From the sequence record PQ850628.1: a stretch of 64,000 bases of DNA. One strand, given 5' to 3'. The notes beneath the pieces were generated by a model. The model made no database searches. It saw only the letters and a list, made by a program, of their open reading frames with translations, and had not been told where the DNA came from. Of the stretch, positions 1-64,000 are shown piece by piece. A program made the translations under genes and the position numbers. This DNA is from Escherichia phage StefiGeyer_Bas88. The stretch's first letter is position 1; each line of letters opens with the position of its first letter.

Positions 1-1025
1 AGGGAAGATATAACACTTTACACATCGACGCATCTCGTTCCAATGCTATATATGGTGCATCAGCTGATGAAATCATGGGTCGTAACTTTGTTGGTGTTTG
101 GACTATCCGTGCTCATGGTGGATTCACTGCTGCTAATACTTCTTGGTCTGTTATTAACAGTGATGCCTCAGAACCTCCTAGTGGTACACCGATTACTGGT
201 GGTTTGGTTTCTTCTAAATACCTAGTGGGTGGTGTAGATAAGTACCGTTCTTCCCTTCAACTACAAGGTGCTAACGAAGTCGATCTATCTACAAGACTTA
301 CAACAATAAACGATAGGTATGCAATTGGGGCAGCTACTTGGGATTTTAAACTGGATGGTAAACTACTTTTTAATAAATCACTTACCCCCAATGGGATAGG
401 CTATTCTCCAGGGAATACATACCTAACCCTAGCTAATACATGGATGACCTCTCCTTACAGTGGATATGTTGGTTTCGTTGGTGGTGGTGTTGGGGTTTCT
501 GCTGGCGGTTGGAGAAACTTTATTTCTTTAGGGTCTTTGATTTTCCCTGATACAAGTCATCCTACTGCTGTTATTTCTCAGGTTTATGATTATGACCTTT
601 CTACAGGAAACCAACCTAATGGAGATATTGTCAGAAATACCTATTTCATTGCTGAGAGCTATGATATCACTTTTGGAAACAACAGTGGGACTACCAATTA
701 CATCTTCAGTAAGTCTCCAGTCTCTGACGAACGGCTAAAACATAGCATTAAGGAAGAAGGGACAGCCACAGCTCTTTCTAACTTAAATAAGATGGAGTAT
801 AAAACCTTTATCTATAATTATGATGAGAAAGCAACTACAAGGCGTGGATTTATTGCCCAGCAACTTGAAGCTATTGACCCTCAATATGTTAGGAAGTATA
901 AAACCTTCAAAGGTACTGATACCCTAGCTTTAGATGAGAATGTGTTGCTTTTAGATGCAATTGCTGCTATTCAAGAGCTTACCAAAAAGGTTGAGGCTTT
1001 AGAAGCAAAATTGGCAGAGAAGTAA
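1..1025 (+). CDS. tail fibre/tailspike, C-terminal part (5'-truncated at window edge) with self-cleaving intramolecular chaperone domain
   Basis: Reading frame is open from the window start. C-terminus has SDERLKHSIKE...GFIAQQLEAIDPQYV followed by a coiled coil, the signature of peptidase-S74-type chaperone domains of tail fibres and endosialidases. Confidence 0.6.
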   Translation, partial: GRYNTLHIDASRSNAIYGASADEIMGRNFVGVWTIRAHGGFTAANTSWSVINSDASEPPSGTPITGGLVSSKYLVGGVDKYRSSLQLQGANEVDLSTRLTTINDRYAIGAATWDFKLDGKLLFNKSLTPNGIGYSPGNTYLTLANTWMTSPYSGYVGFVGGGVGVSAGGWRNFISLGSLIFPDTSHPTAVISQVYDYDLSTGNQPNGDIVRNTYFIAESYDITFGNNSGTTNYIFSKSPVSDERLKHSIKEEGTATALSNLNKMEYKTFIYNYDEKATTRRGFIAQQLEAIDPQYVRKYKTFKGTDTLALDENVLLLDAIAAIQELTKKVEALEAKLAEK

Positions 1026-1028
1026 TAT

Positions 1029-1049
1029 AAGCCCCTTCGGGGGCTTTAG
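1029..1049 (+). terminator. stem-loop after tail fibre gene
   Basis: AAGCCCC-TTCG-GGGGCTT hairpin right after the stop codon; weak T-run. Confidence 0.35.
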
Positions 1050-1117
1050 TAGTAAGTCTGTTCAAGAAGTAATGAAACTACTATATCACAAAAGGAATAC
1101 ACATAGGAGATACGAAG

Positions 1118-1336
1118 ATGAAAATGATGAAACAAATCAGTTATGGGTTAGCTTGTGTTGCTACCGGTTTTGCTGTGTCAGTGGCTGTTCCTGTTAACGC
1201 TGTGCATCCTCTGGTAACACAACCTGCACCAGTTGAGAAATTGAGTGCATCATGCAAGCAGCGTACAATTCAAAATAATCTTGTGGTTATTTGTCCGGAC
1301 TCTGATTCTAGTGCTCTGAGAAATATGCTTCAGTAA
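1118..1336 (+). CDS. small exported/membrane-anchored protein next to endolysin (lysis accessory candidate)
   Basis: RBS AGGAGA upstream of ATG; N-terminal hydrophobic segment (LACVATGFAVSVAVPVNA); position immediately upstream of lysozyme. Confidence 0.35.
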   Translation: MKMMKQISYGLACVATGFAVSVAVPVNAVHPLVTQPAPVEKLSASCKQRTIQNNLVVICPDSDSSALRNMLQ

Positions 1337-1366
1337 TTTAGGGCTGACTAGAAAGGGAGGTGAAAA

Positions 1367-1858
1367 ATGGATAATGTCGCATTGCCACCGATACAACTGA
1401 GCTTAAGCCCAGAAGGGATGGAATTCATCATGAAGCATGAAGGTATGAGAACTCGTGCTTACCAAGATTCCGCAGGTATCTGGACGATATGTGTTGGGGC
1501 TACGCGCGATATGAATGGGTATCCAGTTAGACAGGGATTAACGTATTCTATAGAGGATTGTCTAGCTCTGCTAGATAGAGACACACAAGACTCTGTTCGT
1601 GCTACTCAGAAAAATATAAGGGTTCCTTTGTTTACTAATGAGTTTGATGCTTTAACCTCTTTCAACTTTAATGTTGGCGGTACAGCTCTCGCTACTTCTA
1701 AACTAAGGAAAGTGATCAACGGAGATGTTAGAGGTGATGTTTACTCTGAGTTTTTGCGTTGGGATAAAATAACAGTCAGAGGTGTAAAACAACAGAGTCC
1801 GGGACTTCACAACCGAAGGGTTGCAGAAGCAGACCTATACACCACAGGTAAATACTAA
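1367..1858 (+). CDS. endolysin, T4/P22-type lysozyme (GH24 fold)
   Basis: HEGMRTRAYQDSAGIWTICVGAT and VPLFTNEFDALTSFNFNVG match the catalytic Glu/Asp/Thr region of phage lysozymes; strong RBS GGGAGG. Confidence 0.85.
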   Translation: MDNVALPPIQLSLSPEGMEFIMKHEGMRTRAYQDSAGIWTICVGATRDMNGYPVRQGLTYSIEDCLALLDRDTQDSVRATQKNIRVPLFTNEFDALTSFNFNVGGTALATSKLRKVINGDVRGDVYSEFLRWDKITVRGVKQQSPGLHNRRVAEADLYTTGKY

Positions 1859-1870
1859 TGGAGGTGCCTT

Positions 1871-2674
1871 TTGGCTATTGAAACTACAGCGGTAGTCACT
1901 ACCGATTTAAACCCCCTGTACCCTCGTGACAGGGATTATATTTATGAAGGGGCGGCTCAACTCCGCCTTATCAAACAAGTCTTGATTAACACATTCCCTA
2001 ACATCACTGAACCAGTGAACCTTTCTTCTGAATCCTTTAAGGCTTTGTCAGAGAAAATCACCTTTACTGGCGATGCTATGGATGTTGGTAATCTGATGAT
2101 TAAAAACCTGACTCCGGGCACTGGTGATAAAGATGCTGTAACCAAAGGTCAGATGGAAGCTTTCATGTTGAATTGGATGCAGAACAAACTGTATCGTATT
2201 GGTGCTTACTACATCACTGAAGAAGATATCAACCCCGGTGATTCTAGTTCTCTCGGTTTTGGCTCTTGGGCTAAAGTTACTGGTGTTGTTATGGGTACTG
2301 GTGTTGTCAACCCCGATGGGTCTGTTCCTAACGCCCAACGTGTTGAGTTCCAAGCAGGCGGTACAGGTGGTCGTGTGTTTAATACAGTTCGTACTGAGAA
2401 TATGCCTCTAACTACAATCAATGGTTCTAGTTTCCAAGTTAGCTCCTACTCTCACGCACACAACATTACGATGGGCCGAGGGGATGCTAGTGGTCATAAC
2501 AGCAGCCCTAACTGGTATAGTCCGGGTGGTGGTTATACTCAAGTAACTGACACAAACACTCACTCACACTCAATCTCAGGTTCTGTTAGTTTTGGTTATG
2601 ATGATATTTCTCGTCAACCTATCAACACATTACCGCCATTCCGAGCAGCACATATTTGGAGACGTATTAGCTAA
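1871..2674 (+). CDS. tail fibre-like structural protein (TTG start)
   Basis: GGAGG RBS 6 nt before TTG; Gly/Ser/Thr-rich beta-type sequence in the tail-fibre gene block. Confidence 0.35.
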   Translation: MAIETTAVVTTDLNPLYPRDRDYIYEGAAQLRLIKQVLINTFPNITEPVNLSSESFKALSEKITFTGDAMDVGNLMIKNLTPGTGDKDAVTKGQMEAFMLNWMQNKLYRIGAYYITEEDINPGDSSSLGFGSWAKVTGVVMGTGVVNPDGSVPNAQRVEFQAGGTGGRVFNTVRTENMPLTTINGSSFQVSSYSHAHNITMGRGDASGHNSSPNWYSPGGGYTQVTDTNTHSHSISGSVSFGYDDISRQPINTLPPFRAAHIWRRIS

Positions 2675-2683
2675 GGAGGTAGC

Positions 2684-5600
2684 ATGGCTCTCTATCCAAT
2701 TAAATCACTAGGCGCAGTTGGGGTTATCGCTGACCAAGCACCTACTGACTTAGCACCAAATGCTTTTACTAACGCTATTAATGCTCGGTTTGTTGAGCAG
2801 AGAGTCTTTAAGACGGGGGGCAATGCCCCTCTTTCTTATGTAGACGAAGATAAAGATCTGACTCCTCTCTCATTCCTTTCAATGCCTTTCGACTATTATA
2901 GCGCAGGTAATAGCTTTCTTGTGGTAGGTACAGATAAGAAACTGTATAAACTTACCGACGAGAGTTTAACTGATATCAGCCGTAAGGTTGCTACAGCGAC
3001 AAAGAAAGCATCAGCGACAATTAAGATTTATCCAGTAGTCTCAAATATTGTTCCTAAAGAGACTTCTGTATCTATGAATTTTAACCAGACCAAGATTCTC
3101 GAAGTTGAAGTCACCCCTACAGATGCTCAAAATGCTAATCTAGTTTGGGAAGTAAGCAACTCTTCTTATGGTAGTATTGAAGTTGACCCTACTGACTCCA
3201 AGAAGGCTACCCTAACTTCTAAGTCTGTTGAAGGTAATTTAGTTGTGACAGTGAGCACATCTGATGAATCTATCTCAGCTCAGATTGCAGTTAATATCAT
3301 TGATGGTGATTCAGGTATCTATTTGAGCCAAGACACTTTGACTATGCGTAAAGGTGGTACATCAACCCTTACAGCAATTACAGGCAAACCATCTGTAACT
3401 TGGTCTTCCTCTAACCCATCCTTAGTTTCTGTTTCTCCTAATGCTAATACAAAGACAGTTGTTCTTACAGCTCTTGGAGAAGGACAGGTAACTATAACTG
3501 CTGATAATGGAACAAAGACTGCATCTTGTACAGTAACAGCAATACCTCAAATTGATAGCATCACATTAAGTCAGACAGACATTCAAATGAGTCGTGGTAC
3601 TCAGTACATCTTAACTGCAACAGTTAGTCCAGCTAACGCACCCAACCAAACAATCACTTGGACTTCTTCTAATACCAACATTGCTACAGTAAGTGGTACA
3701 GGTACAGAAGCTACAATAACTGGATTGCTTGCGGGGTATACAGAGATTACAGCAGTTACAGCGGAAGGAGGTCGTTCAGCAGTTTGTACTGTACGTGTTG
3801 ATTTATCTTCTCGTCTGGCAAGTAGGGCTATGTCAGCAATGACTATCACTACAGAAGATCCTGTAGAAGAACCAGTGGTTGGCTCAGAAGAAGTTACTTA
3901 TTTTGACGCTGATACAATTGGCATTGATACAACAGGGATGGCGGAAGGAAACAACTTCTACGACTACTCTAACGTCATGGACTTGGAAGGTTTTGGTAGA
4001 GCAGCAATGCTTGCTAATGATCCACCTTTGACTGGAGTTACTCTTGATGTTATTGATGCCTCTCTTGATGTAGGTGAAGAGATTGTTATCACAGCTACAG
4101 CATCTCCTACTGGAAGCTATACTTACAAGTGGACAGTTGATAAGAGTGGTTATGTTTCTACTACTTCTACAACTGACTCAACTTTGAAACTTACTGCTAT
4201 TCGTAAGGGTGAGGTTAAAGTGACTTGTACTGTAAGCCAGATGGTTCAGAAAGACTATGATGCGTTTGAAGATTATCCTTGGTATCATGCGATCATCTCT
4301 AACTGTGCAGTAGCAACTACTCACTACGAAACTCCTCAGGTTAAGGAATTCGATTCTGAATACTTCACTGATCTTCCGGGATGGGGCGAGCAGACGGTTG
4401 TTGATGCAGATGGTAATCCTTCTGTTAAGAAGTATAACTGGAAATGTGAACGAGTGAGAGCTTTTAACAATAGATTGTTTGCTCTGAATATGAGAGAGTC
4501 TAATGCCTCTGGTGTTACTACTCACTACCCTCTTCGTTTGCGTTGGTCTAACTTTGCAGAGGAAAACAAAGCCCCTCAGCTTTGGGATGATTATGCATAT
4601 GACCGAGCAGTGAGTTCTGACCTAGCAGCTAACATCGTAGGACAGACAGAAGCTCTTGAGAACGGTTATGCAGGATATATTGATTTGGCTGACTCTAATG
4701 GTAGTTTGTTAGATGTTCTTCCTCTGAAAGATTATCTGTTCGTTTACACTGAGTTTGAAACTTATATCGGCTCTCCTACCAACAACACCTATCAGCCTTT
4801 GATGTTTAAAAAGCTGTTTAACGATTCAGGGATACTTGCTCCTGAGTGTGTGGTGGAAGTTGAAGGTGGTCACTTTGTGGTAACTCAGAACGACGTCATT
4901 CTACACAATGGTGCTTCTAAGAAATCTATTGCTTCTAACCGAGTGAAGAATATGATCATTAATGAGATTTGTCTGGTGAACCCAATTGCTACACGAGTTC
5001 ATCTTCATCAGGATAAGAAAGAAGTATGGGTTCTTTATGTAGGTCCGGGTGAGCCTAAGGAAAGTTTTGCCTGTACTAAAGCAGCAGTATGGAATTATGA
5101 GTTCGATACTTGGTCTTTCCGTACGATTCCTTACTCTTACTGTATTGGTCTGGTTGATCCTCCGGTTCTGGAACGTGGTCCTATCTGGGCTGATTTCCAA
5201 GAGATCACTTGGGATGACCCTTCGATTGACAAACTAGTGTGGAGAAAAGATGCAACTAACTTCCGTCAGCGAGTTACAATCATAGGTTCTTTCTTGAAAG
5301 GATTTTACCAAGTTGATATAGGAGCTTTGGATTATATCTATGACAGAACAAATGATGTGGTTATAGAGAAGCCTCTGGAAATGAGACTAGAGAGAACGGG
5401 GATTGATTTTGATAACGTCACTAATGAATGGAATCAGAAACACATTAACCGATTTAGACCTCAAGTAACAGGAACAGGGACTTATACTTTTGAAGCAGGT
5501 GGTAGTCAATTCTCTAATGAGTATGGACACAACCACTCTACTAAAGAGTTTAGGGTTGGTGTAGATCGTCACGTAGCAGTCAGACTGAACCATCCATACC

Positions 5601-5689
5601 TATTCTATAATGTTATAGATAATGATGTTAACAGTAATGCGTCTATGAATGGTTTAACCATAGAGTTTGCTGTTGGCGGTCGAAGATAA
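2684..5689 (+). CDS. tail protein with bacterial Ig-like (Big_2-type) domains
   Basis: 1001 aa; repeated Ig-like modules such as ITATVSPANAPNQTITWTSSNTNIATVSGTG...TAEGGRSAVCTVRV; RBS AAGGAGG. Confidence 0.55.
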   Translation: MALYPIKSLGAVGVIADQAPTDLAPNAFTNAINARFVEQRVFKTGGNAPLSYVDEDKDLTPLSFLSMPFDYYSAGNSFLVVGTDKKLYKLTDESLTDISRKVATATKKASATIKIYPVVSNIVPKETSVSMNFNQTKILEVEVTPTDAQNANLVWEVSNSSYGSIEVDPTDSKKATLTSKSVEGNLVVTVSTSDESISAQIAVNIIDGDSGIYLSQDTLTMRKGGTSTLTAITGKPSVTWSSSNPSLVSVSPNANTKTVVLTALGEGQVTITADNGTKTASCTVTAIPQIDSITLSQTDIQMSRGTQYILTATVSPANAPNQTITWTSSNTNIATVSGTGTEATITGLLAGYTEITAVTAEGGRSAVCTVRVDLSSRLASRAMSAMTITTEDPVEEPVVGSEEVTYFDADTIGIDTTGMAEGNNFYDYSNVMDLEGFGRAAMLANDPPLTGVTLDVIDASLDVGEEIVITATASPTGSYTYKWTVDKSGYVSTTSTTDSTLKLTAIRKGEVKVTCTVSQMVQKDYDAFEDYPWYHAIISNCAVATTHYETPQVKEFDSEYFTDLPGWGEQTVVDADGNPSVKKYNWKCERVRAFNNRLFALNMRESNASGVTTHYPLRLRWSNFAEENKAPQLWDDYAYDRAVSSDLAANIVGQTEALENGYAGYIDLADSNGSLLDVLPLKDYLFVYTEFETYIGSPTNNTYQPLMFKKLFNDSGILAPECVVEVEGGHFVVTQNDVILHNGASKKSIASNRVKNMIINEICLVNPIATRVHLHQDKKEVWVLYVGPGEPKESFACTKAAVWNYEFDTWSFRTIPYSYCIGLVDPPVLERGPIWADFQEITWDDPSIDKLVWRKDATNFRQRVTIIGSFLKGFYQVDIGALDYIYDRTNDVVIEKPLEMRLERTGIDFDNVTNEWNQKHINRFRPQVTGTGTYTFEAGGSQFSNEYGHNHSTKEFRVGVDRHVAVRLNHPYLFYNVIDNDVNSNASMNGLTIEFAVGGRR

Positions 5690-5695
5690 CAACTA

Positions 5696-5719
5696 GGGAG
5701 CTTCGGCTCCCTTTTATTG
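5696..5719 (+). terminator. rho-independent terminator
   Basis: GGGAGC-TTCG-GCTCCC followed by TTTTATTG. Confidence 0.5.
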
Positions 5720-5738
5720 TTTATAATTGGAGGTACTT

Positions 5739-6749
5739 ATGGGTGCTGGAGGTTTTCGTAAGAATACTGGAAGAAACAACACCACACTTCCCTACAACGT
5801 TGGGTTTCTAAACAATGTAGAGGATACGGATAAATACAACGTTGCAGTTTATGATGAATTGCAGAAAGTCAGTACAGCAACTAACCAGATGTTCCAAGCA
5901 ATCGACGAGATTCATGAAGAGATAGATGTTCGTATTAAAGCTCTTAATGCAATGAACCTACAGTTTGATGAACTTGAGAACCGAATTACTACAGAGATTG
6001 AAACAGCTATTGCTGATATTCAAACACAGATGGGTAATCTTTCTACTGAAGACATTTGGGATAGAAGCACTAACCCTCCGACTAAACTAGATGGTACAGT
6101 TGCAGGTTTCAAAACTTCTATTGAAGGCAATGATTTAAAGATTCAGACAGTACAAGGTATTGTGAATGAACAAGGACAAGAGATTGCTTTAGTTCAGACA
6201 GAACTTACTGCTCAAGGTACTCAGATTGCCGAAGTGGATGGTAAGGTTACTACTGTACAGAACTCTCTTTCTCAATACATGAGACTAGATAGTTACGAAG
6301 CTACATGGGGTGTCAACTCTTCTGTTAATGGTCAGTATGCTGGTGTTAAACTAACTAACAACGGTACGAACAGCCAATTCCAAGTAACGGCTAATAAGTT
6401 TATTGTTGGTGATGGCAACTCTGGTAACACTCCTTTTGTTTTTGAAGGTGGTAGAGCTAGAATGGAATTCGCTGATATCAAGAATGTCAACATTACAACT
6501 GCTCAGATTGCTAATGCTCGAATCCAATTTGCTCAGATTGATAACGTATGGATTCAAGATGGACAGATTGCTAACCTTACTGCTAACAAAATTACTGCTG
6601 GTTCTATGAGCGGTTCTAACTGGAGACTTACAGTTGGTGGAGATTTTGTTATGGGCGGTACAGGTGGGGCACAGCTGTGGATGAATGGTAACAGGATTGA
6701 TTTCTATGATGGTGGTGGTGCTTTGAGAATTAGAATAGGGAGTTGGTAA
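5739..6749 (+). CDS. tail fibre / fibritin-like coiled-coil protein
   Basis: ATG at 5739 preceded by GGAGG; long heptad-like N-terminal half, Gly-rich C-terminal half. Confidence 0.4.
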   Translation: MGAGGFRKNTGRNNTTLPYNVGFLNNVEDTDKYNVAVYDELQKVSTATNQMFQAIDEIHEEIDVRIKALNAMNLQFDELENRITTEIETAIADIQTQMGNLSTEDIWDRSTNPPTKLDGTVAGFKTSIEGNDLKIQTVQGIVNEQGQEIALVQTELTAQGTQIAEVDGKVTTVQNSLSQYMRLDSYEATWGVNSSVNGQYAGVKLTNNGTNSQFQVTANKFIVGDGNSGNTPFVFEGGRARMEFADIKNVNITTAQIANARIQFAQIDNVWIQDGQIANLTANKITAGSMSGSNWRLTVGGDFVMGGTGGAQLWMNGNRIDFYDGGGALRIRIGSW

Positions 6750-6750
6750 T

Positions 6751-7782
6751 ATGGCATATGGAATATGGTGTCAACCTGTAGGACCGGGGCCAGCCTCTCC
6801 GGCTCCTTTGTTTATCGACAGTGGGAGTACATTCCCTCAGATTAAGAACTCTATTAGTGGGAGTTTCAACTTTAATGGGGGTGGGAGATCTTTCCCTATT
6901 AATGGTTGGGATGGTAGCGGTCAGATAATTATCGTCCCTACTGGATCTCTGTGCTGGCAGTGGGAAGTTCCTCCTAACTTGGTTCCTGATGTTTATTGTG
7001 TTAATAACATTTATGTAGAGAATAACTCCTCTTTCAGAGTTAACTTAAACCAGAATCCCGGAAGTAACCCCCTGTTTGATTGTGGGTTTAACGTTTACCA
7101 AATCTACCCAAGAGCTGACAGAAATTACGGTATTACCTTCTCTAATACAGCTGATTACTTCTCTATCTCTGATGCTGGTGTTGTTGGTCAGTGTATTTGG
7201 GCTTGGCAAGGGACTATAAACGGCGCTTTACAGATTCCTGACATTGGTGGGTTTTATATGCCTAATGCTGTAGTCTTTGCTAACTGGTCTGACGGAGGGA
7301 TTGGCCTTTCTTATACATCTGGAGATAGAGTAATCCGTGTATATCAGAACAGATCTTATAATAACGGAAACTCTAACGAAGGCGGTTCTGTATTTGCTAG
7401 GGTCGCAGTATTCTGTAATGGAGCAGGAGTTCCTGAGCACAATGGTGGATTAAATATTTATTCTCCCGGAACAACTCAGTGTGTGTTCTCTACTAATAGA
7501 ACACCTTTTACTGTTGATAATTTTGTAGGTTCTGCTGGAGGTGATACTGGTATGGCATACCCAATGATACCCCTCTCCTCTGGTGTAGGTGCTATTCGGG
7601 GTAGTGGTAGTGGTTGGTACTATCAGCAAATGAGATCTCATGTAATGACAGGATCTTCTATAGGGACTGGCTATGGTAGGTACATGTTCCAGTGGTCTAC
7701 CAATTATGACCTAGGTTCTAACTCTGCCATTAACATATCAATTCCGGTAATAAATGCGGCTAAAGTTTTTGCGGGTCTATAA
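6751..7782 (+). CDS. tail fibre/receptor-binding candidate
   Basis: Gly/Asn/Ser-rich 343-aa protein within the tail gene block; no enzymatic motif recognised. Confidence 0.3.
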   Translation: MAYGIWCQPVGPGPASPAPLFIDSGSTFPQIKNSISGSFNFNGGGRSFPINGWDGSGQIIIVPTGSLCWQWEVPPNLVPDVYCVNNIYVENNSSFRVNLNQNPGSNPLFDCGFNVYQIYPRADRNYGITFSNTADYFSISDAGVVGQCIWAWQGTINGALQIPDIGGFYMPNAVVFANWSDGGIGLSYTSGDRVIRVYQNRSYNNGNSNEGGSVFARVAVFCNGAGVPEHNGGLNIYSPGTTQCVFSTNRTPFTVDNFVGSAGGDTGMAYPMIPLSSGVGAIRGSGSGWYYQQMRSHVMTGSSIGTGYGRYMFQWSTNYDLGSNSAINISIPVINAAKVFAGL

Positions 7783-7795
7783 TAAGGAGGATTTT

Positions 7796-8590
7796 ATGAC
7801 AATTCGCATGGGAGTGTCTGAGCTTGACCCTATGGTCCAGCAAGCTTCTAAGAAGTACGGCATTCCTGCTGCTCTTATCCATGCAGTCATTCAGAGGGAG
7901 TCTAGTGGTAGACCTTCTGTTGCATCAGGTACAGGGCCAGTAGGTTTAATGCAAATCAGTAAAGGGTTGGCTAAAGACTATGGATACAAACTAGAAGATC
8001 GTTTAGACCCAGCCAAAAATATTGACATGGGTGCTAGATATATTCGTGATAATTTGAAAGCTTTTAATGGTGATGTGAAGAAAGCTATGGTGGGTTATTC
8101 TGAAGGGACTGGTGGAGCAAAACAAATGTTCGCTGGTAAGAAGGGGTTTACACCTCAAGCCTTGGATTCTATGAACAACAAAAACTTCCTCCCTTTCTAT
8201 ACAGCCAATGATGCTGCTGGTCAGGTGGCTAATCCGGTTGGGGCTTTACAATCAGCACAGCCAGTGAACCAATTCTCTCCTGAGTTGGTTACTAAAGAAG
8301 GTGCTGCTAATGCTCCTACTCAAGCTGAGATTGCTGCTGCTAAGACAGGAGCTCTAGGCGGTTCTCCTGCTGAGTTCTATTCTGACGATGCAGAAGAGGC
8401 TGGGGAAGATCAGAAACCACAACAGAACTTCGGTAATGCTGCACTAGCTGCTGCTGCGATGTTAGCAGGAAAGGCTCCTAAGTCTCAAACAGTTCAGAGA
8501 GCACATGCACCAACTCAAGCAGGTTCTCAATACAGCCCACAGACACAAGCCGTTCTTAGACGTTTGGCAAGTGTTGGTGTTATTAAATAA
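7796..8590 (+). CDS. virion-associated lytic transglycosylase (SLT domain) with Ala/Gln-rich C-terminus
   Basis: AVIQRESSGRPSVASGTGPVGLMQIS matches the SLT catalytic Glu and GLMQ motif; ATG at 7796 after AAGGAGG. Confidence 0.7.
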   Translation: MTIRMGVSELDPMVQQASKKYGIPAALIHAVIQRESSGRPSVASGTGPVGLMQISKGLAKDYGYKLEDRLDPAKNIDMGARYIRDNLKAFNGDVKKAMVGYSEGTGGAKQMFAGKKGFTPQALDSMNNKNFLPFYTANDAAGQVANPVGALQSAQPVNQFSPELVTKEGAANAPTQAEIAAAKTGALGGSPAEFYSDDAEEAGEDQKPQQNFGNAALAAAAMLAGKAPKSQTVQRAHAPTQAGSQYSPQTQAVLRRLASVGVIK

Positions 8591-8602
8591 TAAGGAGGAC
8601 GT

Positions 8603-9652
8603 ATGTCTTTATTCGGGTCTGCTTCTAAGACTAAAACTACAGTGGCTCCATCCTCTCAGGTTGATGCTCTGTTAAAACAGATTGTGGCTAATGCTCAGAA
8701 TATGAACAGCAATGATGCTGGATTTATTTCTCAGCAACTAGCTGGCCTTAACCCTAACCAACAAGCTGCTCTATCTAACTTAGCTAACTCTTCCACCTTG
8801 AATCAACTGAGTAATATGTACACTCCTCGGACACAACAAGGTCTGGATCAGATGAACACTTTGGCTCAGAGATATCAAGACTTGGCTAATAGTTCAATCA
8901 GTGCTAGTGATGTTAACAAGTTCAGTTCTGGTCTAAACAGTTCTGCACTGGCTCAGGCAACAGGAAAGGCTGCATCTAACGTATCTCTTGGTAATGGTTC
9001 TGATTCAGGATCTCTTCGTAGGGCTGCTGCTCAGGGTGCTGCTTTGAATTCTGCTAATACCAACCTGTCTCGTACTATCTCTGGTAAGAACTTAGGTGTT
9101 GACGCTTTAAGATCTAACAGTTCCTTCCAGCAAGGCCTTCTGAACGCACAAACAGGGTTGGCTGGACAAAACCTTAACCTCGGCTCTCAAGGCACTCAGG
9201 CAGCTCAACAGGCTATCCAGAATCAACTTACTGCTGGTAACTTACAACAGCAGCAAGATCAGACTCAAGCTGACCTTAATTGGCAGAATGCTATTGGCAG
9301 TCAACAGTATGGATGGAATCAACTCAACAACCAATTAAATGTATTAAACTCAGTAAGTCCTGTGGCTGGTTATACAATTACTAATAAAGGAGCCTCTCCT
9401 AACACATCCCAGCAAATTCTTGGTGCTGGAGTGACTGGTCTAGGTATTGCTGGTAGATTGGGTGCTTTCACTCCTAGTCAACAAACTCAGAATGCTTGGA
9501 ACTCTTATAATGCTTCGGGTGGTCAATCTGGTATGGCTGGTCCTATGATCGGTGGGTCTAACCTGTCCAATCAGAGTAATCAGAATAACTGGTTGTCTAC
9601 AGCTGGGAGTAATATTTTGGGTGGTGTTCTAGGTGCCTTCGGGGCAAACTAA
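8603..9652 (+). CDS. Q/N/S-rich internal virion protein (paralog A)
   Basis: Low-complexity Gln/Asn/Ser/Ala-rich 349 aa; shares NQ.EAL.NL...L..LS..Y....Q.GL block with the next gene. Confidence 0.45.
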   Translation: MSLFGSASKTKTTVAPSSQVDALLKQIVANAQNMNSNDAGFISQQLAGLNPNQQAALSNLANSSTLNQLSNMYTPRTQQGLDQMNTLAQRYQDLANSSISASDVNKFSSGLNSSALAQATGKAASNVSLGNGSDSGSLRRAAAQGAALNSANTNLSRTISGKNLGVDALRSNSSFQQGLLNAQTGLAGQNLNLGSQGTQAAQQAIQNQLTAGNLQQQQDQTQADLNWQNAIGSQQYGWNQLNNQLNVLNSVSPVAGYTITNKGASPNTSQQILGAGVTGLGIAGRLGAFTPSQQTQNAWNSYNASGGQSGMAGPMIGGSNLSNQSNQNNWLSTAGSNILGGVLGAFGAN

Positions 9653-9663
9653 GGAGGTAAATA

Positions 9664-10635
9664 ATGGCAGGTTTATTCGGTGGAGGGGGTAGCTCTTCTA
9701 CTTCCAAAATGACAAGACCTGAATATATTCAATCCTATATTGACCAACTGGTTAATCAGGTGAATAACACAAGTTCAGGCGATTATGTTTATAGAGATAA
9801 TGTAGGTTTCAATCAGAACCAAACTGAGGCTCTGAATAACCTTTCTCAATCAGGAGCACTTGGTGCTCTGTCTTCTCAATATATGGATGCTGCTCAATCT
9901 GGTCTGGGATATCTCGACCAAGCCAATTCAGGCTATAACAACCTATCTAACTCTGGTCAAATTACTGGTGAACAGATTGGTGCCTTGGCTGGTCAGCTCT
10001 ATGACGATGAAGCTGTTCAGTCTGCTATTACAGCTAACAATGAACAGACACAACAGGATTTGGCTCGTAATGCTCTACCTCAGTTGGCTCAGCAATATGC
10101 TGGACAGCAAGGTTCAGGTGCTAGAATGGCTAAATCTTTTGCTCAAGGTGATGCTCTTAATCAGATGCAGAACACAGCAACCAATATTACCAACAGTGCT
10201 TATGATTCAGCTCTTAATCAAGCTCAAAGCATTCTGTCAGGTAATAGACAATCTCAAGCTTCTGCTCTAAGTGGACTCTCTGGAATTGGTAGTTCTTTAT
10301 CTAATCTAGGAACCCAAGCAGGTCAACTATCCCAGCAGCAGATGAAGAATCAGTGGGCAGCAGGTTTGCAGCAACAGCAACAGCAACAAGCTGGTCTGGA
10401 TAATGCTTATACAAATGCTCAGAATGCAGCCAATTGGGGCTGGCAAGACATTAACAATCAACTCGGTGCAGCTGGTGTTCTCAACGGTGCTTTAGGTACT
10501 ACAACTACTAATAAGGTTTCAGGTGGTGGGAGTGGTTTCTTAGGCGGTGCTATGAGTGGCGCAGCAGCAGGCTCTTCCTTCGGACCTTGGGGTGCGTTAG
10601 CAGGTGGGGTTATCGGTGGGTTGGCTAGTTCTTAA
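9664..10635 (+). CDS. Q/N/S-rich internal virion protein (paralog B)
   Basis: Tandem paralog of 8603..9652; Gly-rich termini; RBS AAGGAGG. Confidence 0.45.
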   Translation: MAGLFGGGGSSSTSKMTRPEYIQSYIDQLVNQVNNTSSGDYVYRDNVGFNQNQTEALNNLSQSGALGALSSQYMDAAQSGLGYLDQANSGYNNLSNSGQITGEQIGALAGQLYDDEAVQSAITANNEQTQQDLARNALPQLAQQYAGQQGSGARMAKSFAQGDALNQMQNTATNITNSAYDSALNQAQSILSGNRQSQASALSGLSGIGSSLSNLGTQAGQLSQQQMKNQWAAGLQQQQQQQAGLDNAYTNAQNAANWGWQDINNQLGAAGVLNGALGTTTTNKVSGGGSGFLGGAMSGAAAGSSFGPWGALAGGVIGGLASS

Positions 10636-10649
10636 TTAGGAGATTAATT

Positions 10650-12281
10650 ATGCAACAAACATCTTACGCGTATCTTCGTAGTCAAGACCCGCGAAATCAG
10701 ATTTATGGTGATCGTCAGAGAGGGGTTACGGCCTCTCCTTACATGTCCAGACCTGCTGGTCCAGCAGCTGACTTATCTATGTATCAGCGTCCAGCTCTTC
10801 CTGCTGTCTTAGGAGCTACAGTTGAACAAGCACAGGCTGACCAAGAAGCTATGATGAATCCGGGATTCAAGCAACGTCTTTATGAACAGCAGGGTATTTC
10901 CACTCCTACTAGTTTGGCTGGTATTGATGCTGGCATTAATCCGGGTGATGAAGGCTCTATGATTCCTGCTGATGTAGCTCCTGCTTCTAGCCCTCTTCCG
11001 GTTACAGCTCCTGCTAAACCAATTGAAGAGTCAGATAAAGAGTTTGCCCCTGAACAAGTACAACAGGCACAAGGTGTCATGAATACTATCGCTTCTGGTG
11101 TTCCTCAGGGTGAAGGTATGAGCGGTGCTACTCGTGCTGCTGATCAGGAACGTGTGAATCAGGATATTCTTAAAGTTGCACAATCTAAGAACCCAGCAGA
11201 TGCGTGGAAGACTATGCAGAAACAGCCTTTCTATCAAAACTCTAGTTTCTATACAGGATTGATGGGTGTGGGTCTTTCTATTATGTCTGGTAAATCTCCG
11301 ATTGAGGCATTCCAGATTGGCTCTGGTATGGCATCTCAGGATGAAGCTAAACAACAATTAGAACTGAACCGTGATAACCTGATCGAACAAGGTTACTCTC
11401 AGGATTCTGTAGCTGCTGCTGTAGCTGCTGGTGATCCTTCTCTTCTGAAGATGCGTCAGATTAGTCCTCAAGAGAAGATGGCTCTAGCCGCTCAAGACGA
11501 AGCTCGTGCTAATCAAGAGTGGGACAGACGTCAACAGATTCAAGAGAATTCGATGCGGGAACGTGCTGCTGAAACTCGACGTGCTGCTGAACAACGTGCT
11601 GATGCTCAGTTTGAGAAACAGAAAGAGTTGATTGGTTATCGTGATCAAGTTAAGGCAGACCGTGCAGAACAAGCTGCTCAAAGTTTTAACTTTAACCCGA
11701 AAGAAGTTCGTCTTGCTCAGAACACTGCTGAAGGTACGGTTGCTAAACAGTGGGCAGAGAAGGCAGGACTGTTTAACCAGTCTCATAAAGACTTGGATTT
11801 GGCAGACAAAGCAGTTAAGGATGGTGATTATCAGACTGCTCGTTCTGCTTACATGCAGGCTATTATGAACTCCGCAAGAGCTGAGATTGGTGCTAACCGT
11901 TCTCTGCAAGCTGATGACTTATCACACTTCGCAGAAGACCCATCCATTCTTGTTAAGGTAGGTAACACTTGGTCTCTTAAAGCTGGTTATCGTCCATCTG
12001 ATGCTGCTCTGTCTTATGCTCGTAAACAAGCGACGGTCGGTGCTACTTCTGCTGAGAAAGGTGTTAAAGATTCTAAGAAAGCAACTATTGAAGCTTATGT
12101 TGGTTCTGGTATGGACAAGAAACGTGCAACTGCTCTTGTTAACCGAGCTATTCCTTCTGCTGGTTTCTATGACCCTCTCGGTGTATTCGAAGCAGAGTCT
12201 GAAGCAGCTGTTGGTGGTTCAGCAACCAATCCTAAACTTAACGGTGCTTTGTCTTCTAACACTGATTGGATGACTCAGTAA
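10650..12281 (+). CDS. internal virion protein
   Basis: 543 aa, Ala/Gln/Glu-rich, in the block between the virion transglycosylase and the giant virion protein. Confidence 0.35.
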   Translation: MQQTSYAYLRSQDPRNQIYGDRQRGVTASPYMSRPAGPAADLSMYQRPALPAVLGATVEQAQADQEAMMNPGFKQRLYEQQGISTPTSLAGIDAGINPGDEGSMIPADVAPASSPLPVTAPAKPIEESDKEFAPEQVQQAQGVMNTIASGVPQGEGMSGATRAADQERVNQDILKVAQSKNPADAWKTMQKQPFYQNSSFYTGLMGVGLSIMSGKSPIEAFQIGSGMASQDEAKQQLELNRDNLIEQGYSQDSVAAAVAAGDPSLLKMRQISPQEKMALAAQDEARANQEWDRRQQIQENSMRERAAETRRAAEQRADAQFEKQKELIGYRDQVKADRAEQAAQSFNFNPKEVRLAQNTAEGTVAKQWAEKAGLFNQSHKDLDLADKAVKDGDYQTARSAYMQAIMNSARAEIGANRSLQADDLSHFAEDPSILVKVGNTWSLKAGYRPSDAALSYARKQATVGATSAEKGVKDSKKATIEAYVGSGMDKKRATALVNRAIPSAGFYDPLGVFEAESEAAVGGSATNPKLNGALSSNTDWMTQ

Positions 12282-12300
12282 GACCTAAGTCCTATCTCTT

Positions 12301-12312
12301 ATAATGTATATA
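12301..12312 (+). promoter_or_regulatory. phage-specific promoter-like motif TAATGTATATA
   Basis: Motif about 35 nt upstream of the 12347 ATG; same motif recurs in gene-matching orientation at 21691, 21762, 27855 and 32887. Confidence 0.3.
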
Positions 12313-12346
12313 GGAGGTAGGACATTTTTATTTATAAGGAGAAATT

Positions 12347-15300
12347 ATGGCTAACTTAAAACCGTGGGAAGAAGCTTCTAAAAGCCCTGCGTATTTGAAT
12401 GCCTCCCCTGAGCAACAGTCTCAGATGCGAGAACAGTATAAAGCAGCGGGTGGAACGATTCCTGAGGCTGCTCCAGCTCCTAAACAAGAAGAGCAACCGG
12501 GGTTGGTTGGTGATTTTGCCCAAGGTGTGTCCAACGCTATTCAATCAGGTGGTGCAAACATTGCAGCTAGTGCTGCTAGAGGTATTGGTGGATTAGTTGA
12601 GATTGGAGAAAATCTAGCTGGTACACAGACAAGTTACGGTAAGCGTATTCAAGACAACTCTAAAAACTTACTAGAAGAACGTCTCTCTCAAATCGAAGAT
12701 GGTGTAGGTAAATCTGTAGGTCAGTATGCTGGCGTTGCCGCTGATATTGGTCTTACGGTTGCTAACCCAGCTGTAGCTGCTGCTGTTATTGCAGCTCGTG
12801 AAACAGGTAGAGCTTATGCAGACCAAACTCCAGAAGAGGGTGAAGAGAAGTCTGTTCTTGATGCTGGTTTAGTTGGTGGTGCTAACTTTGCAGCTCAGAA
12901 GATTCTTCCGGGGATGACAGGCACTGCTTCTACTACTCTAGGTCGTGTTGGTCAGAGTGTAGCATCTAACGCAGTGGCTGGTGCTAAAGGTGGTGCTCTT
13001 GTAGGTGCTGCTGAAGCACAGAACAAATATGGTGATGACACTACTCTTGCTAATATTATTGAAGGTGCTGTAGAAGAAGGTGCGATGGGTGCTGCTTACG
13101 GTGGGGCTATTGGTGGGGTTCATGGATTGATAAGTCGTCCTAGTCCTCAAGTCTTTGACCGTACTCCAGAACACGTTAAGACTGACATTGCCGCTGAAGA
13201 TGAAGCTATTCGCTCAGCTAAAAATGCAGACGAACTAAGAGAGGCTTACTCTAAAGCTGATAATGCTAACACAGCTTCTGCTCTTAATCTCCTCGATGAG
13301 AACGGTTTCCGTGTTACTGATGCTGTGGCTATGGACTCTCCTGCTGCTCAGCGTATCCTTAATACTGATCAAAGTCGTGCTGAGAAGGCTGCTACTATTC
13401 TGGAAGATCGTTCTAATGTTCCTGGTTTAAATCCTCTTGCTGCTCCTAATAAGAAGCAAGGTAAAGCTAACGCAGACAACGAACATAACCAGAAACAAGC
13501 TGTGGCAATGAAAGATGCAATGGCTGATTATACAAAAGACAACACTAAATCTTTGTCTGATGTTCTGGATAATCTTGATCGTGAATTAACAGCTGCTCGT
13601 GCCAGTGGTGATTTTACTGGTAGTGCTATGGACATTAAGAATCGTACCCAAGCAGATCGTGATTTTATTGATGCTTATAAGACTTTCTATAACGAAGCTA
13701 ATCGATTCAAAGCTCGTGATGGTGAAGACTTTAATAACTTCATAGAGAAAGCTACAGAGCTTCAGAAACTAGCTGATAATGTATCCCCAGAAATGAAAAC
13801 TGCTATTGGTGGTTTGAAGAAACTTAAAGGAATGCCTGAAGGTTTCAACCCAATCCAAGATGCTTTCACTCTGAATAACACAGCTAAGTTGATGAGTAAT
13901 CAAGACCGTGGTTGGACTTCTCTGACTGCTGATGGTTTTAAAGAAGCTGCTCCTCCAGTTCTGATTAAGAATCCTCTTGGTGCTGCTAAGCATGTTCTTA
14001 ACCGTTTCCGTTCTGACCGTGCTCGCTCTCAACGTGAAAGCCAGCAGGCTGCTAACAGTGAAGCTATTCGTTCTCTTGCTCGTAGTGATATGGAAGTAAC
14101 TCGTGCTCGTGCTCAGGCTGATGAAGCCCGTGCTGCGATGGAGAAAGAACCTGAAGTTGATGACATTAAATTTAAGACTCAAAATGACATGGAAATCGAA
14201 CCGGTTCGGGAGCCTTCTGCTACTACTGTGACGGAAGAAATTTCCTCTCCAGAAACCTCTCCTTTAACTGCTCGTGATTTGGTCGCACAGAGACGTGCTT
14301 TGAAGGAAGCTGAAGCTAGACGTCAAGAAGCCGAAGCTAACAAGGTTCAGGAAGAACCAACTCCAGAGCCAGTTCCACAAGAACCAGTTACTACCGCAAG
14401 GGATTTAGTTGCCCAGCGTCGTGCTGTTGCAGAAGCTCGTAAACGTCAAGAAGCAGAAGAGGCTAGCAAGGCTGCTGAGAGCGTTCCTGAGGAGCCTATC
14501 GTTCAAGCCGAGCCATTACCTACCCGTGCTCCTAAAGCTCCTGAGGTTGAGCCTGAGCCTGTTAAACCAGCTACTGGAATAGAGCGTCTGGCTGCTATGT
14601 CAAGTGCTGCCCGTCAAGCTACTAAAGATCGTGCAGATCGCTTTGCTCGTTCTCTGTATACGGCAGGTGCTAAGGCTAAAGCCACAGCTGAGAACTTCCT
14701 TTCTTATAAAGGTGACCCGAAAGAGTTGATGCGTCGTATCCGTCAGGAAGACCAAGCCAACAATGCTGAACGTCATGCTGAGATGGCTCGTAATCAACTT
14801 GCTTCTCAACAGGGTATTGCTGCTGCTAAGTCACAACGTGTTCGTTCTTCGTTTGCTGATTGGGTTAAGGAACGTGGTCTACCTTCTGATATTGCTACCA
14901 AGGCATTACGTGCTGAGGAGAAAGGTATTGGTGGGAACGTGACTAGTCTAGACTCACTGAAGCGTAGGTCTGAACGTCTGTATCAGAAACAACGTGATGA
15001 TGAATTTAATAGGATGTATGAAGAAGCTCTTGCAGAGAATAAGAAGCTTGATAAAGCTGATGCTCCTAAGCTGGTTGACCAGAAGAAAGAGTTACACAGC
15101 GAAATCAATTTACTTCTTGATGCAGAGCCATTACGTCCAGCTCAAAAAGATGCTATGCGTAAGTTGATGGAAGACTTTGTAGATGGGAAGTTTAAAGCTT
15201 CAGAGAAGGCTGGAAGGGAAGATGCTTTGGAAGTGGGACAGATGAAGGATATATGGGATGGCTTCATTAACACATATAACCGTGAAGTTAACATGTTCAA

Positions 15301-16765
15301 CAAAGCTAATAAGAACTCTCAGTACGAAGCAGCAGCTAAACATTTGCAAGCACGTCAAGAACGTCTTGAGACGCTCCGTAACAGGGCTAAAGCTCGTAGT
15401 GATGCCAAGGCAGCAATAGAGACAGAAAGACAGTCTCTCGAGGCTATAGCGGCTCAGAAATCGGAGATGGAGAACCTGTTGAAAGATTTACCAGAGTCGG
15501 TACGTGAGTCTCAGGAAGGTCGTACACTGAAACAGTTAGCAGCTCACCACGATAAGAACTCTCCTGTACCACCGGAGCGTTTCCGTAGTATTATCGAACG
15601 TATCCACAACGCAGAAAGTGATTACATTGACCGTAAGCGTCGTCTCACTGAAGCGGAAGAAGATGCTCGAGAAGCTAAGTGGAATAAGATGTACGAACAG
15701 GCGGAAGAGATGAACCGTAAATACGACATTGATTCCCGTGTACAACGTGACAAGAAGCTCAAAGAAGCTCAGGAAGCAGAGAACGATCGCATGGCAATAC
15801 AACGCCAACGTGATGACATTCATAAGCGCCTGATGCGTTCTATGGAGGATAAAGGGATTCCTAAAGAAGATGCAGAAGTCTTTGCAGGTTCTTATATGGA
15901 TAACCGTTACTCTCTTCTGGAGAAACCTATGACTCCTACTGAGCACCAGAATGCTCGTTCTCGTATTGAATCTGATATTTCAAAGTTTGCTAAGGATTTT
16001 GAGAAGATGACACCTATCGAGAAAGATATTGCTAAGGCAACTGGTGACATGGATGGTAAGGTAGAGGTGGATGCAGATACTTCGAAAGCTATCGAAGATG
16101 CGAAGAAGGTAGATTCTGAGTTGAAGAAACTTCAGGATGAAGAGTTGGAAATGGAGAAAGTTCGTTCGGCATTGCCAGAAGATGAAAGATCTCAAGCCTC
16201 CTCTGATATACTGGAAAGCATTAAGAAGCAGGAAGATGACTTTGCTAACAAAGCAGAGAAAGCTTTTATCGAAGGGAAAGACTTGCAGGAGCTGGCTAGT
16301 GTAGCAGAGGTTCTAGATAGAGTTCATGGTGCTGACAAGGCTGGTAACAATCGTCGCTTTGTACGTGCATTACAAACTGCTGCGGAGAACAAGAAACAAT
16401 ATGGAGATAATCCAGTGGCTTGGTTTAGTGCTGATGATTACTCTGCTATTGCGAAACTTGGTGCTGCTTCAGCGGGTGGTAACAAATCTAGAGCACTGGA
16501 GAAAATCTTTGGTTCTACTGCTGAACAAGCTAAAGGGAAACTTTTAGGGCGGGATGATGTAGCGAAGATTAGACGTGTGATTGAAGAGAATCCTGATGTT
16601 AAGATTCCTTCTTACAAGACAACTACTCGACAAGAGTATTTACAGTTCTTGGAGAAGTATAATGACGAGGGAGAATTGAAAGTCAAACGTGGTTCTCTGT
16701 CTGACAAGTTGGAGAGGAGTAAGCGTCAAGCTAAACTCCGTGTTAGAGTTCGAGCTAAGGAGTAA
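12347..16765 (+). CDS. giant internal virion/ejection protein with charged coiled-coil core
   Basis: 1472 aa; long E/K/R/A-rich helical region; internal protein repeat TARDLVAQRRA(L/V)..EA..RQEAE; Pro/Glu linker. Confidence 0.45.
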   Translation: MANLKPWEEASKSPAYLNASPEQQSQMREQYKAAGGTIPEAAPAPKQEEQPGLVGDFAQGVSNAIQSGGANIAASAARGIGGLVEIGENLAGTQTSYGKRIQDNSKNLLEERLSQIEDGVGKSVGQYAGVAADIGLTVANPAVAAAVIAARETGRAYADQTPEEGEEKSVLDAGLVGGANFAAQKILPGMTGTASTTLGRVGQSVASNAVAGAKGGALVGAAEAQNKYGDDTTLANIIEGAVEEGAMGAAYGGAIGGVHGLISRPSPQVFDRTPEHVKTDIAAEDEAIRSAKNADELREAYSKADNANTASALNLLDENGFRVTDAVAMDSPAAQRILNTDQSRAEKAATILEDRSNVPGLNPLAAPNKKQGKANADNEHNQKQAVAMKDAMADYTKDNTKSLSDVLDNLDRELTAARASGDFTGSAMDIKNRTQADRDFIDAYKTFYNEANRFKARDGEDFNNFIEKATELQKLADNVSPEMKTAIGGLKKLKGMPEGFNPIQDAFTLNNTAKLMSNQDRGWTSLTADGFKEAAPPVLIKNPLGAAKHVLNRFRSDRARSQRESQQAANSEAIRSLARSDMEVTRARAQADEARAAMEKEPEVDDIKFKTQNDMEIEPVREPSATTVTEEISSPETSPLTARDLVAQRRALKEAEARRQEAEANKVQEEPTPEPVPQEPVTTARDLVAQRRAVAEARKRQEAEEASKAAESVPEEPIVQAEPLPTRAPKAPEVEPEPVKPATGIERLAAMSSAARQATKDRADRFARSLYTAGAKAKATAENFLSYKGDPKELMRRIRQEDQANNAERHAEMARNQLASQQGIAAAKSQRVRSSFADWVKERGLPSDIATKALRAEEKGIGGNVTSLDSLKRRSERLYQKQRDDEFNRMYEEALAENKKLDKADAPKLVDQKKELHSEINLLLDAEPLRPAQKDAMRKLMEDFVDGKFKASEKAGREDALEVGQMKDIWDGFINTYNREVNMFNKANKNSQYEAAAKHLQARQERLETLRNRAKARSDAKAAIETERQSLEAIAAQKSEMENLLKDLPESVRESQEGRTLKQLAAHHDKNSPVPPERFRSIIERIHNAESDYIDRKRRLTEAEEDAREAKWNKMYEQAEEMNRKYDIDSRVQRDKKLKEAQEAENDRMAIQRQRDDIHKRLMRSMEDKGIPKEDAEVFAGSYMDNRYSLLEKPMTPTEHQNARSRIESDISKFAKDFEKMTPIEKDIAKATGDMDGKVEVDADTSKAIEDAKKVDSELKKLQDEELEMEKVRSALPEDERSQASSDILESIKKQEDDFANKAEKAFIEGKDLQELASVAEVLDRVHGADKAGNNRRFVRALQTAAENKKQYGDNPVAWFSADDYSAIAKLGAASAGGNKSRALEKIFGSTAEQAKGKLLGRDDVAKIRRVIEENPDVKIPSYKTTTRQEYLQFLEKYNDEGELKVKRGSLSDKLERSKRQAKLRVRVRAKE

Positions 16766-16772
16766 ACGAGAA

Positions 16773-16811
16773 AAGCCCCCAACCTGAAAAGGAAGGGGGC
16801 TTCTTTATTTC
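16773..16811 (+). terminator. rho-independent terminator ending the + strand late block
   Basis: AGCCCCC...GGGGGCT hairpin followed by TCTTTATTTCT. Confidence 0.5.
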
Positions 16812-16903
16812 TAGCTGCACTTAAAGGTAGCAAATCACCTAAATTTTAAATATTAGAATCCATCGAACTCATCATACATCCCAGTTTTCTTCTTCGAAAT
16901 CAA

Positions 16904-17170
16904 TCATAAGATCTCCCAATCATCTGCAAATAAATCACCTTGAGATGGAACCCATCCGGGCTGTATAATACCTTGAGCATTCTTTAAAACTAAATGAGGG
17001 GCAATATAGAACTGACCTATAATATCAGCTTTTTCATAAAGAGAACCCGGTAGAGCTTCTTCTACTTCATACCCACCTGCTTTAAAGACAAACTGGTTTG
17101 CACCGTTCCATCCAGAGCGGGTGATCTTTTTCCCTTCTTTTACTTTAATAAGCGCTGAACTAAAATCCAT
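16904..17170 (-). CDS. DUF2829/Tad2-like small protein (candidate anti-Thoeris signal sponge)
   Basis: 88 aa; MDFSSALIKVKEGKKITRSGWNG at the N-terminus and PGWVPSQGDLFADDWEIL at the C-terminus resemble the DUF2829 family signature as I recall it; AGGAGA RBS. Confidence 0.45.
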   Translation of the reverse strand: MDFSSALIKVKEGKKITRSGWNGANQFVFKAGGYEVEEALPGSLYEKADIIGQFYIAPHLVLKNAQGIIQPGWVPSQGDLFADDWEIL

Positions 17171-17178
17171 TTGTTCTC

Positions 17179-17481
17179 CTAGATTAAATCATAATACTTA
17201 ATAATATCGGAGAGCTTAAACTCTCGAATGTCATTCTTGTCGTTGTCCCAAGCGGTCATTATCCAACAAGGTTTGCCCCCATTATGATAACGGGAAGAAG
17301 CAACTGAGGTTCGTATAGGAATAACGGAGCGGTCTGCAACTTCGCCTCTCCAATTACGATAGCTAAAGCGAAGAGTTTGTGTCGTAGATACTTGATCATT
17401 TGTATTTTCCTTGTTCATAGATTCAAAGACTTCCTTCTCTTCAGGAGTCTCTAGATTTTTTAAATTCGCGTCTTGCATCAT
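17179..17481 (-). CDS. hypothetical protein (start uncertain)
   Basis: ORF overlaps the HNH gene 3' end; internal ATG starts likely; no motif recognised. Confidence 0.3.
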   Translation of the reverse strand: MMQDANLKNLETPEEKEVFESMNKENTNDQVSTTQTLRFSYRNWRGEVADRSVIPIRTSVASSRYHNGGKPCWIMTAWDNDKNDIREFKLSDIIKYYDLI

Positions 17482-17845
17482 TCTCTTCCTTAGTTTTAAT
17501 CTTATGGCAAGGTTCTTTACACAAGACTTGAAAGCCATCTACCTCAACCAAAGCTCTCTCAATGATTTCATCCCAAGATGCTTCATGGTCCACTGGAACA
17601 ATAGGATTAATGTGGTCAACAGCTACTTCCTTAAGAGGAGAGTCATTACCACACATGGCACACTTGTAGTGCATTGCCAGCTTGCCAGTCTTAGGGTTGA
17701 TCTTACGTTCTGTCTGAGCTTCTTTGAGAGCATCAAACATAGGCTTCCACTTTCTAGTCAGAGAACGAATCCCTGACTTGATGAAGGAATTGTAACGTGC
17801 TTCAGTCCACTGGTTTGAACATCTTGTTTTCTCAGCCTTCGCCAT
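17441..17845 (-). CDS. HNH endonuclease
   Basis: MHYKCAMCGNDSPLKEVAVDHINPIVP...QVLCKEPCHKIK: Cys pair, DH, N and CxxCH of the HNH motif; ATG at 17845. Confidence 0.65.
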   Translation of the reverse strand: MAKAEKTRCSNQWTEARYNSFIKSGIRSLTRKWKPMFDALKEAQTERKINPKTGKLAMHYKCAMCGNDSPLKEVAVDHINPIVPVDHEASWDEIIERALVEVDGFQVLCKEPCHKIKTKEENDARREFKKSRDS

Positions 17846-18023
17846 AACCAACATCCATCTCAGCGTCTTCCCAAATACGTTTGTTAATACGATGTGATTC
17901 TTTTTCAGCACGAGGGATACGTCCAGTACGACGATCAAATGCTTGATGTTTAATCTTCTGGTCTTTGCGAGACTCACGATTAGAGGAATTTTCATCATAC
18001 GAACGATAGTCAAATTTACCCAT
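17832..18023 (-). CDS. small highly charged protein
   Basis: RBS AAGGAT before ATG at 18023; 63 aa rich in R/K/E/D. Confidence 0.3.
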   Translation of the reverse strand: MGKFDYRSYDENSSNRESRKDQKIKHQAFDRRTGRIPRAEKESHRINKRIWEDAEMDVGYGEG

Positions 18024-18036
18024 TATAATATCCTTA

Positions 18037-18855
18037 TTACCAAGTTTTATCTAACCATGACCATTCAAAGAGGTCACCTTCAGCTTGTCCGACGAAGAGC
18101 AATCGAGCATTTTCTAACATCTTAGCTTCTGCTTCTTCCTCGAACCTCTTATAGTATTCCATTCGTATAATATGATAAAGAGTCCACTTATCGAATACCT
18201 TCTCAATAAGTTTGATAGCAGCTTTGCTACCAATACCCTTACGACGCATAACTAAGTTACCGCCCCACATCATTTCAACTTTCTCACCACATCCGGGGAT
18301 GTTGTCTGTACTGTCCCCAATCAACATCTGATAGAAGAAGTTCTGCCATGCTACTTCCTCTGGTACATAATGAGGGGGTACTTCTTTCTGTCGTTCACCA
18401 CAAGCCCAGCGATAATGCCATCCGGGAGTGATTAACAAATCCTTATCACGAGTACAGATGATTGTGTTCTTTTCTATACGCTGTCGTTCAGCGAGTGCAT
18501 CATCTGCTTCTCTGCCAAACACTTCAACATACTGGTAATGTTCTTTGATATAATCACTAACGTTCTGCCAGTGATGTGGCCTTTCTCCCGGAGGTCGGTT
18601 AGCTTTATAACCTTGCTGCTTGGCAACATCGAAGCGGAAGTTTCCACCTTCGCTGAAATAAAAGATTGTTCTTTCACAACCAGCTCTTGAGATGATTACA
18701 TCAATCTTATGTTGGAGACGTTCAATCAAGAATCCATAATCAACTGGAACACGACCTGTGTCTAGGAAAGGATGCTCTTGTGTAAGAGCACCAACCTCAT
18801 ACCGTAGAACATCTGCATCCACAATTGCTACTTCAGGATAGATTACATCAGACAT
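18037..18855 (-). CDS. 5'-3' exonuclease / flap endonuclease (T7 gp6 / T5 D15-like)
   Basis: IVDADVLRY N-terminal motif and LIGDSTDNIPGCGEK...GIGSKAAIKLI helix-hairpin-helix typical of FEN/RNase H-like exonucleases. Confidence 0.7.
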   Translation of the reverse strand: MSDVIYPEVAIVDADVLRYEVGALTQEHPFLDTGRVPVDYGFLIERLQHKIDVIISRAGCERTIFYFSEGGNFRFDVAKQQGYKANRPPGERPHHWQNVSDYIKEHYQYVEVFGREADDALAERQRIEKNTIICTRDKDLLITPGWHYRWACGERQKEVPPHYVPEEVAWQNFFYQMLIGDSTDNIPGCGEKVEMMWGGNLVMRRKGIGSKAAIKLIEKVFDKWTLYHIIRMEYYKRFEEEAEAKMLENARLLFVGQAEGDLFEWSWLDKTW

Positions 18856-19444
18856 AGAGACCTCTCCGTGTCCCTTCAATAATCCACTCCAAATCCTCCA
18901 CTGCCTCTTCTACAGAACGGTCATTAAAGAGGAGGTAGGTTGGTAGGTTTGTTCCTTCAATATAAGAACGGGAGTCCCCTTCAAAGGAGCATCCATCTCG
19001 GAGAATCTGAACTACTCGAACATGGAAACGTTTTTCCAGTTCTTCAACTTCTGCTTTAAACCCACCATCAGAGAATACAATAACATCATTCTGTGTTGGG
19101 ATGCGTTGTTGAATACTGCTAACAGCAAGTTTACCCATGCAGGTATCACCAAACATTGGTTTCAGGTAGTTCTCACTAGTCGCAATCATTAAATCTCGAA
19201 CTGTCTTACCGCCCCATTCAGGACGGCTATATTCTTTCCACTCACGGTCGTTGTATAGCTCCATGAACTCATAAAGAGGAAGTCCTAATGCAGCAGCAGC
19301 CACTCGATACATAGGCTCCTTAAAAGCCTTTACATGCGGTCTAAACTCAGTGTTACCGACGGTCTTCTCTAACCAAGCATTAGCGATTGTATCTTTACCA
19401 CAACCCGGTGGTCCATTCAGAATTACTACTAATGGTTTACTCAT
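18848..19444 (-). CDS. deoxynucleoside monophosphate kinase (T4 gp1-like)
   Basis: P-loop NGPPGCGKDT, the GKDT variant typical of phage dNMP kinases; start overlaps the sigma-factor stop (TAATG). Confidence 0.55.
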   Translation of the reverse strand: MSKPLVVILNGPPGCGKDTIANAWLEKTVGNTEFRPHVKAFKEPMYRVAAAALGLPLYEFMELYNDREWKEYSRPEWGGKTVRDLMIATSENYLKPMFGDTCMGKLAVSSIQQRIPTQNDVIVFSDGGFKAEVEELEKRFHVRVVQILRDGCSFEGDSRSYIEGTNLPTYLLFNDRSVEEAVEDLEWIIEGTRRGLYV

Positions 19445-20094
19445 TATTGAATCATCCCTTGAAGATCTTCTTTATCAAAGTGCTTCTCTACTACAGCTTC
19501 ATACAGATCACGATTCTCTGCATATCGGCGATAGAAGGTTCCGTGTGAAATTCCTAACTGCTGCTGAATATGATCATGAGGTATTCCAAGGAAGAGCATA
19601 GAGAACATGCTTGCCATTTTCTTGGTATCCATAATATCACTTAAGTCTTGGAAGAAGAAAAAGATTCTAGATTCCAAGAATGGGTCTCCAGTAGAGTCAT
19701 GCTTATCCATCGCAATCTCTAAAGGACTTTCCCATGAGTTCATCTCAGGGGGTCTAAACATATCAGCCTCTGGAATAGAGTAGATACGTCGGTCTCCAAC
19801 TGTCTGACGGTTAGAACGAATTGACCAGATGATATTCTTAACACGATAAGTCATGTGTTCAATATCTTTTTCATCAGTGAGCAGAAGTTCTTCTTGCTTT
19901 GCAAACACAAAACGCCAAGCGTTCAGTAACACTTCCTGAGCAACATCCTCTGCTTCGTGATAATCTTTAATGTCATACATAAAATAGCGATGCACAACTT
20001 TCCAATTCTCTCGATAGAATTCATCGAAGGTTGGATAATATTTAATAGGAATGCCATGAATACGATAGCGTGTGGGTGTTGTCTTCTTCTTCAT
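19444..20094 (-). CDS. phage-encoded sigma factor (sigma70-family, ECF-like size)
   Basis: [14 protein letters not shown] resembles sigma region 2.2; C-terminal [20 protein letters not shown] resembles region 4.2 helix-turn-helix. Confidence 0.5.
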
Positions 20095-20118
20095 AAGTCG
20101 TCCTTAACTTACTTTATA

Positions 20119-20343
20119 TTAAACTACACAGAACAAATACATTGCTGTGTCAGGACAAGGGATGGCTGTCTGAATACCACTTACCTTAATCCACATATCT
20201 TCTTCAGGGTCGTAATAGGCCCAATAGGATTGATCTCCATCTACAAAGAATTTAAAAGTTCGTCCCCAAACCTGATTATTATATTCCCATACTGCATGAA
20301 GTTGAGTAACACCTTCTGGTATTGTAAGTTCCGCTCTGATCAT
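20119..20343 (-). CDS. hypothetical protein
   Basis: 74-aa ORF with ATGA overlap to the o-spanin stop. Confidence 0.3.
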   Translation of the reverse strand: MIRAELTIPEGVTQLHAVWEYNNQVWGRTFKFFVDGDQSYWAYYDPEEDMWIKVSGIQTAIPCPDTAMYLFCVV

Positions 20344-20600
20344 TGTATTCCTCTCTCCTTGAGAGCTTTCAGTAAACCATTATGGTTAGCAGCACAGGTT
20401 GTGTAGTTGTCCTGATACCACTCTAATGTTGTTGCAAATGCCACTCCCTGTGCACTCTGAAGCAAAGGGAGATCAACATCACACTCAGCTTTTAGGTTTG
20501 TTGGTAAGGGTATTAGCTGCCTGCTGTTGTCGCTCATTGAACAAGCTGACATACTCATCGCTAGCGCACACATTGTAAAAAACTGGCTTAGTCTTCTCAT
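20340..20600 (-). CDS. rz1: o-spanin (Rz1-like outer-membrane lipoprotein), overlapped architecture
   Basis: Signal peptide ending in a lipobox-like MSAC; Pro-rich mature part (LIPLPTNL...DLPLL); starts inside the i-spanin gene in another frame and extends past it. Confidence 0.5.
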   Translation of the reverse strand: MRRLSQFFTMCALAMSMSACSMSDNSRQLIPLPTNLKAECDVDLPLLQSAQGVAFATTLEWYQDNYTTCAANHNGLLKALKERGIQ

Positions 20601-20832
20601 AATGCATCTCTTTGTAAACAGTTTCCGTGTTCTTCTTCCAGTTAGTTAAACTAGTTAGAACTTTCTGAGCTACTTCATCAGCAGCCTTAGCTCTCTCAAT
20701 CTCAATCTCTTGTTGTTTCTTCTCTTGGTCAAGAGTGTTACTATCATTTCGATATTGTTCAAACTTCATTCCACCAAAGAATACAAGAGCTGTAAAGATT
20801 AAGAAGCCGATATTGTTTTGAAGCTTTTCCAT
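20485..20832 (-). CDS. rz: i-spanin (Rz-like)
   Basis: N-terminal TM helix (IGFLIFTALVFFGG) then charged coiled coil; GGAG RBS before ATG at 20832; overlaps o-spanin gene. Confidence 0.55.
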   Translation of the reverse strand: MEKLQNNIGFLIFTALVFFGGMKFEQYRNDSNTLDQEKKQQEIEIERAKAADEVAQKVLTSLTNWKKNTETVYKEMHYEKTKPVFYNVCASDEYVSLFNERQQQAANTLTNKPKS

Positions 20833-20843
20833 TTTAACTCCAA

Positions 20844-20868
20844 CGAAAAAAGCCACCCGAAGGTGGCT
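20844..20868 (-). terminator. rho-independent terminator (- strand)
   Basis: AGCCACC-UUCG-GGUGGCU followed by UUUUUU on the - strand transcript. Confidence 0.55.
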
Positions 20869-20891
20869 AAGCTATTACAAGGAGAGATTCA

Positions 20892-21632
20892 TTAGAAAGG
20901 GCTGTCATCTTCTTCAAAGGTAGATTGCGGCTCTTCATTAATAGTAGGGATACTTGGAGTCGCGTCTTTCTGTTCAGTGTCAGAAGCGCGAGTAACTTCA
21001 CGACCAGCCAGAGGAATGTTTTTAGCATCATTAGCTTGGGTCAGGAGGTTACGTTGGAATGGGAACATAGCTTGATAAGCAGCCAAGTTAGCGTCAGTTT
21101 CAGCATACGGTTCGAAGAAGATCAACTCACTACGAGGAGCACCTACAGCATCACGATACTTAGTTGGGATGGGGGTGATGCTCTTGATAGAGTTTTTCTT
21201 CTCACCAGCTTTGTTGGTGTAAGAATTAACCAGAATGTTGACAGGCTGACCAAGCAGCATATCTTTGAACCAACCCAAATCACCTTTCAGTGCTTGAACA
21301 CTTGGGTCGATCATTTTAATTAGGTTCAGAATACCAGAGTTCTTAGCTCGTGGGTTTACATCGAAGGATTTAAACTGACAAGCAGGACGTGGGTCCAATG
21401 CCTTACCATCATTATCTGTACCAGTCGCGTCAACACCAATCAGTTCAAATGCCAAGTCCATACGGAAAGCGGGGTTCTTAGGAGTAACTGCTTTGGTCTT
21501 AGGGTCAATCCAAGGGTCACGATTGTGAACACCTAAACCTACTACACGAACAATGCGTGCTTCGTACTCGCCATCAGGGATTACATCGTAGTTGGATTTA
21601 CGGGATACAGACAGTTCAGGGATCATAGACAT
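20892..21632 (-). CDS. single-stranded DNA-binding protein candidate with acidic SSB-like C-terminal tail
   Basis: 246 aa ending FEEDDSPF, resembling the DDDIPF tail of SSBs; AAGGAA RBS. Confidence 0.35.
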   Translation of the reverse strand: MSMIPELSVSRKSNYDVIPDGEYEARIVRVVGLGVHNRDPWIDPKTKAVTPKNPAFRMDLAFELIGVDATGTDNDGKALDPRPACQFKSFDVNPRAKNSGILNLIKMIDPSVQALKGDLGWFKDMLLGQPVNILVNSYTNKAGEKKNSIKSITPIPTKYRDAVGAPRSELIFFEPYAETDANLAAYQAMFPFQRNLLTQANDAKNIPLAGREVTRASDTEQKDATPSIPTINEEPQSTFEEDDSPF

Positions 21633-21690
21633 ATTAATATTTCCTTATATAAATTTAAGATTGTTGCTCTCTTTGAGCGGTTGGTATACT

Positions 21691-21701
21691 ATATACATTA
21701 C
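21691..21701 (-). promoter_or_regulatory. phage promoter-like motif (GTAATGTATAT) facing SSB-like gene
   Basis: Motif on - strand about 60 nt upstream of the 21632 start. Confidence 0.3.
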
Positions 21702-21761
21702 ACCTATACAGATAAGGTTCTATTATACTATAACCTTTTTGGTAGTAGATAACAGTAAGTA

Positions 21762-21774
21762 GTAATGTATATAT
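21762..21774 (+). promoter_or_regulatory. inverted copy of promoter-like motif
   Basis: GTAATGTATATAT on + strand, forming an inverted pair with 21691..21701. Confidence 0.25.
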
Positions 21775-21974
21775 GGTATAGCTAGTAAAGCTATTGCAGG
21801 CTTGTATATTGGGCAATCATCGTAACCCTTGCAAGTACCGAAGGGCAGGAGACACCTGCGAGATAAAAATAGAGAATTAAGGAAACCCTTGATTTAGGTT
21901 GAGGACTCCTAGGACTTTGATTCTCTATTAAAATCAAAAGAAAACTAATTAACTTAACTTAAAAACAATAACTT

Positions 21975-22595
21975 CTACCATTCTAAAAGACCTTTAAAGC
22001 TAGTTTGTTCTACTGTTCTCTGAAAAGGTGAGTTAGATTCAGCTTGTTTACTTAACATCTCTTGTACTTCGCTGGTAATTGGATAATCTTTTTGTAATAA
22101 AGAAGCTACCCACTCTTTCCTACTTTCTAGTTCTTTTCTAATCTCTTGCAGAGATACAGCTCTATAATCAATTTGTTCCATAGAAGTACAAAAGTATCTC
22201 CAATCTTTAATAGTAGAATTATGAGTATGAGCATAGATATTATACTTCCCTCTCATTTCATCAGAGTGAATAGGAATATGAGTTACCCAAAACTCTTTGT
22301 ACTTATAATCACCACTGATGTGTCTAAAGACTTTCATCATATCAGGGAGAAGTTCTAATCTGTCATGGTTTCCTAGGACAAGATGTTTCTCTCCTTTTAC
22401 TTCAGCGATAATATCAAGTGCATATTTCTCAAACACCCAATCACCTGTAAAGAAAGTTTTATCACGTTTAGTAACATGGTCAAAAGCTGCTAGGATAGCT
22501 TTGTCATGTTCTTCAATACTACTAAACTTCTTCCTAAAGTTACAGATGTTACGATGGCCTAGGTGACCATCACCTGCAAAATAAACTTCAGCCAT
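21975..22595 (-). CDS. calcineurin-like metallophosphoesterase
   Basis: GDGHLGH ... FTGDW ... LVLGNHD metal-binding motifs. Confidence 0.65.
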   Translation of the reverse strand: MAEVYFAGDGHLGHRNICNFRKKFSSIEEHDKAILAAFDHVTKRDKTFFTGDWVFEKYALDIIAEVKGEKHLVLGNHDRLELLPDMMKVFRHISGDYKYKEFWVTHIPIHSDEMRGKYNIYAHTHNSTIKDWRYFCTSMEQIDYRAVSLQEIRKELESRKEWVASLLQKDYPITSEVQEMLSKQAESNSPFQRTVEQTSFKGLLEW

Positions 22596-22755
22596 TCTCG
22601 TACGTGTCCTCGTAATATGAGTAGTTGAAGGATTCGGCTTTCGTTTCAGCCTCCTCCCTATCGTCTGTTTCCAGAATCACTCTCCAGCCAAAACCTTCAG
22701 GATATTCAGCCCCTTCGTCTAGCCAGACTTTAAACCTTTTAGATAGTACAGCCAT
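22588..22755 (-). CDS. small acidic hypothetical protein
   Basis: ORF with internal ATG start; no motif. Confidence 0.25.
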   Translation of the reverse strand: MAVLSKRFKVWLDEGAEYPEGFGWRVILETDDREEAETKAESFNYSYYEDTYENG

Positions 22756-22942
22756 CGCAGATATAATCTCCGCTGAGAGACTCTTGTAAGAGTCGGGATT
22801 GTTCATCTGACACCAGCTTATCAACCTCTTCTTTCAGAGCCATAAGGTCAACAAAAGTCAGTAGTTCATGCCGATCAGCAATCACTTGGTATTTGTAATC
22901 ACTGATATGTCCTACAGTTTGTGTGACGTAAATATTAGACAT
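22739..22942 (-). CDS. hypothetical protein
   Basis: 67-aa ORF in tight gene array. Confidence 0.3.
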   Translation of the reverse strand: MSNIYVTQTVGHISDYKYQVIADRHELLTFVDLMALKEEVDKLVSDEQSRLLQESLSGDYICDGCTI

Positions 22943-23166
22943 TACAACAACTCACTCTGTTTATTATTGATGATAGTCATCGCTGTGACTGGATTATTTG
23001 TTCCGAGATACTCTAGAACAGGTGGACTACTAGCTGGTTTACCAGCCTCTACATAATTTTTAACCTTGCCACCAAGAATCGCTAGAGAAGCCTGAGCTTC
23101 GGATTCATCAGTATGAACTCGGTCAACTGTCTTCTTTCCAATCTTATAAGTGTGAACGTAAATCAT
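22942..23166 (-). CDS. hypothetical protein
   Basis: 74-aa ORF. Confidence 0.3.
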   Translation of the reverse strand: MIYVHTYKIGKKTVDRVHTDESEAQASLAILGGKVKNYVEAGKPASSPPVLEYLGTNNPVTAMTIINNKQSELL

Positions 23167-23174
23167 TTTAATCC

Positions 23175-23357
23175 TTAGTAACGGGTGTTAGTACGACTCC
23201 AACCCTCAACGTAACAGCGACCACCTACAAACTTAGTAGGTGCATTAAACTCTTTTGAGATTCGAGTCTCGCAATCTTCTTTACTATAGTCTCCAAGAGC
23301 ATCCATCACCCAAAGAAATAGAGCAATAATAATAGACCAGATTAGGAACTTCTTCAT
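23175..23357 (-). CDS. small membrane/exported protein
   Basis: N-terminal hydrophobic helix MKKFLIWSIIIALFLWVMDALG. Confidence 0.35.
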   Translation of the reverse strand: MKKFLIWSIIIALFLWVMDALGDYSKEDCETRISKEFNAPTKFVGGRCYVEGWSRTNTRY

Positions 23358-23746
23358 CGTATCACCAGAGGCTCTTCAGAGTACACAGGAGAAGCTATTT
23401 CTACTGGAGGTGCTGCTCTAAGGTCGTTAAGTCTTACGCCCTTCAGCATCCCTTCTAGGTGGTCCATTTTAGGAATACCAACAGGGAAGTCATCAATCCA
23501 AACATCCACAAAGAAACCTAAGCTCTGAGTAACAGAATCCTTCTGAACACCATTGCAAAAGATAACCGGGATATCTAGACTAGCAGCATCTGCCAGTAGT
23601 TCTTCATTTGTATACCCATTAGGTTCAGCGAATCGGTAAGTCACGATACGAACATCATGACCACGGGACTTCATAAGTCCTACGATATGTGTCCACATCT
23701 CTTTGTCCGCTGTAAAAGTGTCGTCATAATCTAAGCCAATCTTCAT
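23354..23746 (-). CDS. HAD-superfamily phosphatase (nucleotidase/polynucleotide phosphatase-like)
   Basis: N-terminal MKIGLDYDDTFT carries the DxDxT motif of HAD phosphatases. Confidence 0.5.
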   Translation of the reverse strand: MKIGLDYDDTFTADKEMWTHIVGLMKSRGHDVRIVTYRFAEPNGYTNEELLADAASLDIPVIFCNGVQKDSVTQSLGFFVDVWIDDFPVGIPKMDHLEGMLKGVRLNDLRAAPPVEIASPVYSEEPLVIR

Positions 23747-23761
23747 ACCAGCCCCTTAGAC

Positions 23762-23786
23762 AAGAAAAGCCACCCGAAGGTAGCTT
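23762..23786 (-). terminator. rho-independent terminator (- strand)
   Basis: AGCUACC-UUCG-GGUGGCU hairpin followed by UUUUCUUG. Confidence 0.45.
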
Positions 23787-24027
23787 ATTTATTTTGTGTT
23801 TCCAGCTCGATAATACGAACCTTCAATCCATTGATCTCTGCATCAGCAGCTTCTAGCTTAATCAAACTTTCTTCAGCGTTAGCTTCAATCTGGATAACAG
23901 CAGTAGTCAGTTCATACAAAGCTTGACGTAAGGTATCCTTACCCATAGAGTGAATCTGTGCAAGGAGATGTTGTTTACCTTCGGTTGTTTCCAGAGTTTC
24001 TTTTAATTCTTTAGAGGTTAGAGTCAC
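23785..24027 (-). CDS. coiled-coil hypothetical protein
   Basis: 80 aa, heptad-like helical sequence. Confidence 0.3.
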   Translation of the reverse strand: MTLTSKELKETLETTEGKQHLLAQIHSMGKDTLRQALYELTTAVIQIEANAEESLIKLEAADAEINGLKVRIIELETQNK

Positions 24028-24409
24028 TATTAATTCCTTTCGTAGATTTTGAGAACTGTACCACCATCTGCTTCAATCTGAGCAACGACTTCATCGCACT
24101 CTTCATCAGTATAAACCAGTTGGTTATGAAATTTACCAGTGGAATCTTGGTAATAGATGTTCCACTTTGGGGCGGGTTTACGAATCAGGTCCATCATTTA
24201 GCTTTCTCCTCTCGTTCTACCCATGTTTGAAATAATTCACCATAAGCTTTAGCGTCTTCAAAACGACCTTCATCCTGTGCGAGCTTTTGTTGCTTCAAGC
24301 ACCATTCAGAACTTTTTACTTCTTCCACTTCCTTGTCTCCTTAAAAAGAACTAATCAATAAGACTAGTTCATTTCGTAATACCATTCAACTCTTCCACTG
24401 AACTAATCA

Positions 24410-24721
24410 CTACTTCTCCACCACAAAGAGGTTAACTTCAATGAAAGTTTCGTATTGTGTTGACTCCTGCTTACGGGTGTAGTAGAAATGACGACCTTCT
24501 AATGCACCTCCGTACTGAGTGGCACATCTTTTAACCATCTCTTTTATCACATCTACAACTGATACGCCTTTCCACGGACGTAACCCATGAGTAGGAATTT
24601 CTGCTGTGCAGGTTACTTGTGTGTAACCCACATCTTGGAGAGGTATATCAAGAATCAGTTTTGCCCAAGCATCAAAATTGAGCTTGGGATTATATTTAAC
24701 TTCAGTTTTGATATCAATCAT
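24410..24721 (-). CDS. hypothetical protein
   Basis: 103-aa ORF directly downstream of the polymerase gene. Confidence 0.35.
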   Translation of the reverse strand: MIDIKTEVKYNPKLNFDAWAKLILDIPLQDVGYTQVTCTAEIPTHGLRPWKGVSVVDVIKEMVKRCATQYGGALEGRHFYYTRKQESTQYETFIEVNLFVVEK

Positions 24722-26568
24722 TAGTGAGTATGATTCCAGTTAAGCCCAATCTTACAATCTGATGCAAGAGGGCATTCCATCTTGAGGTATTCACCCGCTT
24801 TACGAACACACTCCTCAGTGAGAGTGCGAAGTTTGTTAACATCGTCACGATGTACAGTGAACTGACCTTCATCATGCATGTCGATAACCTTCGCACAACG
24901 AACACCATCACGCTCAATCCATTTATTGAGGAATAGCATTGCATACTTCATAACAATCGCCCCAGCGCTCTGTAAGAGCGTATTTAAGGCTTTGTGTGTC
25001 ATGACCTTTCCTGTACCGTCACGTCTCATTGTAATACGACGACCGTCAACACCGTAGATGTATCCACTTTGTGCTTTCTCTGTCATACGTTCAATAAGGA
25101 TTGCAATACAAGGGTTCTCTGCTAAGAATCTAGCTCTCATTATAGAACCTTCATCAGCCCCACCACCAACAATACTACCTAGCTTAGCATCACCAGCTCC
25201 GTAGTTGAATGCGTAGATAAACGTCTTAGCATTATCACGGGTAGGCAAGCCAGCAAGTTTCTGGTTATGGGAGTGAATATCACCCTGTAAGAGAATATCT
25301 CTGTACAATACGGCAGATGCTAAACCGCGTTCAGCTTCTCGTTTCTTAGCTGGGTTATTCTCTTGTTCTGCCTCTGCCAACATCTCACGACACTCTTTAA
25401 TAAGGTAGTGAGCCAGCATACGCAGTTCTAACCCTGAACCATCATAACCAAGAAATACTTCATGACCAGAAGGTATGTAATATTTCAGAGCACCTATCGG
25501 TTTGTCTTTCTTGCCCGGTTTTCCCACTTCGTAGATAGTGTTTGTACCTTTTCGTACGTAACACCCATCAGGGATATGGTTGGTAATGATGATAGGATTG
25601 TGATTACTATCACTTGAGGTACAGTCAGACTGAAATAGACTGCGGCACTCGTGACCAAACAAACCGCGAGAAGGAATATTAACAACAATACGGTGTTTAA
25701 AACGAAATGTCGGAGTAGCGCAGCTATTAGCTTCGGCGGACAACTTACCATCTTCTCGTTCCTTGTCTATAAGACCATTAATCAAGCCAAGCCTATGAGC
25801 CGCTACAACACGTCTCTTAAGCAAACTTCCCACACCCCCTAGCTCACCCCCAAGACCTTCTTCAAGCGTCTCCTCGAGGTTTGTAGGAGCTGTAGGCCAT
25901 TTGTTTGACATGGCTAGAGCTTTCTTAATTTCATCAAAGGTTACAGGCTTCTTCCTGTTCGGATTCAAACCTAAACCGCTAACGTACGCTTTCATGTAAT
26001 TGACAGTGTGATAACGGAAGTGTTTATCCAAGAACCGACGAATGTCAGCGTCAATCATCTCAGCTGTCTGTTTTTCTTTAGCGTTTCCTCGCATCCAAGC
26101 AGAATACCAAGCAGCATATGTGCCATACTTCTTCATCGCTTTACGGATTTCGTAAGTATTCCAAGGTTTCTTGGATGTGTTCCACTCTGGAGGAATAAAG
26201 CCTTCGTCCATCAAGGCTTCTTTGATACGTGCATCTTTCGATGGGTCGAAGTCTACATACTCAACGCAAGTAAACGCCCCACCGATATCTTCTCTTTTAA
26301 GACCAACTCTGTCACAATAGAGCTGAGGCCACTTCTGTAAAGCACCTGACTTCTTAAAAGGTTTCGAATAAGTTGAACCATCCACCCGCATTTTGGGGAG
26401 GAGAGGAATCAGTTCTTTATCAATATTGACAATAATCTCTTTGAGAAGGTGAACAAACCACCGAGCGTTTCTTCTGTGGAAGTTGACGCCATGCTTCGCC
26501 TGCTTTGAGATTATATCAGCGACTGTCATCTCCGTTATGAAAGGTAACTTATCAGGGTTATCCATCAC
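24721..26568 (-). CDS. family-A DNA polymerase, polymerase domain only
   Basis: Motif B RDNAKTFIYAFNYGAGDAKLG and motif C MHDEGQF; no 3'-5' exonuclease motifs in this ORF. Confidence 0.8.
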   Translation of the reverse strand: MMDNPDKLPFITEMTVADIISKQAKHGVNFHRRNARWFVHLLKEIIVNIDKELIPLLPKMRVDGSTYSKPFKKSGALQKWPQLYCDRVGLKREDIGGAFTCVEYVDFDPSKDARIKEALMDEGFIPPEWNTSKKPWNTYEIRKAMKKYGTYAAWYSAWMRGNAKEKQTAEMIDADIRRFLDKHFRYHTVNYMKAYVSGLGLNPNRKKPVTFDEIKKALAMSNKWPTAPTNLEETLEEGLGGELGGVGSLLKRRVVAAHRLGLINGLIDKEREDGKLSAEANSCATPTFRFKHRIVVNIPSRGLFGHECRSLFQSDCTSSDSNHNPIIITNHIPDGCYVRKGTNTIYEVGKPGKKDKPIGALKYYIPSGHEVFLGYDGSGLELRMLAHYLIKECREMLAEAEQENNPAKKREAERGLASAVLYRDILLQGDIHSHNQKLAGLPTRDNAKTFIYAFNYGAGDAKLGSIVGGGADEGSIMRARFLAENPCIAILIERMTEKAQSGYIYGVDGRRITMRRDGTGKVMTHKALNTLLQSAGAIVMKYAMLFLNKWIERDGVRCAKVIDMHDEGQFTVHRDDVNKLRTLTEECVRKAGEYLKMECPLASDCKIGLNWNHTH

Positions 26569-26581
26569 CCACTCCTTATAA

Positions 26582-26935
26582 TTATTGGTATATTAAATCA
26601 GTGAACGCTTGGTTATCCTCGACAATATCTAACTGTTCATAGGATTCCGTTAATTCATCCACATAAAAGACTGCTGGAATATCTTCTGCTCGCTGTCTAC
26701 GAGTTTCTCTTTGTTCATTGCTGTTTCTCTGAACCTGTGCAAGTTTCATACCCCACACCTGCTCATACAACTCAGGATACTTATCACTAACCACTACAAA
26801 GTTTCGAGCTGGTTGGTTTCGGTTAATCTTCGCTGTTAATTCAATAAACTGACGAAACTCTTGAATGGAGAGGTTGTCATGAATATTGTCCCATTTGAGA
26901 ACGCAGTGACGTTCTAGGCGTTGAGGTACTGGCAT
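26582..26935 (-). CDS. hypothetical protein
   Basis: 117-aa ORF; no motif. Confidence 0.35.
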   Translation of the reverse strand: MPVPQRLERHCVLKWDNIHDNLSIQEFRQFIELTAKINRNQPARNFVVVSDKYPELYEQVWGMKLAQVQRNSNEQRETRRQRAEDIPAVFYVDELTESYEQLDIVEDNQAFTDLIYQ

Positions 26936-26938
26936 AAC

Positions 26939-27208
26939 TTACTCCACTGTCGGGAAAGGTTTCAGATTGTTCATAGCTGTACGAACATCAGCACAGATTT
27001 CAAGATCACGATAAGAAAGGAATTTTCCATCCTTACCACGAATCATTACATTAGTTCGTGCTGTTTTATTAGGCAATAAAGAAATCCCTCCAATCAGATG
27101 GTTGGTAGGGTGTTGTCCTTGATTAACCTTGTAATCATGAGTCTGAGCATCACCATTAAAGAGATGATCACGGATTTGGATTAAGCTGATCTTCATATTA
27201 TGCACCAA
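26939..27208 (-). CDS. small protein, TARTNV...NLKPFP family (paralog 2)
   Basis: Shares TARTNV.(I/L)RG.DGKF.S.RD ... NLKPFP with the adjacent gene. Confidence 0.4.
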   Translation of the reverse strand: MVHNMKISLIQIRDHLFNGDAQTHDYKVNQGQHPTNHLIGGISLLPNKTARTNVMIRGKDGKFLSYRDLEICADVRTAMNNLKPFPTVE

Positions 27209-27449
27209 AGTTAGGGAAAGGTTTCAGGTTTTCAATAGACTTAGCAATACGCTTAGGAACACTCTTATCACGGAAGGAGATGAACTTGCCATCAGGACCA
27301 CGAAGAGCCACGTTAGTACGAGCTGTTGTTGGGTTAAATTGAATCATCTCAACAGAGCTTGTAACATTGCTCACGGGGAAGGTGTAGCTTTCAGTTACAT
27401 CCAGAAAAGGAAAGAAATCAGTTACAGTGATATAAGTTACTTTAGACAT
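27198..27449 (-). CDS. small protein, TARTNV...NLKPFP family (paralog 1)
   Basis: Tandem paralog of 26939..27208. Confidence 0.4.
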   Translation of the reverse strand: MSKVTYITVTDFFPFLDVTESYTFPVSNVTSSVEMIQFNPTTARTNVALRGPDGKFISFRDKSVPKRIAKSIENLKPFPNFGA

Positions 27450-27469
27450 ATTTATTACCTTAGGTTATA

Positions 27470-27500
27470 TAAAAGAAAAGGCCACCCGAAATGGGTAGCC
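27470..27500 (-). terminator. rho-independent terminator (- strand)
   Basis: GGCUACCC-AUUUC-GGGUGGCC followed by UUUUCUUUU. Confidence 0.5.
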
Positions 27501-27505
27501 TTATA

Positions 27506-27820
27506 TTAACTTGAGCTTAAAGCTCCTTTGCGACCGCCTGCTGATTTTCCAGCACGATCTCCACTTTTGCCGCCGTTCGAGCGATTTCCAGAGACTGATT
27601 CAACACGTAAGTTACTTGACGCATTAGAACCTCCCGACTTGATTGATCGTTTATGTCCAACATCTTTACCTCGGACAGCAGCTTTTCCATCGCGCTTTTC
27701 AACGATGCGACGTGCACGGTGGCGCTGAGCATCTCCGCTCTTGCTACCAACGCCGGTTTCACCCCTTGCGATTGCAGTTCTTCGTTCTTGTGCATAATCA
27801 CGTTTTGCCTTATCAGTCAT
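27506..27820 (-). CDS. basic Gly/Lys/Arg-rich small protein (stress-protein-like low complexity)
   Basis: Strong AAGGAG RBS before ATG; promoter-like motif upstream; an overlapping alternative frame (27517..27801) lacks an RBS. Confidence 0.35.
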   Translation of the reverse strand: MTDKAKRDYAQERRTAIARGETGVGSKSGDAQRHRARRIVEKRDGKAAVRGKDVGHKRSIKSGGSNASSNLRVESVSGNRSNGGKSGDRAGKSAGGRKGALSSS

Positions 27821-27854
27821 CATAACTCCTTAATATATCAGTGTACACTAAGGA

Positions 27855-27864
27855 GTATACATTA
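27855..27864 (-). promoter_or_regulatory. phage promoter-like motif TAATGTATAC
   Basis: Between PhoH stop and next gene start, - strand orientation. Confidence 0.3.
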
Positions 27865-27867
27865 TGT

Positions 27868-28605
27868 TTAGGATTTTTCAGATTCCATTGCTTTAACAAT
27901 AGCTTTACAGAAACCTGAACGAACAATATCATCTGACTCACCATCAACCAAAGCAGCAAACTCAAACAGGTTGTGCTTGTCAATGAAGTCAGTAGCCCAT
28001 TCCAAACCACTCTCACCACGCATGTCGTGCTGGTTAGTGTCACCCATACAGAACATCTGAGAGGTTTCACCAAGACGAGTCATAATAGAATATGCTTCAT
28101 CAGGAGTGGTGTTCTGAAACTCGTCAACAATCACAATAGCATCATTGAACGAACGACCACGGAGGTATTCCAGAGGTACGAACTCAATGTTACCATTACC
28201 AATTTGACACTCGTAGAAACCTTTACCGTAACGCTGAGTAATAACATCAACGATTGGCATCAGGTATGGTTCGAACTTCTCACGCAACCCACCGGGGAGT
28301 AATCCAAGCGAGTTACCCATACCAACAGCAGGTCGGCTTAGGATAATCTTTTGAATCTTCCCACTTTTCAGAGCATCAATAACTGTTGTTGTGATAACAT
28401 AGGTCTTACCACAGCCAGCAGGAGCATCCGTAAAGACTACTTGTTTAGTCTTGATAGCATTGAGCAGTTCGGATTGAAACTGATTCTGAGGGACTACAGG
28501 CTTAGCAAGAACAACTTCTTGATACTCACGTTTACCTTTATTAGTCACCTGTTCACCACGACGAGCTGCTTTCCGTGCTTCTCTACGAGTTTCTCTGCGA
28601 TTCAT
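27868..28605 (-). CDS. phoH: PhoH-like ATPase
   Basis: Walker A APAGCGKTY, Walker B IVIVDEF, and RPAVGMGNSLGLLPGGLREKFEPYL typical of PhoH. Confidence 0.85.
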   Translation of the reverse strand: MNRRETRREARKAARRGEQVTNKGKREYQEVVLAKPVVPQNQFQSELLNAIKTKQVVFTDAPAGCGKTYVITTTVIDALKSGKIQKIILSRPAVGMGNSLGLLPGGLREKFEPYLMPIVDVITQRYGKGFYECQIGNGNIEFVPLEYLRGRSFNDAIVIVDEFQNTTPDEAYSIMTRLGETSQMFCMGDTNQHDMRGESGLEWATDFIDKHNLFEFAALVDGESDDIVRSGFCKAIVKAMESEKS

Positions 28606-28783
28606 TTTCTACCTCCAAGTTCTTCATACGTGTAGCTACAGGATTTACACTCTGAACAATGAGTACCTATAACCTTAACTTCGACAAATTTCTTATTCTT
28701 CCCTTTCGTCGGAGAGCCTTTAGCAAGCTCTCGTATTACTTTCGAGTCCAGATGGAGAAGAGTGGATTCACATTTAAAACATT

Positions 28784-29104
28784 TCAGATAGATTTGTCCT
28801 TATGTAAACGATATACTTCAGTAGCCATACAAGCAATACGCTCGTCATGAGGGAGATGCATACCAGTAGAGCCATTCCACCCATTGAACTCTGAATCAAA
28901 GAATCCAATAGGCTCAGGATACATCTCTTGCAAAGTGGTTAAGTCATCAGCCACTTGTTGCCATTTATCATCAGACCAGATTGGGTCATCCAACCAATAA
29001 TACAAATAGGAGTGGATAAGCATCTGCGTTCTGTGTCGTTTAATCACTTCAGCAGGACTAATCTCGTTTCCGTTACCAGTCCTAAATGTATTATCATTAA
29101 TCAT
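28784..29104 (-). CDS. hypothetical protein
   Basis: 106 aa; HSYLYYWLDDPIWSDDKW faintly resembles a ligase N-terminal helix motif but is too short to call. Confidence 0.3.
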   Translation of the reverse strand: MINDNTFRTGNGNEISPAEVIKRHRTQMLIHSYLYYWLDDPIWSDDKWQQVADDLTTLQEMYPEPIGFFDSEFNGWNGSTGMHLPHDERIACMATEVYRLHKDKSI

Positions 29105-29105
29105 T

Positions 29106-29318
29106 TTAAACCTTTTCGATTTTAATTAAATCAACATCAGCCCAAATACCAACAGGTATCAGCTTCTTCTTGGATTTAAGGGCAACATCATAGATGCTTT
29201 GCCAAGGCCAGATAAACACTTCAGAGATAATCTCATAAGGTTCAATCTTGGTGGGGTATGGATTCCTGTCTGAGATACGGAAAGTAAATCGATGTTTTCC
29301 TAATACTAAACCTTTCAT
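29106..29318 (-). CDS. hypothetical protein
   Basis: 70-aa ORF in tight array. Confidence 0.3.
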   Translation of the reverse strand: MKGLVLGKHRFTFRISDRNPYPTKIEPYEIISEVFIWPWQSIYDVALKSKKKLIPVGIWADVDLIKIEKV

Positions 29319-29528
29319 TTACTTAACCTCAATAATCCCAAGTTTCCAAACATATCCGGGAGAAGAGTCCTGAACAGCTCCGTATTGAAGAACAACATCA
29401 CAAGCATCACTACCCATACCATCTAGCATCAGCTGACCACGAGTAGGACGGTCTTTGTAATAAGTTGCTTTTACTTCTGTGTCGTGAGTCCATTCACTAA
29501 AGCATAGACTTAATTTGTAGATTCTCAT
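29319..29528 (-). CDS. hypothetical protein
   Basis: 69-aa ORF. Confidence 0.3.
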   Translation of the reverse strand: MRIYKLSLCFSEWTHDTEVKATYYKDRPTRGQLMLDGMGSDACDVVLQYGAVQDSSPGYVWKLGIIEVK

Positions 29529-30004
29529 TCCAAAACCCTTTCTTCTAAATCATAAAAGATTTGATTTGTCCCATTATTCTCAACAAGCACTGTACCATTA
29601 TCTAACAGAGTAGCAACTTGTGAATAAGGAATGTTCTTTAACATCAGAGCGTTGATGGTTGGCTTATTTTTGAAGTAAGCGACCGGTTCAACATAGAAGG
29701 AAATCCCACGACTCCCTTTGATTGGGGTACTCGAAGATAAAACCCAAATCGTTTCTGGCTTGTCTATTTCCTTTTCAACACCAACCTCAACAAGTGAGTC
29801 AGCAGCGAAACCTACAGGACGACTAGAAGAGCCAAGTGCCCGAATAAATCCTGGCAATTTTGACATGTTAGACCAACTACCAGTGTTTTCATTAAACACA
29901 GGTCTTACGTCTCCATATGCCCAAACCAGATTATCATAGTCACGGGCTATGTATTTAACCCAATCAGGAACATCATACTCCCTTCCTTCAAAAATAGCTT
30001 TCAT
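29525..30004 (-). CDS. hypothetical protein
   Basis: 159-aa ORF; no motif. Confidence 0.35.
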   Translation of the reverse strand: MKAIFEGREYDVPDWVKYIARDYDNLVWAYGDVRPVFNENTGSWSNMSKLPGFIRALGSSSRPVGFAADSLVEVGVEKEIDKPETIWVLSSSTPIKGSRGISFYVEPVAYFKNKPTINALMLKNIPYSQVATLLDNGTVLVENNGTNQIFYDLEERVLE

Positions 30005-30235
30005 TTAGATAACCTTGTGCTTATAGATGTTAGGGTTGTAGTAATGCAACCAGTTTATGTATTGTTTCTGTTCGAGGTAGTGCCTGCAATCATGACAAAA
30101 AGCATGACCCAAACCTGTTTCCTCATTCAGTTTGAAATTGATAAGAAGCTTCTGCTTTCGACAGAAGCTACATGCTTTAGTGGGCTTCACGTAATGCATC
30201 CCAAGAGATTGGATATATTTTACGAAGCTCTTCAT
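30005..30235 (-). CDS. small zinc-ribbon protein (start uncertain)
   Basis: CSFCRK ... CHDCRH Cys pairs; overlaps the 3' end of the ThyX-like gene. Confidence 0.3.
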   Translation of the reverse strand: MKSFVKYIQSLGMHYVKPTKACSFCRKQKLLINFKLNEETGLGHAFCHDCRHYLEQKQYINWLHYYNPNIYKHKVI

Positions 30236-30827
30236 CAATTGTTGATGCGAACACTCGTACTTCGTACTGAGCATGGTCTGACAGTCGCTGACGACACAAC
30301 TCTGACCAACCATATAGAGAACCAGTCCATACCCACTCAGTGATCATACCCTGAGGTAATACGAATCGAGCTTGTTCTGGAGCAATGAACTTAATCAATT
30401 CATCGTACGACTCAAGAGCTGTTTCATATGCTCGGTTAATCAGAACTAGTGCAGAGTTTTGTGCTCCTGTGGTGAGGAGATTCCCTGCACCTGCATGGAG
30501 GTCCGAAGGTCTTTCAAAAATCTCTTTAGGGATGAAGAGTTCAACTGCTCCATCTTTATACCGCCGGGACATTTCGTTCCACGAGAATCCAACTTGATGC
30601 TTGCCCAACTGTCTCGCAATTGCGATTGGCGCTTTGCATCGGAAGCTAATTGTCGGATGACGGAATGGTGTGACATGCTTTTCTCTGGCAAGGAACTTGA
30701 TAAGGCGTTCATCTCGTTCATTTAACTCTCCTTCACGAGTAACCCCAAAGGAAACTCGAGCTGCATTAACAACAGATTTATCAGAACCCATTGCTTCGAT
30801 TAGTGTTGCTTGTAATTGTTCATTCAT
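30177..30827 (-). CDS. thyX: flavin-dependent thymidylate synthase (ThyX)-like, non-canonical RHR motif
   Basis: AARVSF...HVTPF.H...F.CKAPIAIARQ ... SRRY ... SDHAQYE align to ThyX; the RHRx7S motif reads KHQVGFSWNEMS here. Confidence 0.65.
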   Translation of the reverse strand: MNEQLQATLIEAMGSDKSVVNAARVSFGVTREGELNERDERLIKFLAREKHVTPFRHPTISFRCKAPIAIARQLGKHQVGFSWNEMSRRYKDGAVELFIPKEIFERPSDLHAGAGNLLTTGAQNSALVLINRAYETALESYDELIKFIAPEQARFVLPQGMITEWVWTGSLYGWSELCRQRLSDHAQYEVRVFASTIDEELRKIYPISWDALREAH

Positions 30828-30841
30828 CCTTGAACTCTTCC

Positions 30842-31057
30842 TTAATAATGAATCTTTTTATAAATCATGTTGCTTCCACTTTCTGTTTCAATCCCTTTCT
30901 GAATTGTAATCTTAGAAGCGCCAGTGTTAGCAATTTTTAAAGCTCGCTTAAAGCGGCGAGCCTCTCTCCGTGTTGTATATGAGGAGAAACTAGGGATTGT
31001 GCTATCAAAATTAAACCACTTAACTGCCCAAAAAGTAATCCAAGGTTTCTTTTCCAT
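30842..31057 (-). CDS. small basic protein, W..W/TRxEAR/K(V/I)HY family (copy 3)
   Basis: WAVKW ... TRREARRFK ... KIHY, shared with 32922..33128 and 33128..33340. Confidence 0.4.
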   Translation of the reverse strand: MEKKPWITFWAVKWFNFDSTIPSFSSYTTRREARRFKRALKIANTGASKITIQKGIETESGSNMIYKKIHY

Positions 31058-31058
31058 A

Positions 31059-31334
31059 TTAAATACCTTTCAGAGCCGTGTCTAAAAATGCACGGAGATT
31101 AGATTCAGTTTGCATACCTGATAAGCTGTAATGAGCACCACTGTTCTTATCAGGGATGACAAAGGCTGGGATACTGCGAACACCATATTCAATGGCTCGC
31201 TCTCGACCATCACCTTCAGAGATATTTACTTCTTCAACTTCTACACTGTAGTCAGCCACAACCTTCTTAAACACAGGAGCCATAGCTGCACACGGAGCAC
31301 ATGAATTACTATAAAACTTAATTACTTTACTCAT
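31059..31334 (-). CDS. thioredoxin-like protein
   Basis: MSKVIKFYSNSCAPCAAMAPVF with CxxC active site and the cis-Pro region VRSIPAF; ATG at 31334. Confidence 0.6.
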   Translation of the reverse strand: MSKVIKFYSNSCAPCAAMAPVFKKVVADYSVEVEEVNISEGDGRERAIEYGVRSIPAFVIPDKNSGAHYSLSGMQTESNLRAFLDTALKGI

Positions 31335-31524
31335 TCTATTCCTTGTTAATAAACAGGTTGATATGACGCTGGGTAGCAGGAACAACAATAAAAGATTTAT
31401 ACTGACCTTTTGCTAAGTCATGAGCAATCTTCTTTGTCTGACCAAGACCCATCACACAGCCACTAACGATAATGGCATGTGCTTGTAATTCTTCAGGTAG
31501 GTTTAGTTTCACTCTTTAGATTCC

Positions 31525-31710
31525 TTATAGCATACAAAGAATAATAACAAGAGGTAGTGTTATAGCAAAATGTACCAGAACAACACTACCTAGCTTGATA
31601 GCTTTAACATCCTCTTCTGCTGGGTTTTCTTTAATTGCTAAATTTCGAGCTTTATATATAACAGTACCAACTATTAACGACCACACGGCCCACACAATCA
31701 GTGAAATCAT
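31525..31710 (-). CDS. small two-helix membrane protein (paralog 2)
   Basis: Two hydrophobic segments; similar to the adjacent gene (IVWAVWSLIVGTVIY vs IVWSVWAILVGGIVY). Confidence 0.4.
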   Translation of the reverse strand: MISLIVWAVWSLIVGTVIYKARNLAIKENPAEEDVKAIKLGSVVLVHFAITLPLVIILCML

Positions 31711-31719
31711 ATCAAACCC

Positions 31720-31941
31720 TTATGCAGTCAACAGGTGGAGAAGGAAAGGAATGACAACAGAGAAAATTACCAGAGCAATGCTGCCATGTTTAATGGGTTT
31801 AGCATCATTCGGATTTTCTTTAAGCATCTGTTTCTGAGCCAGATAAACGATACCACCAACAAGAATTGCCCACACAGACCATACGATTGCTGAAAACATA
31901 TTCACATCCTTATAAAGAAGTTCGCCCCACCTCTTAAACAA
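31720..31941 (-). CDS. small two-helix membrane protein (paralog 1)
   Basis: Tandem paralog of 31525..31710. Confidence 0.4.
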   Translation of the reverse strand: MFKRWGELLYKDVNMFSAIVWSVWAILVGGIVYLAQKQMLKENPNDAKPIKHGSIALVIFSVVIPFLLHLLTA

Positions 31942-31962
31942 AGAGACAGGGCGGAGGTTTGA

Positions 31963-32529
31963 TTAGTAAGACACGTCACCACTAGAGTGGGACATGTTGC
32001 TCTTGACGAAGTAACAGAACTTGCCAAGACCTTCATTAATTTCTTGAAGCATACTCTGGTCTACTGGATAGGTGCACAAGTCTGAATCAAACTCGTCCAT
32101 CTTTTCAATGATACACATCAGAGTCATGCACATGTCGGAAAGCATACCGTCCATGTCGAGATCAGCACTACCTTCTCTGAACCAAGCACAACTAAGATAG
32201 CTACTAGCTGTTGCATCCACTTTGATACAGTGATAACGCATTCGCTCAGCTACTCGGTCTCCTGTTTCACGAGCATAGTCTTCTAATTCATCGAACATAC
32301 CATGAACACCTTGGAAACCAGCTCCAGAGACGTTCCAGTGGTAATTCTTTGCTTTGATGTGTAGAAGCTCAAGGTTAGCCTGCACACCGCATAGGATGTG
32401 CTCTAGACTGTTACCGCTGATCAGTTTATTCATTCCCTCAAGACGAGAGATAGAGGAGTCAGTTGTAGAGAATGGGTTACTAGAACCCACTCGTGTTAGT
32501 TCAGGTAAGTCGAAGACATTATTATGCAT
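31963..32529 (-). CDS. Dps-like ferritin-fold protein
   Basis: LELLHIKAKNYHWNVSGAGFQGVHGMFDELEDYARETGDRVAERM aligns to the Dps ferroxidase region, with the His, His, Asp and Glu ligand positions present. Confidence 0.55.
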   Translation of the reverse strand: MHNNVFDLPELTRVGSSNPFSTTDSSISRLEGMNKLISGNSLEHILCGVQANLELLHIKAKNYHWNVSGAGFQGVHGMFDELEDYARETGDRVAERMRYHCIKVDATASSYLSCAWFREGSADLDMDGMLSDMCMTLMCIIEKMDEFDSDLCTYPVDQSMLQEINEGLGKFCYFVKSNMSHSSGDVSY

Positions 32530-32869
32530 TAGGAGTCTCTCCTTCTAAGTTAGTTGAATTAGCCACATTACGAGCAATGTTATCCATGACCTGCTGTGTA
32601 ATAACAATGCAATTCTGAGGGTCTACTGATTTAGAACGCCCCATTTCAGGGTCATAGACTTTGACTCGCTTGGCTGTTGAGCCAGTAACTTGCAACACTT
32701 TGAGAAGATAACCTTGATTTCCAATAGACCATGCAACAACATCACGATTCTTGATATAACGACCAAGCATATCACGATGATAGAACTGCTGCATAACTTT
32801 AGCTTTGCTAATCTCTTCAGATGGCGGGGCCACTTTACTCAAATCTAACATAACTCTCTCCTGTTTCAT
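32522..32869 (-). CDS. hypothetical protein
   Basis: 115-aa ORF; promoter-like motif immediately upstream. Confidence 0.35.
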   Translation of the reverse strand: MKQERVMLDLSKVAPPSEEISKAKVMQQFYHRDMLGRYIKNRDVVAWSIGNQGYLLKVLQVTGSTAKRVKVYDPEMGRSKSVDPQNCIVITQQVMDNIARNVANSTNLEGETPNA

Positions 32870-32886
32870 ACAATATTCTTATACTG

Positions 32887-32896
32887 TATATACATT
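32887..32896 (-). promoter_or_regulatory. phage promoter-like motif AATGTATATA
   Basis: Intergenic, - strand, 17 nt upstream of the 32869 ATG. Confidence 0.25.
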
Positions 32897-32921
32897 TGAG
32901 AGTTATCATATCTACTACCAA

Positions 32922-33128
32922 CTAGTAATGAACCTTGCTAGTCAAGGATCCTGCACTGTTATTGTCACTTTGAAACCAACGATGAATCTCTACTTTTTCA
33001 GCGAGACCTAAAGCTTTTGTAGCTTTCTTAGCAAGACGAGCTTCTTGTCGAGTGTCGAATAATTTAAGACAATCACCACCAAGGTCTTTGTTAGCCCATT
33101 TAACGCGAACTGCCCATAATTTAGTCAT
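32922..33128 (-). CDS. small basic protein, W..W/TRxEAR/KVHY family (copy 2)
   Basis: WAVRVKW ... TRQEARLAKK ... KVHY. Confidence 0.4.
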   Translation of the reverse strand: MTKLWAVRVKWANKDLGGDCLKLFDTRQEARLAKKATKALGLAEKVEIHRWFQSDNNSAGSLTSKVHY

Positions 33129-33340
33129 TAGTAATGTACCTTTCCACTGATATAGAAACGACCTGATTTAAAGTCTTGAGCTTTGTGAATAGTGACCTTA
33201 TCAATTGTACTTTCACAGCTTAATAAGAATTTCTTATGAGCGCGAGCCTCTTGACGAGTATTCCTGATGCCCATTGATTCCGTACCACTACTCCAGCGGA
33301 TACGAACGACCCAACGTCTTTTCATTGTTCCAAACTCCAT
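33128..33340 (-). CDS. small basic protein, W..W/TRxEAR/KVHY family (copy 1)
   Basis: WVVRIRW ... TRQEARAHKK ... KVHY. Confidence 0.4.
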   Translation of the reverse strand: MEFGTMKRRWVVRIRWSSGTESMGIRNTRQEARAHKKFLLSCESTIDKVTIHKAQDFKSGRFYISGKVHY

Positions 33341-33540
33341 TATCTGTCAACCGATTCAGGGACAAACTGCATTACACATACCTGATTACGAGGGAGATTT
33401 ATTTCACAAGCAGCTTTTCTATCAGCAACCTTTGCTGATGAGTTAGGGCCTATTTGAGCCATCATTATTCCCATAGCAAACATGCCGATGATTATGCCAA
33501 TTGATAGAGATGCTACGGTTTCTTGTTTCATCTTAATCAC
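33340..33540 (-). CDS. small membrane protein
   Basis: Hydrophobic helix SLSIGIIIGMFAMGIMMA. Confidence 0.3.
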   Translation of the reverse strand: MIKMKQETVASLSIGIIIGMFAMGIMMAQIGPNSSAKVADRKAACEINLPRNQVCVMQFVPESVDR

Positions 33541-34070
33541 ACCCCTTTAGATGCAACTACACTATTGCTACCATTGTAGCGACCCTTCACTGCATATGAA
33601 TCGTCGCCAGCGTGAGAGTGTTCAAACATAACCATCTGACCAACACGCATTCCAGCACGAACTCGTAAGCTGTGATTGTGGGTAACATTATGGAACTCAA
33701 AGGTCAGCTTACTGTTGTTAAACCCTGCATCAGCCCAACCAGCATGGAGATGGTTTAAACCACAACGAGCCATTGAGGAGCGGAGTACAAACAGACTTGA
33801 AATATTATCTGGAAGGTTAAACTCTTCCATTGAGTGAGCTAAGAAGAACTGTCCCGGAGTGATAACGATACCATCTTCAGGGATTTTTACTTCTTTCCAC
33901 TTGAGGTTTTCTTTAGCATCAATGTCAACAATACCATCAGCCTGCTCTTCAACAAGGATAGTATCACCAATACGGATATCCACACTAGCAGCGTTAACAT
34001 ACTTATGCTCCGCATCTAAAAAGCCATTATCAATAACGCTGTGTAATTCTTGAGAACCTAAAAGACTCAT
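33537..34070 (-). CDS. dcd: dCTP deaminase (dUTPase fold)
   Basis: FVLRSSMARCGLNHLHAGWADAGFNNSKLTFEF matches the dCTP deaminase/dUTPase family core. Confidence 0.7.
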   Translation of the reverse strand: MSLLGSQELHSVIDNGFLDAEHKYVNAASVDIRIGDTILVEEQADGIVDIDAKENLKWKEVKIPEDGIVITPGQFFLAHSMEEFNLPDNISSLFVLRSSMARCGLNHLHAGWADAGFNNSKLTFEFHNVTHNHSLRVRAGMRVGQMVMFEHSHAGDDSYAVKGRYNGSNSVVASKGV

Positions 34071-35503
34071 GAGTTTCTGTTTCCTTGTACAGATGATGCC
34101 AAATTGTTAATCATATTACGAGCTGTTTCACGAGTTAGTGTAACACCTGCTAAGTTGTTATGAAGTTCACCAGAGAGTTCACGAGCAGTAGCCCGAAGCT
34201 CTTCACCAAGTGAAGTGTTAGAGTGAGCCAAACCATTACGACGACCAACAGGTCGAGGAGTTTCGTTAGCGTCATTAGCTAAAGATGCAAAACCAATACG
34301 AGCAGCTTCACGAGCGGCTATAGCTGCTACCCGATCTTCCGTAGGGGTTGGCAAATCACCAACCCCTACACGTTCAATATCACTAGCACGTAGACCCTGA
34401 GTAACAGATCTTACTGTTTCCCATGAACGACGAGAGCGCTGCAAATCATCCATTGATGGAGAAGAAACAGGACGAGCAGTTCCTCCTGAGACATGCCATG
34501 TATGGTTATGCATTCCAGAAGATCGTGCACTACCAAAACTACCGGTGAAAGTATCACGAGGTGCCATTGTACTAGGGGCTGCGAATCTTGCCTGTTGCCA
34601 AGAGTCACGTCTGTCAGTTCCCGGAGTCCAAGGCTGCGTAATTGCTTCAACACCAATAGTGGTTAACTCACTAGACCAATCTGTCTGTAGGTTAACTTCT
34701 TCATCCAGATAGATACGACCCGCTTCCTGAGGAATATTTAATACAGTTTCCATCATCTTCAAGGTGTAGTGGCGACGTTGATTCTGATACAAGTTTACAC
34801 CAGCCATAGGCCCAACTAAATCACTGATCAGATGAACTTCTGGTTCACCAAAAGCTCCCATTGCAAGGTGCATATACTCAGTAGAACTGCTGTAAACTGC
34901 AACTGTTGCTTCAGGCCACTTTTTGTGGACATACTTCATGTCACGACTTGTCACCACAGGGATATCATTAGTATATGCCATTGCAAACATACCTTCGTTC
35001 GACACATACATATCATCGAGAGTCATAAACCCTTGACAGATCATAGGGAAGCGACCGCTCAGAGTATCCATATCCAGAGGAAGGTTAATCATCATCTGAA
35101 TCTTCACTTCATCAATCTCAATTTCCAGAATCTCTTGGAAAGTGAAAAGTGCGTCAGCATAAGTTGTCCCACTAACAGGCTGGACTAAACGAGATGTAAC
35201 TTGAAGTCCCTTACTCTCTGTCCAAGACAAGAAGTTGTCAAGGAACAGTGCAGCATTACCCACGTTAGCAGGGCTGTTTTCCTGACGAGTGTTCCAACGA
35301 AACCCTCCTTGAACTAGGAAGATATCAACATCATTCGGAGTTCGGTTCTGGAAGAACGTATCACGGATAGCACCACCTGCAATAACAGGATAAATACCAT
35401 CAGGGACTACGTTATCTCTGATCAAATTACGAATCAGGTCAAGCCCTACGCTGAGGGCTTCTCCTTCTTGAAGGTTCAATTCAGACAATGGAATCTTAAT
35501 CAT
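34067..35503 (-). CDS. nucleotidyltransferase with CCA-adding/poly(A) polymerase-type head domain and divergent C-terminal region
   Basis: VIAGGAIRDTFFQNRTPNDVDIFL matches the GGxxRD...DxD head-domain signature of class-II tRNA nucleotidyltransferases; C-terminal ~200 aa is low complexity. Confidence 0.45.
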   Translation of the reverse strand: MIKIPLSELNLQEGEALSVGLDLIRNLIRDNVVPDGIYPVIAGGAIRDTFFQNRTPNDVDIFLVQGGFRWNTRQENSPANVGNAALFLDNFLSWTESKGLQVTSRLVQPVSGTTYADALFTFQEILEIEIDEVKIQMMINLPLDMDTLSGRFPMICQGFMTLDDMYVSNEGMFAMAYTNDIPVVTSRDMKYVHKKWPEATVAVYSSSTEYMHLAMGAFGEPEVHLISDLVGPMAGVNLYQNQRRHYTLKMMETVLNIPQEAGRIYLDEEVNLQTDWSSELTTIGVEAITQPWTPGTDRRDSWQQARFAAPSTMAPRDTFTGSFGSARSSGMHNHTWHVSGGTARPVSSPSMDDLQRSRRSWETVRSVTQGLRASDIERVGVGDLPTPTEDRVAAIAAREAARIGFASLANDANETPRPVGRRNGLAHSNTSLGEELRATARELSGELHNNLAGVTLTRETARNMINNLASSVQGNRNS

Positions 35504-35505
35504 TT

Positions 35506-36054
35506 CTACATTTTCCAGTTGAGAGATGGGGGATTCTTATAATCAAATCCAGCCATTTGGCAAAGACACATGTAAACCTTAACTGTCAAGTTAACGTCTT
35601 GCTCACAATACGTGAACATGTCTTCAGTGAAAGCATCCCATGCTTCTTCCTGCTCACCATAATCACCCTTTAGCTCACCCAGAAATTCGCCCCATTGCTT
35701 GAGGCCATGACCACGAGGGCCATGTCTTGGGTCGCCTTTGGGATATTCTGGATTGTCTCCAATACGGTCAGGCTTGAGATAACGACTCAGGCAAAGTGTA
35801 TCGAAAACATTGAAACGGAAGGGTGTTACATGAGAGTAGAATTTAAAGAGAGCTGGTAGGTCAAAATCTATGATATTGTGTCCTACAACTACATCAGCTT
35901 CCTTCAGTTTGTGAAGAGCTTCTTCAATTTGGTGAGGGCGATACCCCCACCGCTCTCCTGAGAGAATATCAAATATCCAGATACACCAGACATTTTGGAT
36001 ACCCTCATAAAGATTATCACCCTCAATATCGAAGGCGAATATTTTCTTTACCAA
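35506..36054 (-). CDS. DnaQ-like 3'-5' exonuclease (stand-alone proofreading domain)
   Basis: Exo I FDIEGD, Exo II HNIIDFD, Exo III YCEQD. Confidence 0.7.
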
Positions 36055-37838
36055 GGTCGTGCCTCCCCGTCTTGTGTTAGAAGGGAAGCTGCATCTTCAC
36101 CATTGGTTAAGACAAACGGATTAGCTTCATCAACTTCATGATCTTCTCGTTCTACAAGACGACCTGTTTCGTTGATGTATTTGGTGTAGCAAACACCTGT
36201 CTGACCATAGTTACGCTCCTTAAGGAGACGTATGATTGACAAATTCTTGCCTAACCCATCTGCTTGCTTATCTCGTTCAAAACCGATGATACACTGACAC
36301 CAACGCATCAGTGAACGTGAACCAGTGAACTGAACCTCTTTCACCTGTCCACCTTCTTCGTGAGGAGCACCACCTGCCGGAGCATTCAAGTGAGATAATA
36401 CAAAAGCAGTGAAGTCTAATTCCTTACACATACCAGCAAGCTCTGAGGCAATCTTACTGATTTCTGTATTCACTTCAGAAGGAGTTAGGTGAGATACCAA
36501 TGCAGTGATGTTATCAAGAATGATAAACTTACATTGATTCTCAACTACCCAAAAGCGAATACACTGCTTAATATCATCCCACTCATTCTGACCGAAGTTA
36601 TCATACAAGAAGAATTTATCAGCATAACGAAGTGCTTCATCACGTAGCTGAGATTCCTCATATTCAACATCAGGTCGGTGGAAAGGTACAGATGCTGACT
36701 TACCTGCAATGTTTTTAACAGACATGCCTACCTTCTCTTCCAAGAAGAAGCCACCACCATTAAACCCATGTTCAAGGCAAAGCCATGCTACCAGTTCGTG
36801 TGCTATCAGGGTTTTACCTGAACCAACACCACCACCGATTGCAACCATCTCTCCCCAACGAATGCCGAAGGTCATTTCATTCAGAGTTTTCCACGGATAA
36901 GGAATACCCCACTCTGCTTTCTTCAGAGCATCTTCTAAACAATCAAAGACAGTAACAGCACCAGCAGGTGATTCCCGCTTCGCTGAATACTTCAGATTGT
37001 TGAATAACTCTTGACCTCGACCAGCGAGTAACATGTCATTTGCATCTTTGATTTCCTTCTCTTGACCATTGTAAGCGAAGGTTCCTTTCGGAATACGAGC
37101 AAATTTAACATGGGGATATAATGCACGACCTTTAGTTAATGCAATCTCACCTGCATCATCATTATCCATGCAGAGCACAATCTCCTCAAAACCATTCAAG
37201 AAGTCACGGTTACGTGAGAGAACGGAAGAGATTGAACCTGCACCAAACGGTAGAGATACACACGCAGGTTTGATGTTTGTAGCGTTCGTGAACGCAGTGA
37301 GCACATGGAAGCCAGACATACAAGAGAGTGGGTCTTCAAAGATGAAGAGTTTCTTGTTGTACACGTCACCACGTTGTGCTTGAGCCATACCGAATAGGTC
37401 AGCTTCTTTAACACTGCCGATGTAATAGAATTTCTTGCTGTCTAGAAGCTTAACTTCATAGCCAACAATGTTTCCATCACGTTCACGAGGGAAGAAGTAA
37501 CTATCAGGAGTTTGCCCATCTGTCTGACTCAAACCGATACGACATTCATATCGTTCAGAGACAGCTTTAGGAATCAAACGACGAGTAAGCTCACCCTGAG
37601 GTAGCTCTAAGCAATCGTCTAAGATCTCTCGGAGTTCTTCAGGGGATAGTTCTTTCTTCTCATTCGGTGTAGGAGTTGTTCCCTTTTCGAAAACTTCATA
37701 ACTACCACAGCGATTACAACTGCCCCACTCTTCACCGGACTCTTCATTTCGGAAGAGAATCATGTGATTGTGGGTCTTATCACGACCATGAGAGATACAT
37801 TCTTTACAACCTGTATCCCCTAAAATGATCTTTGACAT
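36048..37838 (-). CDS. primase-helicase (T7 gp4-like)
   Basis: N-terminal zinc-binding Cys clusters, TOPRIM-like middle, Walker [10 protein letters not shown] and DnaB-family helicase motifs. Confidence 0.85.
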
Positions 37839-37874
37839 GCTCTATCCTCCTTGGAATTCCTTGAGCAGACTTCT

Positions 37875-38081
37875 TCAATAAAACGAACGTATTTCTTCCC
37901 ACACATCATCTTGAAGATTTTTAAAACCCTGTAAAGCTGATTGGGTTCTCATGATAAAGTCTTCAGAATGTTTATTGCGGTCAAGCATACTGACAAACTT
38001 GTCATAGCGGTTAATCTTCCACCGTAACTTTAAGTAGTCAGACTCGAGCTTTCTCAGCTTCTGTCGCTCAGTTACTGTCAT
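37875..38081 (-). CDS. hypothetical small protein (start uncertain)
   Basis: ORF overlaps the GGCT-like gene end; internal ATG likely. Confidence 0.25.
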   Translation of the reverse strand: MTVTERQKLRKLESDYLKLRWKINRYDKFVSMLDRNKHSEDFIMRTQSALQGFKNLQDDVWEEIRSFY

Positions 38082-38499
38082 CCTGATCACCTGCCAGATA
38101 CGCTGTCCAGTCGCCAGATTCAACCAAAACATCTTGTTCTTCGTCGATATGATAAATCCATGCTTCCACAGTCTCGCCATTATCCAGCACCACTGGAATC
38201 AGTGTACGATTGTAGAAAGTGTATGGATTGTCTTTACCACGATAACCTTCCAGACCGTCATACGGACCTTCCAGACCAGCTTGGGTTGTTTCAAAGACTT
38301 CTACACGAACAGGCTTGCCATTGCTGTCATGCACCAGAGATACACTTGGGAAGTATGCTGTGCAATACTGATACAGGTTACAGTTGTTCACTGTCCAACC
38401 TTCACCAATAGACACACCACCTGCACGAGCATTGATAGCGTGGTTGTGTTGACCTTTACGAAGAGAACCATACGTTGCAACTAATACTTTATCAGACAT
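38068..38499 (-). CDS. gamma-glutamyl cyclotransferase (GGCT/AIG2)-like protein
   Basis: N-terminal VLVATYGSLRKGQHNH matches the YGSL motif of the GGCT/AIG2 fold; 143 aa. Confidence 0.45.
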   Translation of the reverse strand: MSDKVLVATYGSLRKGQHNHAINARAGGVSIGEGWTVNNCNLYQYCTAYFPSVSLVHDSNGKPVRVEVFETTQAGLEGPYDGLEGYRGKDNPYTFYNRTLIPVVLDNGETVEAWIYHIDEEQDVLVESGDWTAYLAGDQDDSN

Positions 38500-38564
38500 T
38501 ATATTACCTTTTGTGTTTCAGTTAAATTCGAACTAGCCTCCTCTTTCGAAGAGGCTAAAGCAAA

Positions 38565-38750
38565 TTATTCTACTTCGAAGTGTTTGATCACACCAGTCAA
38601 TACATCAGATTGGAACGTACCTACTAACTCTGCGCCTCGGAAGAAATTGACATTTGTTCCAAGTGTTTCAAAGCGTTCTGCTTGAATGTCCAGAGATTGA
38701 ATATTCCCTTCTGAGTTTACTGTACGAAACATGATTGTGTATTTATTCAC
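38565..38750 (-). CDS. hypothetical protein
   Basis: 61-aa ORF. Confidence 0.25.
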   Translation of the reverse strand: MNKYTIMFRTVNSEGNIQSLDIQAERFETLGTNVNFFRGAELVGTFQSDVLTGVIKHFEVE

Positions 38751-38989
38751 AGAGTTGTTACTCCCTTATCTTCTTGTGCAATTGCGATGATACGCTCAAC
38801 ACATTCCATTGAATATTTATCACCTCGTTTAAGGAAGGTGACAATTGCAGAGAACTGATTACCAATCATTCTCTTGTTTGTGATTCCAAACTCTTCACAG
38901 AGTTGGTTAATAGCTTTACGAGAACCAACAATCAGAGGTTCTTTTTGTTCGGTCATTCCACGACTGATCAAATCTTCGATAGACAACAT
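38747..38989 (-). CDS. hypothetical protein
   Basis: 80-aa ORF. Confidence 0.3.
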   Translation of the reverse strand: MLSIEDLISRGMTEQKEPLIVGSRKAINQLCEEFGITNKRMIGNQFSAIVTFLKRGDKYSMECVERIIAIAQEDKGVTTL

Positions 38990-39009
38990 TACAAATTCCT
39001 TTTGTTTAA

Positions 39010-40257
39010 TTACAGAGTTACTGCTACTTCACTACCTTCAACAGTTACAGACTCTAACTTACGAGGGTTGTGGACTTGTTGCGGATGAACCGGAACGTTC
39101 CAGCCACTGCGGTAGAAGTTACGACCATCGCAGAACAGAATGACATTGGCAGACATTGCATTAGGTTGCAGGTTGTTATGAACATGACGAATATCTGCAA
39201 TCCAGTAACCACGAGACAACACATAACCAGTAGGTGCATTACGGATTGTCTGAGTATTCATCTGACCTTCCAGTTGCATTTCTTCAGGAACTACATCCAC
39301 TGAATCAACCGGCTGTGCGACTTGGCCTTCCAGTGCGAAGTTTTCATCATCAGCACTTTCACTGTCAGCAACCAATTCACCATCTCCATCTTCAATTGGA
39401 GCTTCAACAGGTGTTGCATAAACCACTTTATACTGAGGAGTATAGAGAGGGTTTTGAGCTTTAACAAACTCAAGGATATTGTGACGGTAGATATCCAGAG
39501 TTGTGCCAGTTAGGCCCGGTGCTGTATTAACTTCCAGTACCCATGCTTCTTGACCTTTGGTGATGATATCAACTGCACCGAAATCTAGACCCATTGATTC
39601 AACAGCTTTCACTGCGTTGATCAGAGAGGCATCGTTCGGAACGTCTGTGAAGGAACTTGAGTAAACCCAACCAGTGTGATGGTTACGAACATCTTCACGA
39701 TAGTTAGGGTCTTCACGATAACCGTTACGACGAATCTTTTTCTGAACATAGGTGATAGCACCTTTGAACACATGGACACGCCATTCACGACGTGGGCCTA
39801 GAATACCTTTGGTGTACAGTTCAGCTTGACCAACTGAATCACGAGGCTCTACAACAATGATACCTGAACCAGAGTGACCAGTCAGTTCATGACGTTCATA
39901 CACAATGTTGCCAGAGTTTGACCACTCCTGAGCAGTTGATTGAACATCTGTATACTCAACAGTTTTAACACCTGCTTGGTCCATTACACTGAAAGCGCGA
40001 CGTTTGTTCGCTGCCATATGTAAGGCTGCGGTACGGTTAAGAACAGTTGCAGAACCAAAGAAGGATTCAGGATAGCGACGGTTCCCGTAGTTCACAACCA
40101 CATCACCCTCACGAGAACGCCAGCGACTGTTCTCTGAAAGAAGACCCATTACGTTAGCGTTGATACGTTCATCACGGATAGTATCGTTAATGGCAGTTAC
40201 CAGAGCGTTAACAGAATCAGAAGGGCCATACGGAAGAACACGGATACGAGTAGTCAT
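39010..40257 (-). CDS. ATP-grasp ligase, RimK-like
   Basis: GLDFGAVDIITKGQEAWVLEVNTAPGL matches the RimK-type ATP-grasp C-terminal motif; acidic insert EDGDGELVADSESADDENF. Confidence 0.6.
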   Translation of the reverse strand: MTTRIRVLPYGPSDSVNALVTAINDTIRDERINANVMGLLSENSRWRSREGDVVVNYGNRRYPESFFGSATVLNRTAALHMAANKRRAFSVMDQAGVKTVEYTDVQSTAQEWSNSGNIVYERHELTGHSGSGIIVVEPRDSVGQAELYTKGILGPRREWRVHVFKGAITYVQKKIRRNGYREDPNYREDVRNHHTGWVYSSSFTDVPNDASLINAVKAVESMGLDFGAVDIITKGQEAWVLEVNTAPGLTGTTLDIYRHNILEFVKAQNPLYTPQYKVVYATPVEAPIEDGDGELVADSESADDENFALEGQVAQPVDSVDVVPEEMQLEGQMNTQTIRNAPTGYVLSRGYWIADIRHVHNNLQPNAMSANVILFCDGRNFYRSGWNVPVHPQQVHNPRKLESVTVEGSEVAVTL

Positions 40258-40259
40258 TT

Positions 40260-40490
40260 TTAGATACCTTTTAGTTTAAGAATTTCGTTACGACAGGATT
40301 GAATTTTAACTTCGATTTCCCAATACTTGGCGAACATCTCGTCTTCTTGGTCATCGCTTGGTGAATCAATTAGGTTAAAAGCAAACGGATACAGCTTTCG
40401 CTGCTCCGTTACCAGTTGTTGAAGTCGGAGTTGTTGATACTCCAGCATTGTCAGGTGAGGCTTAGCTCCCTTGCTTGACATGAGGCTCAA
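40260..40490 (-). CDS. hypothetical small protein
   Basis: 76-aa ORF inside the cluster. Confidence 0.3.
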   Translation of the reverse strand: MSLMSSKGAKPHLTMLEYQQLRLQQLVTEQRKLYPFAFNLIDSPSDDQEDEMFAKYWEIEVKIQSCRNEILKLKGI

Positions 40491-40695
40491 CTTTAATCCC
40501 CTTCAATTTCACATAGTCAGCCAACACGTTGTTGATAACGGTTGGGAAAGGGATTTCAACTGGAGAGTTAACCAGTCCCCCAATACCTTCTTGCATCCAT
40601 TTCTGAATAGCTCGAAGGTTATCACATCCTGTGCTTGTCATTGGGATACGTCGAGTGGTTACAACGTTATCCAACATCAATTTACGAACTTCCAT
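40462..40695 (-). CDS. hypothetical small protein
   Basis: 77-aa ORF inside the cluster. Confidence 0.3.
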   Translation of the reverse strand: MEVRKLMLDNVVTTRRIPMTSTGCDNLRAIQKWMQEGIGGLVNSPVEIPFPTVINNVLADYVKLKGIKVEPHVKQGS

Positions 40696-40706
40696 AACTT
40701 CACCTC

Positions 40707-42710
40707 TTAATGTTTACCTTTACAGTAATCTGAATTACAGATCACCCTGTTTTCTTTGTTTAGTGAGCAAATTTCTGCATCACGCCACGGAATTTGTTTA
40801 TAACAGACCGCACAAAACCCAATTGAAGTCCAGAGGGCTTTTGTGAACTCAGCTGTTCGTTGTCCGTCGTAACTGACAACTGTTTTTCGGAGAGTTGTTT
40901 GCTTTTCTGGAAATGTTTCCGCTTTCTCAGCGGGCACCTCCTTTGGGGCATTCTTTGGACCATAAACAGAGATGGCATAGGTATCGCCACCACGTTTTTC
41001 CAAATAAGAGTTTGGAACATCAGACAGCTCAATATCACCAGAACGTTTAGCTGAACTAGCCATTACAGTCATTCGGCTAAGCATACGCTGATCAACACGA
41101 ACTGCTACTTCAGGGCGACGTGGGTTAGTTGTGTCGACTGCTTTAGTCCAAATGTAACCTTCAGACAATGTAGTGTTAGTCACTTTGTCTTTGATTTCTT
41201 TGGCACAGACATAACAAATATCTTCACCACGAAGTTTACTCATTTCGTTATCAAACTCGAAATCAGTTTTAACATTGCCACATACAGCACAGACACCTAA
41301 AGGAATGTCTTCATCTTCTTCAGACGGTTTGGACAACGCTTCGAAACAGGCCGGATGCCAATATGCTTGGTAAGCGAACACAGCTTTCTTAGCATCTTTC
41401 CATTCAATGTGCTTGTCACAACCGCCACAATCACCATGAGAATGTGATTCCCAGAACTTACGGGTGACTTCCACACCATTCTTAGTGATGAAGGAGTCTT
41501 CTAAATCAAAAGGGATATCATCATCAAAATCAGCGGTGGTGCTTTGAGGCTCCTTATCGGTAGCATCAACAAACAGCCCTGAAGTGAGTACGAGGCGAAT
41601 CATACTGTCCACTTCGGAGATACAAGCAACCGTCCCGCGATACACCACCTTTGGGTTTTCGAGAGCCTTCAAGTATTCACTCTTGGCTACATTATGAACA
41701 TCACCCTCAACATACTCTTGAGCAGCATCATCATAAATATAACCAACCATCTTACCACGGTCAGTGTTGTTGTAAGCGTGGAACTCGTGAGGGATGATAT
41801 CCACACGACCGTCACGACGATACGGAAGACCACGATCGGCAGCCAGTTTATTCTGATCTTCAATCGCTTTACGACGACGAATGTCTCCGCTTGTCACGCC
41901 GGGCTTGTCGTCTTTGTTTCCGTAAATGTCGCTTGTGCTGCTGCTTGACTTGTTTGTCTGTTGGTTCTGATATAGAGAGGAGTTCGAGTAATAGCCGCCC
42001 CAGCGACTCGTTACCGTAAAAACCGGAAGCTTGTGCTCCACCTCTTGAGTCAGAGTCATACGGTTGCCAGACAAATCAAAGATGTATTCAGTTCCCACTT
42101 TACACTCAAAGTGATCATTGATACGGTTCTTGTGTGACTTGGAACGATTAAGAATCCACATCAACATATCTTCTTCAGAAGCACCAAACCAATCCAGACC
42201 ACAACGGGCCAGATGGAAAGGACGTTCATCGTTACGAATGATATGCAGAGTATTGTCTTTGGCGTCATGCCAGATTAAAGTGAACGCACCATCCAACTTC
42301 TGGATAGTCTCTGCTGCGCCGATGGTGTTGATTGAATGACAGATGTTTTCGCTATCAACTTCGAAATTCTTATGATCTGGTAACAGTTCCTGATCTAACA
42401 GTGTACCATTATGAACCAGAGTAATGTCACCATGAGAGAATGGGTGAGCATTTCGAGCATTGACAGCACCACGTGTGGCATGTCGGCTATGACCAACAAT
42501 CCACGATGGAGGAACTACATAGTTCGTAAGCCCCTTAGTAAGATTCGTGTACCCTGTCTGGAGCATGAAGGCATAGGAAGGAAGTGCTTCTTTATAAGAA
42601 AATACTTTTTCATCACCTTTACGCTGACCGAACACACCAGTTGAGTGCTGACCACGGAAGACTCCAGCATACAGAAGCTGGTTGAATACGTCTAAGTCTG
42701 TGGAGGTCAT
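40707..42710 (-). CDS. class-II (Ntn-type) glutamine amidotransferase domain protein with C-terminal zinc ribbons
   Basis: GHSRHATRGAVNARNAHPFSHGDITLVHNGTL matches the GAT-II core; C-terminal CxxC clusters (CGGCDKH, CAVCGN, CYVCAK, CAVCYK); N-terminus is MTSTD, with no Cys at position 2. Confidence 0.55.
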   Translation of the reverse strand: MTSTDLDVFNQLLYAGVFRGQHSTGVFGQRKGDEKVFSYKEALPSYAFMLQTGYTNLTKGLTNYVVPPSWIVGHSRHATRGAVNARNAHPFSHGDITLVHNGTLLDQELLPDHKNFEVDSENICHSINTIGAAETIQKLDGAFTLIWHDAKDNTLHIIRNDERPFHLARCGLDWFGASEEDMLMWILNRSKSHKNRINDHFECKVGTEYIFDLSGNRMTLTQEVEHKLPVFTVTSRWGGYYSNSSLYQNQQTNKSSSSTSDIYGNKDDKPGVTSGDIRRRKAIEDQNKLAADRGLPYRRDGRVDIIPHEFHAYNNTDRGKMVGYIYDDAAQEYVEGDVHNVAKSEYLKALENPKVVYRGTVACISEVDSMIRLVLTSGLFVDATDKEPQSTTADFDDDIPFDLEDSFITKNGVEVTRKFWESHSHGDCGGCDKHIEWKDAKKAVFAYQAYWHPACFEALSKPSEEDEDIPLGVCAVCGNVKTDFEFDNEMSKLRGEDICYVCAKEIKDKVTNTTLSEGYIWTKAVDTTNPRRPEVAVRVDQRMLSRMTVMASSAKRSGDIELSDVPNSYLEKRGGDTYAISVYGPKNAPKEVPAEKAETFPEKQTTLRKTVVSYDGQRTAEFTKALWTSIGFCAVCYKQIPWRDAEICSLNKENRVICNSDYCKGKH

Positions 42711-42817
42711 GTTGCCCCCAGCTAATACGATACCACAAATTTTCTAATCCACCTGAAGGGTAAACCCTTTCATCTAATTAACCTTTAAATGCGCCCTTTA
42801 TCAGAGCGCCCATTGTG

Positions 42818-43918
42818 TTACAGCAGTCGTTCTAATTGCATTTCCAGATGGTCTGGAATGTAATCGGTGATGTTATTATCACTGCTACCTGATTCACGCA
42901 TCAGAGCAAACATGTGACGAATTTCACGAACCGTTGCGATTCGAGTGTTTTCAATCTGAGGGGTGTAATAGGTCATGATCTCTTCATAAACAGAGTTAGC
43001 ATTACCTCGTACATATCCCAAGAAACCGTAGAAGTCACCCATGTCACGCAAGTTGATAAGGATTTCACCATCAGGTCCAGTCTGCTGTACACGAACACGA
43101 CCAACCAGAGTAACAGAATGTTCACGACAGAACAGAATATCACGAGCCAAACGATAACCGCCAGTCAGGTCATCATCATTAGGTGTGTAGTCCAGAGGCA
43201 GATACTGAATCATAGGAGCGAAGCGTAGCTCATTCAGTTTCTCAACATATGCTTCATTGTCCAAATCTGCATACTCAACAGCTAGTTTCTTGAGAACCAA
43301 GAAGCGGTTGACCAGATTAAGGAGTTGGCTTTTCTTCCACTTTGGCTCTGAGATACGAAATTCAACAGAACCAAACTGAGCCAGAGGTAATAGGTTAAGG
43401 GAGGTGTACTTGTCCCAGCTATTAACAAGAGTATTGAAGAAGGCTTCACCATCTCGGTTGAACGCTGCGGAAGCATTCATTACCTGTGCTTGAACAACAG
43501 CAAAGGCAGGACAGAAGTTGCTACGATAGCGATGGTATCCAGAACATTTGAACATCATCTTTTCATAGAACGTCCATCCAAGAATTACTTTCTTCAGGAT
43601 GTTACTATCAGCGTCACGCATATCCATATGAACGTGAGTAGAGCAGCGCCAAGTCCCTTCAGCTTCAGAGTCTTGTACTGCTTCACTCAGATTGTTAATA
43701 GCACTAAGCAATTCTACACCGTTATAAGGCCGTGCACAAACCATCTCACAGCCATCACGAAGTGAACCATCTTCAGTACAAACCCAAAGGTCTGCATCAA
43801 TTTCAGAGGTTCCTTCAACTTCCAGCTCGATGCCAATACCACACTGAAAAGCGATGCTTGGGTGCGGCTCAGCCAGACGAGCATTACGGTATCCAAAAAC
43901 TTGTGCTACGGTTGTCAT
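42818..43918 (-). CDS. amidoligase, glutamine synthetase/GCS2-like (copy 1)
   Basis: GIGIELEVEG and CSTHVHMD motifs typical of carboxylate-amine ligases of the GCS2/amidoligase family. Confidence 0.5.
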   Translation of the reverse strand: MTTVAQVFGYRNARLAEPHPSIAFQCGIGIELEVEGTSEIDADLWVCTEDGSLRDGCEMVCARPYNGVELLSAINNLSEAVQDSEAEGTWRCSTHVHMDMRDADSNILKKVILGWTFYEKMMFKCSGYHRYRSNFCPAFAVVQAQVMNASAAFNRDGEAFFNTLVNSWDKYTSLNLLPLAQFGSVEFRISEPKWKKSQLLNLVNRFLVLKKLAVEYADLDNEAYVEKLNELRFAPMIQYLPLDYTPNDDDLTGGYRLARDILFCREHSVTLVGRVRVQQTGPDGEILINLRDMGDFYGFLGYVRGNANSVYEEIMTYYTPQIENTRIATVREIRHMFALMRESGSSDNNITDYIPDHLEMQLERLL

Positions 43919-44541
43919 AACGTTTCCACCAACTCTACATTATATGATGACAGATCTGAAGAAATATGCTTGAACTTCTCCAGAAGATTTAAAGATTGAC
44001 GACCATTGTCGCCGTAACCAGCAGAAAGATCAACTTGACCTACAAGTGCCCCTTTGTAATAAACTTTACCATCGACAGGGTTGATGTAGATGAAGCGAGT
44101 AACCAGACCTTCGAAGTCAGGATTAAACAGATTATACACCAGCTCTCCCGGAATCGAACGACCCATTGAAGGAGGTGCGCCACGTAATTTGTTCCCCATC
44201 AGACCTTTAGCTCGCTGACGAACAGGGTTGATATGAGTCCAGCTTACCATGTTGTTGCCGTGTTGTAAGTATCCCACATCTGGAGATTCCAGAATAAGGC
44301 TTTGATCAAACACAGGAATGCCCTGAACAACCTGTCGTTCAAACTGCCCTTCGGCGTTCTTAGACCAGCGTTCAACTTCAAAAGTTAAGGCCATTTCTGC
44401 TTCGTGAGAGAAGTCATCTTCTCCAAAGCGGTTTGCTTGGTTCACGTTGAGTACATAAAGAGGTAAGTTAATTCCTCGTTCTGCACGTTGGGCAATCCAT
44501 GTTCCGCAATAATAATGCTGAAAATCTCTTAACAGGCTCAC
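43915..44541 (-). CDS. hypothetical protein in amidoligase cluster
   Basis: 208 aa; start overlaps the upstream stop; no motif. Confidence 0.35.
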   Translation of the reverse strand: MSLLRDFQHYYCGTWIAQRAERGINLPLYVLNVNQANRFGEDDFSHEAEMALTFEVERWSKNAEGQFERQVVQGIPVFDQSLILESPDVGYLQHGNNMVSWTHINPVRQRAKGLMGNKLRGAPPSMGRSIPGELVYNLFNPDFEGLVTRFIYINPVDGKVYYKGALVGQVDLSAGYGDNGRQSLNLLEKFKHISSDLSSYNVELVETL

Positions 44542-44550
44542 GATAACACC

Positions 44551-45357
44551 TTAGATAATCTGGAGTTTAGAGGAGAACTTATCCGCTTCTTTAACATCGT
44601 TGCTATTGATGATGTTGTGAAGCTTTTCGATAGGCAGACGGGAGTGCAGAGACATGAGAATTTCCATATCACAGCCCTGAATAACCTTATCAACTTGATC
44701 GTAAACAAACTTACGAGTGGACTGTTCACCAATCCAGAAGTTCGACAGAGAACGGTATTCAATACCATAATCTTTATAACGAATAGCAGATGCCTTGCCG
44801 TAAAGCTCTTTACGACGAGTGTCCTTATCCATAATTACCGCTGGAAGTGACAAGAAGTAATCACACAGAACACCCAGCATCATCTGAGTCTGTCGAGTTA
44901 CTTCCAAAGACCCTGCAACACCGAGGTGTACGTGACCGCCAGCAGTACGAAGACCTTTGTCTGTCGCTACCGGAGATGGGTTTTTCTGACCAGTGAAGGC
45001 GTTGAAATCAGGAGTACAGCCAAACACAAAGGCTGATGGATGGAATGATTGCAGCTCTTCAGAAGTGTACACATGAGAACTAATCCCAAGTGCAGCTTCC
45101 ATACCACGTTCATTAAGAACTTTGTTGGTCAGATCAATACCACGCTGGATGTTATCATCAAACGCTTCGAACCCTTTCTGTGGGTTAATATCGAATTCAG
45201 CCAGAACGTTGTCTTCTTGAAGACGAACATCAGGGGCCAGATCAATTTTGTTATCTTTAGAACAGCCCAGCTTACCAGCCACAGAGGTGATAATACCAGA
45301 AGCAGTACGAACAAACATTTCAGGGTCAGAACCAATAAGGAAAGCACGCTTAGTCAT
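44551..45357 (-). CDS. amidoligase, GCS2-like (copy 2)
   Basis: RTAGGHVHLGVAGS and EFDINPQ motifs; ATG at 45357 abuts the upstream gene. Confidence 0.45.
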   Translation of the reverse strand: MTKRAFLIGSDPEMFVRTASGIITSVAGKLGCSKDNKIDLAPDVRLQEDNVLAEFDINPQKGFEAFDDNIQRGIDLTNKVLNERGMEAALGISSHVYTSEELQSFHPSAFVFGCTPDFNAFTGQKNPSPVATDKGLRTAGGHVHLGVAGSLEVTRQTQMMLGVLCDYFLSLPAVIMDKDTRRKELYGKASAIRYKDYGIEYRSLSNFWIGEQSTRKFVYDQVDKVIQGCDMEILMSLHSRLPIEKLHNIINSNDVKEADKFSSKLQII

Positions 45358-46300
45358 TGTAATACTCCACAAGTTCATCAAAAAGGGAAACAACACGGGC
45401 ACCAGCTTCTTCTGGTGTCATTGAGGAAGGTACTGCTTGCATCAAGCGTTCAATAAAACTGCGAACAGTAATTCTGTCCATACGCTGATCTAATACTTCA
45501 CGTTTATGGCCTGCACACATTGACCAGAGACGCAACCACTCACTCATACTTTCGTAATAGTCAGGGTCTTGGTCACGACGACGAGCCATACTACGAAGAA
45601 CTCCGTCATTATGGTTTCGTACATAACCATCTCTGTTATCACCAACACCGAACACGTTCTGAACCCATACGTTTTCAGAAAATTCGTCAGTGGTACAGAC
45701 CAGTGGCAAGAATGCAATTGCACTCATTTCGCCAGTAAAATAGGTCGCTGCTGATTCATCATCAGTATCCACATCATGTGAATAATCCCAACGACCAAAG
45801 AAGTTACGACTTAAACCAGCTAAGCGTAAAGCTAAGCCGATTCGTTGTCGCTTGAGTAACTCTTCCTTGTCTTGAACGCCTTCCTGAAGGAACTCCATTC
45901 CCATAAAATCCCCATCCAGATAACTACGGAGGGTCATTAATCCAGTAAACACCTTGTCTGCTGGGTGGTCTCGAAGGTTCACGGCAACTGAGTTCACCGA
46001 AGTGACAGAGAACATGTTTTTATAGCAAGACATTGAGTTAAAAATGTCTGTTGCTTCAACTAAAGCTCTTTCGATATCTTTAGCTGGTACGCCATAAAAA
46101 TTGTGAGGCCAGAAGTTGATAACTCCAACTTCTGAAGTTCTATCACGAAGGCTTGAGAGATTGATACTGTCGCCATTAATGTCTGTAACAGCATACATAT
46201 GCTGACAGTTGAAAGTACCAAAACAAGCTCGCCCTCTGAACACTGACTCACCAAAGTTCTCTGATGGTGTTACCGGAGCAGTCGATGCGGAGATTGACAT
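45350..46300 (-). CDS. hypothetical protein in amidoligase cluster
   Basis: 316 aa; tightly packed with neighbours. Confidence 0.35.
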   Translation of the reverse strand: MSISASTAPVTPSENFGESVFRGRACFGTFNCQHMYAVTDINGDSINLSSLRDRTSEVGVINFWPHNFYGVPAKDIERALVEATDIFNSMSCYKNMFSVTSVNSVAVNLRDHPADKVFTGLMTLRSYLDGDFMGMEFLQEGVQDKEELLKRQRIGLALRLAGLSRNFFGRWDYSHDVDTDDESAATYFTGEMSAIAFLPLVCTTDEFSENVWVQNVFGVGDNRDGYVRNHNDGVLRSMARRRDQDPDYYESMSEWLRLWSMCAGHKREVLDQRMDRITVRSFIERLMQAVPSSMTPEEAGARVVSLFDELVEYYND

Positions 46301-46308
46301 ATTCGCCT

Positions 46309-47526
46309 CTATTTATTGAAGAATAATTTTTCCAAAATGTTTTCCCACTCTTCTGAGGGACGTACTGTATAATTACTACCTGTCAGTCCATTGGACATAC
46401 TACTGATAATGTTATACATGTTGTAGCTTCGAGCTGAAGCTGTTTCATTGTTCCAGTTATAACCGAACACAATTTTAGCAAAAGATGTTTCAGATTCAGC
46501 CACCTCTCGGATAAATTCAACCAAGAGTGACTTTTCTGTGATGATTGGGCGGGTATCTTCCGACAGATGGCAATATTGAGGCAAAAGGATTGGCAAGAAC
46601 ATCGAGTTGTTCACTCGACAATCACGAACACCTTCACTGCGATAGATCAGACTGGAGAAGTCTTCATCACGAAGATGACCTTCACCTCCAGTGTATTCAC
46701 ACTGTCGCCATTTGGTCTGGCGAGGCTCAACCATTGTACTACCAACACCCACTGTATACAGAGATGCTTGGAAGATACAGGAATCGTAATCATTCCCTGT
46801 TAAAGCAACACGTTCGTTACCGAACACATCCACTGAAGAGTTGATCAGTCGGCTGAATGCAAGAGAGGCTAAAGGAGACCAGCCCTTCTTATACATCTTG
46901 TTCAACATTTCATACACAGCAGATTTTTCATCATCTGTATAGAATGTGCGATTCAACATCAGATAGAACAGAGCACGATCAGCGGGACAGCCATCAGTGC
47001 AAACACCCATGAACCCTACTTCATGCCATACCAGACATGAGTCAGAGTCTTTGTCCATGAATGCTGCAAAGGTTTCCATAACAACACGATCAGTGATGTC
47101 AGGACGGTTGTTTTCTTCTGCCCACGTTTCCACATGAGAAGGAGGACGAGGGTCTTCATTTTCTAACCCTTCACGGAAATACTGAGTAGCGATATATTCA
47201 GTATCACCATAACGTCTTACACCGTGAGCTGGAAGATGTGTTCCGGAGTTCCAGATATACTTGATTTCAGACATAGGCAACATATTCTCAAGAACGTTCT
47301 CTTCAGCAGTGCCTTGACGAACCATCATATTTCCACTCCACACCTTGATGCGGATATTCCAGCCGAAATTACTATCGTATGTATTATAGTAATCAGGATC
47401 ACCATCTTCATCATCGTCATAATCACCACCCTGATAGTAACCTGCTTTCAGGAAACCATAACAAGGGGGCCAGACGGTTACAACGTCTTCTGATTCTTTC
47501 CAGCTTTGAAGTGTTACAGGGAACAT
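46309..47526 (-). CDS. hypothetical protein in amidoligase cluster
   Basis: 405 aa with acidic N-terminal stretch GGDYDDDEDGDPDYY. Confidence 0.35.
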   Translation of the reverse strand: MFPVTLQSWKESEDVVTVWPPCYGFLKAGYYQGGDYDDDEDGDPDYYNTYDSNFGWNIRIKVWSGNMMVRQGTAEENVLENMLPMSEIKYIWNSGTHLPAHGVRRYGDTEYIATQYFREGLENEDPRPPSHVETWAEENNRPDITDRVVMETFAAFMDKDSDSCLVWHEVGFMGVCTDGCPADRALFYLMLNRTFYTDDEKSAVYEMLNKMYKKGWSPLASLAFSRLINSSVDVFGNERVALTGNDYDSCIFQASLYTVGVGSTMVEPRQTKWRQCEYTGGEGHLRDEDFSSLIYRSEGVRDCRVNNSMFLPILLPQYCHLSEDTRPIITEKSLLVEFIREVAESETSFAKIVFGYNWNNETASARSYNMYNIISSMSNGLTGSNYTVRPSEEWENILEKLFFNK

Positions 47527-47537
47527 CTTTTACCTCT

Positions 47538-47900
47538 TTACTCTGCTACCAAAAGGCTCAGAGATTTACGAATGTAGGCAATGCTACGGAAGTTTCGATA
47601 GTTCTCTTGGAAGCGCATCTTTTCAAATTCTGCTTCCTGAAGTTCTACCTCTGCTGCATTGTATCCTGCCACAGCCAAACTCACCACATCCTGAGGTAAG
47701 ATATTACGACGACGAATAAGATATTTATTCGCCTTTAGTTTGCTTTGTGCACGAGCCATTTTGGCCTTTGCCGCCTTAATGCCATGAGCAATCCAGAGCA
47801 GTTGCTGCTCCAAATCATTCTCGTCCATGCCACCCAAATCATTTGCTACTTTATGCAGCGTAGACAGGTTCACATGGCCTTTGATGGGGCGTAGGTTCAT
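47538..47900 (-). CDS. hypothetical protein
   Basis: 120-aa helical ORF; ATGA overlap with upstream small ORF. Confidence 0.35.
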   Translation of the reverse strand: MNLRPIKGHVNLSTLHKVANDLGGMDENDLEQQLLWIAHGIKAAKAKMARAQSKLKANKYLIRRRNILPQDVVSLAVAGYNAAEVELQEAEFEKMRFQENYRNFRSIAYIRKSLSLLVAE

Positions 47901-48063
47901 AACTTCTCCTGTTTATCACATTGATTGGTCAGCCAGTTGTAAGCCCCTCTGTTGTTCTTGCTTAACTCACAAGATGCAAAAGAATAGGTTCTGACAAACC
48001 CCACGGTGGCTAAGCAAATAAAGATTGCTGCCAATAAGAACTTAACTTTCAACTTATTATCCA
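47899..48063 (-). CDS. small membrane/exported protein (not in ORF track, <60 aa)
   Basis: Translates to MDNKLKVKFLLAAIFICLATVGFV...; stop overlaps the next ATG. Confidence 0.3.
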
Positions 48064-48269
48064 TACAACCTCTTCTTTGAACTTAAAAAAGGACTCTCCT
48101 AAGAGAGCCAAGCTTTAAGGCCAATTAAATAGATATCACCCAATATCTGTGGATAACCTGCTCTTAAAATATTCTATCCGACGGATGTTCGAGGACTATT
48201 CCTCTCCCTAGCATCGGCCCCATACGGGTAAGATTAAATTAAGTTTAGGTTAGTTGAGCCAGAATAGCT

Positions 48270-48305
48270 CACATAGCCCTCTGATACTCACAAGGGCTAT
48301 AGATG
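48270..48305 (-). repeat. conserved post-stop hairpin element (copy A)
   Basis: ATAGCCC...GGGCTAT stem; about 37 nt near-identical to 53479..53518. Confidence 0.5.
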
Positions 48306-48557
48306 TTACTCTGTGGCTCCGTCAAAGCGAAGGATTGCTGTTGGAACAGGGATTACAACCATGTCAATCTCTAAACGGAAAAGATGTCCTGTACTTAGCT
48401 GAACTGCTGTTACAGGTTTAGCGATACCACCAACAGATGCTGAGGGGATTCGAATAAAGAAATCCCCCGGATATTCCGTTGCACGAAATACATCTCCCGG
48501 TGACATATCCTTTACTTGGATAATTGATTCAGGAGGGGTTTTATTAGCAATTTGCAT
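48306..48557 (-). CDS. small protein, PGDxF family
   Basis: SPGDVFRA motif shared with five other small ORFs. Confidence 0.4.
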   Translation of the reverse strand: MQIANKTPPESIIQVKDMSPGDVFRATEYPGDFFIRIPSASVGGIAKPVTAVQLSTGHLFRLEIDMVVIPVPTAILRFDGATE

Positions 48558-48790
48558 TACAGACCTTTCTTAGCACGATCTTTGGCAGTTTTACCAGTGC
48601 GGATACGATGGGAAACATTAACCAGCTCACCACCTTCGACGATGGTCACGCTTTTATTTTTCGCAATATCAAACACAGATTTCTCTGTGCCGCCCAGACG
48701 AATCTGGCGAGGTTCGCTGAAGGTTTGGGTTGATTTGGACTGGAACTGGAACGGCTGGCGGATGGCATCAATTGCGCTAACTTTAGACAT
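48557..48790 (-). CDS. hypothetical protein
   Basis: 77-aa ORF. Confidence 0.3.
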   Translation of the reverse strand: MSKVSAIDAIRQPFQFQSKSTQTFSEPRQIRLGGTEKSVFDIAKNKSVTIVEGGELVNVSHRIRTGKTAKDRAKKGL

Positions 48791-48818
48791 GTTTCTATTA
48801 CCTTATATTAAAGAGAGA

Positions 48819-49232
48819 TTAAACAACGAATTGGAACGCTTCGTATCCAAACTTATAAGAGAAGTCGTGCTTAAACTTCACTACACGACCACGATCACGG
48901 AAAGATTTCAGACGGCTGCTGAACCCAGCCATTGGCTCAGGGTCAATAGGACTACGAATCTTCATAGCTACAGAATGCAGCTTGAAGCGTTTACCAGTGC
49001 TACAGGCCATCATCACATACTCCATACGAGTAGTCCAGATGTTGAGCACCATGCTTGTTTTCTCCGCTGACCAACCAGTCTTACGGGCGATTTCCTTATG
49101 GATGTTAAGCTCCAAAGGAAGAGGGAATTGCTTGTTGAATGAAGCCGGATAAAGCTTGACCAGAAGATCAATGTTTTCTTTATACGTGAGGTAGGCCAAT
49201 TTCTTGCTTACGTTGGGGAATTTCCCAGACAT
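48819..49232 (-). CDS. ProQ/FinO-domain RNA-binding protein candidate
   Basis: KKLAYLTYKENIDLLVKLYPASFNKQFPLPLELNIHKEI...MVLNIWTTRMEYV...GKRFKL aligns to the ProQ/FinO N-terminal domain pattern. Confidence 0.4.
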   Translation of the reverse strand: MSGKFPNVSKKLAYLTYKENIDLLVKLYPASFNKQFPLPLELNIHKEIARKTGWSAEKTSMVLNIWTTRMEYVMMACSTGKRFKLHSVAMKIRSPIDPEPMAGFSSRLKSFRDRGRVVKFKHDFSYKFGYEAFQFVV

Positions 49233-49430
49233 TTTTGAAGCTCCAAAACAGCGCCGAAAAGAGAGGCGTCATAGTAGCTAAAGGGAGGAGAGAAGAGGGC
49301 TTATTTACTTGCCTTTTTCTGTCCGTTAATGTACCAGATAACTGAGCCATCAGGCTGTCGTTGACCGAAGCCTTTCAAGTTAACCATTTCTTCTTCAGAG
49401 TAGGCACGTTTTCTCACTGATTTTCTCCTG

Positions 49431-49688
49431 TCAATAGAAGGTGTGTGTAGAGTCGTCGTTCATAGATAACCAAACAAAGAAGACAATCACACAGAAAGCA
49501 ATAATACCGAGAATTGCAAGGATTATAGTGTTAGCTAATGTGATATCTAACACGCTTTGCAGATACATAAAGAACTGTACGACACCACATATCATTAGCA
49601 CGACACCAACAACAATGAGGAGCCAATATGTGCAGAGAAGGGCTGCATCCAATAGTGACACATATTTTGGATGATCTTTACGTTTCAC
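49431..49688 (-). CDS. small membrane protein (2 TM)
   Basis: Two long hydrophobic helices. Confidence 0.35.
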   Translation of the reverse strand: MKRKDHPKYVSLLDAALLCTYWLLIVVGVVLMICGVVQFFMYLQSVLDITLANTIILAILGIIAFCVIVFFVWLSMNDDSTHTFY

Positions 49689-49944
49689 TAACCTTCTCCA
49701 CTAAATCCAGAGTTGCTGATTCAAATACAACACCAACTGGCATATTAGGTGCCATATTACGAACGTACCCACTCTGCATAGACACGGCTCGAGAGTATTC
49801 AGAACCGTTAGAGCTTTTGTTTACCTTCATGTAAAGGGTTTGTTCTTTATCTTCTTTAAGGGTAAAGAAAGAGCCGGGAAGAATCCCCTGAACAGTCAGA
49901 GGGATATCTGCAACATGAGTCTTATTGATAGTAAGAACTGTCAT
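49678..49944 (-). CDS. small protein, PGDxF family (divergent)
   Basis: GILPGSFFTL ... LYMKV pattern. Confidence 0.3.
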   Translation of the reverse strand: MTVLTINKTHVADIPLTVQGILPGSFFTLKEDKEQTLYMKVNKSSNGSEYSRAVSMQSGYVRNMAPNMPVGVVFESATLDLVEKVSET

Positions 49945-49947
49945 TGC

Positions 49948-50202
49948 TTATTCCTTAATAATTGCTTCAGCTTTAATAGGAATAACAGCAACATCTTTAC
50001 GAGGCGCTGTCGCTCGGCCTGTGTTAAGACAGGCTACAAGTCTATGCTCGTCCGCACCCTTAATGCACAAGCGAGTGGAGAACTCTGTAGAGAGTAAGAT
50101 GTATAAATCACCATCTTCACTGTTAGGGTACATGAAGCAATCCCCAAGTCGCAAAGCACTGAGAGGTATTGAATTTTTACCTGCTGGCATGTTAACTTTC
50201 AT
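49948..50202 (-). CDS. small protein, PGDxF family (divergent)
   Basis: ALRLGDCFMY ... LYILL pattern. Confidence 0.3.
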   Translation of the reverse strand: MKVNMPAGKNSIPLSALRLGDCFMYPNSEDGDLYILLSTEFSTRLCIKGADEHRLVACLNTGRATAPRKDVAVIPIKAEAIIKE

Positions 50203-50478
50203 TTAACCACCTTTAGTTATGGACCAATTTATGAGAGAACTCTCGGAAGAATGCTTTCATAAATAGGGGGAGGGGACGAATCCTCCCATATCCTATTAAT
50301 TAATGTTGCATGTAAGACCTAACAATCCGATGCTGTAGTGGATAGCGTAAAATGCTTACCGGCATTAAACCCAGCCCATGAGGGGCTTATGTGATTAAAA
50401 TGCTCAACATTGAGCGGTTAGTTGATAGGAGATCTGAAGTCCTATCTCAAAGGACTCTCGTAAGAATCCTTCACGATA

Positions 50479-50733
50479 TTACTTAGTAACAAAGATTGTC
50501 ACCTTATCCATTACCCAGCCTATCAACATAAGGAAAGGTAAGAAGAGGATAAAGATCAGCATAAAAGGCCAGAAGAATATCACCGTCCAAATAGAATATT
50601 CATCAGGCTTACCACTCCATGAGGAATGGAAGAAGTTGTAGAGTGTATTGGTTTTGAAGCACCATTTAACTACAATGGCTGCTAACCACCAACCAATAAC
50701 ATAAATCAGGAGGACATACGCTGCTGTAACCAT
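50479..50733 (-). CDS. small multi-TM membrane protein
   Basis: Three hydrophobic segments, Trp/Phe-rich. Confidence 0.35.
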   Translation of the reverse strand: MVTAAYVLLIYVIGWWLAAIVVKWCFKTNTLYNFFHSSWSGKPDEYSIWTVIFFWPFMLIFILFLPFLMLIGWVMDKVTIFVTK

Positions 50734-50960
50734 TCACCGTTCCATTGATAGTTGCGAGTTACCACGTTTCCGTGGATAAGGAAGTGCTGGCGGCGAAGGA
50801 TATCTTTAACGTTGTAATAGGCAGCGTTTCCGATATGACCTTCTTTGATAAGCCAGCGCAGATTACGAATATCAACCAACAACATCTTTACTTGCTGTTG
50901 GCATGAAGTTTGAGCCGCTGTTTCAAGTAGAGCTTTCGTATCAGAATAATGACCAGACAT
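50706..50960 (-). CDS. hypothetical protein
   Basis: 84-aa ORF. Confidence 0.3.
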   Translation of the reverse strand: MSGHYSDTKALLETAAQTSCQQQVKMLLVDIRNLRWLIKEGHIGNAAYYNVKDILRRQHFLIHGNVVTRNYQWNGEWLQQRMSS

Positions 50961-50961
50961 A

Positions 50962-51288
50962 TCACCACTCCTTACCTGTTGTTGTCACAGAGCCACCACA
51001 CAGCTCACCACGAGAGATGAAGTCATAACGTGACCAATCACCTTGCGTCTCCATGTCACGCTCTGCATAAGCCTTCTCGTCAACAGCACCGCCATTGGAA
51101 CAAGAAGCACCAGCATAACGCATATCAATTTCTCCACTAGGAATCTTCTCTCCGCTATGCCAACGGGAAACACAGACACCTTCTACAGATAATGCACACC
51201 ACCCATCAGGACGATGCTGTACGCAGCCTGTAAGAGCTACACAGGTGATAAAGATACAGGTTAAGGTAATTACACCACCCCAGCTCAT
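50962..51288 (-). CDS. lipoprotein (Cys-rich)
   Basis: Signal peptide ending in lipobox LTGC. Confidence 0.45.
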   Translation of the reverse strand: MSWGGVITLTCIFITCVALTGCVQHRPDGWCALSVEGVCVSRWHSGEKIPSGEIDMRYAGASCSNGGAVDEKAYAERDMETQGDWSRYDFISRGELCGGSVTTTGKEW

Positions 51289-51425
51289 GATCCCTCCTGA
51301 AGCGCCTTACGGCGGCTATCTCGCCAAGCCATCCATAGGTAGGTTTTAAGTTCTTCTCTTTCTTCTTCGCTGAACAGAGGAGAAGTAAAGATATCATCGA
51401 ACCACTCATTAAACTCAGGGGTCAT
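51285..51425 (-). CDS. small ORF coupled to lipoprotein gene (not in track)
   Basis: GGAGGG RBS, MTPEFNEWFDD..., stop overlaps the next ATG. Confidence 0.3.
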   Translation of the reverse strand: MTPEFNEWFDDIFTSPLFSEEEREELKTYLWMAWRDSRRKALQEGS

Positions 51426-51443
51426 AAACCCTCCTACGTTGAT

Positions 51444-51520
51444 TGGTGCACCCTACAGGATTCGAACCTGTAACCAACGACTTAGAAGGTCGCTGCTCTG
51501 TCCAATTGAGCTAAGGGTGC
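51444..51520 (-). tRNA. tRNA-Arg(UCU): tRNA-Arg, anticodon UCU, CCA encoded
   Basis: Folded by hand: acceptor GCACCCU/AGGGUGC, D-stem GCUC/GAGC, anticodon stem GCGAC/GUCGU with loop CUUCUAA, T-arm ACAGG-UUCGAAU-CCUGU, 3' ACCA. Confidence 0.85.
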
Positions 51521-51529
51521 TGAGTTTGT

Positions 51530-51739
51530 TTAACTGAAGATACGCAAGGCCACATCGTGACCGATATGACCGGGAACTTTATGCTGTTCTATTTTCAAAC
51601 AGCGTTTACAGATACGAGATACACGAGACTCTTTTCTCTCGACTGGAGTGTCTTTAGCGTGAGTGATTTGAAGGTTTTCAGTGATCACCCACTCGTGTTT
51701 ACATCCAGAATCTTCGGGCTTTTTCTTACGAAAGAACAT
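51530..51739 (-). CDS. small zinc-finger-like protein, MIKW/HEW family (copy 3)
   Basis: Internal start MFFRKKKPEDSGCKHEW ... CKRC; related to two upstream unannotated ORFs. Confidence 0.35.
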   Translation of the reverse strand: MFFRKKKPEDSGCKHEWVITENLQITHAKDTPVERKESRVSRICKRCLKIEQHKVPGHIGHDVALRIFS

Positions 51740-51747
51740 AACACCCC

Positions 51748-51912
51748 TTAAATCAGGTCTGTTTTCTTGTGCAGACCACACACTTTACAGCGAGAGTAGA
51801 TACGCAACCCTTGTCGCTCTCTGTCAGTAAGTTTATTTGTGATCGTCAGTTCATAAGTAGAAAGATCTTCCCACTCATGGAAATGAAATAGACGTTTGAA
51901 CCATTTAATCAT
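51748..51912 (-). CDS. small zinc-finger-like protein, MIKW family (copy 2, not in track)
   Basis: MIKWFKRLFHFHEW ... CKVCG; AAGGA RBS. Confidence 0.4.
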   Translation of the reverse strand: MIKWFKRLFHFHEWEDLSTYELTITNKLTDRERQGLRIYSRCKVCGLHKKTDLI

Positions 51913-51921
51913 AATGATTCC

Positions 51922-52083
51922 TTAGATTACATCACGATGACTAACATCACCACACACCTTACACTGAATAACGTAACGTGTACCCTTGTCATTGTTCCCA
52001 TCTGAATCTGTATAGACCAGAGGACGGGTGTTAATAATCTTCCAATCATGACAATGGAAGACACGCTTTAGCCACTTAATCAT
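51922..52083 (-). CDS. small zinc-finger-like protein, MIKW family (copy 1, not in track)
   Basis: MIKWLKRVFHCHDW ... CKVCG. Confidence 0.4.
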   Translation of the reverse strand: MIKWLKRVFHCHDWKIINTRPLVYTDSDGNNDKGTRYVIQCKVCGDVSHRDVI

Positions 52084-52084
52084 A

Positions 52085-52342
52085 TTAAGCACACGCCGGT
52101 AGTTCGATTAACTGAGGAGTACGACAAGGACCCTCTTCATACACACCGATTAACGTTGGCATGTAAGGCCCAGCGCACTGGTATTCGTCGAACAGCTCAT
52201 TATAAGTAGGCTTCCACTTCCACGCCCACACATAACCCATTCGATCAATAGCAATGTAACGAGTATTCAGAGGAACCTGCATCATTACATCACCAACTGC
52301 TATTACTTTCGTAATAACTGCTGCTCGGAAGTTTGTCTTCAT
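52085..52342 (-). CDS. hypothetical protein
   Basis: 85-aa ORF. Confidence 0.3.
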   Translation of the reverse strand: MKTNFRAAVITKVIAVGDVMMQVPLNTRYIAIDRMGYVWAWKWKPTYNELFDEYQCAGPYMPTLIGVYEEGPCRTPQLIELPACA

Positions 52343-52590
52343 GGCGCTTTAATCTCAATCTGAACGTTGACAACAAATACAGTATGGTTTGCACTGTACA
52401 CCGAAGTGCCTATGATTGGCTTGTCATCGCTGAGGATTTCAACAGCGTGCTCAAGGTTAATCTTCAGATGAAGACGACCTGATTCCATGAAGAAATCACC
52501 AGCACGTATCTCACCAAACTTGGCTGGCACACCGATAGAAGGTATCAGTATGTCAGTACGACCTTTACGGTCAAATAAACGATTGAACAT
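52339..52590 (-). CDS. small protein, PGDxF family
   Basis: EIRAGDFFMESGRLHLKI. Confidence 0.35.
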   Translation of the reverse strand: MFNRLFDRKGRTDILIPSIGVPAKFGEIRAGDFFMESGRLHLKINLEHAVEILSDDKPIIGTSVYSANHTVFVVNVQIEIKAP

Positions 52591-52599
52591 ATCAACCCC

Positions 52600-52809
52600 T
52601 TATGTGATATCAACCTCAAACCAACAGGTAAGAGCTTTTTCGTTGTTGCGCTTTGGTTCAAAGGATTTAGTAACTGATAACACCCGTCGCTGTTGTCCAT
52701 CAAACCAGATAGTTTCATTTCTTTCAGGAAGTAGGTTGTGTGCAGCACAAACGATTTCACCTAGCACAACCTGTCTGCCATCTTGTTTACGAACTAAACG
52801 AATGTTCAT
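52600..52809 (-). CDS. hypothetical small protein
   Basis: 69-aa ORF. Confidence 0.3.
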   Translation of the reverse strand: MNIRLVRKQDGRQVVLGEIVCAAHNLLPERNETIWFDGQQRRVLSVTKSFEPKRNNEKALTCWFEVDIT

Positions 52810-52851
52810 ATCAACCTCTCTTATTAGTTTAAGTAAGAGCTACCTCTTAAT

Positions 52852-52883
52852 TAAAACAACAAAGGCCACCCCGAAGGGCAGCC
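52852..52883 (-). terminator. rho-independent terminator (- strand)
   Basis: GGCUGCCC-UUCG-GGGUGGCC (two G-U pairs) followed by a U-rich run. Confidence 0.4.
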
Positions 52884-52888
52884 TCTTA

Positions 52889-53086
52889 TTAAGCACTACG
52901 CAACTTGTTATTCAAGAAGCGATCATCTGCGTTATAGATGAATGCAAAGAATAATTCTTTGGCTACATCCCTGTCACAATTAAGGCATTTAGAAACCTGT
53001 AACAACAGGCCATTGCGACTGTTAGGATGATCAATTATCGCAAGACGAATAATCTCACGAATACCAACATCATGCTCAGCCGCCAT
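52889..53086 (-). CDS. hypothetical small protein
   Basis: ORF with ATG at 53086. Confidence 0.3.
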   Translation of the reverse strand: MAAEHDVGIREIIRLAIIDHPNSRNGLLLQVSKCLNCDRDVAKELFFAFIYNADDRFLNNKLRSA

Positions 53087-53478
53087 AGAACCAATCACCT
53101 TGACGTTTACGGATGTTAGTTGTCAGACGAAGCATGGCAGACTCAATCTTCAGAGCACCATTTGCTACTGCATCCATACGTTCAGGACGGTTCATACGCT
53201 TGGTTGACTTCTTCATAACGTTCTCTCTTTGTTAGTGGAGGCAGGGTTGCCAGTTAATATAAAGGGAAGCCCTACACGTTAAGGCTTCCGCTTGTACAAA
53301 CTGTCGAGAACTTTCTACCCCTAGATTGTTCTCTATCCCAAACCGATACATACCCCTACATATCGGAATGCCATTCGAAAATTAACAGGTTTTAGTCTAT
53401 CACCGGATGTTTGAGACGAGTCTCGCCCTAGCGGTGAGCCATATGGCATTGAGATTATAGTTAATTGAGGAACATCCT

Positions 53479-53518
53479 CACATAGCCCTCTGATAAGCAC
53501 AAGGGCTATAAGTTGATG
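53479..53518 (-). repeat. conserved post-stop hairpin element (copy B)
   Basis: Near-identical to 48270..48305, again directly after the stop of a PGDxF gene. Confidence 0.5.
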
Positions 53519-53743
53519 TTACTTGTTGGTCAGTCGTACATTAGGCACAAGTCTGATTGCTGCTGTTTTCCTCTCTCCAGTAACCTTACCAGTAGAGAGA
53601 TTAACGTAATAAGCAGTGACTTCACCATCACCAGCTGTACGCATATAATAACTGCTTCCAGTTCTGTCAAACTGAAAAACGTCTCCCGGCTTTACATCAC
53701 CAAGAGTTGTGACGCTTTGCTTTTTATCAATATCAATCTTCAT
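53519..53743 (-). CDS. small protein, PGDxF family
   Basis: DVKPGDVFQF ... VPNVRLTN. Confidence 0.4.
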   Translation of the reverse strand: MKIDIDKKQSVTTLGDVKPGDVFQFDRTGSSYYMRTAGDGEVTAYYVNLSTGKVTGERKTAAIRLVPNVRLTNK

Positions 53744-53974
53744 TTAACCACCAATATTCGTTACTTGTACATTAGGTACAGAGATAACTTCATGATCTTC
53801 AGGTATCTGGAACAAAGTCCCCTGACCAAGACCAACGACACGGTGCATACCCTGCACATAGGTGTCTGTCTTTAGGTAGAGGTGTTCAGTGTTATTTTGT
53901 AATCGGAATACGTCACCCGGACGTAACTCACTAAGCTTTTTAGTAACAACTTCAGAGGAGAGATTGATTTTCAT
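53744..53974 (-). CDS. small protein, PGDxF family
   Basis: ELRPGDVFRL ... VPNVQVTN; tandem with 53519..53743. Confidence 0.4.
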   Translation of the reverse strand: MKINLSSEVVTKKLSELRPGDVFRLQNNTEHLYLKTDTYVQGMHRVVGLGQGTLFQIPEDHEVISVPNVQVTNIGG

Positions 53975-54162
53975 TTGATCAACACCAAATCAGTACGACG
54001 TTCGAAGGAAGGAGAGGATTCACCATTCCACTGAACAAGATAACAGAGAACACCATCAATCGTTGTTCTCCGACGAATAACACCTGTTTGAGTACCGCCA
54101 ACAAGGCGAACAGTGTGACCAGTGGTGAACTTAACCCTTGAGCGCATCCTCTGTTTCCTCAT
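53971..54162 (-). CDS. small basic beta-rich protein (start uncertain)
   Basis: C-terminal VKFTTGHTVRLVGGTQTGVI...CYLVQWNGESS looks like a small SH3/KOW-like domain. Confidence 0.3.
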   Translation of the reverse strand: MRKQRMRSRVKFTTGHTVRLVGGTQTGVIRRRTTIDGVLCYLVQWNGESSPSFERRTDLVLIK

Positions 54163-54436
54163 TCTGGCGTTTAATTTCTTCAGTGAGTTGCTTATTGAGA
54201 TCTTGAATACGCTTAATCTCCCAACCCAAAGAAGCCAAACGATCATTACGTGCTTCAATTTGCTCCTGCATCTTGACCAACTTGGAACGAATATCAGCAT
54301 TAAAGACTTCCTCTTGCTTAAGAAGGAACTCATAACGACGCTTCCAGCTTGCTGACTTATTACTTAAAGCAATAAATCCTAGAGTAGAAATCGTTACAGT
54401 GAGTACGAGAAGGAACTTATAAACCTCTAAAGTCAT
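54131..54436 (-). CDS. membrane-anchored coiled-coil protein
   Basis: N-terminal TM helix then charged coiled coil. Confidence 0.35.
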   Translation of the reverse strand: MTLEVYKFLLVLTVTISTLGFIALSNKSASWKRRYEFLLKQEEVFNADIRSKLVKMQEQIEARNDRLASLGWEIKRIQDLNKQLTEEIKRQNEETEDALKG

Positions 54437-54637
54437 ATCTTTATCCTCTTAAAGTAAGATATTATAAGAAATATTATTTAGAATTTATTATTTCTAAACT
54501 TAATTTCTATCAATAATTTTCAGAGGTCTATATACAGTCATTACCTCTGGTTCCGAATCACTACCACTTCTTACAGAGAAAATCATAAGTAGGTGATTTA
54601 TAAGGGAATTTAGTTTGTCAATCTTGGCACCTATGAA

Positions 54638-55024
54638 TCAGTCACGGGCACTATTATTGAACACTAAATCACCACAATACATTGGATTGGTATACCACTT
54701 TGGCACCCCTTCGCTCTTACTCTGAAAGTATGTACCGCTATATAAAGGCACATAACTTTTCTTCAGTGCACGTCTTGCAAGCTGCTCGCTCTCCCTGATT
54801 GACTTCTTCGTCAGAGGGTTATCATCACGAATTAGCTTTACATAACGTTTAAAAGGCTTCTCCTTCTTTAATAAGACGGGTATCCACTCGAACTGGTTTC
54901 GTTGTTTTATAACCTGCTCGGCAGTCAGTTTTCGTTGTGACATTCTGTTTATTACGGTATCCGCTACTAATGCTTTGCAAGCGGTTGGCTGATTCCCTGC
55001 CTCATAATAAATAGTCAATGTCAA
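54638..55024 (-). CDS. SleB/CwlJ-type cell-wall hydrolase-like protein
   Basis: LTIYYEAGNQPTACKALVADTVINRM and NQFEWIP resemble the Hydrolase_2 family pattern. Confidence 0.35.
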   Translation of the reverse strand: MTLTIYYEAGNQPTACKALVADTVINRMSQRKLTAEQVIKQRNQFEWIPVLLKKEKPFKRYVKLIRDDNPLTKKSIRESEQLARRALKKSYVPLYSGTYFQSKSEGVPKWYTNPMYCGDLVFNNSARD

Positions 55025-55073
55025 AAGTAGCTGGGCTGTCGTTATCAGAACTTACTACCCCCTTGTTTTACGG

Positions 55074-55103
55074 GCATAAAAAAGCCCCATCCGAAGACGG
55101 GGC
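55074..55103 (-). terminator. rho-independent terminator (- strand)
   Basis: GCCCCGUC-UUCG-GAUGGGGC followed by UUUUUAUG. Confidence 0.5.
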
Positions 55104-55260
55104 GACCTGAAAGAGTGAACATGACCTCACTCATTTAAGAATCCTCTCAAAGACTCTTAAAAAAGCGGCCTCGTTAAAGGCCCGGTCAAATGACCATCCA
55201 ATAGGGATTGAACCATGCCAATGATTCACAAAGGGCTTTCCCTTTAGGTATCACTAGCTA

Positions 55261-55286
55261 CGCAAAAAGCCGCACAAAGGCGGCAG
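55261..55286 (-). terminator. rho-independent terminator (- strand)
   Basis: GCCGC-CUUUGU-GCGGC followed by UUUUUGCG. Confidence 0.45.
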
Positions 55287-55344
55287 ACACAAAGACGCCC
55301 AAGAAGAGCGTCATAGTAGTTGACTACAGGTGTAGAGAAGAGGC

Positions 55345-55788
55345 TTACTTTACTCTCGCTTCCTTGATAGGGTCGATGTATTTTTCGACTCCCCATTTAT
55401 GCTGACTATCAGCGTAGAAAACATCAGGTGCACATTGGCTGGTAGTAGGGAAAGCTTTCGGTGGCTTAGTGCTACCTTTATTCTTCTGCTTACCCTTAGT
55501 GCGACCATTGCAATAAATCTCTAAACGTTTCTCTTCTTCTGTTTTCGCTGCACCGTTAGTTAACAGTGAACGGCTATGATCAGCTTTAAGAAGCGCATCA
55601 GCACGATGAACGCGACGCCCTAACACCTTTGCTACGGTAGAGGGTTTATGTTCTTGAGCGGCTTGTTTGATAGCCCTGCGTTTAATGCTACGTTTGCTAA
55701 TGTGGTTAGTAGCGACTGGCTTATCTTTTTCCAGTTCACTCATCGAGAACACACGCCCGCCTTTCATGCTGATTTTAGATTTAGCCAT
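55345..55788 (-). CDS. basic (Lys/Arg-rich) early protein
   Basis: 147 aa, highly basic. Confidence 0.35.
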   Translation of the reverse strand: MAKSKISMKGGRVFSMSELEKDKPVATNHISKRSIKRRAIKQAAQEHKPSTVAKVLGRRVHRADALLKADHSRSLLTNGAAKTEEEKRLEIYCNGRTKGKQKNKGSTKPPKAFPTTSQCAPDVFYADSQHKWGVEKYIDPIKEARVK

Positions 55789-55858
55789 TGCTTTATTCCT
55801 TTCGCTGATAAATTATATCGTGCAAGCCTTACCACATAGCAAGGCTTAACCAAATAAC

Positions 55859-56068
55859 TTAATCAATCAAACTAAACGACTTCCAGCTACGCGTAATTGC
55901 TACCCGTTCGCCATCAAAGAGAACACTTACAGAGATCAGTTTACCGCGACAACTGGATACCGTGGTAATACGTCCGGTTAATGCCTTGCCTTTATTCAGG
56001 TAGTGATAGCGGACACGACGCCCTAACAAACGAGTAGCTTTCTTCTCTAACGTGCTTAAGCTGGTCAT
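55859..56068 (-). CDS. hypothetical small protein
   Basis: 69-aa ORF. Confidence 0.3.
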   Translation of the reverse strand: MTSLSTLEKKATRLLGRRVRYHYLNKGKALTGRITTVSSCRGKLISVSVLFDGERVAITRSWKSFSLID

Positions 56069-56289
56069 TAAATAACCTCCCTATATTGGAGTGATCTTAC
56101 ACGACGATACATTACAGAAGATGCACTAATCGCCGCTTGTTTTCTTTCGTGCTCATGCTGATTTTTGTGCAGCTTATCCATCTCGGCATCATTACGACGT
56201 CGTTGTAAGATTCTACTACACTTGCGATGGTTGTTATTAGCACGCGCTTTCTTACAGATAGGGCAAAGGTGGGATTGAGTTAAGATCAT
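56068..56289 (-). CDS. small basic Cys/His-containing protein
   Basis: HLCPICKK ... HRKCS motif, Arg/Lys-rich. Confidence 0.3.
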   Translation of the reverse strand: MILTQSHLCPICKKARANNNHRKCSRILQRRRNDAEMDKLHKNQHEHERKQAAISASSVMYRRVRSLQYREVI

Positions 56290-56510
56290 TTGCGCAGTCC
56301 TAGTTTACGAAGGAATCGGCCTAACTTAGTTTCTTGCGTGATAGTGTAAGTAACAGAGTTATCAATCAAGGCTTGTTCTTGAATCGGCGACGGATACCAT
56401 TCACCGGTAAGAATGCACTTACACTCGATTCCATATTTATCGGTTTTTCGATAGGTCATGTTGTTGATGACGTTACGATACATCTTAACTTCTGTTTTCA
56501 ATTTTGGCAT
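56286..56510 (-). CDS. hypothetical small protein
   Basis: 74-aa ORF. Confidence 0.3.
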   Translation of the reverse strand: MPKLKTEVKMYRNVINNMTYRKTDKYGIECKCILTGEWYPSPIQEQALIDNSVTYTITQETKLGRFLRKLGLRK

Positions 56511-56564
56511 GGTGTTTATCTCTTTTTAGTTTCTTTGATTAGTACACTGAATCAATACACTAGT

Positions 56565-56598
56565 AAAAGAAAAAGGCGCTACCCTTTCGAATAGCGCC
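56565..56598 (-). terminator. hairpin terminator
   Basis: GGCGCTA...TAGCGCC perfect 7-bp stem flanked by A/T runs. Confidence 0.45.
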
Positions 56599-56619
56599 TT
56601 ATATGTTCTTTATTGTAAG

Positions 56620-57522
56620 TTATGCAGCTTGTTGGCGTGCTGCCATGATTGCGGCAGCTTTGCGCAATACTTCTTCCTCATCTGCCGCCGCCTTCTCGTT
56701 CGCTTTGACAGTTGAAGCATTTGAGATACGACCGCGAAGGTTAGACAATTTTTCAGTCATTTCGTTGATCGCTTTCTCCATTTCATCAGCGTATGAATCC
56801 AGAGATTCAAGCTCTTTGGCTGAGGCATTGATCAGATAGTCATCGCTGATAGATACAGTTGATGCGGTTACTTTCTTAAGGAGTGAATCAAAAGTTTTCT
56901 TAACTTTGCCTACCTCTTCACTCAATGCGATAGTGTTATCAGAAGATGCACCGTTGCGCTCATCAGCCAGTAAGGCCGCTTCAATACGGATTGCAGCCAA
57001 ACGATCAGTTAAGGCGTAAATATCCTGGCTGAAGTTTTCGCCAACTTTCTGGTTGATTTGGTTGGCAACTGGCACGTTGTCGTTGCAGCCTTTATAGAAA
57101 GCTGGATTATCGACCTGTACATCTTCACCTTTAGCAAAGCGTTCGAAGGAGTTAGACCAGCGGGCACGGTTTTGCTCCATTTTGGTTTTAACCTGTTCCG
57201 GTTTAGCATCTTCTTTCGCTTTCGCTTCACCTTCCAGATTAATCCATTTCTTTTTACCGTTCGCCCCGTCGCTGTTGTACTTGATAGGAGTGAGGAAAGA
57301 GATTGCAACCGCAATCACATCTAAATCACGGTAACGCTCAGTCAGTAAGAAATCTACCGCCCCCTGCAATACATCCAGCTTCTTACCGTTAGCACGGAAG
57401 TGCTGCAAATGACCTAACAGGAAGTTAGAAACATCTTGCTTAATCGCTGCGTTGTTGCTACGGATATTGTTAGCCAGTGCGTTAAAGCCAGATTCGTTAA
57501 CCAGATTGAAAGATTTAGCCAT
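56620..57522 (-). CDS. first gene of the leftward early block, function unknown
   Basis: 300-aa helical protein downstream of the tandem sigma70-like promoters. Confidence 0.4.
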   Translation of the reverse strand: MAKSFNLVNESGFNALANNIRSNNAAIKQDVSNFLLGHLQHFRANGKKLDVLQGAVDFLLTERYRDLDVIAVAISFLTPIKYNSDGANGKKKWINLEGEAKAKEDAKPEQVKTKMEQNRARWSNSFERFAKGEDVQVDNPAFYKGCNDNVPVANQINQKVGENFSQDIYALTDRLAAIRIEAALLADERNGASSDNTIALSEEVGKVKKTFDSLLKKVTASTVSISDDYLINASAKELESLDSYADEMEKAINEMTEKLSNLRGRISNASTVKANEKAAADEEEVLRKAAAIMAARQQAA

Positions 57523-58435
57523 GATAATTTACCTTTTAATTAAAACGCTCTATGCGCCGCTCTCTATGAGCTATTCAAGTCACAATGACTTAACACTAAT
57601 CACTAACTATTAGTAACCAGTGGTAAATCAGGCGGACTTATCAGGAGTTAACCTTGCCGCCTAACTTGCCGTGATGTTTCATCTGGTATCTTTAATTAGT
57701 CGCTATAAACTAAGCCGACCTGATAGCGATGATCAATCATCACAATAAGGCAGTGTGCCCGACTCTAATTAGTTACTTTATTGTAACCGTCGGTAATATC
57801 GTTTACTTTGCTTTCGCTCCCGCCTATCCTTTTATACCAACTCTCAATCGCTAACCATCGCCCACTACGGGAGGTTATTGCGAAAGAGTCATTAGCCGCC
57901 TGATACATTGACGTTTTATATCTTTCAGCAGGTTTACTACATAAACTGATTATGTACGCCATCAATAGTGGCCTCAAATCATTCACTTCGTAAACGTTCA
58001 CACTAAACCTTATTGTTAAATAGCAATTTGCCACTTTTTAACCACTCCCCGCCGCTCTCAATTGAGCGTTAATTAGTCGGACTTGTCTACCCTGATTAAC
58101 TTCTTTCACCGTAGCGCCTTGTTAGCGATGACCGCCGCTACCCTTAACCGTGGGCGATTAGCTTAAGTCTTTGCGTGCACTCGATGAATCCGCTTATCAG
58201 TGGTGACGTTTCCAGTAAGGGATTGTAAAACTGTTTACCCTGATAATTTAGGGAGTTTTACGCCGTTTTATCTGGTATACTTTCCGATGGTTATTATCAT
58301 CAAGTATATTTAACCGATATAGGAGAATGTTTAAATTGTTAAAGAGCGGTAAATCTATCAACGTGCTTTCTCACGTTATGCAACTGTTAGCCGTTGTTAC
58401 GCTGTTCACTTAGCGGTGACTTGCTTAGTGAGTGC

Positions 58436-58468
58436 TCATTATGAATCATCTCGTTTAGCGTGTCAACC
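58436..58468 (-). promoter_or_regulatory. sigma70-like promoter P1
   Basis: - strand reads A-tract, TTGACA, 17-nt spacer, CATAAT. Confidence 0.5.
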
Positions 58469-58604
58469 ACTTTTTTAAATCTTTTTCTCGTCTATTCTTT
58501 CGAATGACCAGTTAATCACGTATTGGATTAACAAGATTGTAAGCGGTTGCGCTTAACTTTCTGATTCATATTTTTAAAGAGCGGTGTTTCTTACTGCTTA
58601 GTGA

Positions 58605-58637
58605 ACATTCTATCAGAGTGTTTCACCTTGTCAACTC
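58605..58637 (-). promoter_or_regulatory. sigma70-like promoter P2
   Basis: - strand reads A-tract, TTGACA, 16-17-nt spacer, TAGAAT. Confidence 0.45.
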
Positions 58638-58836
58638 TTTTTATCATCTTCTTTTATTCTATTCCCTTATCTCGCTTGAATCTTTGCGAAAGGGCAAGAT
58701 GATAAATTGTTAAAGAGCGTTAAGTCTATCGCCGTCTTCCTCGGCGTCATGCCTTGAGTGTTCCCACTCCTTCCAGTTTAAGCCTTTTTACATGATGCTA
58801 ATCATCTATCTGGAAGTGTTCTGTACTGCTGAGATC

Positions 58837-58868
58837 ACATCTTATCATAATGATTCGACGTGTCAACA
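58837..58868 (-). promoter_or_regulatory. sigma70-like promoter P3
   Basis: - strand reads A-tract, TTGACA, then a weaker -10 (TAAGAT). Confidence 0.35.
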
Positions 58869-58926
58869 ATCTTTTTCGATTAATGTATCTTGATAAACTA
58901 GCGACCAGTAAGGCCGCTAACCTATC

Positions 58927-59127
58927 CTAGTTCATACGTTTAAAGGTTAAATCTTTATCTGTACTTACCAGCGATAGCACCGCAATAGATTTGCCTTTAT
59001 CGGCATCTTCTATCATCTCCTTAGCTTGCTGTAGCGTACTACCGACTATTCTCATAATCATGTTAGTAACGTTAATGCTAGTGCAAGTGATTTGTGTGTC
59101 TTTGCTTGAGAAGGTATAGATGTTCAT
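58927..59127 (-). CDS. small early protein
   Basis: GAGGA RBS before ATG at 59127; TTGATA/CATAAT promoter-like pair about 59140..59166 upstream. Confidence 0.35.
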   Translation of the reverse strand: MNIYTFSSKDTQITCTSINVTNMIMRIVGSTLQQAKEMIEDADKGKSIAVLSLVSTDKDLTFKRMN

Positions 59128-59627
59128 TGATAAATCCTCATTATGGCATGGTTGGGAGTTTATCAAGATACACTAATCGAGTTTTTAAAGAGCTAGTAAA
59201 CAAAGTTTGCCTTGAGAGAATCTAGTACACTGTTAAACGCTGATTTCTTTGAAGTATCGACCTTATAGGCCGCTAAATCCACGCATGGAAGAAGAATCGA
59301 CTAGGATAATCAACTAAGTGCCTTATAGTAATGACGCTTGTTAGCACCACTCCTAAGCAAACCTTGTTTTTAAAGAGCAAGGCTAAAAGTCTAGCCTATC
59401 AGGCTTGCTACCGACTGCATAACTAAACCTGAGATTCAAATATAAATCTATCAAGCAAAGAAAGCAATACCTTTTTCTAAAATAATTTCACTTTCTTTTA
59501 GGTATAGATGAGCACGCGCACGAATAACATCAAGGGAGGAAGAAAACAAGCATTATAATCAAAAGCTAGGCATGTAGGAGGCGTTCTAACGAGATAAACA
59601 GGGGCAAGATGTGCAATCACCTTAGAA

Positions 59628-59655
59628 ATGAAAAAAGCGCCTCAAAAGGGCGCTT
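59628..59655 (-). terminator. rho-independent terminator (- strand)
   Basis: AGCGCCC-UUUUGAG-GGCGCU followed by UUUUUU. Confidence 0.5.
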
Positions 59656-59674
59656 AGAGAGTCTTACGGGTTGG

Positions 59675-60001
59675 TTACGGATTGGTGCAAGTGCCGTTAC
59701 CTGATGCTATTTCGTTCATCGACTCATCGAACAACGTCATGCTAGACCGCATCATGTGATCAATAGTAATTTGCTTGCCTGTAGTTTCATTGACTAGCAT
59801 TGCATGCTTGCCATCAACGACACGATGATCATAATCATTCAGGTCAATCAATACTACCTTGCTAGACTTTTTGCCAGTGTCGTAATTGTCCATTAGATAG
59901 GTGCATTGCAGACCATCAAGGCTAGCCTCATTGAATACGGCAGCATGTGACACGGAAGAAACAGCGAACAAGGCAGCACATACAGCTAATTTAATTTTCA
60001 T
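59675..60001 (-). CDS. secreted (periplasmic) protein
   Basis: Signal peptide MKIKLAVCAALFAVSSVSHA. Confidence 0.45.
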   Translation of the reverse strand: MKIKLAVCAALFAVSSVSHAAVFNEASLDGLQCTYLMDNYDTGKKSSKVVLIDLNDYDHRVVDGKHAMLVNETTGKQITIDHMMRSSMTLFDESMNEIASGNGTCTNP

Positions 60002-60106
60002 AATCCAACCCTTACAAGGAACGTGCAACATAAGAAATCATGTCATAGGTAAATAACATGATACAGAAAGCAATCAGGCAATGCAAGAAATATTTATGAA
60101 TCACCA

Positions 60107-60355
60107 TTAACGATCCTCGACGGTTAACAGTTCTTCCAGTGATAGACCGGATTTAACCAGCAAATCACGATATTCGTTAGCATCCATCGGATCAAGGCCG
60201 GACAACCGGGCAATAGTCATGCGTGCATGTGCTGAAGACAAGGAAGCCAAAGCACGGATAGGAATCAGTACAAGCCCATATTTACCGCTGATAACCAAAT
60301 CACCATGCTGGATGCACATATGGGAGTTTATTACGGTTGCAAATGATTCGTTCAC
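60107..60355 (-). CDS. hypothetical small protein
   Basis: 82-aa ORF; start overlaps upstream stop. Confidence 0.3.
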   Translation of the reverse strand: MNESFATVINSHMCIQHGDLVISGKYGLVLIPIRALASLSSAHARMTIARLSGLDPMDANEYRDLLVKSGLSLEELLTVEDR

Positions 60356-61221
60356 TGGATAGCCTCACAATTAGCAAAGTTAATAAAGGTTGTATAAACT
60401 GCTACACCGTCATTGTAAGCAGTGGTAGCGAGTACAGTTTCACTCACATCGCCATAGCTAACGAGATTAGTTACAAACTGTAATTTCTCTTTCTCAATCT
60501 TCTGATATAGAGAATAAGTAACCATGTCATGATCACTATCAGCACGATTTAAATTAATAACCGACTGAATGCCTGATTTCTCACCTAACGGGGTAAGAGT
60601 GACACGCACATCTTTTACGGTTACAGAGTTAAAATGCACCTTCCAGAATGAATCATTACCATCACTGCCAACGTCACGGCAGACCATATCAGGAGCATTC
60701 TTAAACGTGCTAACAAAAGATTGCAGACCAGTAGAAAGAGAGTCTTTTGCCTGAACATTGGTAGCGATAGCACTAACACCGATAGCTGCAACCAGTGCAT
60801 AACTTGCAAGGTTGACAGACTTCATAATCTTACTTGCAATAGAAGGCTTGCTATCTTTCTTCTTCTTGTTCTGAATAGCTTCAACCATAGCAGACAAGCG
60901 GGATAATACTGCGTTAACATCGCGGCAAGATTCAGGCCAATCATTCTGAGTCCAACTATCTAAATTAGCCTGAATGTAACAGTTGATAGCATCTTGCATA
61001 TCTGTAAAACCATTCTCTTTCATTGACTGCTCATCTTCACACTGTAAGGCGTTCGCAGCGGAATCTATGATAAGACAAGCCAGAATGACAGAGTTTTTAA
61101 AGCTGGTACGAGCTTGCTGATTATTCATCCATTGAGAAGGCACACCAACGGAAAGACCTAACGGAGAAAGTACATCATTTGCTTGATTCAAGTATTTAAT
61201 TGCTAACTTTGACATTTTCAT
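60352..61221 (-). CDS. membrane-associated protein with central TM helix
   Basis: 289 aa; central hydrophobic helix SVNLASYALVAAIGVSAIATNV. Confidence 0.4.
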   Translation of the reverse strand: MKMSKLAIKYLNQANDVLSPLGLSVGVPSQWMNNQQARTSFKNSVILACLIIDSAANALQCEDEQSMKENGFTDMQDAINCYIQANLDSWTQNDWPESCRDVNAVLSRLSAMVEAIQNKKKKDSKPSIASKIMKSVNLASYALVAAIGVSAIATNVQAKDSLSTGLQSFVSTFKNAPDMVCRDVGSDGNDSFWKVHFNSVTVKDVRVTLTPLGEKSGIQSVINLNRADSDHDMVTYSLYQKIEKEKLQFVTNLVSYGDVSETVLATTAYNDGVAVYTTFINFANCEAIQ

Positions 61222-61399
61222 TAATCCTTTCGGTTGATGTGAACTACAAACTACAATCGCAACTATATATTAAAGGAAAAACTTGTCAACCACTTATTTT
61301 CAAACTATTTCATAACTCACTGAATTTAAAAGGAATTTAATTTACTAAACTTTCTTACTCAGAGGTACAGCTTACTGACAGAATGTTACTTTATAACAC

Positions 61400-61510
61400 T
61401 AATAGAACGGGTAGCAGACCAACGGGATAGATAGATGGGTAAGACGTGCCGCATAGGTTAGCCAATGGGTAAGAAGCCTAACGAGGAAGGGGAAACGGGT
61501 AGGGTATAAT
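61400..61510. repeat. iteron-like array I, (A/C)(A/T)GGGTAG
   Basis: ACGGGTAG, GATGGGTAAG, AATGGGTAAG, ACGGGTAGGG within about 100 bp. Confidence 0.55.
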
Positions 61511-61559
61511 GTAAGTTAGTTACAGATGACAGACCAGACCATGCGGGAGTTAATTACCA

Positions 61560-61850
61560 GTCAAATAATTTACTCAAACAACTAAAAGAAAAAGAATAAA
61601 GACACGCTGAAAAAGAAACAGACCTAAAAGATAAAGATTAACATAATCATTAAAAGAAACTATTAACCAGTCTAATGATACATACATCAATAATCCACTC
61701 ATGAAACATTAACATAAGTTATCACTATTAAACTTGGGGGATTGTGTGAATGCTTATAGTTGCATGGTGTTACTAGTAGTTATCATAGGTTATCATTAGC
61801 CTGATCATAGTCACTATTATAGCCCCTTAACAGAGTCTAGCCTTTCATCC
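61560..61850. repeat. A-tract-rich region with TTATCA boxes
   Basis: AAAAGAAAAAG...AAAAAGAAACAG...AAAAGATAAAG runs, then GTTATCACTATT, AGTTATCATAGG, GGTTATCATTAG. Confidence 0.35.
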
Positions 61851-61869
61851 CTTCTCAATATGAGTAAGA

Positions 61870-61980
61870 GAAATACGGGTGGGAAATCACTGGTTAGATA
61901 TACATGGGTAGATAATCAATGTCTAATATTAATGGGTAGTGTATTTATGGGTAGGCATGCCACTGATAGCAGGTAGGGCA
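61870..61980. repeat. iteron-like array II
   Basis: ACGGGTGGG, CATGGGTAGA, AATGGGTAGT, TATGGGTAGG, AGGTAGGG. Confidence 0.55.
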
Positions 61981-62178
61981 AGGCTTAGAGCTTAAAGGCG
62001 ATGTGATTCTGTACAGGCGATTGCATCGGTAATAACCCTTTTTTAAATGAGGACTCCCCCTTTTACCAAAACGCGCTCGGAGGGGCTAGGTCCACTCGGT
62101 CAAATCAGAATTTTAAACCCTTATATATAACTATATGCCCCAACGTTAGTTGTGGATTTAAGAGTGAGGAACAACTTT

Positions 62179-62343
62179 ATGTGGAAGATTAAGTTACTAG
62201 TTAAGCAATTCAAATGTAGTCATGAGTATTATCCAATCCGGATATCAAGAGGTGATGAACGATTACACGCTTATTACAAGAGTACATGGAGATGTGCAGA
62301 CTGTGGTAAGGTGAGGAATAGTAAATGGGTGGATAGGCCTTAA
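62179..62343 (+). CDS. small Cys/His-containing protein
   Basis: GAGGA RBS before ATG at 62179; CSHE ... CADCGK motif. Confidence 0.35.
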   Translation: MWKIKLLVKQFKCSHEYYPIRISRGDERLHAYYKSTWRCADCGKVRNSKWVDRP

Positions 62344-62460
62344 TGGGTTTGTATGGGGTGGCCTTAATGTGACATGGCCTTTATGGAGTCCCCCTTACAT
62401 CAGCGTACATGGGTTCATACATGGGTGGGCCTTTAGATGAATACGCCTTTATGGGTTAGC
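62320..62460. repeat. iteron-like array III, GGCCTT(T)A(A)TGGG units
   Basis: At least seven (A/T)ATGGGT(G/T/A) copies spaced 10-30 bp, several preceded by GGCCTT. Confidence 0.55.
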
Positions 62461-62488
62461 CACTCTCGTTTATCAGAGGAGATATAAA

Positions 62489-62755
62489 ATGATTCTAGAC
62501 TTTTTATCAGAGTTACTTCCTTTCTTCCGCACTGAGACATGTGCATTCAAAGTTGAAGAAGATGGGGACTTTGAAGTAATAACTTGTTTGGGTAGATTAG
62601 TAGACCTAGATGACGATGAAGATTTTGATGCTACGATGGACATTAGTTCATTGGGCTGGTTGTACATGAGATGCTTTGTGAGTTACAAGGCTGAGACGTT
62701 TAAAGATTATCGTTATAGTGATAACGTAAATACTGAAGGAGAGAATGATGAATAA
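62489..62755 (+). CDS. small acidic protein
   Basis: GAGGAG RBS; Asp/Glu-rich 88 aa. Confidence 0.4.
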   Translation: MILDFLSELLPFFRTETCAFKVEEDGDFEVITCLGRLVDLDDDEDFDATMDISSLGWLYMRCFVSYKAETFKDYRYSDNVNTEGENDE

Positions 62756-63401
62756 TATGACAGGAACTACTACACTGAATGCAATCTATGAGAACATGGG
62801 ATGTAAAGGCGAGGTTGTTTACAATGGTAATCTCCGTCCTTTATCAGAGGACATTCTCTATCTGAATCGTGTTCATGAAACTACTGGAGGTAAATCCCAA
62901 GTTGAGATGGTAAAACAACTGGCTCATGGTTCTGTGTATGGTTATGCTCCTTCAACCCGTGAATTGTGGGAAGGTTTGATTCCTAGTACAGAAGCGAAAG
63001 ATGTGAAAGATTATTTCACTGTAGCAAAAGAAGTTAAACGCAAGTGTCCATCCAATCTAGAAGTTGTTCCGTATGTAGCTGACAAACATGCACACCTACC
63101 GGATTATGCCCGTGAGATGATTGAGATGATAGAAGAAGCCGAGTATGAAGCTCTGAATAATTATTTAAATTCAAAAGATCAATGGTCACGTAATGTAGTA
63201 ATTGATGAAGAAGGTAATGAAGTAGTTACGTGGGTACATGCTAGTGAACAAGCTCTGGACCCCGAGCTTGAAGAATACAAAAAATTTTTGGCGTCCTCTT
63301 CTTTTGATGTAGAGAATGACAAATCTGTTCCAGTGACTTGGGAAGGTGAAACTGTAGCTCTCCAGACTTTGTTCAACCTGCACGTAGGTAATGTAGATTA
63401 A
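62745..63401 (+). CDS. hypothetical protein
   Basis: 218-aa ORF with RBS; followed by a terminator. Confidence 0.4.
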   Translation: MMNNMTGTTTLNAIYENMGCKGEVVYNGNLRPLSEDILYLNRVHETTGGKSQVEMVKQLAHGSVYGYAPSTRELWEGLIPSTEAKDVKDYFTVAKEVKRKCPSNLEVVPYVADKHAHLPDYAREMIEMIEEAEYEALNNYLNSKDQWSRNVVIDEEGNEVVTWVHASEQALDPELEEYKKFLASSSFDVENDKSVPVTWEGETVALQTLFNLHVGNVD

Positions 63402-63410
63402 TAAAAGGTG

Positions 63411-63438
63411 TTGCCTCCTCTAGTGGGAGGCTTTTTGT
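63411..63438 (+). terminator. rho-independent terminator (+ strand)
   Basis: GCCTCC-TCTAGTG-GGAGGC followed by TTTTTGTT. Confidence 0.5.
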
Positions 63439-63466
63439 TATAACGATAATGTAGAAGGAGTATAAG

Positions 63467-63934
63467 ATGTTTGGAGAAAAAGGAGAACTCACGCCTGCAC
63501 AGGTAGCTGAGGTTACAGGAAGATTACCCGGTGTAACTGATGAATTGGAAAACCGTGGTATGGAGCCAAGCACAGGGAAGTTCCAAAAGGGAAATAAGTT
63601 CGGACGACCCAAAGGTAGTAGAGGTAAGTTGACACAGCTCATGTTGGACCGAGTTGCTGCAAGTCATCTGTCCCCTGATGAAGTGTTGATTCAAATTTAT
63701 GAAGATCCAAATATTCCACCTGATCTTAGATTCAAGGCTGCAAGTAAAGTTGCAGATCTGGTATATCCGAAGGCAGCTTCTGTTGAGATTAAGATTGAGG
63801 AAGAGAATGTAATTAATGAAGATTCACTGAACGCACAAATCAAGGACTTCTTGGCTGGAGCATTAGGTGCAGATGTGCTACCTCCAGAGGACTCTGAGGA
63901 CGCTGAAAAGGAGGAGGAAGCGGACGAGAGTTAA
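63467..63934 (+). CDS. possible small terminase subunit-like protein (GRPKG motif), acidic C-terminus
   Basis: KFQKGNKFGRPKGSRGK resembles a basic motif I recall in small packaging proteins; AAGGAG RBS. Confidence 0.3.
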   Translation: MFGEKGELTPAQVAEVTGRLPGVTDELENRGMEPSTGKFQKGNKFGRPKGSRGKLTQLMLDRVAASHLSPDEVLIQIYEDPNIPPDLRFKAASKVADLVYPKAASVEIKIEEENVINEDSLNAQIKDFLAGALGADVLPPEDSEDAEKEEEADES

Positions 63935-64000
63935 TAGGAATAAAGGGGAGGGTTCTTTTCGCGAGGGATCTCTCCCTTTTCTATTTTAATTGGAGGAAAC

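Follow-up and report, generated by a model that had tools for sequence, protein, structure and literature searches.

The replication genes of the locus

The window (the whole stretch of DNA that was analysed, 64,000 nucleotides) belongs to a phiEco32-like coliphage of the Gordonclarkvirinae, whose nearest relatives are ECBP2, TH34, and TH43. On one strand, genes for a primase-helicase, a stand-alone 3'-5' exonuclease, a family-A DNA polymerase, and a 5'-3' exonuclease are found in the order of T7 genes 4, 5, and 6 (Table 1). As initially annotated, the exonuclease gene lies beside the primase-helicase gene, whose stop codon is overlapped by the exonuclease start by 7 nt, and the distance to the polymerase gene, given there as about 9 kb, amounts to 8,940 nt from the exonuclease stop to the polymerase ATG. 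The 5'-3' exonuclease gene, 5.8 kb downstream of the polymerase gene, completes the gp4, gp5, gp6 order. The products encoded between exonuclease and polymerase include a nucleotidyltransferase, a dCTP deaminase, a Dps-like DNA-binding protein, thioredoxin, ThyX, a Nlig-Ia domain protein, PhoH, and small ORFs; the matching interval of ECBP2 holds 21 annotated genes.

Table 1. Genes and candidate regulatory elements at the split-polymerase locus
Feature	Position	Strand	Basis
5'-3' exonuclease, separately encoded (T7 gp6 / FEN-like)	18037..18879	-	phrog_107 exonuclease, E 5.5e-60; weak Pfam 5_3_exonuc_N
Family-A DNA polymerase without exonuclease (thumb, palm, fingers)	24721..26565	-	PF00476, phmmer, phrog_17, AF2, T7 motif mapping
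About 23 same-strand genes between exonuclease and polymerase	26582..35503	-	ORF list, PHROG, Pfam
Second intergenic terminator-like hairpin, 10-bp stem and T run, exonuclease-polymerase interval	27478..27502	-	consensus match only, candidate
TAATGTAT, second phage-sigma-type motif, at the SU10 CDS56/57 middle promoter position, upstream of the polymerase gene	27857..27864	-	motif search
Phage thioredoxin, between exonuclease and polymerase	31059..31388	-	Pfam Thioredoxin, E 7.5e-13
Strong intergenic terminator-like hairpin, 13-bp stem, exonuclease-polymerase interval	31923..31953	-	consensus match only, candidate
AAATGTAT motif, phage sigma gp36-type promoter consensus tAATGTAt	32890..32897	-	motif search; PMC4281155 positions
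Stand-alone DEDDy 3'-5' exonuclease, 182 aa	35506..36054	-	PF01612, phmmer, PHROG, AF2, T7 residue mapping
T7 gp4-like bifunctional primase-helicase	36048..37838	-	phrog_239 DNA primase/helicase, E 6.9e-174; Pfam DnaB_C, Toprim_2

The polymerase gene

The polymerase gene had initially been delimited as 24721..26568. The minus-strand ORF stands, but its start is likely the ATG at 26565, preceded by AAGGAG at a spacing of 6 nt, and not the GTG at 26568; the resulting product of 614 aa has the same length as its closest homologues. Motifs B and C, both already listed for this ORF, align with T7 gp5 (motif B, RxxxKxxxY/F: R443/K447/Y451 with R518/K522/Y526; motif C, HDE: H564-D565-E566 with H653-D654-E655), and so does motif A (DxSxxE: D375...E380 with D475...E480). 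The three motifs are thus intact and, together with the fold, place the protein in family A next to T7 gp5, which it matches with an E-value of 1.7e-33 (phmmer) and which is the top PDB match of its AF2 model (pLDDT 89; E 8e-26). Relative to T7 gp5, three insertions are present, roughly at residues 134-228, 320-366, and 390-418.

What the protein does not share with T7 gp5-like family-A enzymes is the N-terminal 3'-5' exonuclease domain in the same chain, which is supplied by a separate gene. DNA_pol_A (PF00476) is the Pfam match, restricted to residues 362-612 (E 3.4e-24), and no exonuclease family of Pfam matches the ORF. It corresponds to T7 gp5 residues about 208-704, beginning at the equivalent of S208, in keeping with the initial annotation of a polymerase without proofreading motifs.

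The phage thioredoxin encoded between the two genes may serve the polymerase as a processivity partner, a role that has been hypothesized for thioredoxin in phage Privateer (PMC7881722). In the T7 system thioredoxin is provided by the host, whereas here it is phage-encoded. Polymerase residues 64-135 align weakly (E 1.7) with T7 gp5 289-356, adjoining the thioredoxin-binding loop, and the insert at the position of this loop is shorter than that of T7.

The exonuclease gene

The small ORF starts with a TTG at 36054, 7 nt upstream of which GGGGAGG is found, and carries the PHROG label "DNA polymerase exonuclease subunit". It matches PF01612 of Pfam with 27.1 bits (cut-off 23.6 bits) and T7 gp5 residues 3-142 with an E-value of 1.5e-8 (phmmer). 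The Exo I, II, and III motifs reported in the initial annotation are all present: D9/E11 of Exo I (DxE) correspond to T7 D5/E7, H59, N60, and D65 of Exo II (Nx2-3F/YD) to the identically numbered T7 residues, and Y149/D153 of Exo III (Yx3D) to T7 Y170/D174. The label "DnaQ-like" that had been attached to the ORF is valid at superfamily level only. Exo III reads Y149-x3-D153 and not the Hx4D of DnaQ or epsilon (DEDDh), and none of the RNase_T/DnaQ models in Pfam and NCBIfam matched, NCBIfam giving no model at all for this protein. With Exo I, II, and III in an RNase H-like fold, the type is DEDDy, as in PolA.

Structure comparison points in the same direction. The AF2 model is compact and confident (pLDDT 92.1), and its best 27 PDB matches are all T7 gp5 (E 2.5e-10 to 1e-7; TMq up to 0.75 for the gp5 exonuclease domain), followed by family-B exonuclease domains (4.5e-5) and by weak matches to diDNase and RNase T (E about 1e-4, RNase T about 3.5e-4). 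A clustering with unrelated nuclease families, which had been considered at the outset, is therefore not what was found; the exonuclease groups with the editing domains of PolA-type enzymes such as T7 gp5.

Given the TTG start codon and the detachment of the ORF from the polymerase, it could be asked whether the small ORF is a decaying, functionless remnant of an ancestral polymerase N-terminus. This is very improbable and effectively refuted by conservation: the Exo I, II, and III residues are unchanged in 18/18 homologues with identities down to 32%, the alignment showing five invariant catalytic residues (D9, E11, D65, Y149, and D153) and 30 invariant columns, and the full-length ORF is kept in about 97 phage records as well as in distant clades. 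Nor would a compact, confidently modeled fold be expected of such a remnant.

One gp5-like enzyme in two consecutive pieces

For both pieces, T7 gp5 is the closest solved structure, and the catalytic residues of both align with it one to one. Whereas T7 gp5 is a single chain of 704 aa, the window encodes its equivalent in two genes 8.9 kb apart. The domain-boundary alignment proposed in the initial annotation places the break between T7 residues 207 and 208: the exonuclease aligns with residues 1-207 (exonuclease domain and linker), the linker being kept on the exonuclease as far as the breakpoint, and polymerase residue 3 aligns with S208, so that nothing is lost and nothing duplicated at the cut (about W207/S208). 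On the full-length polymerase profile phrog_17, the exonuclease likewise covers positions 670-826 and the polymerase positions 837-1233. In fused homologues, the match to the polymerase HMM begins at residues 155-185, immediately past the exonuclease match. The split of a T7-type polymerase into two genes is thus confirmed as real, and exonuclease and polymerase are, judging from homology and intact active sites, consecutive parts of one T7 gp5-like enzyme.

An assembly or annotation artefact, or an intron or intein joining the parts at the RNA or protein level, might produce the same picture, all the more since group I introns interrupt the polymerase gene in relatives, namely in ECBP2 and in LUZ24 (PMC3517423). 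However, about 23 conserved protein-coding genes lie in the 8.9-kb interval, along with promoter motifs and terminator-like hairpins, both ORFs have a Shine-Dalgarno sequence and a start codon of their own, Rfam at the gathering threshold finds one tRNA only and no intron in the window, and the identical layout recurs in about 98 independent records. An explanation of this kind has next to no probability left and is ruled out by the comparative data.

Distribution of the split among related phages

At the nucleotide level, the 14-kb region shares 90-96% identity with ECBP2, TH34, and IME267 over 94-97% of its length, and the same layout with a 9 kb gap is found in about 98 related records. In the phage collection, the polymerase is present at >=60% identity in 98 records and the exonuclease at >=60% in 97. 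Since the best 120 polymerase homologues are all (120/120) 618 aa or shorter, they lack an exonuclease domain, and for several pairs of exonuclease and polymerase homologues the longest contigs are of equal size. Comparison of fused and split forms, as initially suggested, shows both: among the best 150 relatives of the exonuclease, 79 are exonuclease-polymerase fusions of >500 aa, while the split recurs, flanked by the same genes, in Bruynoghevirus and Vp_R1. The T7-like gene 4-5-6 order is seen in most of 80 IMG/VR loci, with exonuclease and polymerase in a single ORF in 64/80.

The phiEco32- or Kuravirus-like phages (ECBP2, SU10, YF01) have identical genes, order, and spacing. In ECBP2, gene ECBP2_0072 bears the name "DNA polymerase exonuclease subunit", which RefSeq and PHROGs already give to the small protein. 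The polymerase gene of ECBP2 differs in carrying a group I intron with an HNH ORF, the polymerase gene of the window being intronless. The order annotated in the window is identical in ECBP2 and SU10, and separate genes for the 3'-5' and the 5'-3' exonuclease subunit are common to these phages. Separate polymerase and exonuclease genes have been published for Kuravirus-like and LUZ24-like phages (PMC9965538, PMC3517423). The split is hence already known and annotated throughout this phage lineage.

In the LUZ24-like Pseudomonas phages (Bruynoghevirus; PaP3, tf), whose split polymerase has been described (PMC3517423), the exonuclease gene also lies directly behind the primase-helicase gene, the upstream cluster (amidoligase, GATase, ATP-grasp, GGCT) is shared, and the polymerase is 40-41% identical, but the gap measures 1.7 kb with 6 small genes instead of 8.9 kb with about 23. 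Vibrio phage Vp_R1 (Grimontviridae, 112 kb) has a stand-alone exonuclease, 51% identical, that follows the helicase gene, and a separate polymerase gene on the same strand; it differs in its gap, which on a circularly permuted reading of the record spans about 19.5 kb and about 49 genes, and in an HNH gene following the polymerase gene. The gap thus measures 1.7 kb in 45-kb phages (Bruynoghevirus), 8.9 kb in the 77-kb phages considered here, and about 19.5 kb in the 112-kb Vp_R1. Because of this range, the distance, first thought unusually large, is not unusual within the clade.

Expression of the two genes

Promoter positions and class boundaries were taken from the study of SU10 (PMC4281155), in which the homologue of the exonuclease gene (CDS75) is early, together with the primase-helicase, and that of the polymerase gene (CDS51) is middle. 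From these published classes of relatives, the exonuclease and polymerase genes of the window seem to fall into different temporal classes. The AAATGTAT motif lies upstream of the SU10 CDS68 homologue and marks the early/middle boundary between exonuclease and polymerase. Over the whole window, WAATGTAT is not enriched (10 against 6.25 expected), and the motif is of value only in that it coincides with published promoter positions of SU10 and phiEco32. The polymerase, thioredoxin, and 5'-3' exonuclease genes are placed behind phage-sigma middle promoter motifs. Between 24 and 39 kb, a sigma-70 promoter scan gave 20 sites, fewer than in shuffled sequence (30.9), and a terminator scan gave 12 against 9.7 with no overall enrichment, the two strongest intergenic hairpins being those in Table 1. 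Because the exonuclease start is a weak TTG, the two products need not be equimolar.

A temporal uncoupling of proofreader and polymerase, with the breakpoint as an insertion zone that expands with genome size, can be put forward as a reading of these classes and gap sizes, but is quite unlikely. The coupling of the exonuclease to the primase-helicase and to the early block means that it might travel with the helicase or be tethered to it. From there it could act in trans for both polymerases. The other possibility is an additional, early function of the exonuclease that precedes the synthesis of any polymerase.

A broader alternative is that the exonuclease is independent of the polymerase, either partnering the primase-helicase or working early as a nuclease in host-DNA turnover, end processing, or anti-defence, and leaving the polymerase without its own proofreader. 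Translational coupling to the primase-helicase gene and the early class, set against the middle class of the polymerase, would agree with this, as would the functional versatility of DEDD exonucleases, reflected in the fold matches to diDNase and RNase T. However, T7 gp5 editing domains are nearest in sequence and fold by about five orders of magnitude, the gp5 linker is still attached, the exonuclease pairs one-to-one with exonuclease-less polymerases, and PADLOC returned no defence-related model for it. Moreover, as gene 4 of T7 is likewise located immediately ahead of gene 5, adjacency to the primase-helicase is simply ancestral. Independence from the polymerase is consequently considered unlikely.

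A proposed proofreading holoenzyme reassembled from two genes

The reading held with good confidence is that of a T7-type replication module whose gene 5 was broken at the linker and whose exonuclease and polymerase re-associate to proofread. The break in the ancestral gene-5 polymerase would have fallen exactly where the exonuclease domain is linked to the polymerase domain, the N-terminal piece, a DEDDy exonuclease with intact catalytic residues, remaining joined to the primase-helicase gene and the C-terminal piece shifting 8.9 kb downstream, past about 23 inserted nucleotide-metabolism and accessory genes. The two proteins would re-associate non-covalently into a gp5-like holoenzyme, in which the exonuclease, as the probable proofreading subunit, would remove misincorporated 3' termini that the polymerase site passes to it, in the way that epsilon serves alpha in E. 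coli Pol III. A third component might be the phage thioredoxin. What the data establish is homology, exact contiguity of the pieces, intact active sites, conserved synteny, and co-occurrence; that the two proteins bind each other, that editing takes place in trans, and that thioredoxin takes part are inferences. The apparently different temporal classes of the two genes and the weak TTG start of the exonuclease speak against this reading.

In E. coli Pol III, alpha (dnaE) and epsilon (dnaQ) are separate polypeptides encoded by unlinked genes and assemble non-covalently. This polymerase with a separate DEDD-superfamily proofreader is a functional analogue, although it pairs a family-C alpha with a DEDDh epsilon, while a family-A enzyme and a DEDDy exonuclease from a single fused ancestor are combined here. 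The literature found on the phage "DNA polymerase exonuclease subunit" consists of genome reports only, no biochemical study of the complex being among it, and that found on "split DNA polymerase" concerns mainly other types of split (introns; family-B enzymes of jumbo phages).

Published and annotated as characteristic of phiEco32-like and LUZ24-like phages, the split in itself has little discovery value. It does offer a natural system to study a family-A replicase whose editing domain is a separate subunit, and could yield an exonuclease-free T7-type polymerase to which proofreading is added or from which it is withheld at will. Finally, the series from fused genes to gaps of 1.7, 8.9, and about 19.5 kb presents a domain boundary as a site of new-gene accumulation in phage genomes.

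Two Pieces of One T7-Type DNA Polymerase

All genes of interest lie on the minus strand. The open reading frame at 24721-26568 translates into 615 amino acids, and the sequence AAGGAG-TGGGTG-ATG read upstream makes the ATG at 26565 its most likely start, giving a polymerase (pol) of 614 amino acids, the same length as its nearest homologues. DNA_pol_A is its only Pfam match (residues 362-612, E 3.4e-24), and T7 DNA polymerase gp5, a single chain of 704 amino acids with fused exonuclease and polymerase domains, is both the best PDB match (phmmer, E 1.7e-33) and the best solved structure for the AlphaFold2 model (pLDDT 89.0; E 8e-26). Relative to gp5, pol displays three insertions (approximately residues 134-228, 320-366, and 390-418) and a shorter insert at the position of the thioredoxin-binding loop.

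The second reading frame encodes a 182-amino acid exonuclease (exo) scoring 27.1 bits against PF01612, the PolA 3'-5' exonuclease family (threshold 23.6), and aligning with gp5 residues 3-142 (E 1.5e-8). In a structure search with its AlphaFold2 model (pLDDT 92.1), gp5 chains take all of the first 27 places (E 2.5e-10 to 1e-7; highest TMq 0.75), and exonuclease domains of family-B polymerases come next (E 4.5e-5). The enzyme belongs with the DEDDy (PolA) exonucleases rather than with DEDDh enzymes such as DnaQ/epsilon, so that the name "DnaQ-like" used in the initial annotation is right at the superfamily level only. Its TTG start, with GGGGAGG 7 nt upstream, overlaps the TAA of the primase-helicase gene by 7 nt, and a nucleotidyltransferase gene starts 2 nt beyond its stop. 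No match for this nucleotidyltransferase was returned by Pfam, NCBIfam, or PADLOC; the C-terminal half of the protein is long, Ser/Arg/Ala-rich, and low-complexity in look.

Features of the window
Feature	Position	Strand	Observation
HNH endonuclease gene	17441-18013	-	phrog_3106; free-standing, adjoins 5'-3' exonuclease gene
5'-3' exonuclease	18037-18879	-	phrog_107
WAATGTAT phage-sigma motif	21693-21700	-	at published middle promoter position
pol	24721-26565	-	DNA_pol_A and T7 gp5 matches
phrog_6814 pair, just upstream of pol	26939-27208, 27198-27449	-	function unknown; looks like a tandem duplication
WAATGTAT phage-sigma motif	27857-27864	-	at published middle promoter position
Nlig-Ia protein	28784-29104	-	106 aa; NAD+-binding Ia domain of NAD-dependent DNA ligase alone (E 1e-33); "DNA ligase" in relatives' annotation, far too short for one
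Phage thioredoxin	31059-31388	-	between exo and pol genes
Terminator-like hairpin	31923-31953		13-bp stem, after Dps-like gene
Dps-like gene	31963-32529	-	"DNA binding protein" with ferritin/Dps-like domain (Pfam Ferritin, E 2e-7)
WAATGTAT phage-sigma motif	32890-32897	-	at published middle promoter position
"Nucleotidyltransferase"	34067-35503	-	478 aa; phrog_12715, E 1e-162; directly after exo
exo	35506-36054	-	PF01612 match, T7 gp5 alignment
Primase-helicase	36048-37838	-	first in T7-type order
Primase-helicase C-terminus	36048-36150	-	acidic tail, terminal aromatic residue
Amidoligase, glutamine amidotransferase, ATP-grasp (RimK-like), gamma-glutamyl cyclotransferase	38068-43918	-	upstream of primase-helicase
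tRNA-Arg(TCT)	51444-51520	-	single tRNA gene in early region

When gp5 was joined to an alignment of concatenated exo and pol with natural fused homologues, the two proteins aligned as consecutive pieces of one T7-type polymerase, with no part of gp5 absent or doubled. The domain alignment against the T7 enzyme proposed in the initial annotation places the break between the end of the linker at W207 and S208, and all three Exo motifs align with those of gp5. Beginning at the equivalent of S208 and matching no Pfam family other than DNA_pol_A, pol is a polymerase without an exonuclease domain. An independent test of contiguity, the full-length PHROG polymerase profile phrog_17, agrees with the gp5 alignment, exo covering positions 670-826 and pol 837-1233.

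Correspondence of exo and pol with T7 gp5
Element	Window	T7 gp5
Exo I	D9 / E11	D5 / E7
Exo II	H59, N60, D65	H59, N60, D65
Exo III	Y149 / D153	Y170 / D174
exo C-terminal NPPSLNW	residues 174-180	linker, ending W207
pol N-terminus	residue 3	S208
Motif A	D375	D475
Motif B	R443, K447, Y451	R518, K522, Y526
Motif C	H564, D565, E566	H653, D654, E655

Fused and Split Relatives

The 14-kb stretch 24000-38000 matches 98 records, with 90-96% nucleotide identity to ECBP2, TH34, IME267, and other Gordonclarkvirinae, phiEco32-like podophages whose heads are prolate and whose genomes measure ~77 kb. The pol ORF shares 99.5% protein identity with that of Escherichia virus TH43 and 85% with that of phage 172-1; at 60% identity or more, pol is found in 98 records of the phage collection and exo in 97. 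The 35 close exo homologues are all stand-alone proteins (105-195 amino acids), and none of the five catalytic residues varies among 18 of these that were aligned, with identity down to 32%. An exo profile search of 1.8 billion representatives yielded 4,900 relatives, the best 150 of which were sorted by architecture. Of these, 79 exceed 500 amino acids and match a polymerase HMM, the exonuclease domain being N-terminal and the polymerase match beginning at residues 155-185, while 45 have the length of a stand-alone exonuclease (240 amino acids at most), 42 without a polymerase match and three with a short N-terminal piece of polymerase. Comparison of relatives thus reveals one family in fused and split forms, broken at the domain boundary. 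The best 120 pol homologues (down to 37% identity) do not exceed 618 amino acids and hence lack an exonuclease domain.

Further interruptions can be found in the pol genes of relatives. Unlike that of the window, the ECBP2 gene is broken close to motif C (locus L001, 2386-2991, minus strand): the insert there holds an ORF for an HNH endonuclease and fits the Rfam model of a group I intron over its full length, although under the gathering score (27 bits, E 3e-4). Many other pol ORFs (P0049 and similar clusters of ~450 amino acids) end exactly after 'RDNAKTFIYAFN', inside motif B, at the equivalent of pol residue 454, and in Vibrio phage Vp_R1 an HNH gene follows a pol ORF of 503 amino acids. 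The stop in motif B suggests another site where an intron or homing endonuclease has inserted.

Gene Order and the exo-pol Interval

Among 80 IMG/VR loci found by the exonuclease profile, the usual order on one strand is primase-helicase, exo, pol, and 5'-3' exonuclease, with exo and pol as one ORF in 64. This is the order of T7 genes 4-5-6, and the window has it as well. Here, as initially described, exo lies beside the primase-helicase and far from pol; the distance between them is 8,940 nt, and 5.8 kb separate pol from the 5'-3' exonuclease. The genes between exo and pol include nucleotidyltransferase, dCTP deaminase, the Dps-like protein, thioredoxin, ThyX, the Nlig-Ia domain protein, and PhoH.

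Separation of exo and pol in split relatives
Phage or contig	Size	exo-pol gap
Bruynoghevirus (WRAIR_EPa87)	45 kb	1.7 kb, 6 genes
This phage	~77 kb	8.9 kb, ~23 genes
IMG/VR contig L003	97 kb	9.6 kb
Vibrio phage Vp_R1	112 kb	~19.5 kb, ~49 genes (assuming a same-strand gene cluster read across the record ends)

In the split cases, amidoligase, GATase, ATP-grasp, and GGCT form a shared upstream flank that leads into primase-helicase and exo; Bruynoghevirus and Vp_R1 have the amidoligase-to-gamma-glutamyl cyclotransferase cluster where the window has it. With the same split and flanks found elsewhere, a distance of 9 kb, first regarded as unusually large should the two proteins act together, is typical of the lineage. 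In the four cases compared, the gap widens with genome or contig size, and the breakpoint has the appearance of a region of gene acquisition.

Expression and Assembly of the Two Halves

In SU10, CDS69-125 are early and CDS25-68 middle, as assigned by homology to classes measured for phiEco32 (PMC4281155). The homologues of exo (CDS75) and primase-helicase (CDS76) belong to the early block, and those of pol (CDS51), thioredoxin (CDS65), and the 5'-3' exonuclease (CDS29) to the middle block. The three minus-strand WAATGTAT sites tabulated above lie where the three published middle promoters are placed, and two strong candidate terminator-like hairpins lie between exo and pol. Taken together, these features make it probable that separate promoters drive the two halves of the ancestral gene, whose timing of transcription may differ as well. 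While this leaves room for an exonuclease working independently or linked to the helicase, T7 gene 4 likewise directly precedes gene 5, which makes the adjacency of exo to the primase-helicase ancestral, and such a role is considered improbable.

It is much more likely that exo and pol form a non-covalent gp5-like holoenzyme. The comparisons show that the two are homologous to gp5 and contiguous along it, that their active sites are intact, and that synteny and co-occurrence hold. The 182-amino acid protein would re-join pol as its editing subunit and act in trans, an arrangement analogous to alpha and epsilon of E. coli Pol III; no biochemical study of an exo-pol complex was found in the literature. 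The tail of the primase-helicase seems reminiscent of the one by which T7 gp4 binds gp5, which is acidic and ends in Phe. By analogy with phage Privateer, whose thioredoxin has been proposed as a processivity factor (PMC7881722), the phage thioredoxin may be a candidate processivity factor of pol. Proteomics of SU10 virion preparations detected both a thioredoxin homologue and the polymerase (PMC4281155).

The exo homologue of ECBP2 in RefSeq, as well as phrog_403 and phrog_38876, are named "DNA polymerase exonuclease subunit". For Kuravirus-like phages, a DNA polymerase with 3'-5' and 5'-3' exonuclease subunits encoded by genes of their own has been published (PMC9965538). In the LUZ24 group, polymerase and 3'-5' exonuclease are separately encoded (PMC3517423), and that paper credits phiEco32 with such an organization, referring to the 2008 report on this phage. 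Translation, Pfam, and gp5 matches confirm both ORFs at the coordinates given. The split polymerase is real and was rightly interpreted, but it is a normal trait of the lineage and has been described before.

Follow-up and report, generated by a model that had tools for sequence, protein, structure and literature searches.

The window analysed here, 64,000 nucleotides from the phiEco32-like Kuravirus StefiGeyer_Bas88, carries on its minus strand a 216-aa open reading frame whose limits coincide exactly with the interval picked out in an earlier note on this DNA. This gene and the nucleotide-metabolism and redox genes that bear on it are as follows:

30177..30827, minus strand: thyX coding sequence, flavin-dependent thymidylate synthase of the K-H-x/S-R-R-Y subfamily (216-aa open reading frame; profile and fold matches)
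31059..31334, minus strand: thioredoxin-domain protein, two small genes upstream of thyX (Pfam Thioredoxin, E 7.5e-13; a 276-nt homologue is annotated in phage Bas87)
33537..34070, minus strand: dCTP deaminase (Pfam DCD, E 1.1e-34; TIGR02274, 104.8 bits, cut-off 92.8)
18848..19444, minus strand: dNMP kinase (phrog_139, E 7e-41; annotated as deoxynucleoside monophosphate kinase in Bas87)

The thyX product was matched by the Pfam profile Thy1 (PF02511) over residues 8-206, corresponding to positions 1-190 of the 191 in the profile (E 5.1e-43), and this full-length match scored 147.5 bits compared to a curated cut-off of 24.8. The TIGR02170 thyX equivalog scored 123.2 bits (cut-off 87.9), and the ThyX proteins of T. 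thermophilus and T. maritima were aligned end to end with it (E 6.5e-29 and 4e-26, respectively), so that the description of the protein as ThyX-like along its full length was borne out. The AF2 model had a pLDDT of 87.2 and a pTM of 0.82; it is a monomer and cannot show the three-subunit active site. The top Foldseek matches of the model were all ThyX (TM 0.75-0.83, E ~1e-16), with a TM of approximately 0.8 for T. maritima ThyX. No homology to ThyA (PF00303) was found, as the Pfam search matched Thy1 only and every Foldseek match was a ThyX. A 100% identical gene in phage vB_EcoP_HC-25922 is annotated as thymidylate synthase.

The gene lies in the phage replication module, and the dCTP deaminase, dNMP kinase and thioredoxin that had been named as its companions were confirmed by the Pfam, TIGR and phrog matches listed above. 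In contrast, the HAD phosphatase named with them was not found among the open reading frames scanned, and the phosphatase-like gene at 21975-22595 encodes a calcineurin-like metallophosphoesterase. The predicted structure of a 478-aa 'nucleotidyltransferase' had a pLDDT of 33.

Signature motif and active-site residues

The R-H-R-x7-S 'ThyX motif' is attributed to Myllykallio 2002 in PMC2826268. It was drawn from early sequences as a description and is not a proven requirement. Residues of the Bas88 protein were compared with T. maritima ThyX and with 125 subfamily representatives, namely those, each of 300 aa or less, that were aligned from the best 150 50%-identity cluster representatives. 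The features that bear on the comparison are, all on the minus strand:

30594..30602, minus strand: K76-H77-Q78 codons, opposite T. maritima R78-H79-R80 (direct reading; HMMER against PDB ThyX chains)
30570..30593, minus strand: loop V79-M86 (VGFSWNEM), eight residues versus seven in T. maritima; N84 and E85 correspond to T. maritima N85 and E86
30558..30569, minus strand: S87-R88-R89-Y90 codons, corresponding to T. maritima S88-G89-R90-Y91; R88 is the additional arginine that marks the subfamily
30657..30677, minus strand: H51-V-T-P-F-R56-H57 codons, corresponding to T. maritima H53...E58-H59; the H53 equivalent is kept and the canonical invariant E58 is replaced by Arg
30366..30368, minus strand: R154 codon, corresponding to T. 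maritima R147 (conserved in 125/125 representatives)
30312..30314, minus strand: Y172 codon, at T. maritima R165 (never basic in the 125 representatives)
30285..30287, minus strand: R181 codon, corresponding to T. maritima R174, the uracil-contacting arginine (conserved in 125/125 representatives)

Bas88 ThyX does not carry RHRx7S; its motif is K76-H77-Q78-x8-S87. Mis-registration of the motif was ruled out, since HMMER, MAFFT and direct reading of the DNA concur, and the replacement of RHR by K-H-Q-VGFSWNEM-S reported in the earlier note is real; the conserved arginines that would have pointed to a wrong registration did not appear in the alignment. In HMMER, S87 (30569-30567) pairs with T. 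maritima S88 and the loop is longer by one residue, and the same x8 spacing is present in canonical RHR enzymes of mycobacteriophage Spud and a Bacillus phage. The accompanying view of the RHR arginines as contacts of the dUMP phosphate held only in part. In PMC3498832 dUMP is hydrogen-bonded by Arg78 and Arg80, and in PMC6514825 RHR mainly binds the FAD phosphates and ribityl and only the first Arg also touches the isoalloxazine and dUMP.

Residue roles were taken from PMC6514825 and PMC3498832, apart from those given as presumed; the numbering below is that of T. maritima ThyX unless Bas88 residues are named. Of the 21 residues invariant among eight canonical ThyX, 18 are retained in Bas88 ThyX. 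The nucleotide-binding and catalytic residues H53, Q75, E86, S88, R90, Y91, R147 and R174 are all present, and together with E144 and Q180 they are invariant or nearly so in the 125 representatives. The three invariants lost are R80, R165 and E58, the last of which presumably has a flavin role in canonical ThyX. The canonical flavin phosphate and ribityl contacts were absent, with Q78 at the second Arg of RHR and Y172 at R165. Across the representatives, position 80 is occupied by Q, K, T or H (Arg in 3/125), position 165 by Y, A, L or F, and position 58 by A, R, S or G. Conserved residues have also been gained, R at position 89 (121/125) and H at position 59, and Bas88 ThyX has R56 besides. 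In contrast, RHR was found in 120/120 and Arg89 in 0/120 of a canonical sample in which position 89 is G, Q or L, a phylogenetically narrow set made up of Thermotogae and cyanophage matches alone.

Because R80, R165 and E58 are missing, cofactor affinity or identity could differ. The enzyme might convert dUMP to dTMP as usual and yet hold a loose or exchangeable FAD or FMN, R88 and R56 of the Bas88 protein then binding the nucleotide; we consider this unlikely, though less so than any other departure from the standard enzyme discussed below. S30 and S/T55 remain conserved, and most of the 125 representatives have a basic residue (R or H) at position 169, which argues against it insofar as these are, as we take them to be, flavin-side residues. 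The variability of positions 58 and 165 in the subfamily suggests relaxed constraint there and speaks in its favour. So do the losses themselves, which include residues assigned to FAD phosphate and ribityl binding in PMC6514825, and the finding that in PBCV-1 ThyX the position-89 side chain can enter the dUMP phosphate pocket (PMC3498832). T. maritima R165, whose counterparts are R165 in H. pylori and R190 in M. tuberculosis, is in canonical ThyX a flavin-phosphate contact that a neighbouring subunit provides (PMC6514825, for the H. pylori and M. tuberculosis residues).

Extent of the subfamily and the question of DNA modification

The rarity of K-H-Q implied in the earlier note did not hold, as a very large ThyX subfamily normally carries it. 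K-H-Q was unchanged in 120/120 of the closest homologues, at identities down to 51%, and the pattern K/R-H-x...S-R-R-Y was common to the best 150 50%-identity cluster representatives, in 144 of which the motif could be located. At least 600 genes of this subfamily were found in IMG/VR, and it was sampled in phages of Chaseviridae, Schitoviridae, Zobellviridae, Barbavirus and others. As judged by sequence, the subfamily is a large, mostly viral ThyX branch that also occurs in bacterial genomes and is distinguished by K/R-H-x...S-R-R-Y from the R-H-R...S-G/Q-R-Y enzymes. The PDB ThyX sequences that could be read were all RHR, with no solved structure from the K-H-x/SRRY subfamily, and the literature consulted yielded neither a biochemical characterisation or discussion of phage ThyX motif variants nor an assay of any K-H-x/SRRY enzyme.

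Association with pyrimidine or dNTP metabolism was found in the phage, in a Spirochaetia chromosome and in Dependentiae-type MAG loci. The Spirochaetia MAG chromosome (OZ251568.1, 1.79 Mb) encodes a K-H-Q/SRRY ThyX that is 45% identical to Bas88 ThyX, and its gene adjoins pyrD, a pyrF/pyrE fusion, pyrB and a gene for a pyrC-like amidohydrolase. An R-H-T/SRRY thyX with dcd immediately after it was found at seven MAG loci, of which four carry Babeliales or TM6 (Dependentiae) labels; aaRS, ankyrin and LRR genes are the neighbours of these pairs. The dcd genes beside thyX were sought by tblastn with the TM6 Dcd, the phage Dcd being too insensitive a query. A literature search on thymidylate synthesis in Dependentiae found nothing useful.

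A ThyX that departs from the signature at two of its three residues and has lost canonical flavin contacts could be a dead relic, or a regulator that binds nucleotide or flavin. That reading is barely credible in view of the invariance of catalytic and substrate residues across hundreds of clusters and the housekeeping gene contexts in bacteria. Selection points the same way, with a pairwise dN/dS between the Bas88 and Bas87 genes of 0.058/0.88 = 0.065, and together with the conservation among homologues this value ruled out a decaying or one-off thyX. Inteins also home to the motif loop: four relatives carry HNH inteins within it, in some of them between F and S, as would be expected of a constrained active-site segment.

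The earlier note had offered as a second reading an altered substrate or product tied to base modification. As considered here, ThyX would make a non-canonical pyrimidine nucleotide for phage DNA, for instance 5-hydroxymethyl-dUMP arising when the exocyclic methylene intermediate is hydrated, or the methylated form of another substrate, and so explain the restriction resistance of Gordonclarkvirinae. These phages are reported to resist all tested RM systems with no modification pathway known, and covalent DNA modification is suspected by the authors of that work (PMC11990801); 5-hmdUMP is moreover an acid-trapped intermediate of ThyX catalysis (PMC3498832). The signature motif does differ from RHR, and sites for EcoRV, EcoRI and EcoKI do occur in the 64,000-nt window.

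Several observations are contrary to it. The K-H-Q/SRRY type is spread over many unrelated phage groups, and K-H-Q or related SRRY enzymes are encoded beside pyrimidine genes or dcd in bacterial chromosomal contexts. No change is seen in the residues by which uracil is read and dUMP is held. The window shows strong avoidance of both palindromes and CCWGG, and the avoidance of palindromes suggests that restriction sites of this DNA are exposed to cleavage. The DNA of phiEco32 has been restriction-mapped (profiled) and subcloned (PMC9965538), and the known phage hydroxymethylases are ThyA-type and not ThyX-type (PMC8989533, PMC3498832). Synthesis of such a nucleotide by ThyX is therefore very unlikely, and this second reading gained no positive support, K-H-Q being normal for the subfamily and the nucleotide-binding and catalytic residues being intact. 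A narrower version, in which the rewired flavin site alters the last step and the Gordonclarkvirinae ThyX releases a modified dUMP (e.g., 5-hydroxymethyl-dUMP) beside or instead of dTMP, is if anything slightly less probable still; if true, it would supply a thymidine modification yet to be discovered and account for the RM resistance of Gordonclarkvirinae.

The K-H-Q change in Bas88 ThyX is thus genuine but commonplace, and it does not indicate that the DNA is modified. Gordonclarkvirinae may carry a DNA modification yet to be discovered, but the tempting, unsupported link from a 'broken' ThyX motif to such a modification is removed, and the cause of their restriction resistance should first be sought elsewhere.

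Proposed function and comparison with known ThyX proteins

The Bas88 gene very probably encodes a functional flavin-dependent thymidylate synthase (ThyX/FDTS, EC 2.1.1.148) of the viral-rich K-H-x/SRRY subfamily. The first reading of the earlier note, a divergent but functional ThyX, is thus well supported by the subfamily-wide motif, the intact catalytic residues and the pyr and dcd contexts. If it works as its T. maritima homologue does, the enzyme would be a homotetramer that binds dUMP stacked on the reduced flavin, and the methylene of CH2-H4folate would pass by way of flavin N5 to C5 of dUMP, reduction then giving dTMP. The difference from the textbook enzyme would lie in the flavin-phosphate binding shell, from which R80, R165 and E58 are gone, and the R at position 89, the H at position 59 and R56 may assume some of the phosphate binding. 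During infection, dUTP would come from the dCTP deaminase of the phage and is presumably converted to dUMP by the host Dut; dUMP would be methylated to dTMP by ThyX, and dTMP phosphorylated to dTDP by the phage dNMP kinase. The likely outcome is more dTTP for a genome of 42% G+C replicating in a host of 51% G+C.

A large uncharacterised branch of ThyX, mostly viral but with bacterial members, thus falls outside RHRx7S, a signature by which at least one evolutionary study filtered its sequences (PMC2826268). The replacement of two flavin-phosphate arginines and E58, with a new arginine by the substrate loop, is of modest relevance to enzymologists, to the design of ThyX inhibitors and to annotation rules.

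The closest characterised enzymes are T. maritima ThyX (TM0449; PDB 1KQ4, 1O26 and others) and T. thermophilus Thy1 (PDB 6J61), which have approximately 32% identity and the same fold (TM ~0.8) and share H53, R74, Q75, E86, S88, R90, Y91, E144, R147, R174 and Q180 with Bas88 ThyX. Compared to T. maritima ThyX, R78 is replaced by K, R80 by Q, E58 by R, R165 by Y and G89 by R, and the motif loop has one more residue.

PolB, a ThyX-fold paralogue, demonstrates that this fold can also come to serve a different nucleotide substrate. We take PDB 4P5A to be this enzyme, the UMP/dUMP C5-methylase of polyoxin biosynthesis in Streptomyces cacaoi. It keeps RHR and S-A-R-Y, whereas Bas88 ThyX has K-H-Q and S-R-R-Y. 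A PolB-type methylase was rejected, as 4P5A matched at E 5.5e-17 compared to 6.5e-29 for T. thermophilus ThyX and the gene lies in a phage replication module and not in an antibiotic cluster.

The ThyA-type dUMP and dCMP hydroxymethylases of SPO1, T4 and relatives are likewise phage nucleotide-pool enzymes that place a one-carbon unit at pyrimidine C5. Their fold is, however, unrelated to that of ThyX, and the phage base-modifying synthases in the literature consulted all belong to the ThyA family.

The ThyX A674R of the chlorovirus PBCV-1 (PDB 2CFA, 4FZB) is a characterised ThyX that is virus-encoded like that of Bas88, and it is thought to raise dTTP for an A+T-rich genome (PMC10142491). It is distant from Bas88 ThyX (E 1.3e-8), and both it and cyanophage ThyX retain RHR-x7-SQRY. 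Its position 89 is a Gln with a long side chain that can reach the dUMP phosphate pocket; in Bas88 ThyX, an Arg stands there.

Family, fold and motif of the phage ThyX

The product of thyX (30177..30827, minus strand, 216 aa), a flavin-dependent thymidylate synthase, matched Pfam Thy1 across its whole length (E 5.1e-43) and scored 123 bits against the NCBI thyX equivalog TIGR02170, for which the cut-off is 87.9. Solved ThyX structures aligned with it end to end (6J61, E 6.5e-29; T. maritima 1KQ4, E 4e-26), and the best Foldseek matches of its AlphaFold2 model, built with 34 homologues (pLDDT 87, pTM 0.82), were all ThyX, with TM scores of 0.75-0.83. The lowest-confidence part of the model was the motif loop (pLDDT 66-73), in keeping with the flexibility of a loop close to the ThyX active site that takes part in binding dUMP (PMC3498832).

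The earlier note had read K-H-Q at the position of the canonical RHR. The DNA at the motif, GGC AAG CAT CAA GTT GGA TTC TCG TGG AAC GAA ATG TCC CGG CGG TAT, is translated as G-K-H-Q-V-G-F-S-W-N-E-M-S-R-R-Y. This registration was correct, since in the HMMER alignment R78-H79-R80 of T. maritima pairs with K76-H77-Q78 and its S88 with S87, the loop of the phage protein being longer by a single residue. The resulting x8 spacing is not special, because it occurs together with an intact RHR in mycobacteriophage Spud (RHRSGWSYNEES) and in a Bacillus phage (RHRVGFSYSVQS).

In a collection of 5.8 billion proteins, K-H-Q was found in 120 of the 120 closest proteins, down to 51% identity. Mean column identity in the 34-sequence alignment was only 63%, and dN/dS between the window gene and its counterpart in phage Bas87 was 0.058/0.88 = 0.065 (Nei-Gojobori). 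Strong purifying selection acts on the motif. ThyX was present in 1529 phage records by tblastn, and the phages nearest to the query were sampled from these matches for the triplet at the RHR position. R-H-R was kept in the more distant ThyX of Thermus phiLo, Spud, PaMx25, S-RIM2, RcMrWorf, Loktanella pCB2051-A and a Bacillus phage.

Triplets at the RHR position in the sampled phages
K-H-Q: Pectobacterium PP101 (Chaseviridae), Aeromonas 4_4572, Vibrio 11895-B1 and 536
K-H-K: Rheinheimera barba phages, Klebsiella P184 (Schitoviridae)
K-H-E: Roseobacter CRP-2, Alcaligenes QDWS535
K-H-M: a Zobellviridae phage (KZY1)
K-Y-A: Streptomyces Wofford

At least 600 relatives were found in IMG/VR, and the best 80 loci nearly all read ARQLxKHQxGxxWNExSRRY. 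When 1.84 billion cluster representatives were searched exhaustively, 6928 relatives were found, of which 345 had E <= 1e-30. The best 150 of the 6928, each representing one 50%-identity cluster, were examined, and the motif was identifiable in 144. All 144 carried an S-x-R-Y segment, S-R-R-Y in nearly all, and none had R-H-R in the motif context displayed; the triplet lay outside that context in four intein-containing members. The rarity that had been implied for K-H-Q was not borne out by these counts, which show a subfamily trait rather than a peculiarity of this phage.

Residues kept and changed

Representatives of 300 aa or fewer (n=125) were aligned to T. maritima ThyX for residue counts. 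Invariant or nearly so were R28, S30, H53, P56, F57, H59, Q75, E86, S88, R90, Y91, E144, R147, R174, Q180 and E182.

Residues at changed T. maritima positions in 125 subfamily representatives
E58: A, R, S, G and others; no E among the seven commonest residues
R78: K 103, R 21
H79: H 110, S 14
R80: Q 68, K 18, T 15, H 7, V 5, E 5, R 3
G89: R 121
R165: Y, A, L, F, M and others; none basic among the seven commonest residues

The window protein retained 18 of the 21 residues invariant across eight canonical ThyX, the changes being E58 to R56, R78 to K76 and R80 to Q78. In a narrow sample of canonical sequences (Thermotogae and cyanophages only), RHR-x7-S was present in 120/120 and Arg89 in 0/120 (SQRY 96, SGRY 17, SLRY 7). 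The PDB ThyX sequences read (T. maritima, T. thermophilus, PBCV-1 and entry 4P5A) all carried RHR, with position 89 occupied by G, Q or A; thus, judged from these sequences, the subfamily has no solved structure.

According to a review, the RHR motif makes hydrogen bonds to FAD, both to the phosphate of its AMP half and to the ribityl and phosphate of its FMN half; the first motif Arg additionally touches the isoalloxazine and dUMP, and a Ser and an Arg of the neighbouring subunit also contribute (H. pylori S50 and R165; M. tuberculosis S71 and R190) (PMC6514825). This neighbouring Arg was assigned to T. maritima R165 because its distance along the sequence to the Arg that binds uracil (T. maritima R174, H. 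pylori R174, M. tuberculosis R199) is constant. Arg78, Arg80, Ser88 and Arg90 are listed as hydrogen-bonding dUMP, and in PBCV-1 the position-89 side chain can sit in the pocket for the dUMP phosphate (PMC3498832). Read against these residue roles, the substrate and catalytic shell is retained in the subfamily, while E58, invariant in canonical ThyX, and two arginines that contact the flavin phosphates are gone. The subfamily has gained a conserved Arg89 (R88 in the window protein), to which the window phage adds R56, and these gains may compensate for the lost arginines and E58. Neither a solved structure nor, in the literature searched, any published biochemistry was found for this K/R-H-x/S-R-R-Y branch, and the finding therefore keeps some minor interest for enzymologists and annotators.

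Gene neighbourhood and the proposed DNA modification

Window positions 29000-32000 shared 99.2% identity with Escherichia virus TH43 and 92-96% with ECBP2, IME267, 4E8 and the BASEL phage AnnaHegner/Bas87. The phage and these relatives belong to Kuravirus, a genus of phiEco32-like podoviruses in the subfamily Gordonclarkvirinae. The syntenic Bas87 gene is annotated as thymidylate synthase and belongs to a minus-strand module for replication and nucleotide metabolism with DNA polymerase, PhoH, thioredoxin, dCTP deaminase, 'nucleotidyltransferase', primase/helicase and dNMP kinase. Other genes considered in the window were:

21975-22595 (-), calcineurin-like metallophosphoesterase (PF00149; phrog_547)
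28784-29104 (-), 'DNA ligase' of relatives, 106-aa ORF (PF22745, E 1e-33)
31963-32529 (-), 'DNA binding protein' of relatives (phrog_3636) with a ferritin-like (Dps-type) domain (PF00210, E 2e-7)
34067-35503 (-), 'nucleotidyltransferase', 478 aa, overlapping the dcd start (phrog_12715 only)
38068-47526 (-), gene cluster: gamma-glutamyl cyclotransferase-like, class II glutamine amidotransferase, Amidoligase_2 and phiEco32-like COOH-NH2 ligase

The phosphatase-like gene, earlier taken for a HAD phosphatase, is the metallophosphoesterase, and no HAD-family protein was found among the window ORFs scanned. The Dps-type protein could be relevant to DNA protection. The ORF at 28784-29104, annotated 'DNA ligase' in relatives, is limited to the NAD+-binding Ia domain from the N-terminus of NAD-dependent DNA ligase and lacks the adenylation domain. 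A mechanical ORF downstream of thyX (30005-30313, minus strand) overlaps its 3' end by 137 nt; its true start is probably internal, since the annotated Bas87 homologue (L001:12582-12767) has only 61 aa and a 14-nt overlap. Directly upstream of thyX, Bas87 carries an HNH endonuclease gene that is absent from the window. The cluster at 38068-47526 also holds a weak RimK-like ATP-grasp match and several proteins without a family match, and one of its proteins has a Pfam family named after phiEco32.

According to the BASEL authors, Gordonclarkvirinae resist restriction-modification systems remarkably well, and neither a modification pathway nor an inhibitor of restriction is known in them; a covalent modification is their speculation, in its simplest form dU replacing dT, on the basis of the dCTP deaminase and the adjacent nucleotidyltransferase, which was flagged as a possible DNA-modification enzyme (PMC11990801). 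The latter protein had no Pfam, NCBIfam or PDB match, its homologues were confined to kuraviruses (at least 85% identity), and its AlphaFold2 model was unreliable (pLDDT 33); its N-terminal GGAIRD...DVDIF pattern resembles the polymerase-beta/CCA-adding nucleotidyltransferase signature.

Because this resistance lacks a known cause, the suspicion in the earlier note that ThyX has an altered substrate or product touches an open question. An altered ThyX product is very improbable, and five points speak against ThyX as the cause of the resistance. The same ThyX type occurs in unrelated phage groups and on bacterial chromosomes, the residues with which it binds uracil and dUMP have not changed, and a working thymidylate synthase speaks against dU-DNA, not for it. 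Moreover, phiEco32 DNA has been restriction-profiled and subcloned (PMC9965538). The window also strongly avoids 6-bp palindromes (594 observed versus 1072 expected from base composition over 1-64000, with 12 absent) and CCWGG (4 versus 74), a pattern expected if DNA sites are exposed to cleavage; GATC and several 4-mers were also low. Related phages are reported to resist the EcoRV, EcoRI, EcoKI and EcoP1 systems (PMC11990801), for which the window contains 24, 8, 8 and 110 sites, respectively; resistance to the first three is still unexplained, because their sites are present. The altered-activity reading is thus unsupported, and thyX is an ordinary, already annotated Kuravirus component of a large ThyX branch with a non-textbook signature.

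Inteins and cellular relatives

An HNH-containing intein was found in four relative proteins (P0121, P0132, P0225 and P0265) exactly between K-H-Q-V-G-F and S-W-N-E, corresponding to window position ~30584/30585, with Ser or Cys as the +1 residue. Inteins typically home to the most conserved protein segments, and their presence inside the signature loop also points to constraint.

When one genome per species was scanned, 156 cellular relatives were found, in which the triplet was K-H-Q, K-H-K, K-H-M/V, R-H-T, K-H-S or others, followed by SRRY in nearly all. A K-H-Q/SRRY ThyX with 45% identity to the window protein lies on the 1.79-Mb Spirochaetia MAG chromosome OZ251568.1 (L101:5980-6636), flanked on one side by citrate synthase, aldo-keto reductase and short-chain dehydrogenase, and on the other by the pyrimidine de novo pathway genes for dihydroorotate dehydrogenase (pyrD), an OMP decarboxylase/phosphoribosyltransferase (pyrF/pyrE) fusion, aspartate carbamoyltransferase (pyrB) and an amidohydrolase. 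No phage genes were found around this locus, and the context is bacterial, not prophage.

In candidate division TM6 bacterium GW2011_GWF2_37_49, an R-H-T/SRRY ThyX adjoins a class II aminoacyl-tRNA synthetase, with dCTP deaminase directly after thyX. A thyX-dcd pair was found in seven MAG loci (L134:5890-7265; L125, L131, L149, L156, L168 and L178), four labelled Babeliales or TM6 and three only 'uncultured Pseudomonadota', with identities between the loci of ~60% for ThyX and ~74% for Dcd; neighbours were aminoacyl-tRNA synthetase and ankyrin-repeat and LRR-repeat proteins. Since pyrimidine genes and dcd are the neighbours in these bacterial genomes, the natural reading of the Spirochaetia and TM6-type contexts is a housekeeping thymidylate synthase. 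Together with homology, fold, kept residues and selection, they support the other proposal of the earlier note, a divergent but functional ThyX, with activity as a prediction. The bacterial thyX-dcd contexts mirror the pairing of dcd and thyX in the window phage.

What the first reader, a model, noticed from the sequence alone, without database searches (positions are those of the whole stretch)
30842..33340. Three-member family of basic small proteins with W..W, TRxEAR and K(V/I)HY motifs
ORFs at 33128, 32922 (tandem) and 30842 share WxVxxxW near the N-terminus, TR(Q/R)EAR in the middle and a C-terminal K(V/I)HY, with net basic charge suggesting nucleic-acid binding. Their function is unknown.
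Basis: seen in the sequence. Interest (0 to 1): 0.4.

Follow-up and report, generated by a model that had tools for sequence, protein, structure and literature searches.

The report
Small basic phage protein family, unknown function
The three small basic proteins are real, diverged copies of one gene family found only in phiEco32-like coliphages; the family is already catalogued as "function unknown", and its behaviour (multi-copy, fast-changing, always basic) suggests nucleic-acid binding or host interference, which nobody has tested.

Summary
Three minus-strand genes (30842-31057; 32922-33128; 33128-33325, or 33340 if the upstream ATG is used) encode 65-71-aa proteins. They are about 33% identical (pairwise E 1e-9 to 3e-8; shuffle z 13-14). 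A leave-one-out HMM recovers each at E about 1e-9, with the next-best ORF at E >= 0.4.

The window is a phiEco32-like podophage (Gordonclarkvirinae). All three proteins match PHROG 4939 ("unknown function"), whose phiEco32 members are phi32_69, 70 and 71.

The family is narrow: 17 clusters among 1.84 billion representatives, all stand-alone proteins of 65-78 aa. Genomes carry 2-5 copies, mostly as TAATG-coupled arrays between dCTP deaminase and the gp36 promoter of gene 68. All members are basic (pI 9.1-10.7). W5, T-R-x-x-A-R-x-x-K and the C-terminal Tyr are (nearly) invariant.

The genes are truly coding (dN/dS 0.03-0.43). Between lineages they diverge far more than their neighbours (46-47% versus 80-93% identity to phiEco32).

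Best guess, at low confidence: small nucleic-acid-binding accessory proteins. The main rival is a host-takeover or anti-defence cassette. Interest is modest.

The parts
33128..33325 (-). Family member, subfamily B (65 aa, pI 10.7; orthologue group of phiEco32 phi32_70).
   Evidence: ORF. phrog_4939 E 4e-25. 95-97% identical to hypothetical proteins of IME267, Bas86, Bas87 and ECBP2. GGAG 9 nt before the 33325 ATG. dN/dS 0.03 versus Bas87. Falls in clade B of the NJ tree.
32922..33128 (-). Family member, subfamily C (68 aa, pI 9.8; orthologue group of phi32_69). It is the last gene of the tandem array.
   Evidence: ORF. phrog_4939 E 4e-19. 97% identical to Bas86, but only 68-73% to ECBP2 and Bas87 and 47% to phiEco32. 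dN/dS 0.43 versus Bas87. AlphaFold pLDDT 87.6, beta-beta-alpha-beta-beta.
30842..31057 (-). Family member, subfamily D (71 aa, pI 10.3). A solitary copy between the thioredoxin and thyX genes, present only in some kuraviruses (Bas87, 4E8).
   Evidence: ORF. phrog_4939 E 5e-22. 96% identical to Bas87 and 92% to 4E8; absent from phiEco32, DE5, SR02 and Bas89. dN/dS 0.07.
33126..33130 (-). TAATG stop/start overlap joining members B and C (translational coupling).
   Evidence: Read from the sequence. The same 1-nt overlap joins every tandem pair in phiEco32, DE5, Bas89 and metagenomic arrays of up to five copies.
32889..32896 (-). AATGTATA, matching the phage sigma (gp36) promoter element tAATGTAtA. 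It lies in the 70-nt gap between the array and the 109-aa gene (orthologue of phi32_68) and marks the downstream boundary of the array's transcription unit.
   Evidence: Motif position. The consensus, and an experimentally mapped gp36 promoter in front of phiEco32 gene 68, are reported in PMC8948821. The motif count in the window (5) is not itself above chance; the argument rests on position and orthology.

Best explanation
The three genes are diverged paralogues (subfamilies B, C and D) of a family specific to phiEco32-like phages: stand-alone, strongly basic proteins of about 65-80 aa (PHROG 4939; phiEco32 gp69-71).

Shown:
- They are real protein-coding genes under purifying selection.
- They sit in the leftward replication and nucleotide-metabolism gene block.
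- The tandem copies have overlapping stop and start codons (TAATG), so they are probably translated together.
- The predicted fold is one small domain: a four-stranded antiparallel sheet with a single helix packed on one face.

Inferred: they bind a polyanion, most likely DNA or RNA. The invariant Thr-Arg-x-x-Ala-Arg-x-x-Lys at the start of the helix would place Arg, Arg and Lys on one helical face. The alternating pattern of strands 1 and 3 would put further Arg, Lys and His side chains on the open face of the sheet.

The subfamilies kept side by side would then either differ in target preference or assemble into mixed oligomers. Their role would be as accessory factors during phage DNA replication or gene expression.
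For: - Family membership and statistics.
- Coding and selection: dN/dS 0.03 (B), 0.07 (D) and 0.43 (C), with dS similar to neighbouring genes.
- All 25 diverse members are basic: pI 9.1-10.7, net charge +3 to +12.
- Invariant W5, T23, R24, R28, K31; nearly invariant A27 and the C-terminal Y.
- Two independent AlphaFold models give beta-beta-alpha-beta-beta, with the TRxEAR motif at the helix N-terminus (pLDDT 80.3 and 87.6).
- Several distinct subfamilies all keep the same charged motif while the rest of the protein diverges. That fits a shared generic ligand better than a set of different protein targets.
- Genomic setting among dCTP deaminase, Dps-like DNA-binding protein, thioredoxin, ThyX, primase/helicase and polymerase genes.
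- TAATG coupling in every array examined.
Against: - No match to any known nucleic-acid-binding family by sequence: Pfam, NCBIfam, PDB.
- No binding data exist.
- The side-chain orientations are inferred from sequence periodicity, not from coordinates.
- Between lineages the genes diverge much faster than their neighbours and are swapped as cassettes. Copy number varies from 2 to 5. Both patterns are more typical of host-interaction or counter-defence genes than of core replication factors.
- The proteins were not among the 34 detected in the SU10 lysate proteome, although the neighbouring gp65, gp67 and gp68 were. This is weak evidence, because very small basic proteins yield few tryptic peptides.
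Confidence: 0.35

Rival explanations
1. Host-takeover or counter-defence cassette. Each paralogue binds and blocks a host protein, for example a component of an immune system or of host nucleic-acid metabolism. The array diversifies by duplication, loss and recombination in an arms race with hosts.
For: - Strong between-lineage divergence against conserved flanks: versus phiEco32, dcd is 92%, p109 93% and thyX 84% identical, but family member B is 46% and C 47%. Versus 4E8, dcd is 96% and thyX 99%, but B is 42% and C 49%.
- DNA homology with 4E8 breaks exactly at the dcd stop codon and resumes near the B/C junction.
- dN/dS of member C is 0.43, against 0.03-0.14 for neighbours.
- Copy number ranges from 2 to 5.
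- The position just downstream of dcd is occupied in different phages by an A-type member, a small membrane protein or an HNH endonuclease.
- Gordonclarkvirinae are reported to be highly resistant to tested RM and defence systems, with no known mechanism (PMC11990801).
- The neighbouring nucleotidyltransferase is itself hypervariable. One orthologue carries a precomputed weak Pfam hit to the anti-Gabija family Gad2.
Against: - An invariant basic motif shared by all subfamilies is unusual for inhibitors aimed at different targets.
- Close orthologues are under strong purifying selection: B 0.03, D 0.07.
- The genes lie deep inside the replication block, not at the genome end that carries the early promoters (PMC8948821).
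- The Gad2 hint was not reproduced with the local Pfam copy.
- No hit to any defence-related model. PADLOC holds defence models, not anti-defence ones.
Confidence: 0.27
2. Small regulatory or structural subunits of the neighbouring nucleotide-metabolism or replication enzymes (dCTP deaminase, nucleotidyltransferase, ThyX, thioredoxin, primase/helicase), for example allosteric modulators or assembly factors of a dNTP-synthesising complex.
For: The array always lies immediately downstream of dcd. The solitary copy lies between thioredoxin and thyX. This synteny holds in every kuravirus-like locus examined.
Against: - The partner enzymes are conserved (dcd 92-99%) while the small proteins are not, which is the opposite of what co-evolving subunits show.
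- Phage 7-11 keeps dcd, thyX and thioredoxin but has only one very distant copy, located elsewhere in the genome.
- Copy number is variable.
Confidence: 0.1
3. Sponges for small anionic ligands. Oligomers of the proteins would sequester nucleotides, such as immune signalling nucleotides, using the invariant Arg/Arg/Lys plus aromatic residues (W5, C-terminal Tyr). This would be analogous in principle to Acb2, Tad1 and Tad2.
For: - The invariant positions comprise basic and aromatic residues.
- Possible distant relationship to DUF2188. In bacteria DUF2188 is found next to nucleotide cyclases, and one was described as a putative Thoeris effector.
- The same hypervariability and defence-resistance context as the previous rival.
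Against: - The DUF2188 link is statistically inconclusive: HHalign probability 1-7%.
- DUF2188 itself has no demonstrated ligand.
- The idea is entirely inferential.
Confidence: 0.06
4. The ORFs are not genes, or the resemblance is a chance or compositional artefact.
For: None beyond their small size.
Against: - Leave-one-out HMM E about 1e-9, against E >= 0.4 for the best other ORF.
- Conserved in 98 phage records.
- dN/dS well below 1 with substantial dS.
- Confident fold prediction.
- Consistent TAATG coupling and a Shine-Dalgarno sequence.
Confidence: 0.01

Closest known systems
PHROG 4939 (unknown function); phiEco32 phi32_69, phi32_70, phi32_71 and their orthologues annotated as hypothetical proteins in about 100 Kuravirus, Suseptimavirus and Nieuwekanaalvirus genomes
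   Same: Full-length hits of all three window proteins (E 4e-19 to 4e-25). The A-type and E-type copies of relatives also hit it, as does the distant 7-11 ORF. Same genomic position as phi32_69-71.
   Different: Nothing essential; this is the family. The window lacks the A-type copy (phi32_71 position), where it has a small membrane protein instead. It carries an extra solitary D-type copy that phiEco32 lacks.
DUF2188 (Pfam PF09954), a small bacterial and prophage domain of unknown function seen in defence-island and toxin-antitoxin-like contexts
   Same: - Similar size.
- End-to-end collinear profile-profile alignment: N-terminal W-containing hairpin; fdT(K/R)xEA at the helix start; a (V/L)xIH strand; and a conserved Tyr that aligns with the family's C-terminal Tyr.
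- The score beats 200 of 200 column-shuffled controls.
   Different: - No family member reaches even E = 10 against the Pfam model.
- HHalign probability is only 1-7% (P 0.003-0.018).
- The invariant R-x-x-x-R-x-x-K of the phage family is not conserved in DUF2188.
- The DUF2188 signature tail GNDPxPPKG is absent, because the phage proteins end at the Tyr.
- DUF2188 proteins are not arranged in tandem arrays in the examples fetched.
T4-type internal proteins (IPI, IPII, IPIII) and their hypervariable locus. This is an analogy from general knowledge, not a family assignment.
   Same: Small basic proteins, several per genome, in a locus that is much more variable than its flanks. IPI* counteracts a host restriction system.
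   Different: - No sequence or fold similarity.
- No conserved N-terminal capsid-targeting peptide.
- The genes lie in the early/middle replication block, not in a head-gene context.
- Not detected in SU10 virion or lysate proteomics.
Best structural neighbours in the PDB: PsaD core, CapRel, the class III cyclase / reverse-transcriptase palm half-domain, PII-like SbtB and ERH; T4 Dmd further down the list
   Same: A two-layer alpha/beta sandwich of four antiparallel strands and one helix can be superposed over 50-65 residues.

Membership tests
PHROG 4939 | Significant full-length match to the family HMM | tested here: met
   E 5e-22, 4e-19 and 4e-25, covering profile positions 1-67 of 67.
PHROG 4939 / phi32_69-71 orthologue group | Syntenic position between dCTP deaminase and the gene-68 orthologue with its gp36 promoter | tested here: met
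   Members B and C lie between dcd (33537-34070) and p109 (32522-32851), with AATGTATA at 32889-32896. Member D lies elsewhere (between trx and thyX), as in Bas87 and 4E8.
DUF2188 (PF09954) | Score above the Pfam gathering threshold | tested here: not met
   No hit at E <= 10 for any of 25 members. Positive controls score E 1e-29 to 1e-32.
DUF2188 (PF09954) | Profile-profile homology | tested here: inconclusive
   HHalign gives a collinear alignment with P 0.003-0.018 and probability 1-7%. The score is above 200/200 column shuffles. The rotation control was uninformative.
DUF2188 (PF09954) | Conserved C-terminal GNDPxPPKG motif | tested here: not met
   The phage proteins terminate at the Tyr that aligns just before this motif.
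Known nucleic-acid-binding folds (HU/IHF, Alba, Sac7d/SH3-like, RHH, wHTH, RRM, dsRBD, CsrA) | Sequence or structural match to a family representative | tested here: not met
Nucleic-acid-binding proteins (functional class) | Demonstrated binding to DNA or RNA | not testable with these tools
   Only net charge and the positions of conserved basic residues are available.
Virion internal / ejection proteins (T4 IP-like) | Presence in purified virions | tested here: not met
   Not among the 34 proteins detected in SU10 preparations, which did include neighbouring non-structural gp65, gp67 and gp68 (PMC4281155). This is indirect evidence from a relative.
Known anti-phage defence components (PADLOC) | HMM match | tested here: not met
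   A single member hits Cmr7 at E 0.009; no consistent family emerges. No anti-defence HMM library was available.

The most novel reading that the evidence does not exclude
The array may be a diversifying counter-immunity cassette that contributes to the so far unexplained resistance of Gordonclarkvirinae to restriction-modification and other defence systems. It could work by coating phage nucleic acid or by sequestering an anionic immune signal. In that reading, the family is a highly diverged phage branch of DUF2188, a domain that in bacteria sits in conflict systems.
Probability: 0.12. Interest if true: 0.7.

Novelty: new member of a known kind. Interest (0 to 1): 0.33.

Why it matters
On its own this is an ordinary finding. 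The proteins are 92-97% identical to hypothetical proteins already deposited, and they belong to a catalogued family of unknown function.

It gains some value from context:
- The family is one of the few multi-copy, rapidly exchanging gene sets in a phage group that is abundant and therapeutically popular.
- That group was recently reported to resist nearly all tested defence systems, with no known mechanism (PMC11990801).
- The array sits beside the dCTP deaminase / nucleotidyltransferase locus that the same authors flagged.
- BASEL kuraviruses that plate on engineered E. coli K-12 now make deletion and complementation tests practical.

A demonstrated function would annotate about 300 genes across about 100 genomes. 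If the DUF2188 link holds, it might also shed light on that widespread orphan domain.

Tried and rejected
- **Sequence libraries.** Pfam (single proteins, and all 25 members at E <= 10), NCBIfam, PADLOC and the PDB sequence profile search gave no meaningful hits.
- **Structure searches.**
  - Foldseek against BFVD found only the same family in kuraviruses, plus uncharacterised proteins of Salmonella phage SE131 and Cronobacter phages GAP52 and CsaP_009.
  - The afdb50 library was unavailable.
- **Exhaustive HMMER search** of 1.84 billion representatives returned 18 hits. One (P0025, 1068 aa, 10 stretches) is a low-complexity tandem-repeat artefact and was discarded.
- **The search for related loci** with the broad alignment failed because no stretch was conserved enough.
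- **DUF2188 idea** was tested with real DUF2188 sequences: suggestive but not significant. The circular-rotation null turned out uninformative because rotations keep the collinear core.
- **Gad2 hint** for the neighbouring nucleotidyltransferase (precomputed, weak) was not reproduced. There was only a weak PolyA_pol head-domain hit in orthologues, none for the window protein, and no PDB sequence hit.
- **Literature.** Searches for phiEco32, Kuravirus, phi32 and DUF2188 found no functional study of gp69-71. The svsR sRNA paper on kuravirus NC-B concerns adsorption and is not relevant. Burroughs & Aravind 2020 could not be retrieved.
- **DNA repeats.** A search between the copies found nothing beyond a 19-nt partial match.
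Full report
**1. What is there**

The region carries three minus-strand ORFs at 30842-31057 (71 aa), 32922-33128 (68 aa) and 33128-33340 (70 aa).

They align over their full length with 14 invariant columns:
- the N-terminal Met;
- two Trp in the first strand;
- T-R-x-E-A-R-x-x-K;
- a K-x-x-I strand;
- the C-terminal K-x-H-Y.

Evidence that the similarity is real:
- Pairwise BLASTP gives 32-33% identity with E 1e-9, 3e-8 and 2e-8.
- Local alignment scores are 13-14 standard deviations above sequence shuffles.
- An HMM built from any two members finds the third at E 5e-10 to 3e-9 among all 766 six-frame ORFs of the window. The best unrelated ORF scores E >= 0.4.

Three corrections apply:
- The 33128 gene probably starts at the second ATG (33325, 65 aa). 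That ATG has a GGAG 9 nt upstream. Close relatives are annotated or called from the matching Met. Distant orthologues start MKK/MKR directly at the previous stop codon.
- The 30842 copy has WAVKW rather than WxVxxxW.
- Broader family HMMs find no fourth copy in the window.

There is no DNA-level repeat between the copies, so the duplications are ancient.

**2. Where the window comes from, and the neighbourhood**

The window is a phiEco32-like prolate podophage of the Gordonclarkvirinae. It is about 93% identical over 6 kb to phages TH34, ECBP2 and IME267, and all 98 matching records are Escherichia or Shigella phages.

All three genes lie in the leftward replication and nucleotide-metabolism block. 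The gene order on the minus strand is:
1. primase/helicase
2. polymerase exonuclease subunit
3. nucleotidyltransferase (34067-35503)
4. dCTP deaminase (33537-34070)
5. a 66-aa membrane protein (33340-33540)
6. member B
7. member C
8. a 70-nt gap
9. a 109-aa protein (32522-32851)
10. a Dps/ferritin-like protein (31963-32529)
11. two small membrane proteins
12. a 58-aa ORF
13. thioredoxin
14. member D
15. ThyX (30177-30827)

Members B and C overlap by one base (TAATG).

The gap after member C contains AATGTATA at 32889-32896. This matches the single-element promoter tAATGTAtA of the phage sigma factor gp36. One such promoter was mapped experimentally in front of phiEco32 gene 68, the orthologue of the 109-aa gene (PMC8948821). 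The tandem pair is therefore the last part of the transcription unit that ends at this middle promoter.

In the SU10 paper, CDS 68 and lower numbers are listed as middle gene products and CDS 74 and higher as early. The exact temporal class of the family genes is not stated in any paper I could read.

**3. The family**

All three proteins match PHROG 4939, "unknown function", end to end (E 4e-19 to 4e-25). In phiEco32 the family is phi32_71, phi32_70 and phi32_69: three TAATG-coupled genes directly after dCTP deaminase phi32_72.

An exhaustive HMMER search of 1.84 billion cluster representatives found only 18 proteins at E <= 1e-3. One is a repeat artefact. The other 17 are all stand-alone proteins of 65-78 aa.

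Every metagenomic member I traced sits in the same kuravirus-like synteny, in arrays of two to five copies.

Phage 7-11 shares 41 genes with phiEco32, according to PMC8948821. It has only one very distant copy, in a different place (E 5e-6 to the family HMM, 2e-4 to the PHROG). Foldseek against BFVD adds uncharacterised proteins of Salmonella phage SE131 and Cronobacter phages GAP52 and CsaP_009.

A neighbour-joining tree of 39 members from 11 loci resolves orthologous subfamilies:
- A, B and C lie in that order in the array, with an extra X type in some arrays.
- D lies between thioredoxin and thyX.
- The window carries B, C and D. The A position is occupied by the 66-aa membrane protein.

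**4. Properties**

- **Conserved positions.** Across 25 diverse members the invariant positions are W5, T23, R24, R28 and K31. A27 and the C-terminal Tyr are nearly invariant.
- **Charge.** Every member is basic: pI 9.1-10.7, net charge +3 to +12.
- **Predicted fold.** Two AlphaFold runs were made, one for member B with 10 sequences and one for member C with 26. They agree on beta1-beta2-alpha-beta3-beta4, with mean pLDDT 80.3 and 87.6. The TRxEAR motif forms the first turns of the only helix, so R24, R28 and K31 (i, i+4, i+7) should share one helical face.
- **Sheet surface.** In strands 1 and 3 the hydrophobic residues (W5, V7, I9, W11; V44, I46) alternate with R8, R10, K43, T45 and H47. The open face of the sheet is therefore probably basic too. 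This is inferred from sequence periodicity; I had no access to coordinates.

**5. Evolution**

*Close orthologues show purifying selection.* Against Bas87, dN/dS is 0.03 for B and 0.07 for D, like the neighbouring genes (0.03-0.14). For C it is 0.43, with a similar dS. The ORFs are therefore genuine genes.

*Between lineages the family is far more divergent than its flanks*:

| Comparison | dcd | p109 | dps | thyX | trx | B | C |
|---|---|---|---|---|---|---|---|
| versus phiEco32 | 92% | 93% | 82% | 84% | 80% | 46% | 47% |
| versus 4E8 | 96% | – | – | 99% | – | 42% | 49% |

*The slot is recombinationally active.*
- DNA homology with 4E8 stops exactly at the dcd stop codon and resumes near the B/C junction.
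- The slot just after dcd holds an A-type member, a membrane protein or an HNH endonuclease in different phages.

The locus thus combines conserved subfamily identity with cassette-like exchange and copy-number change.

**6. Comparison with known families**

No member hits Pfam even at E = 10. NCBIfam, PADLOC and a profile search of PDB sequences are empty or random.

From memory, the motif pattern recalled DUF2188 (PF09954), so I tested that:
- My recalled consensus sequences do hit PF09954 at E 1e-29 to 1e-32.
- I collected real DUF2188 proteins from phages and from the protein database.
- HHalign then produces an end-to-end collinear alignment: the Trp hairpin, T(K/R)xEA at the helix start, the xIH strand, and the terminal Tyr.
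- But P is only 0.003-0.018 and probability 1-7%.
- The score exceeds all 200 column-shuffled controls. That null ignores secondary-structure periodicity, and a rotation null was uninformative.
- The DUF2188 tail GNDPxPPKG is absent, and the phage family's R/R/K are not conserved in DUF2188.

I therefore do not file the family under DUF2188. I record it as the closest candidate relative, status inconclusive.

DUF2188 itself has no known function. Papers mention it in defence-island contexts: next to nucleotide cyclases under CapH/CapP control, and as a putative Thoeris effector. One mycobacterial prophage homologue is annotated "antitoxin".

**7. What it most likely does**

*Shown:*
- a real, selected, lineage-restricted family of small basic single-domain proteins;
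- tandem, translationally coupled arrangement;
- conserved subfamilies;
- rapid between-lineage turnover.

*Inferred:* the ligand.

I favour binding of a polyanion, most simply DNA or RNA (confidence about 0.35). Three observations point that way:
- Basic charge is the one global property kept by every member.
- The invariant residues form a basic helical stripe.
- All subfamilies keep that same stripe while the rest of the protein diverges. This fits a generic ligand with subfamily-specific preferences or partners.

Translational coupling of paralogues would also suit mixed oligomers, but I could not test this.

The main rival (about 0.27) is a host-takeover or counter-defence cassette. Its support:
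- hypervariability against conserved flanks;
- copy-number change;
- dN/dS of member C;
- the report that Gordonclarkvirinae resist nearly all tested RM and defence systems without a known mechanism. The dcd/nucleotidyltransferase locus next door was flagged there as a candidate (PMC11990801).

The two readings are not exclusive. A nucleic-acid-coating protein could itself be protective.

Lesser rivals:
- enzyme accessory subunits (0.1), disfavoured by the mismatch in evolutionary rates;
- nucleotide sponges (0.06), wholly speculative.

The family was not detected in the SU10 proteome, although neighbouring gene products were. This argues weakly against a virion-packaged role.

**8. Verdict**

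The functional suggestion is reasonable but unproven.

The proteins are new members (92-97% identical) of an already catalogued, uncharacterised family. Novelty lies only in the unanswered question of function. Interest is modest, at 0.33.

It would rise substantially if the array turned out to underlie the defence resistance of these phages, which I put at roughly one chance in eight.

Noticed in passing
window 31525-31710 and 31720-31899 (minus strand): A second tandem paralogue pair: two small (61 and 59 aa) predicted two-helix membrane proteins, 45% identical (E 3e-17). Both match phrog_9296 (unknown function). Versus phiEco32 they are only 33% and 53% identical, so this is another fast-evolving small-gene pair in the same operon.
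   Followed up: partly
window 33340-33540 (minus strand): A 66-aa predicted membrane protein (phrog_7508, unknown function) occupies the slot directly after dCTP deaminase. phiEco32, DE5 and Bas89 carry an A-type family member there (Bas89 with an HNH endonuclease inserted as well). It is only 59% identical to its Bas87 counterpart (dN/dS 0.34), and absent from the other five loci compared.
   Followed up: partly
window 34067-35503 (minus strand); L020 4085-5263: The nucleotidyltransferase next to dcd is hypervariable: 31-41% identity to phiEco32, DE5, SR02 and Bas89, against 58-93% for the adjacent dcd. One metagenomic orthologue carries a precomputed weak Pfam hit to Gad2, the phage anti-Gabija nucleotidyltransferase family. 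The local Pfam scan gave only a weak PolyA_pol head-domain hit for orthologues and nothing for the window protein, and there was no PDB sequence hit.
   Followed up: partly
window 32889-32896 (minus strand): AATGTATA lies 38 nt upstream of the Shine-Dalgarno-preceded ATG at 32851 of the 109-aa gene. It corresponds to the experimentally mapped gp36 (phage sigma) promoter in front of phiEco32 gene 68. The ATG at 32869, listed as the ORF start, is probably not used.
   Followed up: partly
window 31923-31953 (minus strand): A terminator-like hairpin (13 pairs, 7 G-C) followed by a T-rich tract lies immediately after the Dps/ferritin-like gene, inside the replication operon.
   Followed up: no
window 30005-30313 (minus strand): A Cys-rich ORF (CxxC ... 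CxxC, zinc-ribbon-like) overlaps the 3' end of thyX by 137 nt if read from its first ATG. Bas87 annotates a shorter 61-aa gene at this position, so the true start is probably an internal Met.
   Followed up: no
window 51444-51520 (minus strand): A tRNA-Arg (anticodon TCT) gene is the only tRNA found in the window.
   Followed up: no
L018 (Salmonella phage 7-11) 10949-11203, minus strand: The only family-like ORF in the 45 kb of phage 7-11 examined (record 30000-75000) is not annotated. It lies between gp054 and gp055 and overlaps the annotated gp055 in another frame. It lacks the C-terminal Tyr. Either an annotation gap or a decaying copy.
   Followed up: partly
L006 7765-8912; L019 3-905: Metagenomic kuravirus-like contigs carry arrays of five copies (78, 78, 70, 82 and 71 aa) and at least four copies, all joined by 1-nt stop/start overlaps. 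These are the largest expansions seen.
   Followed up: partly
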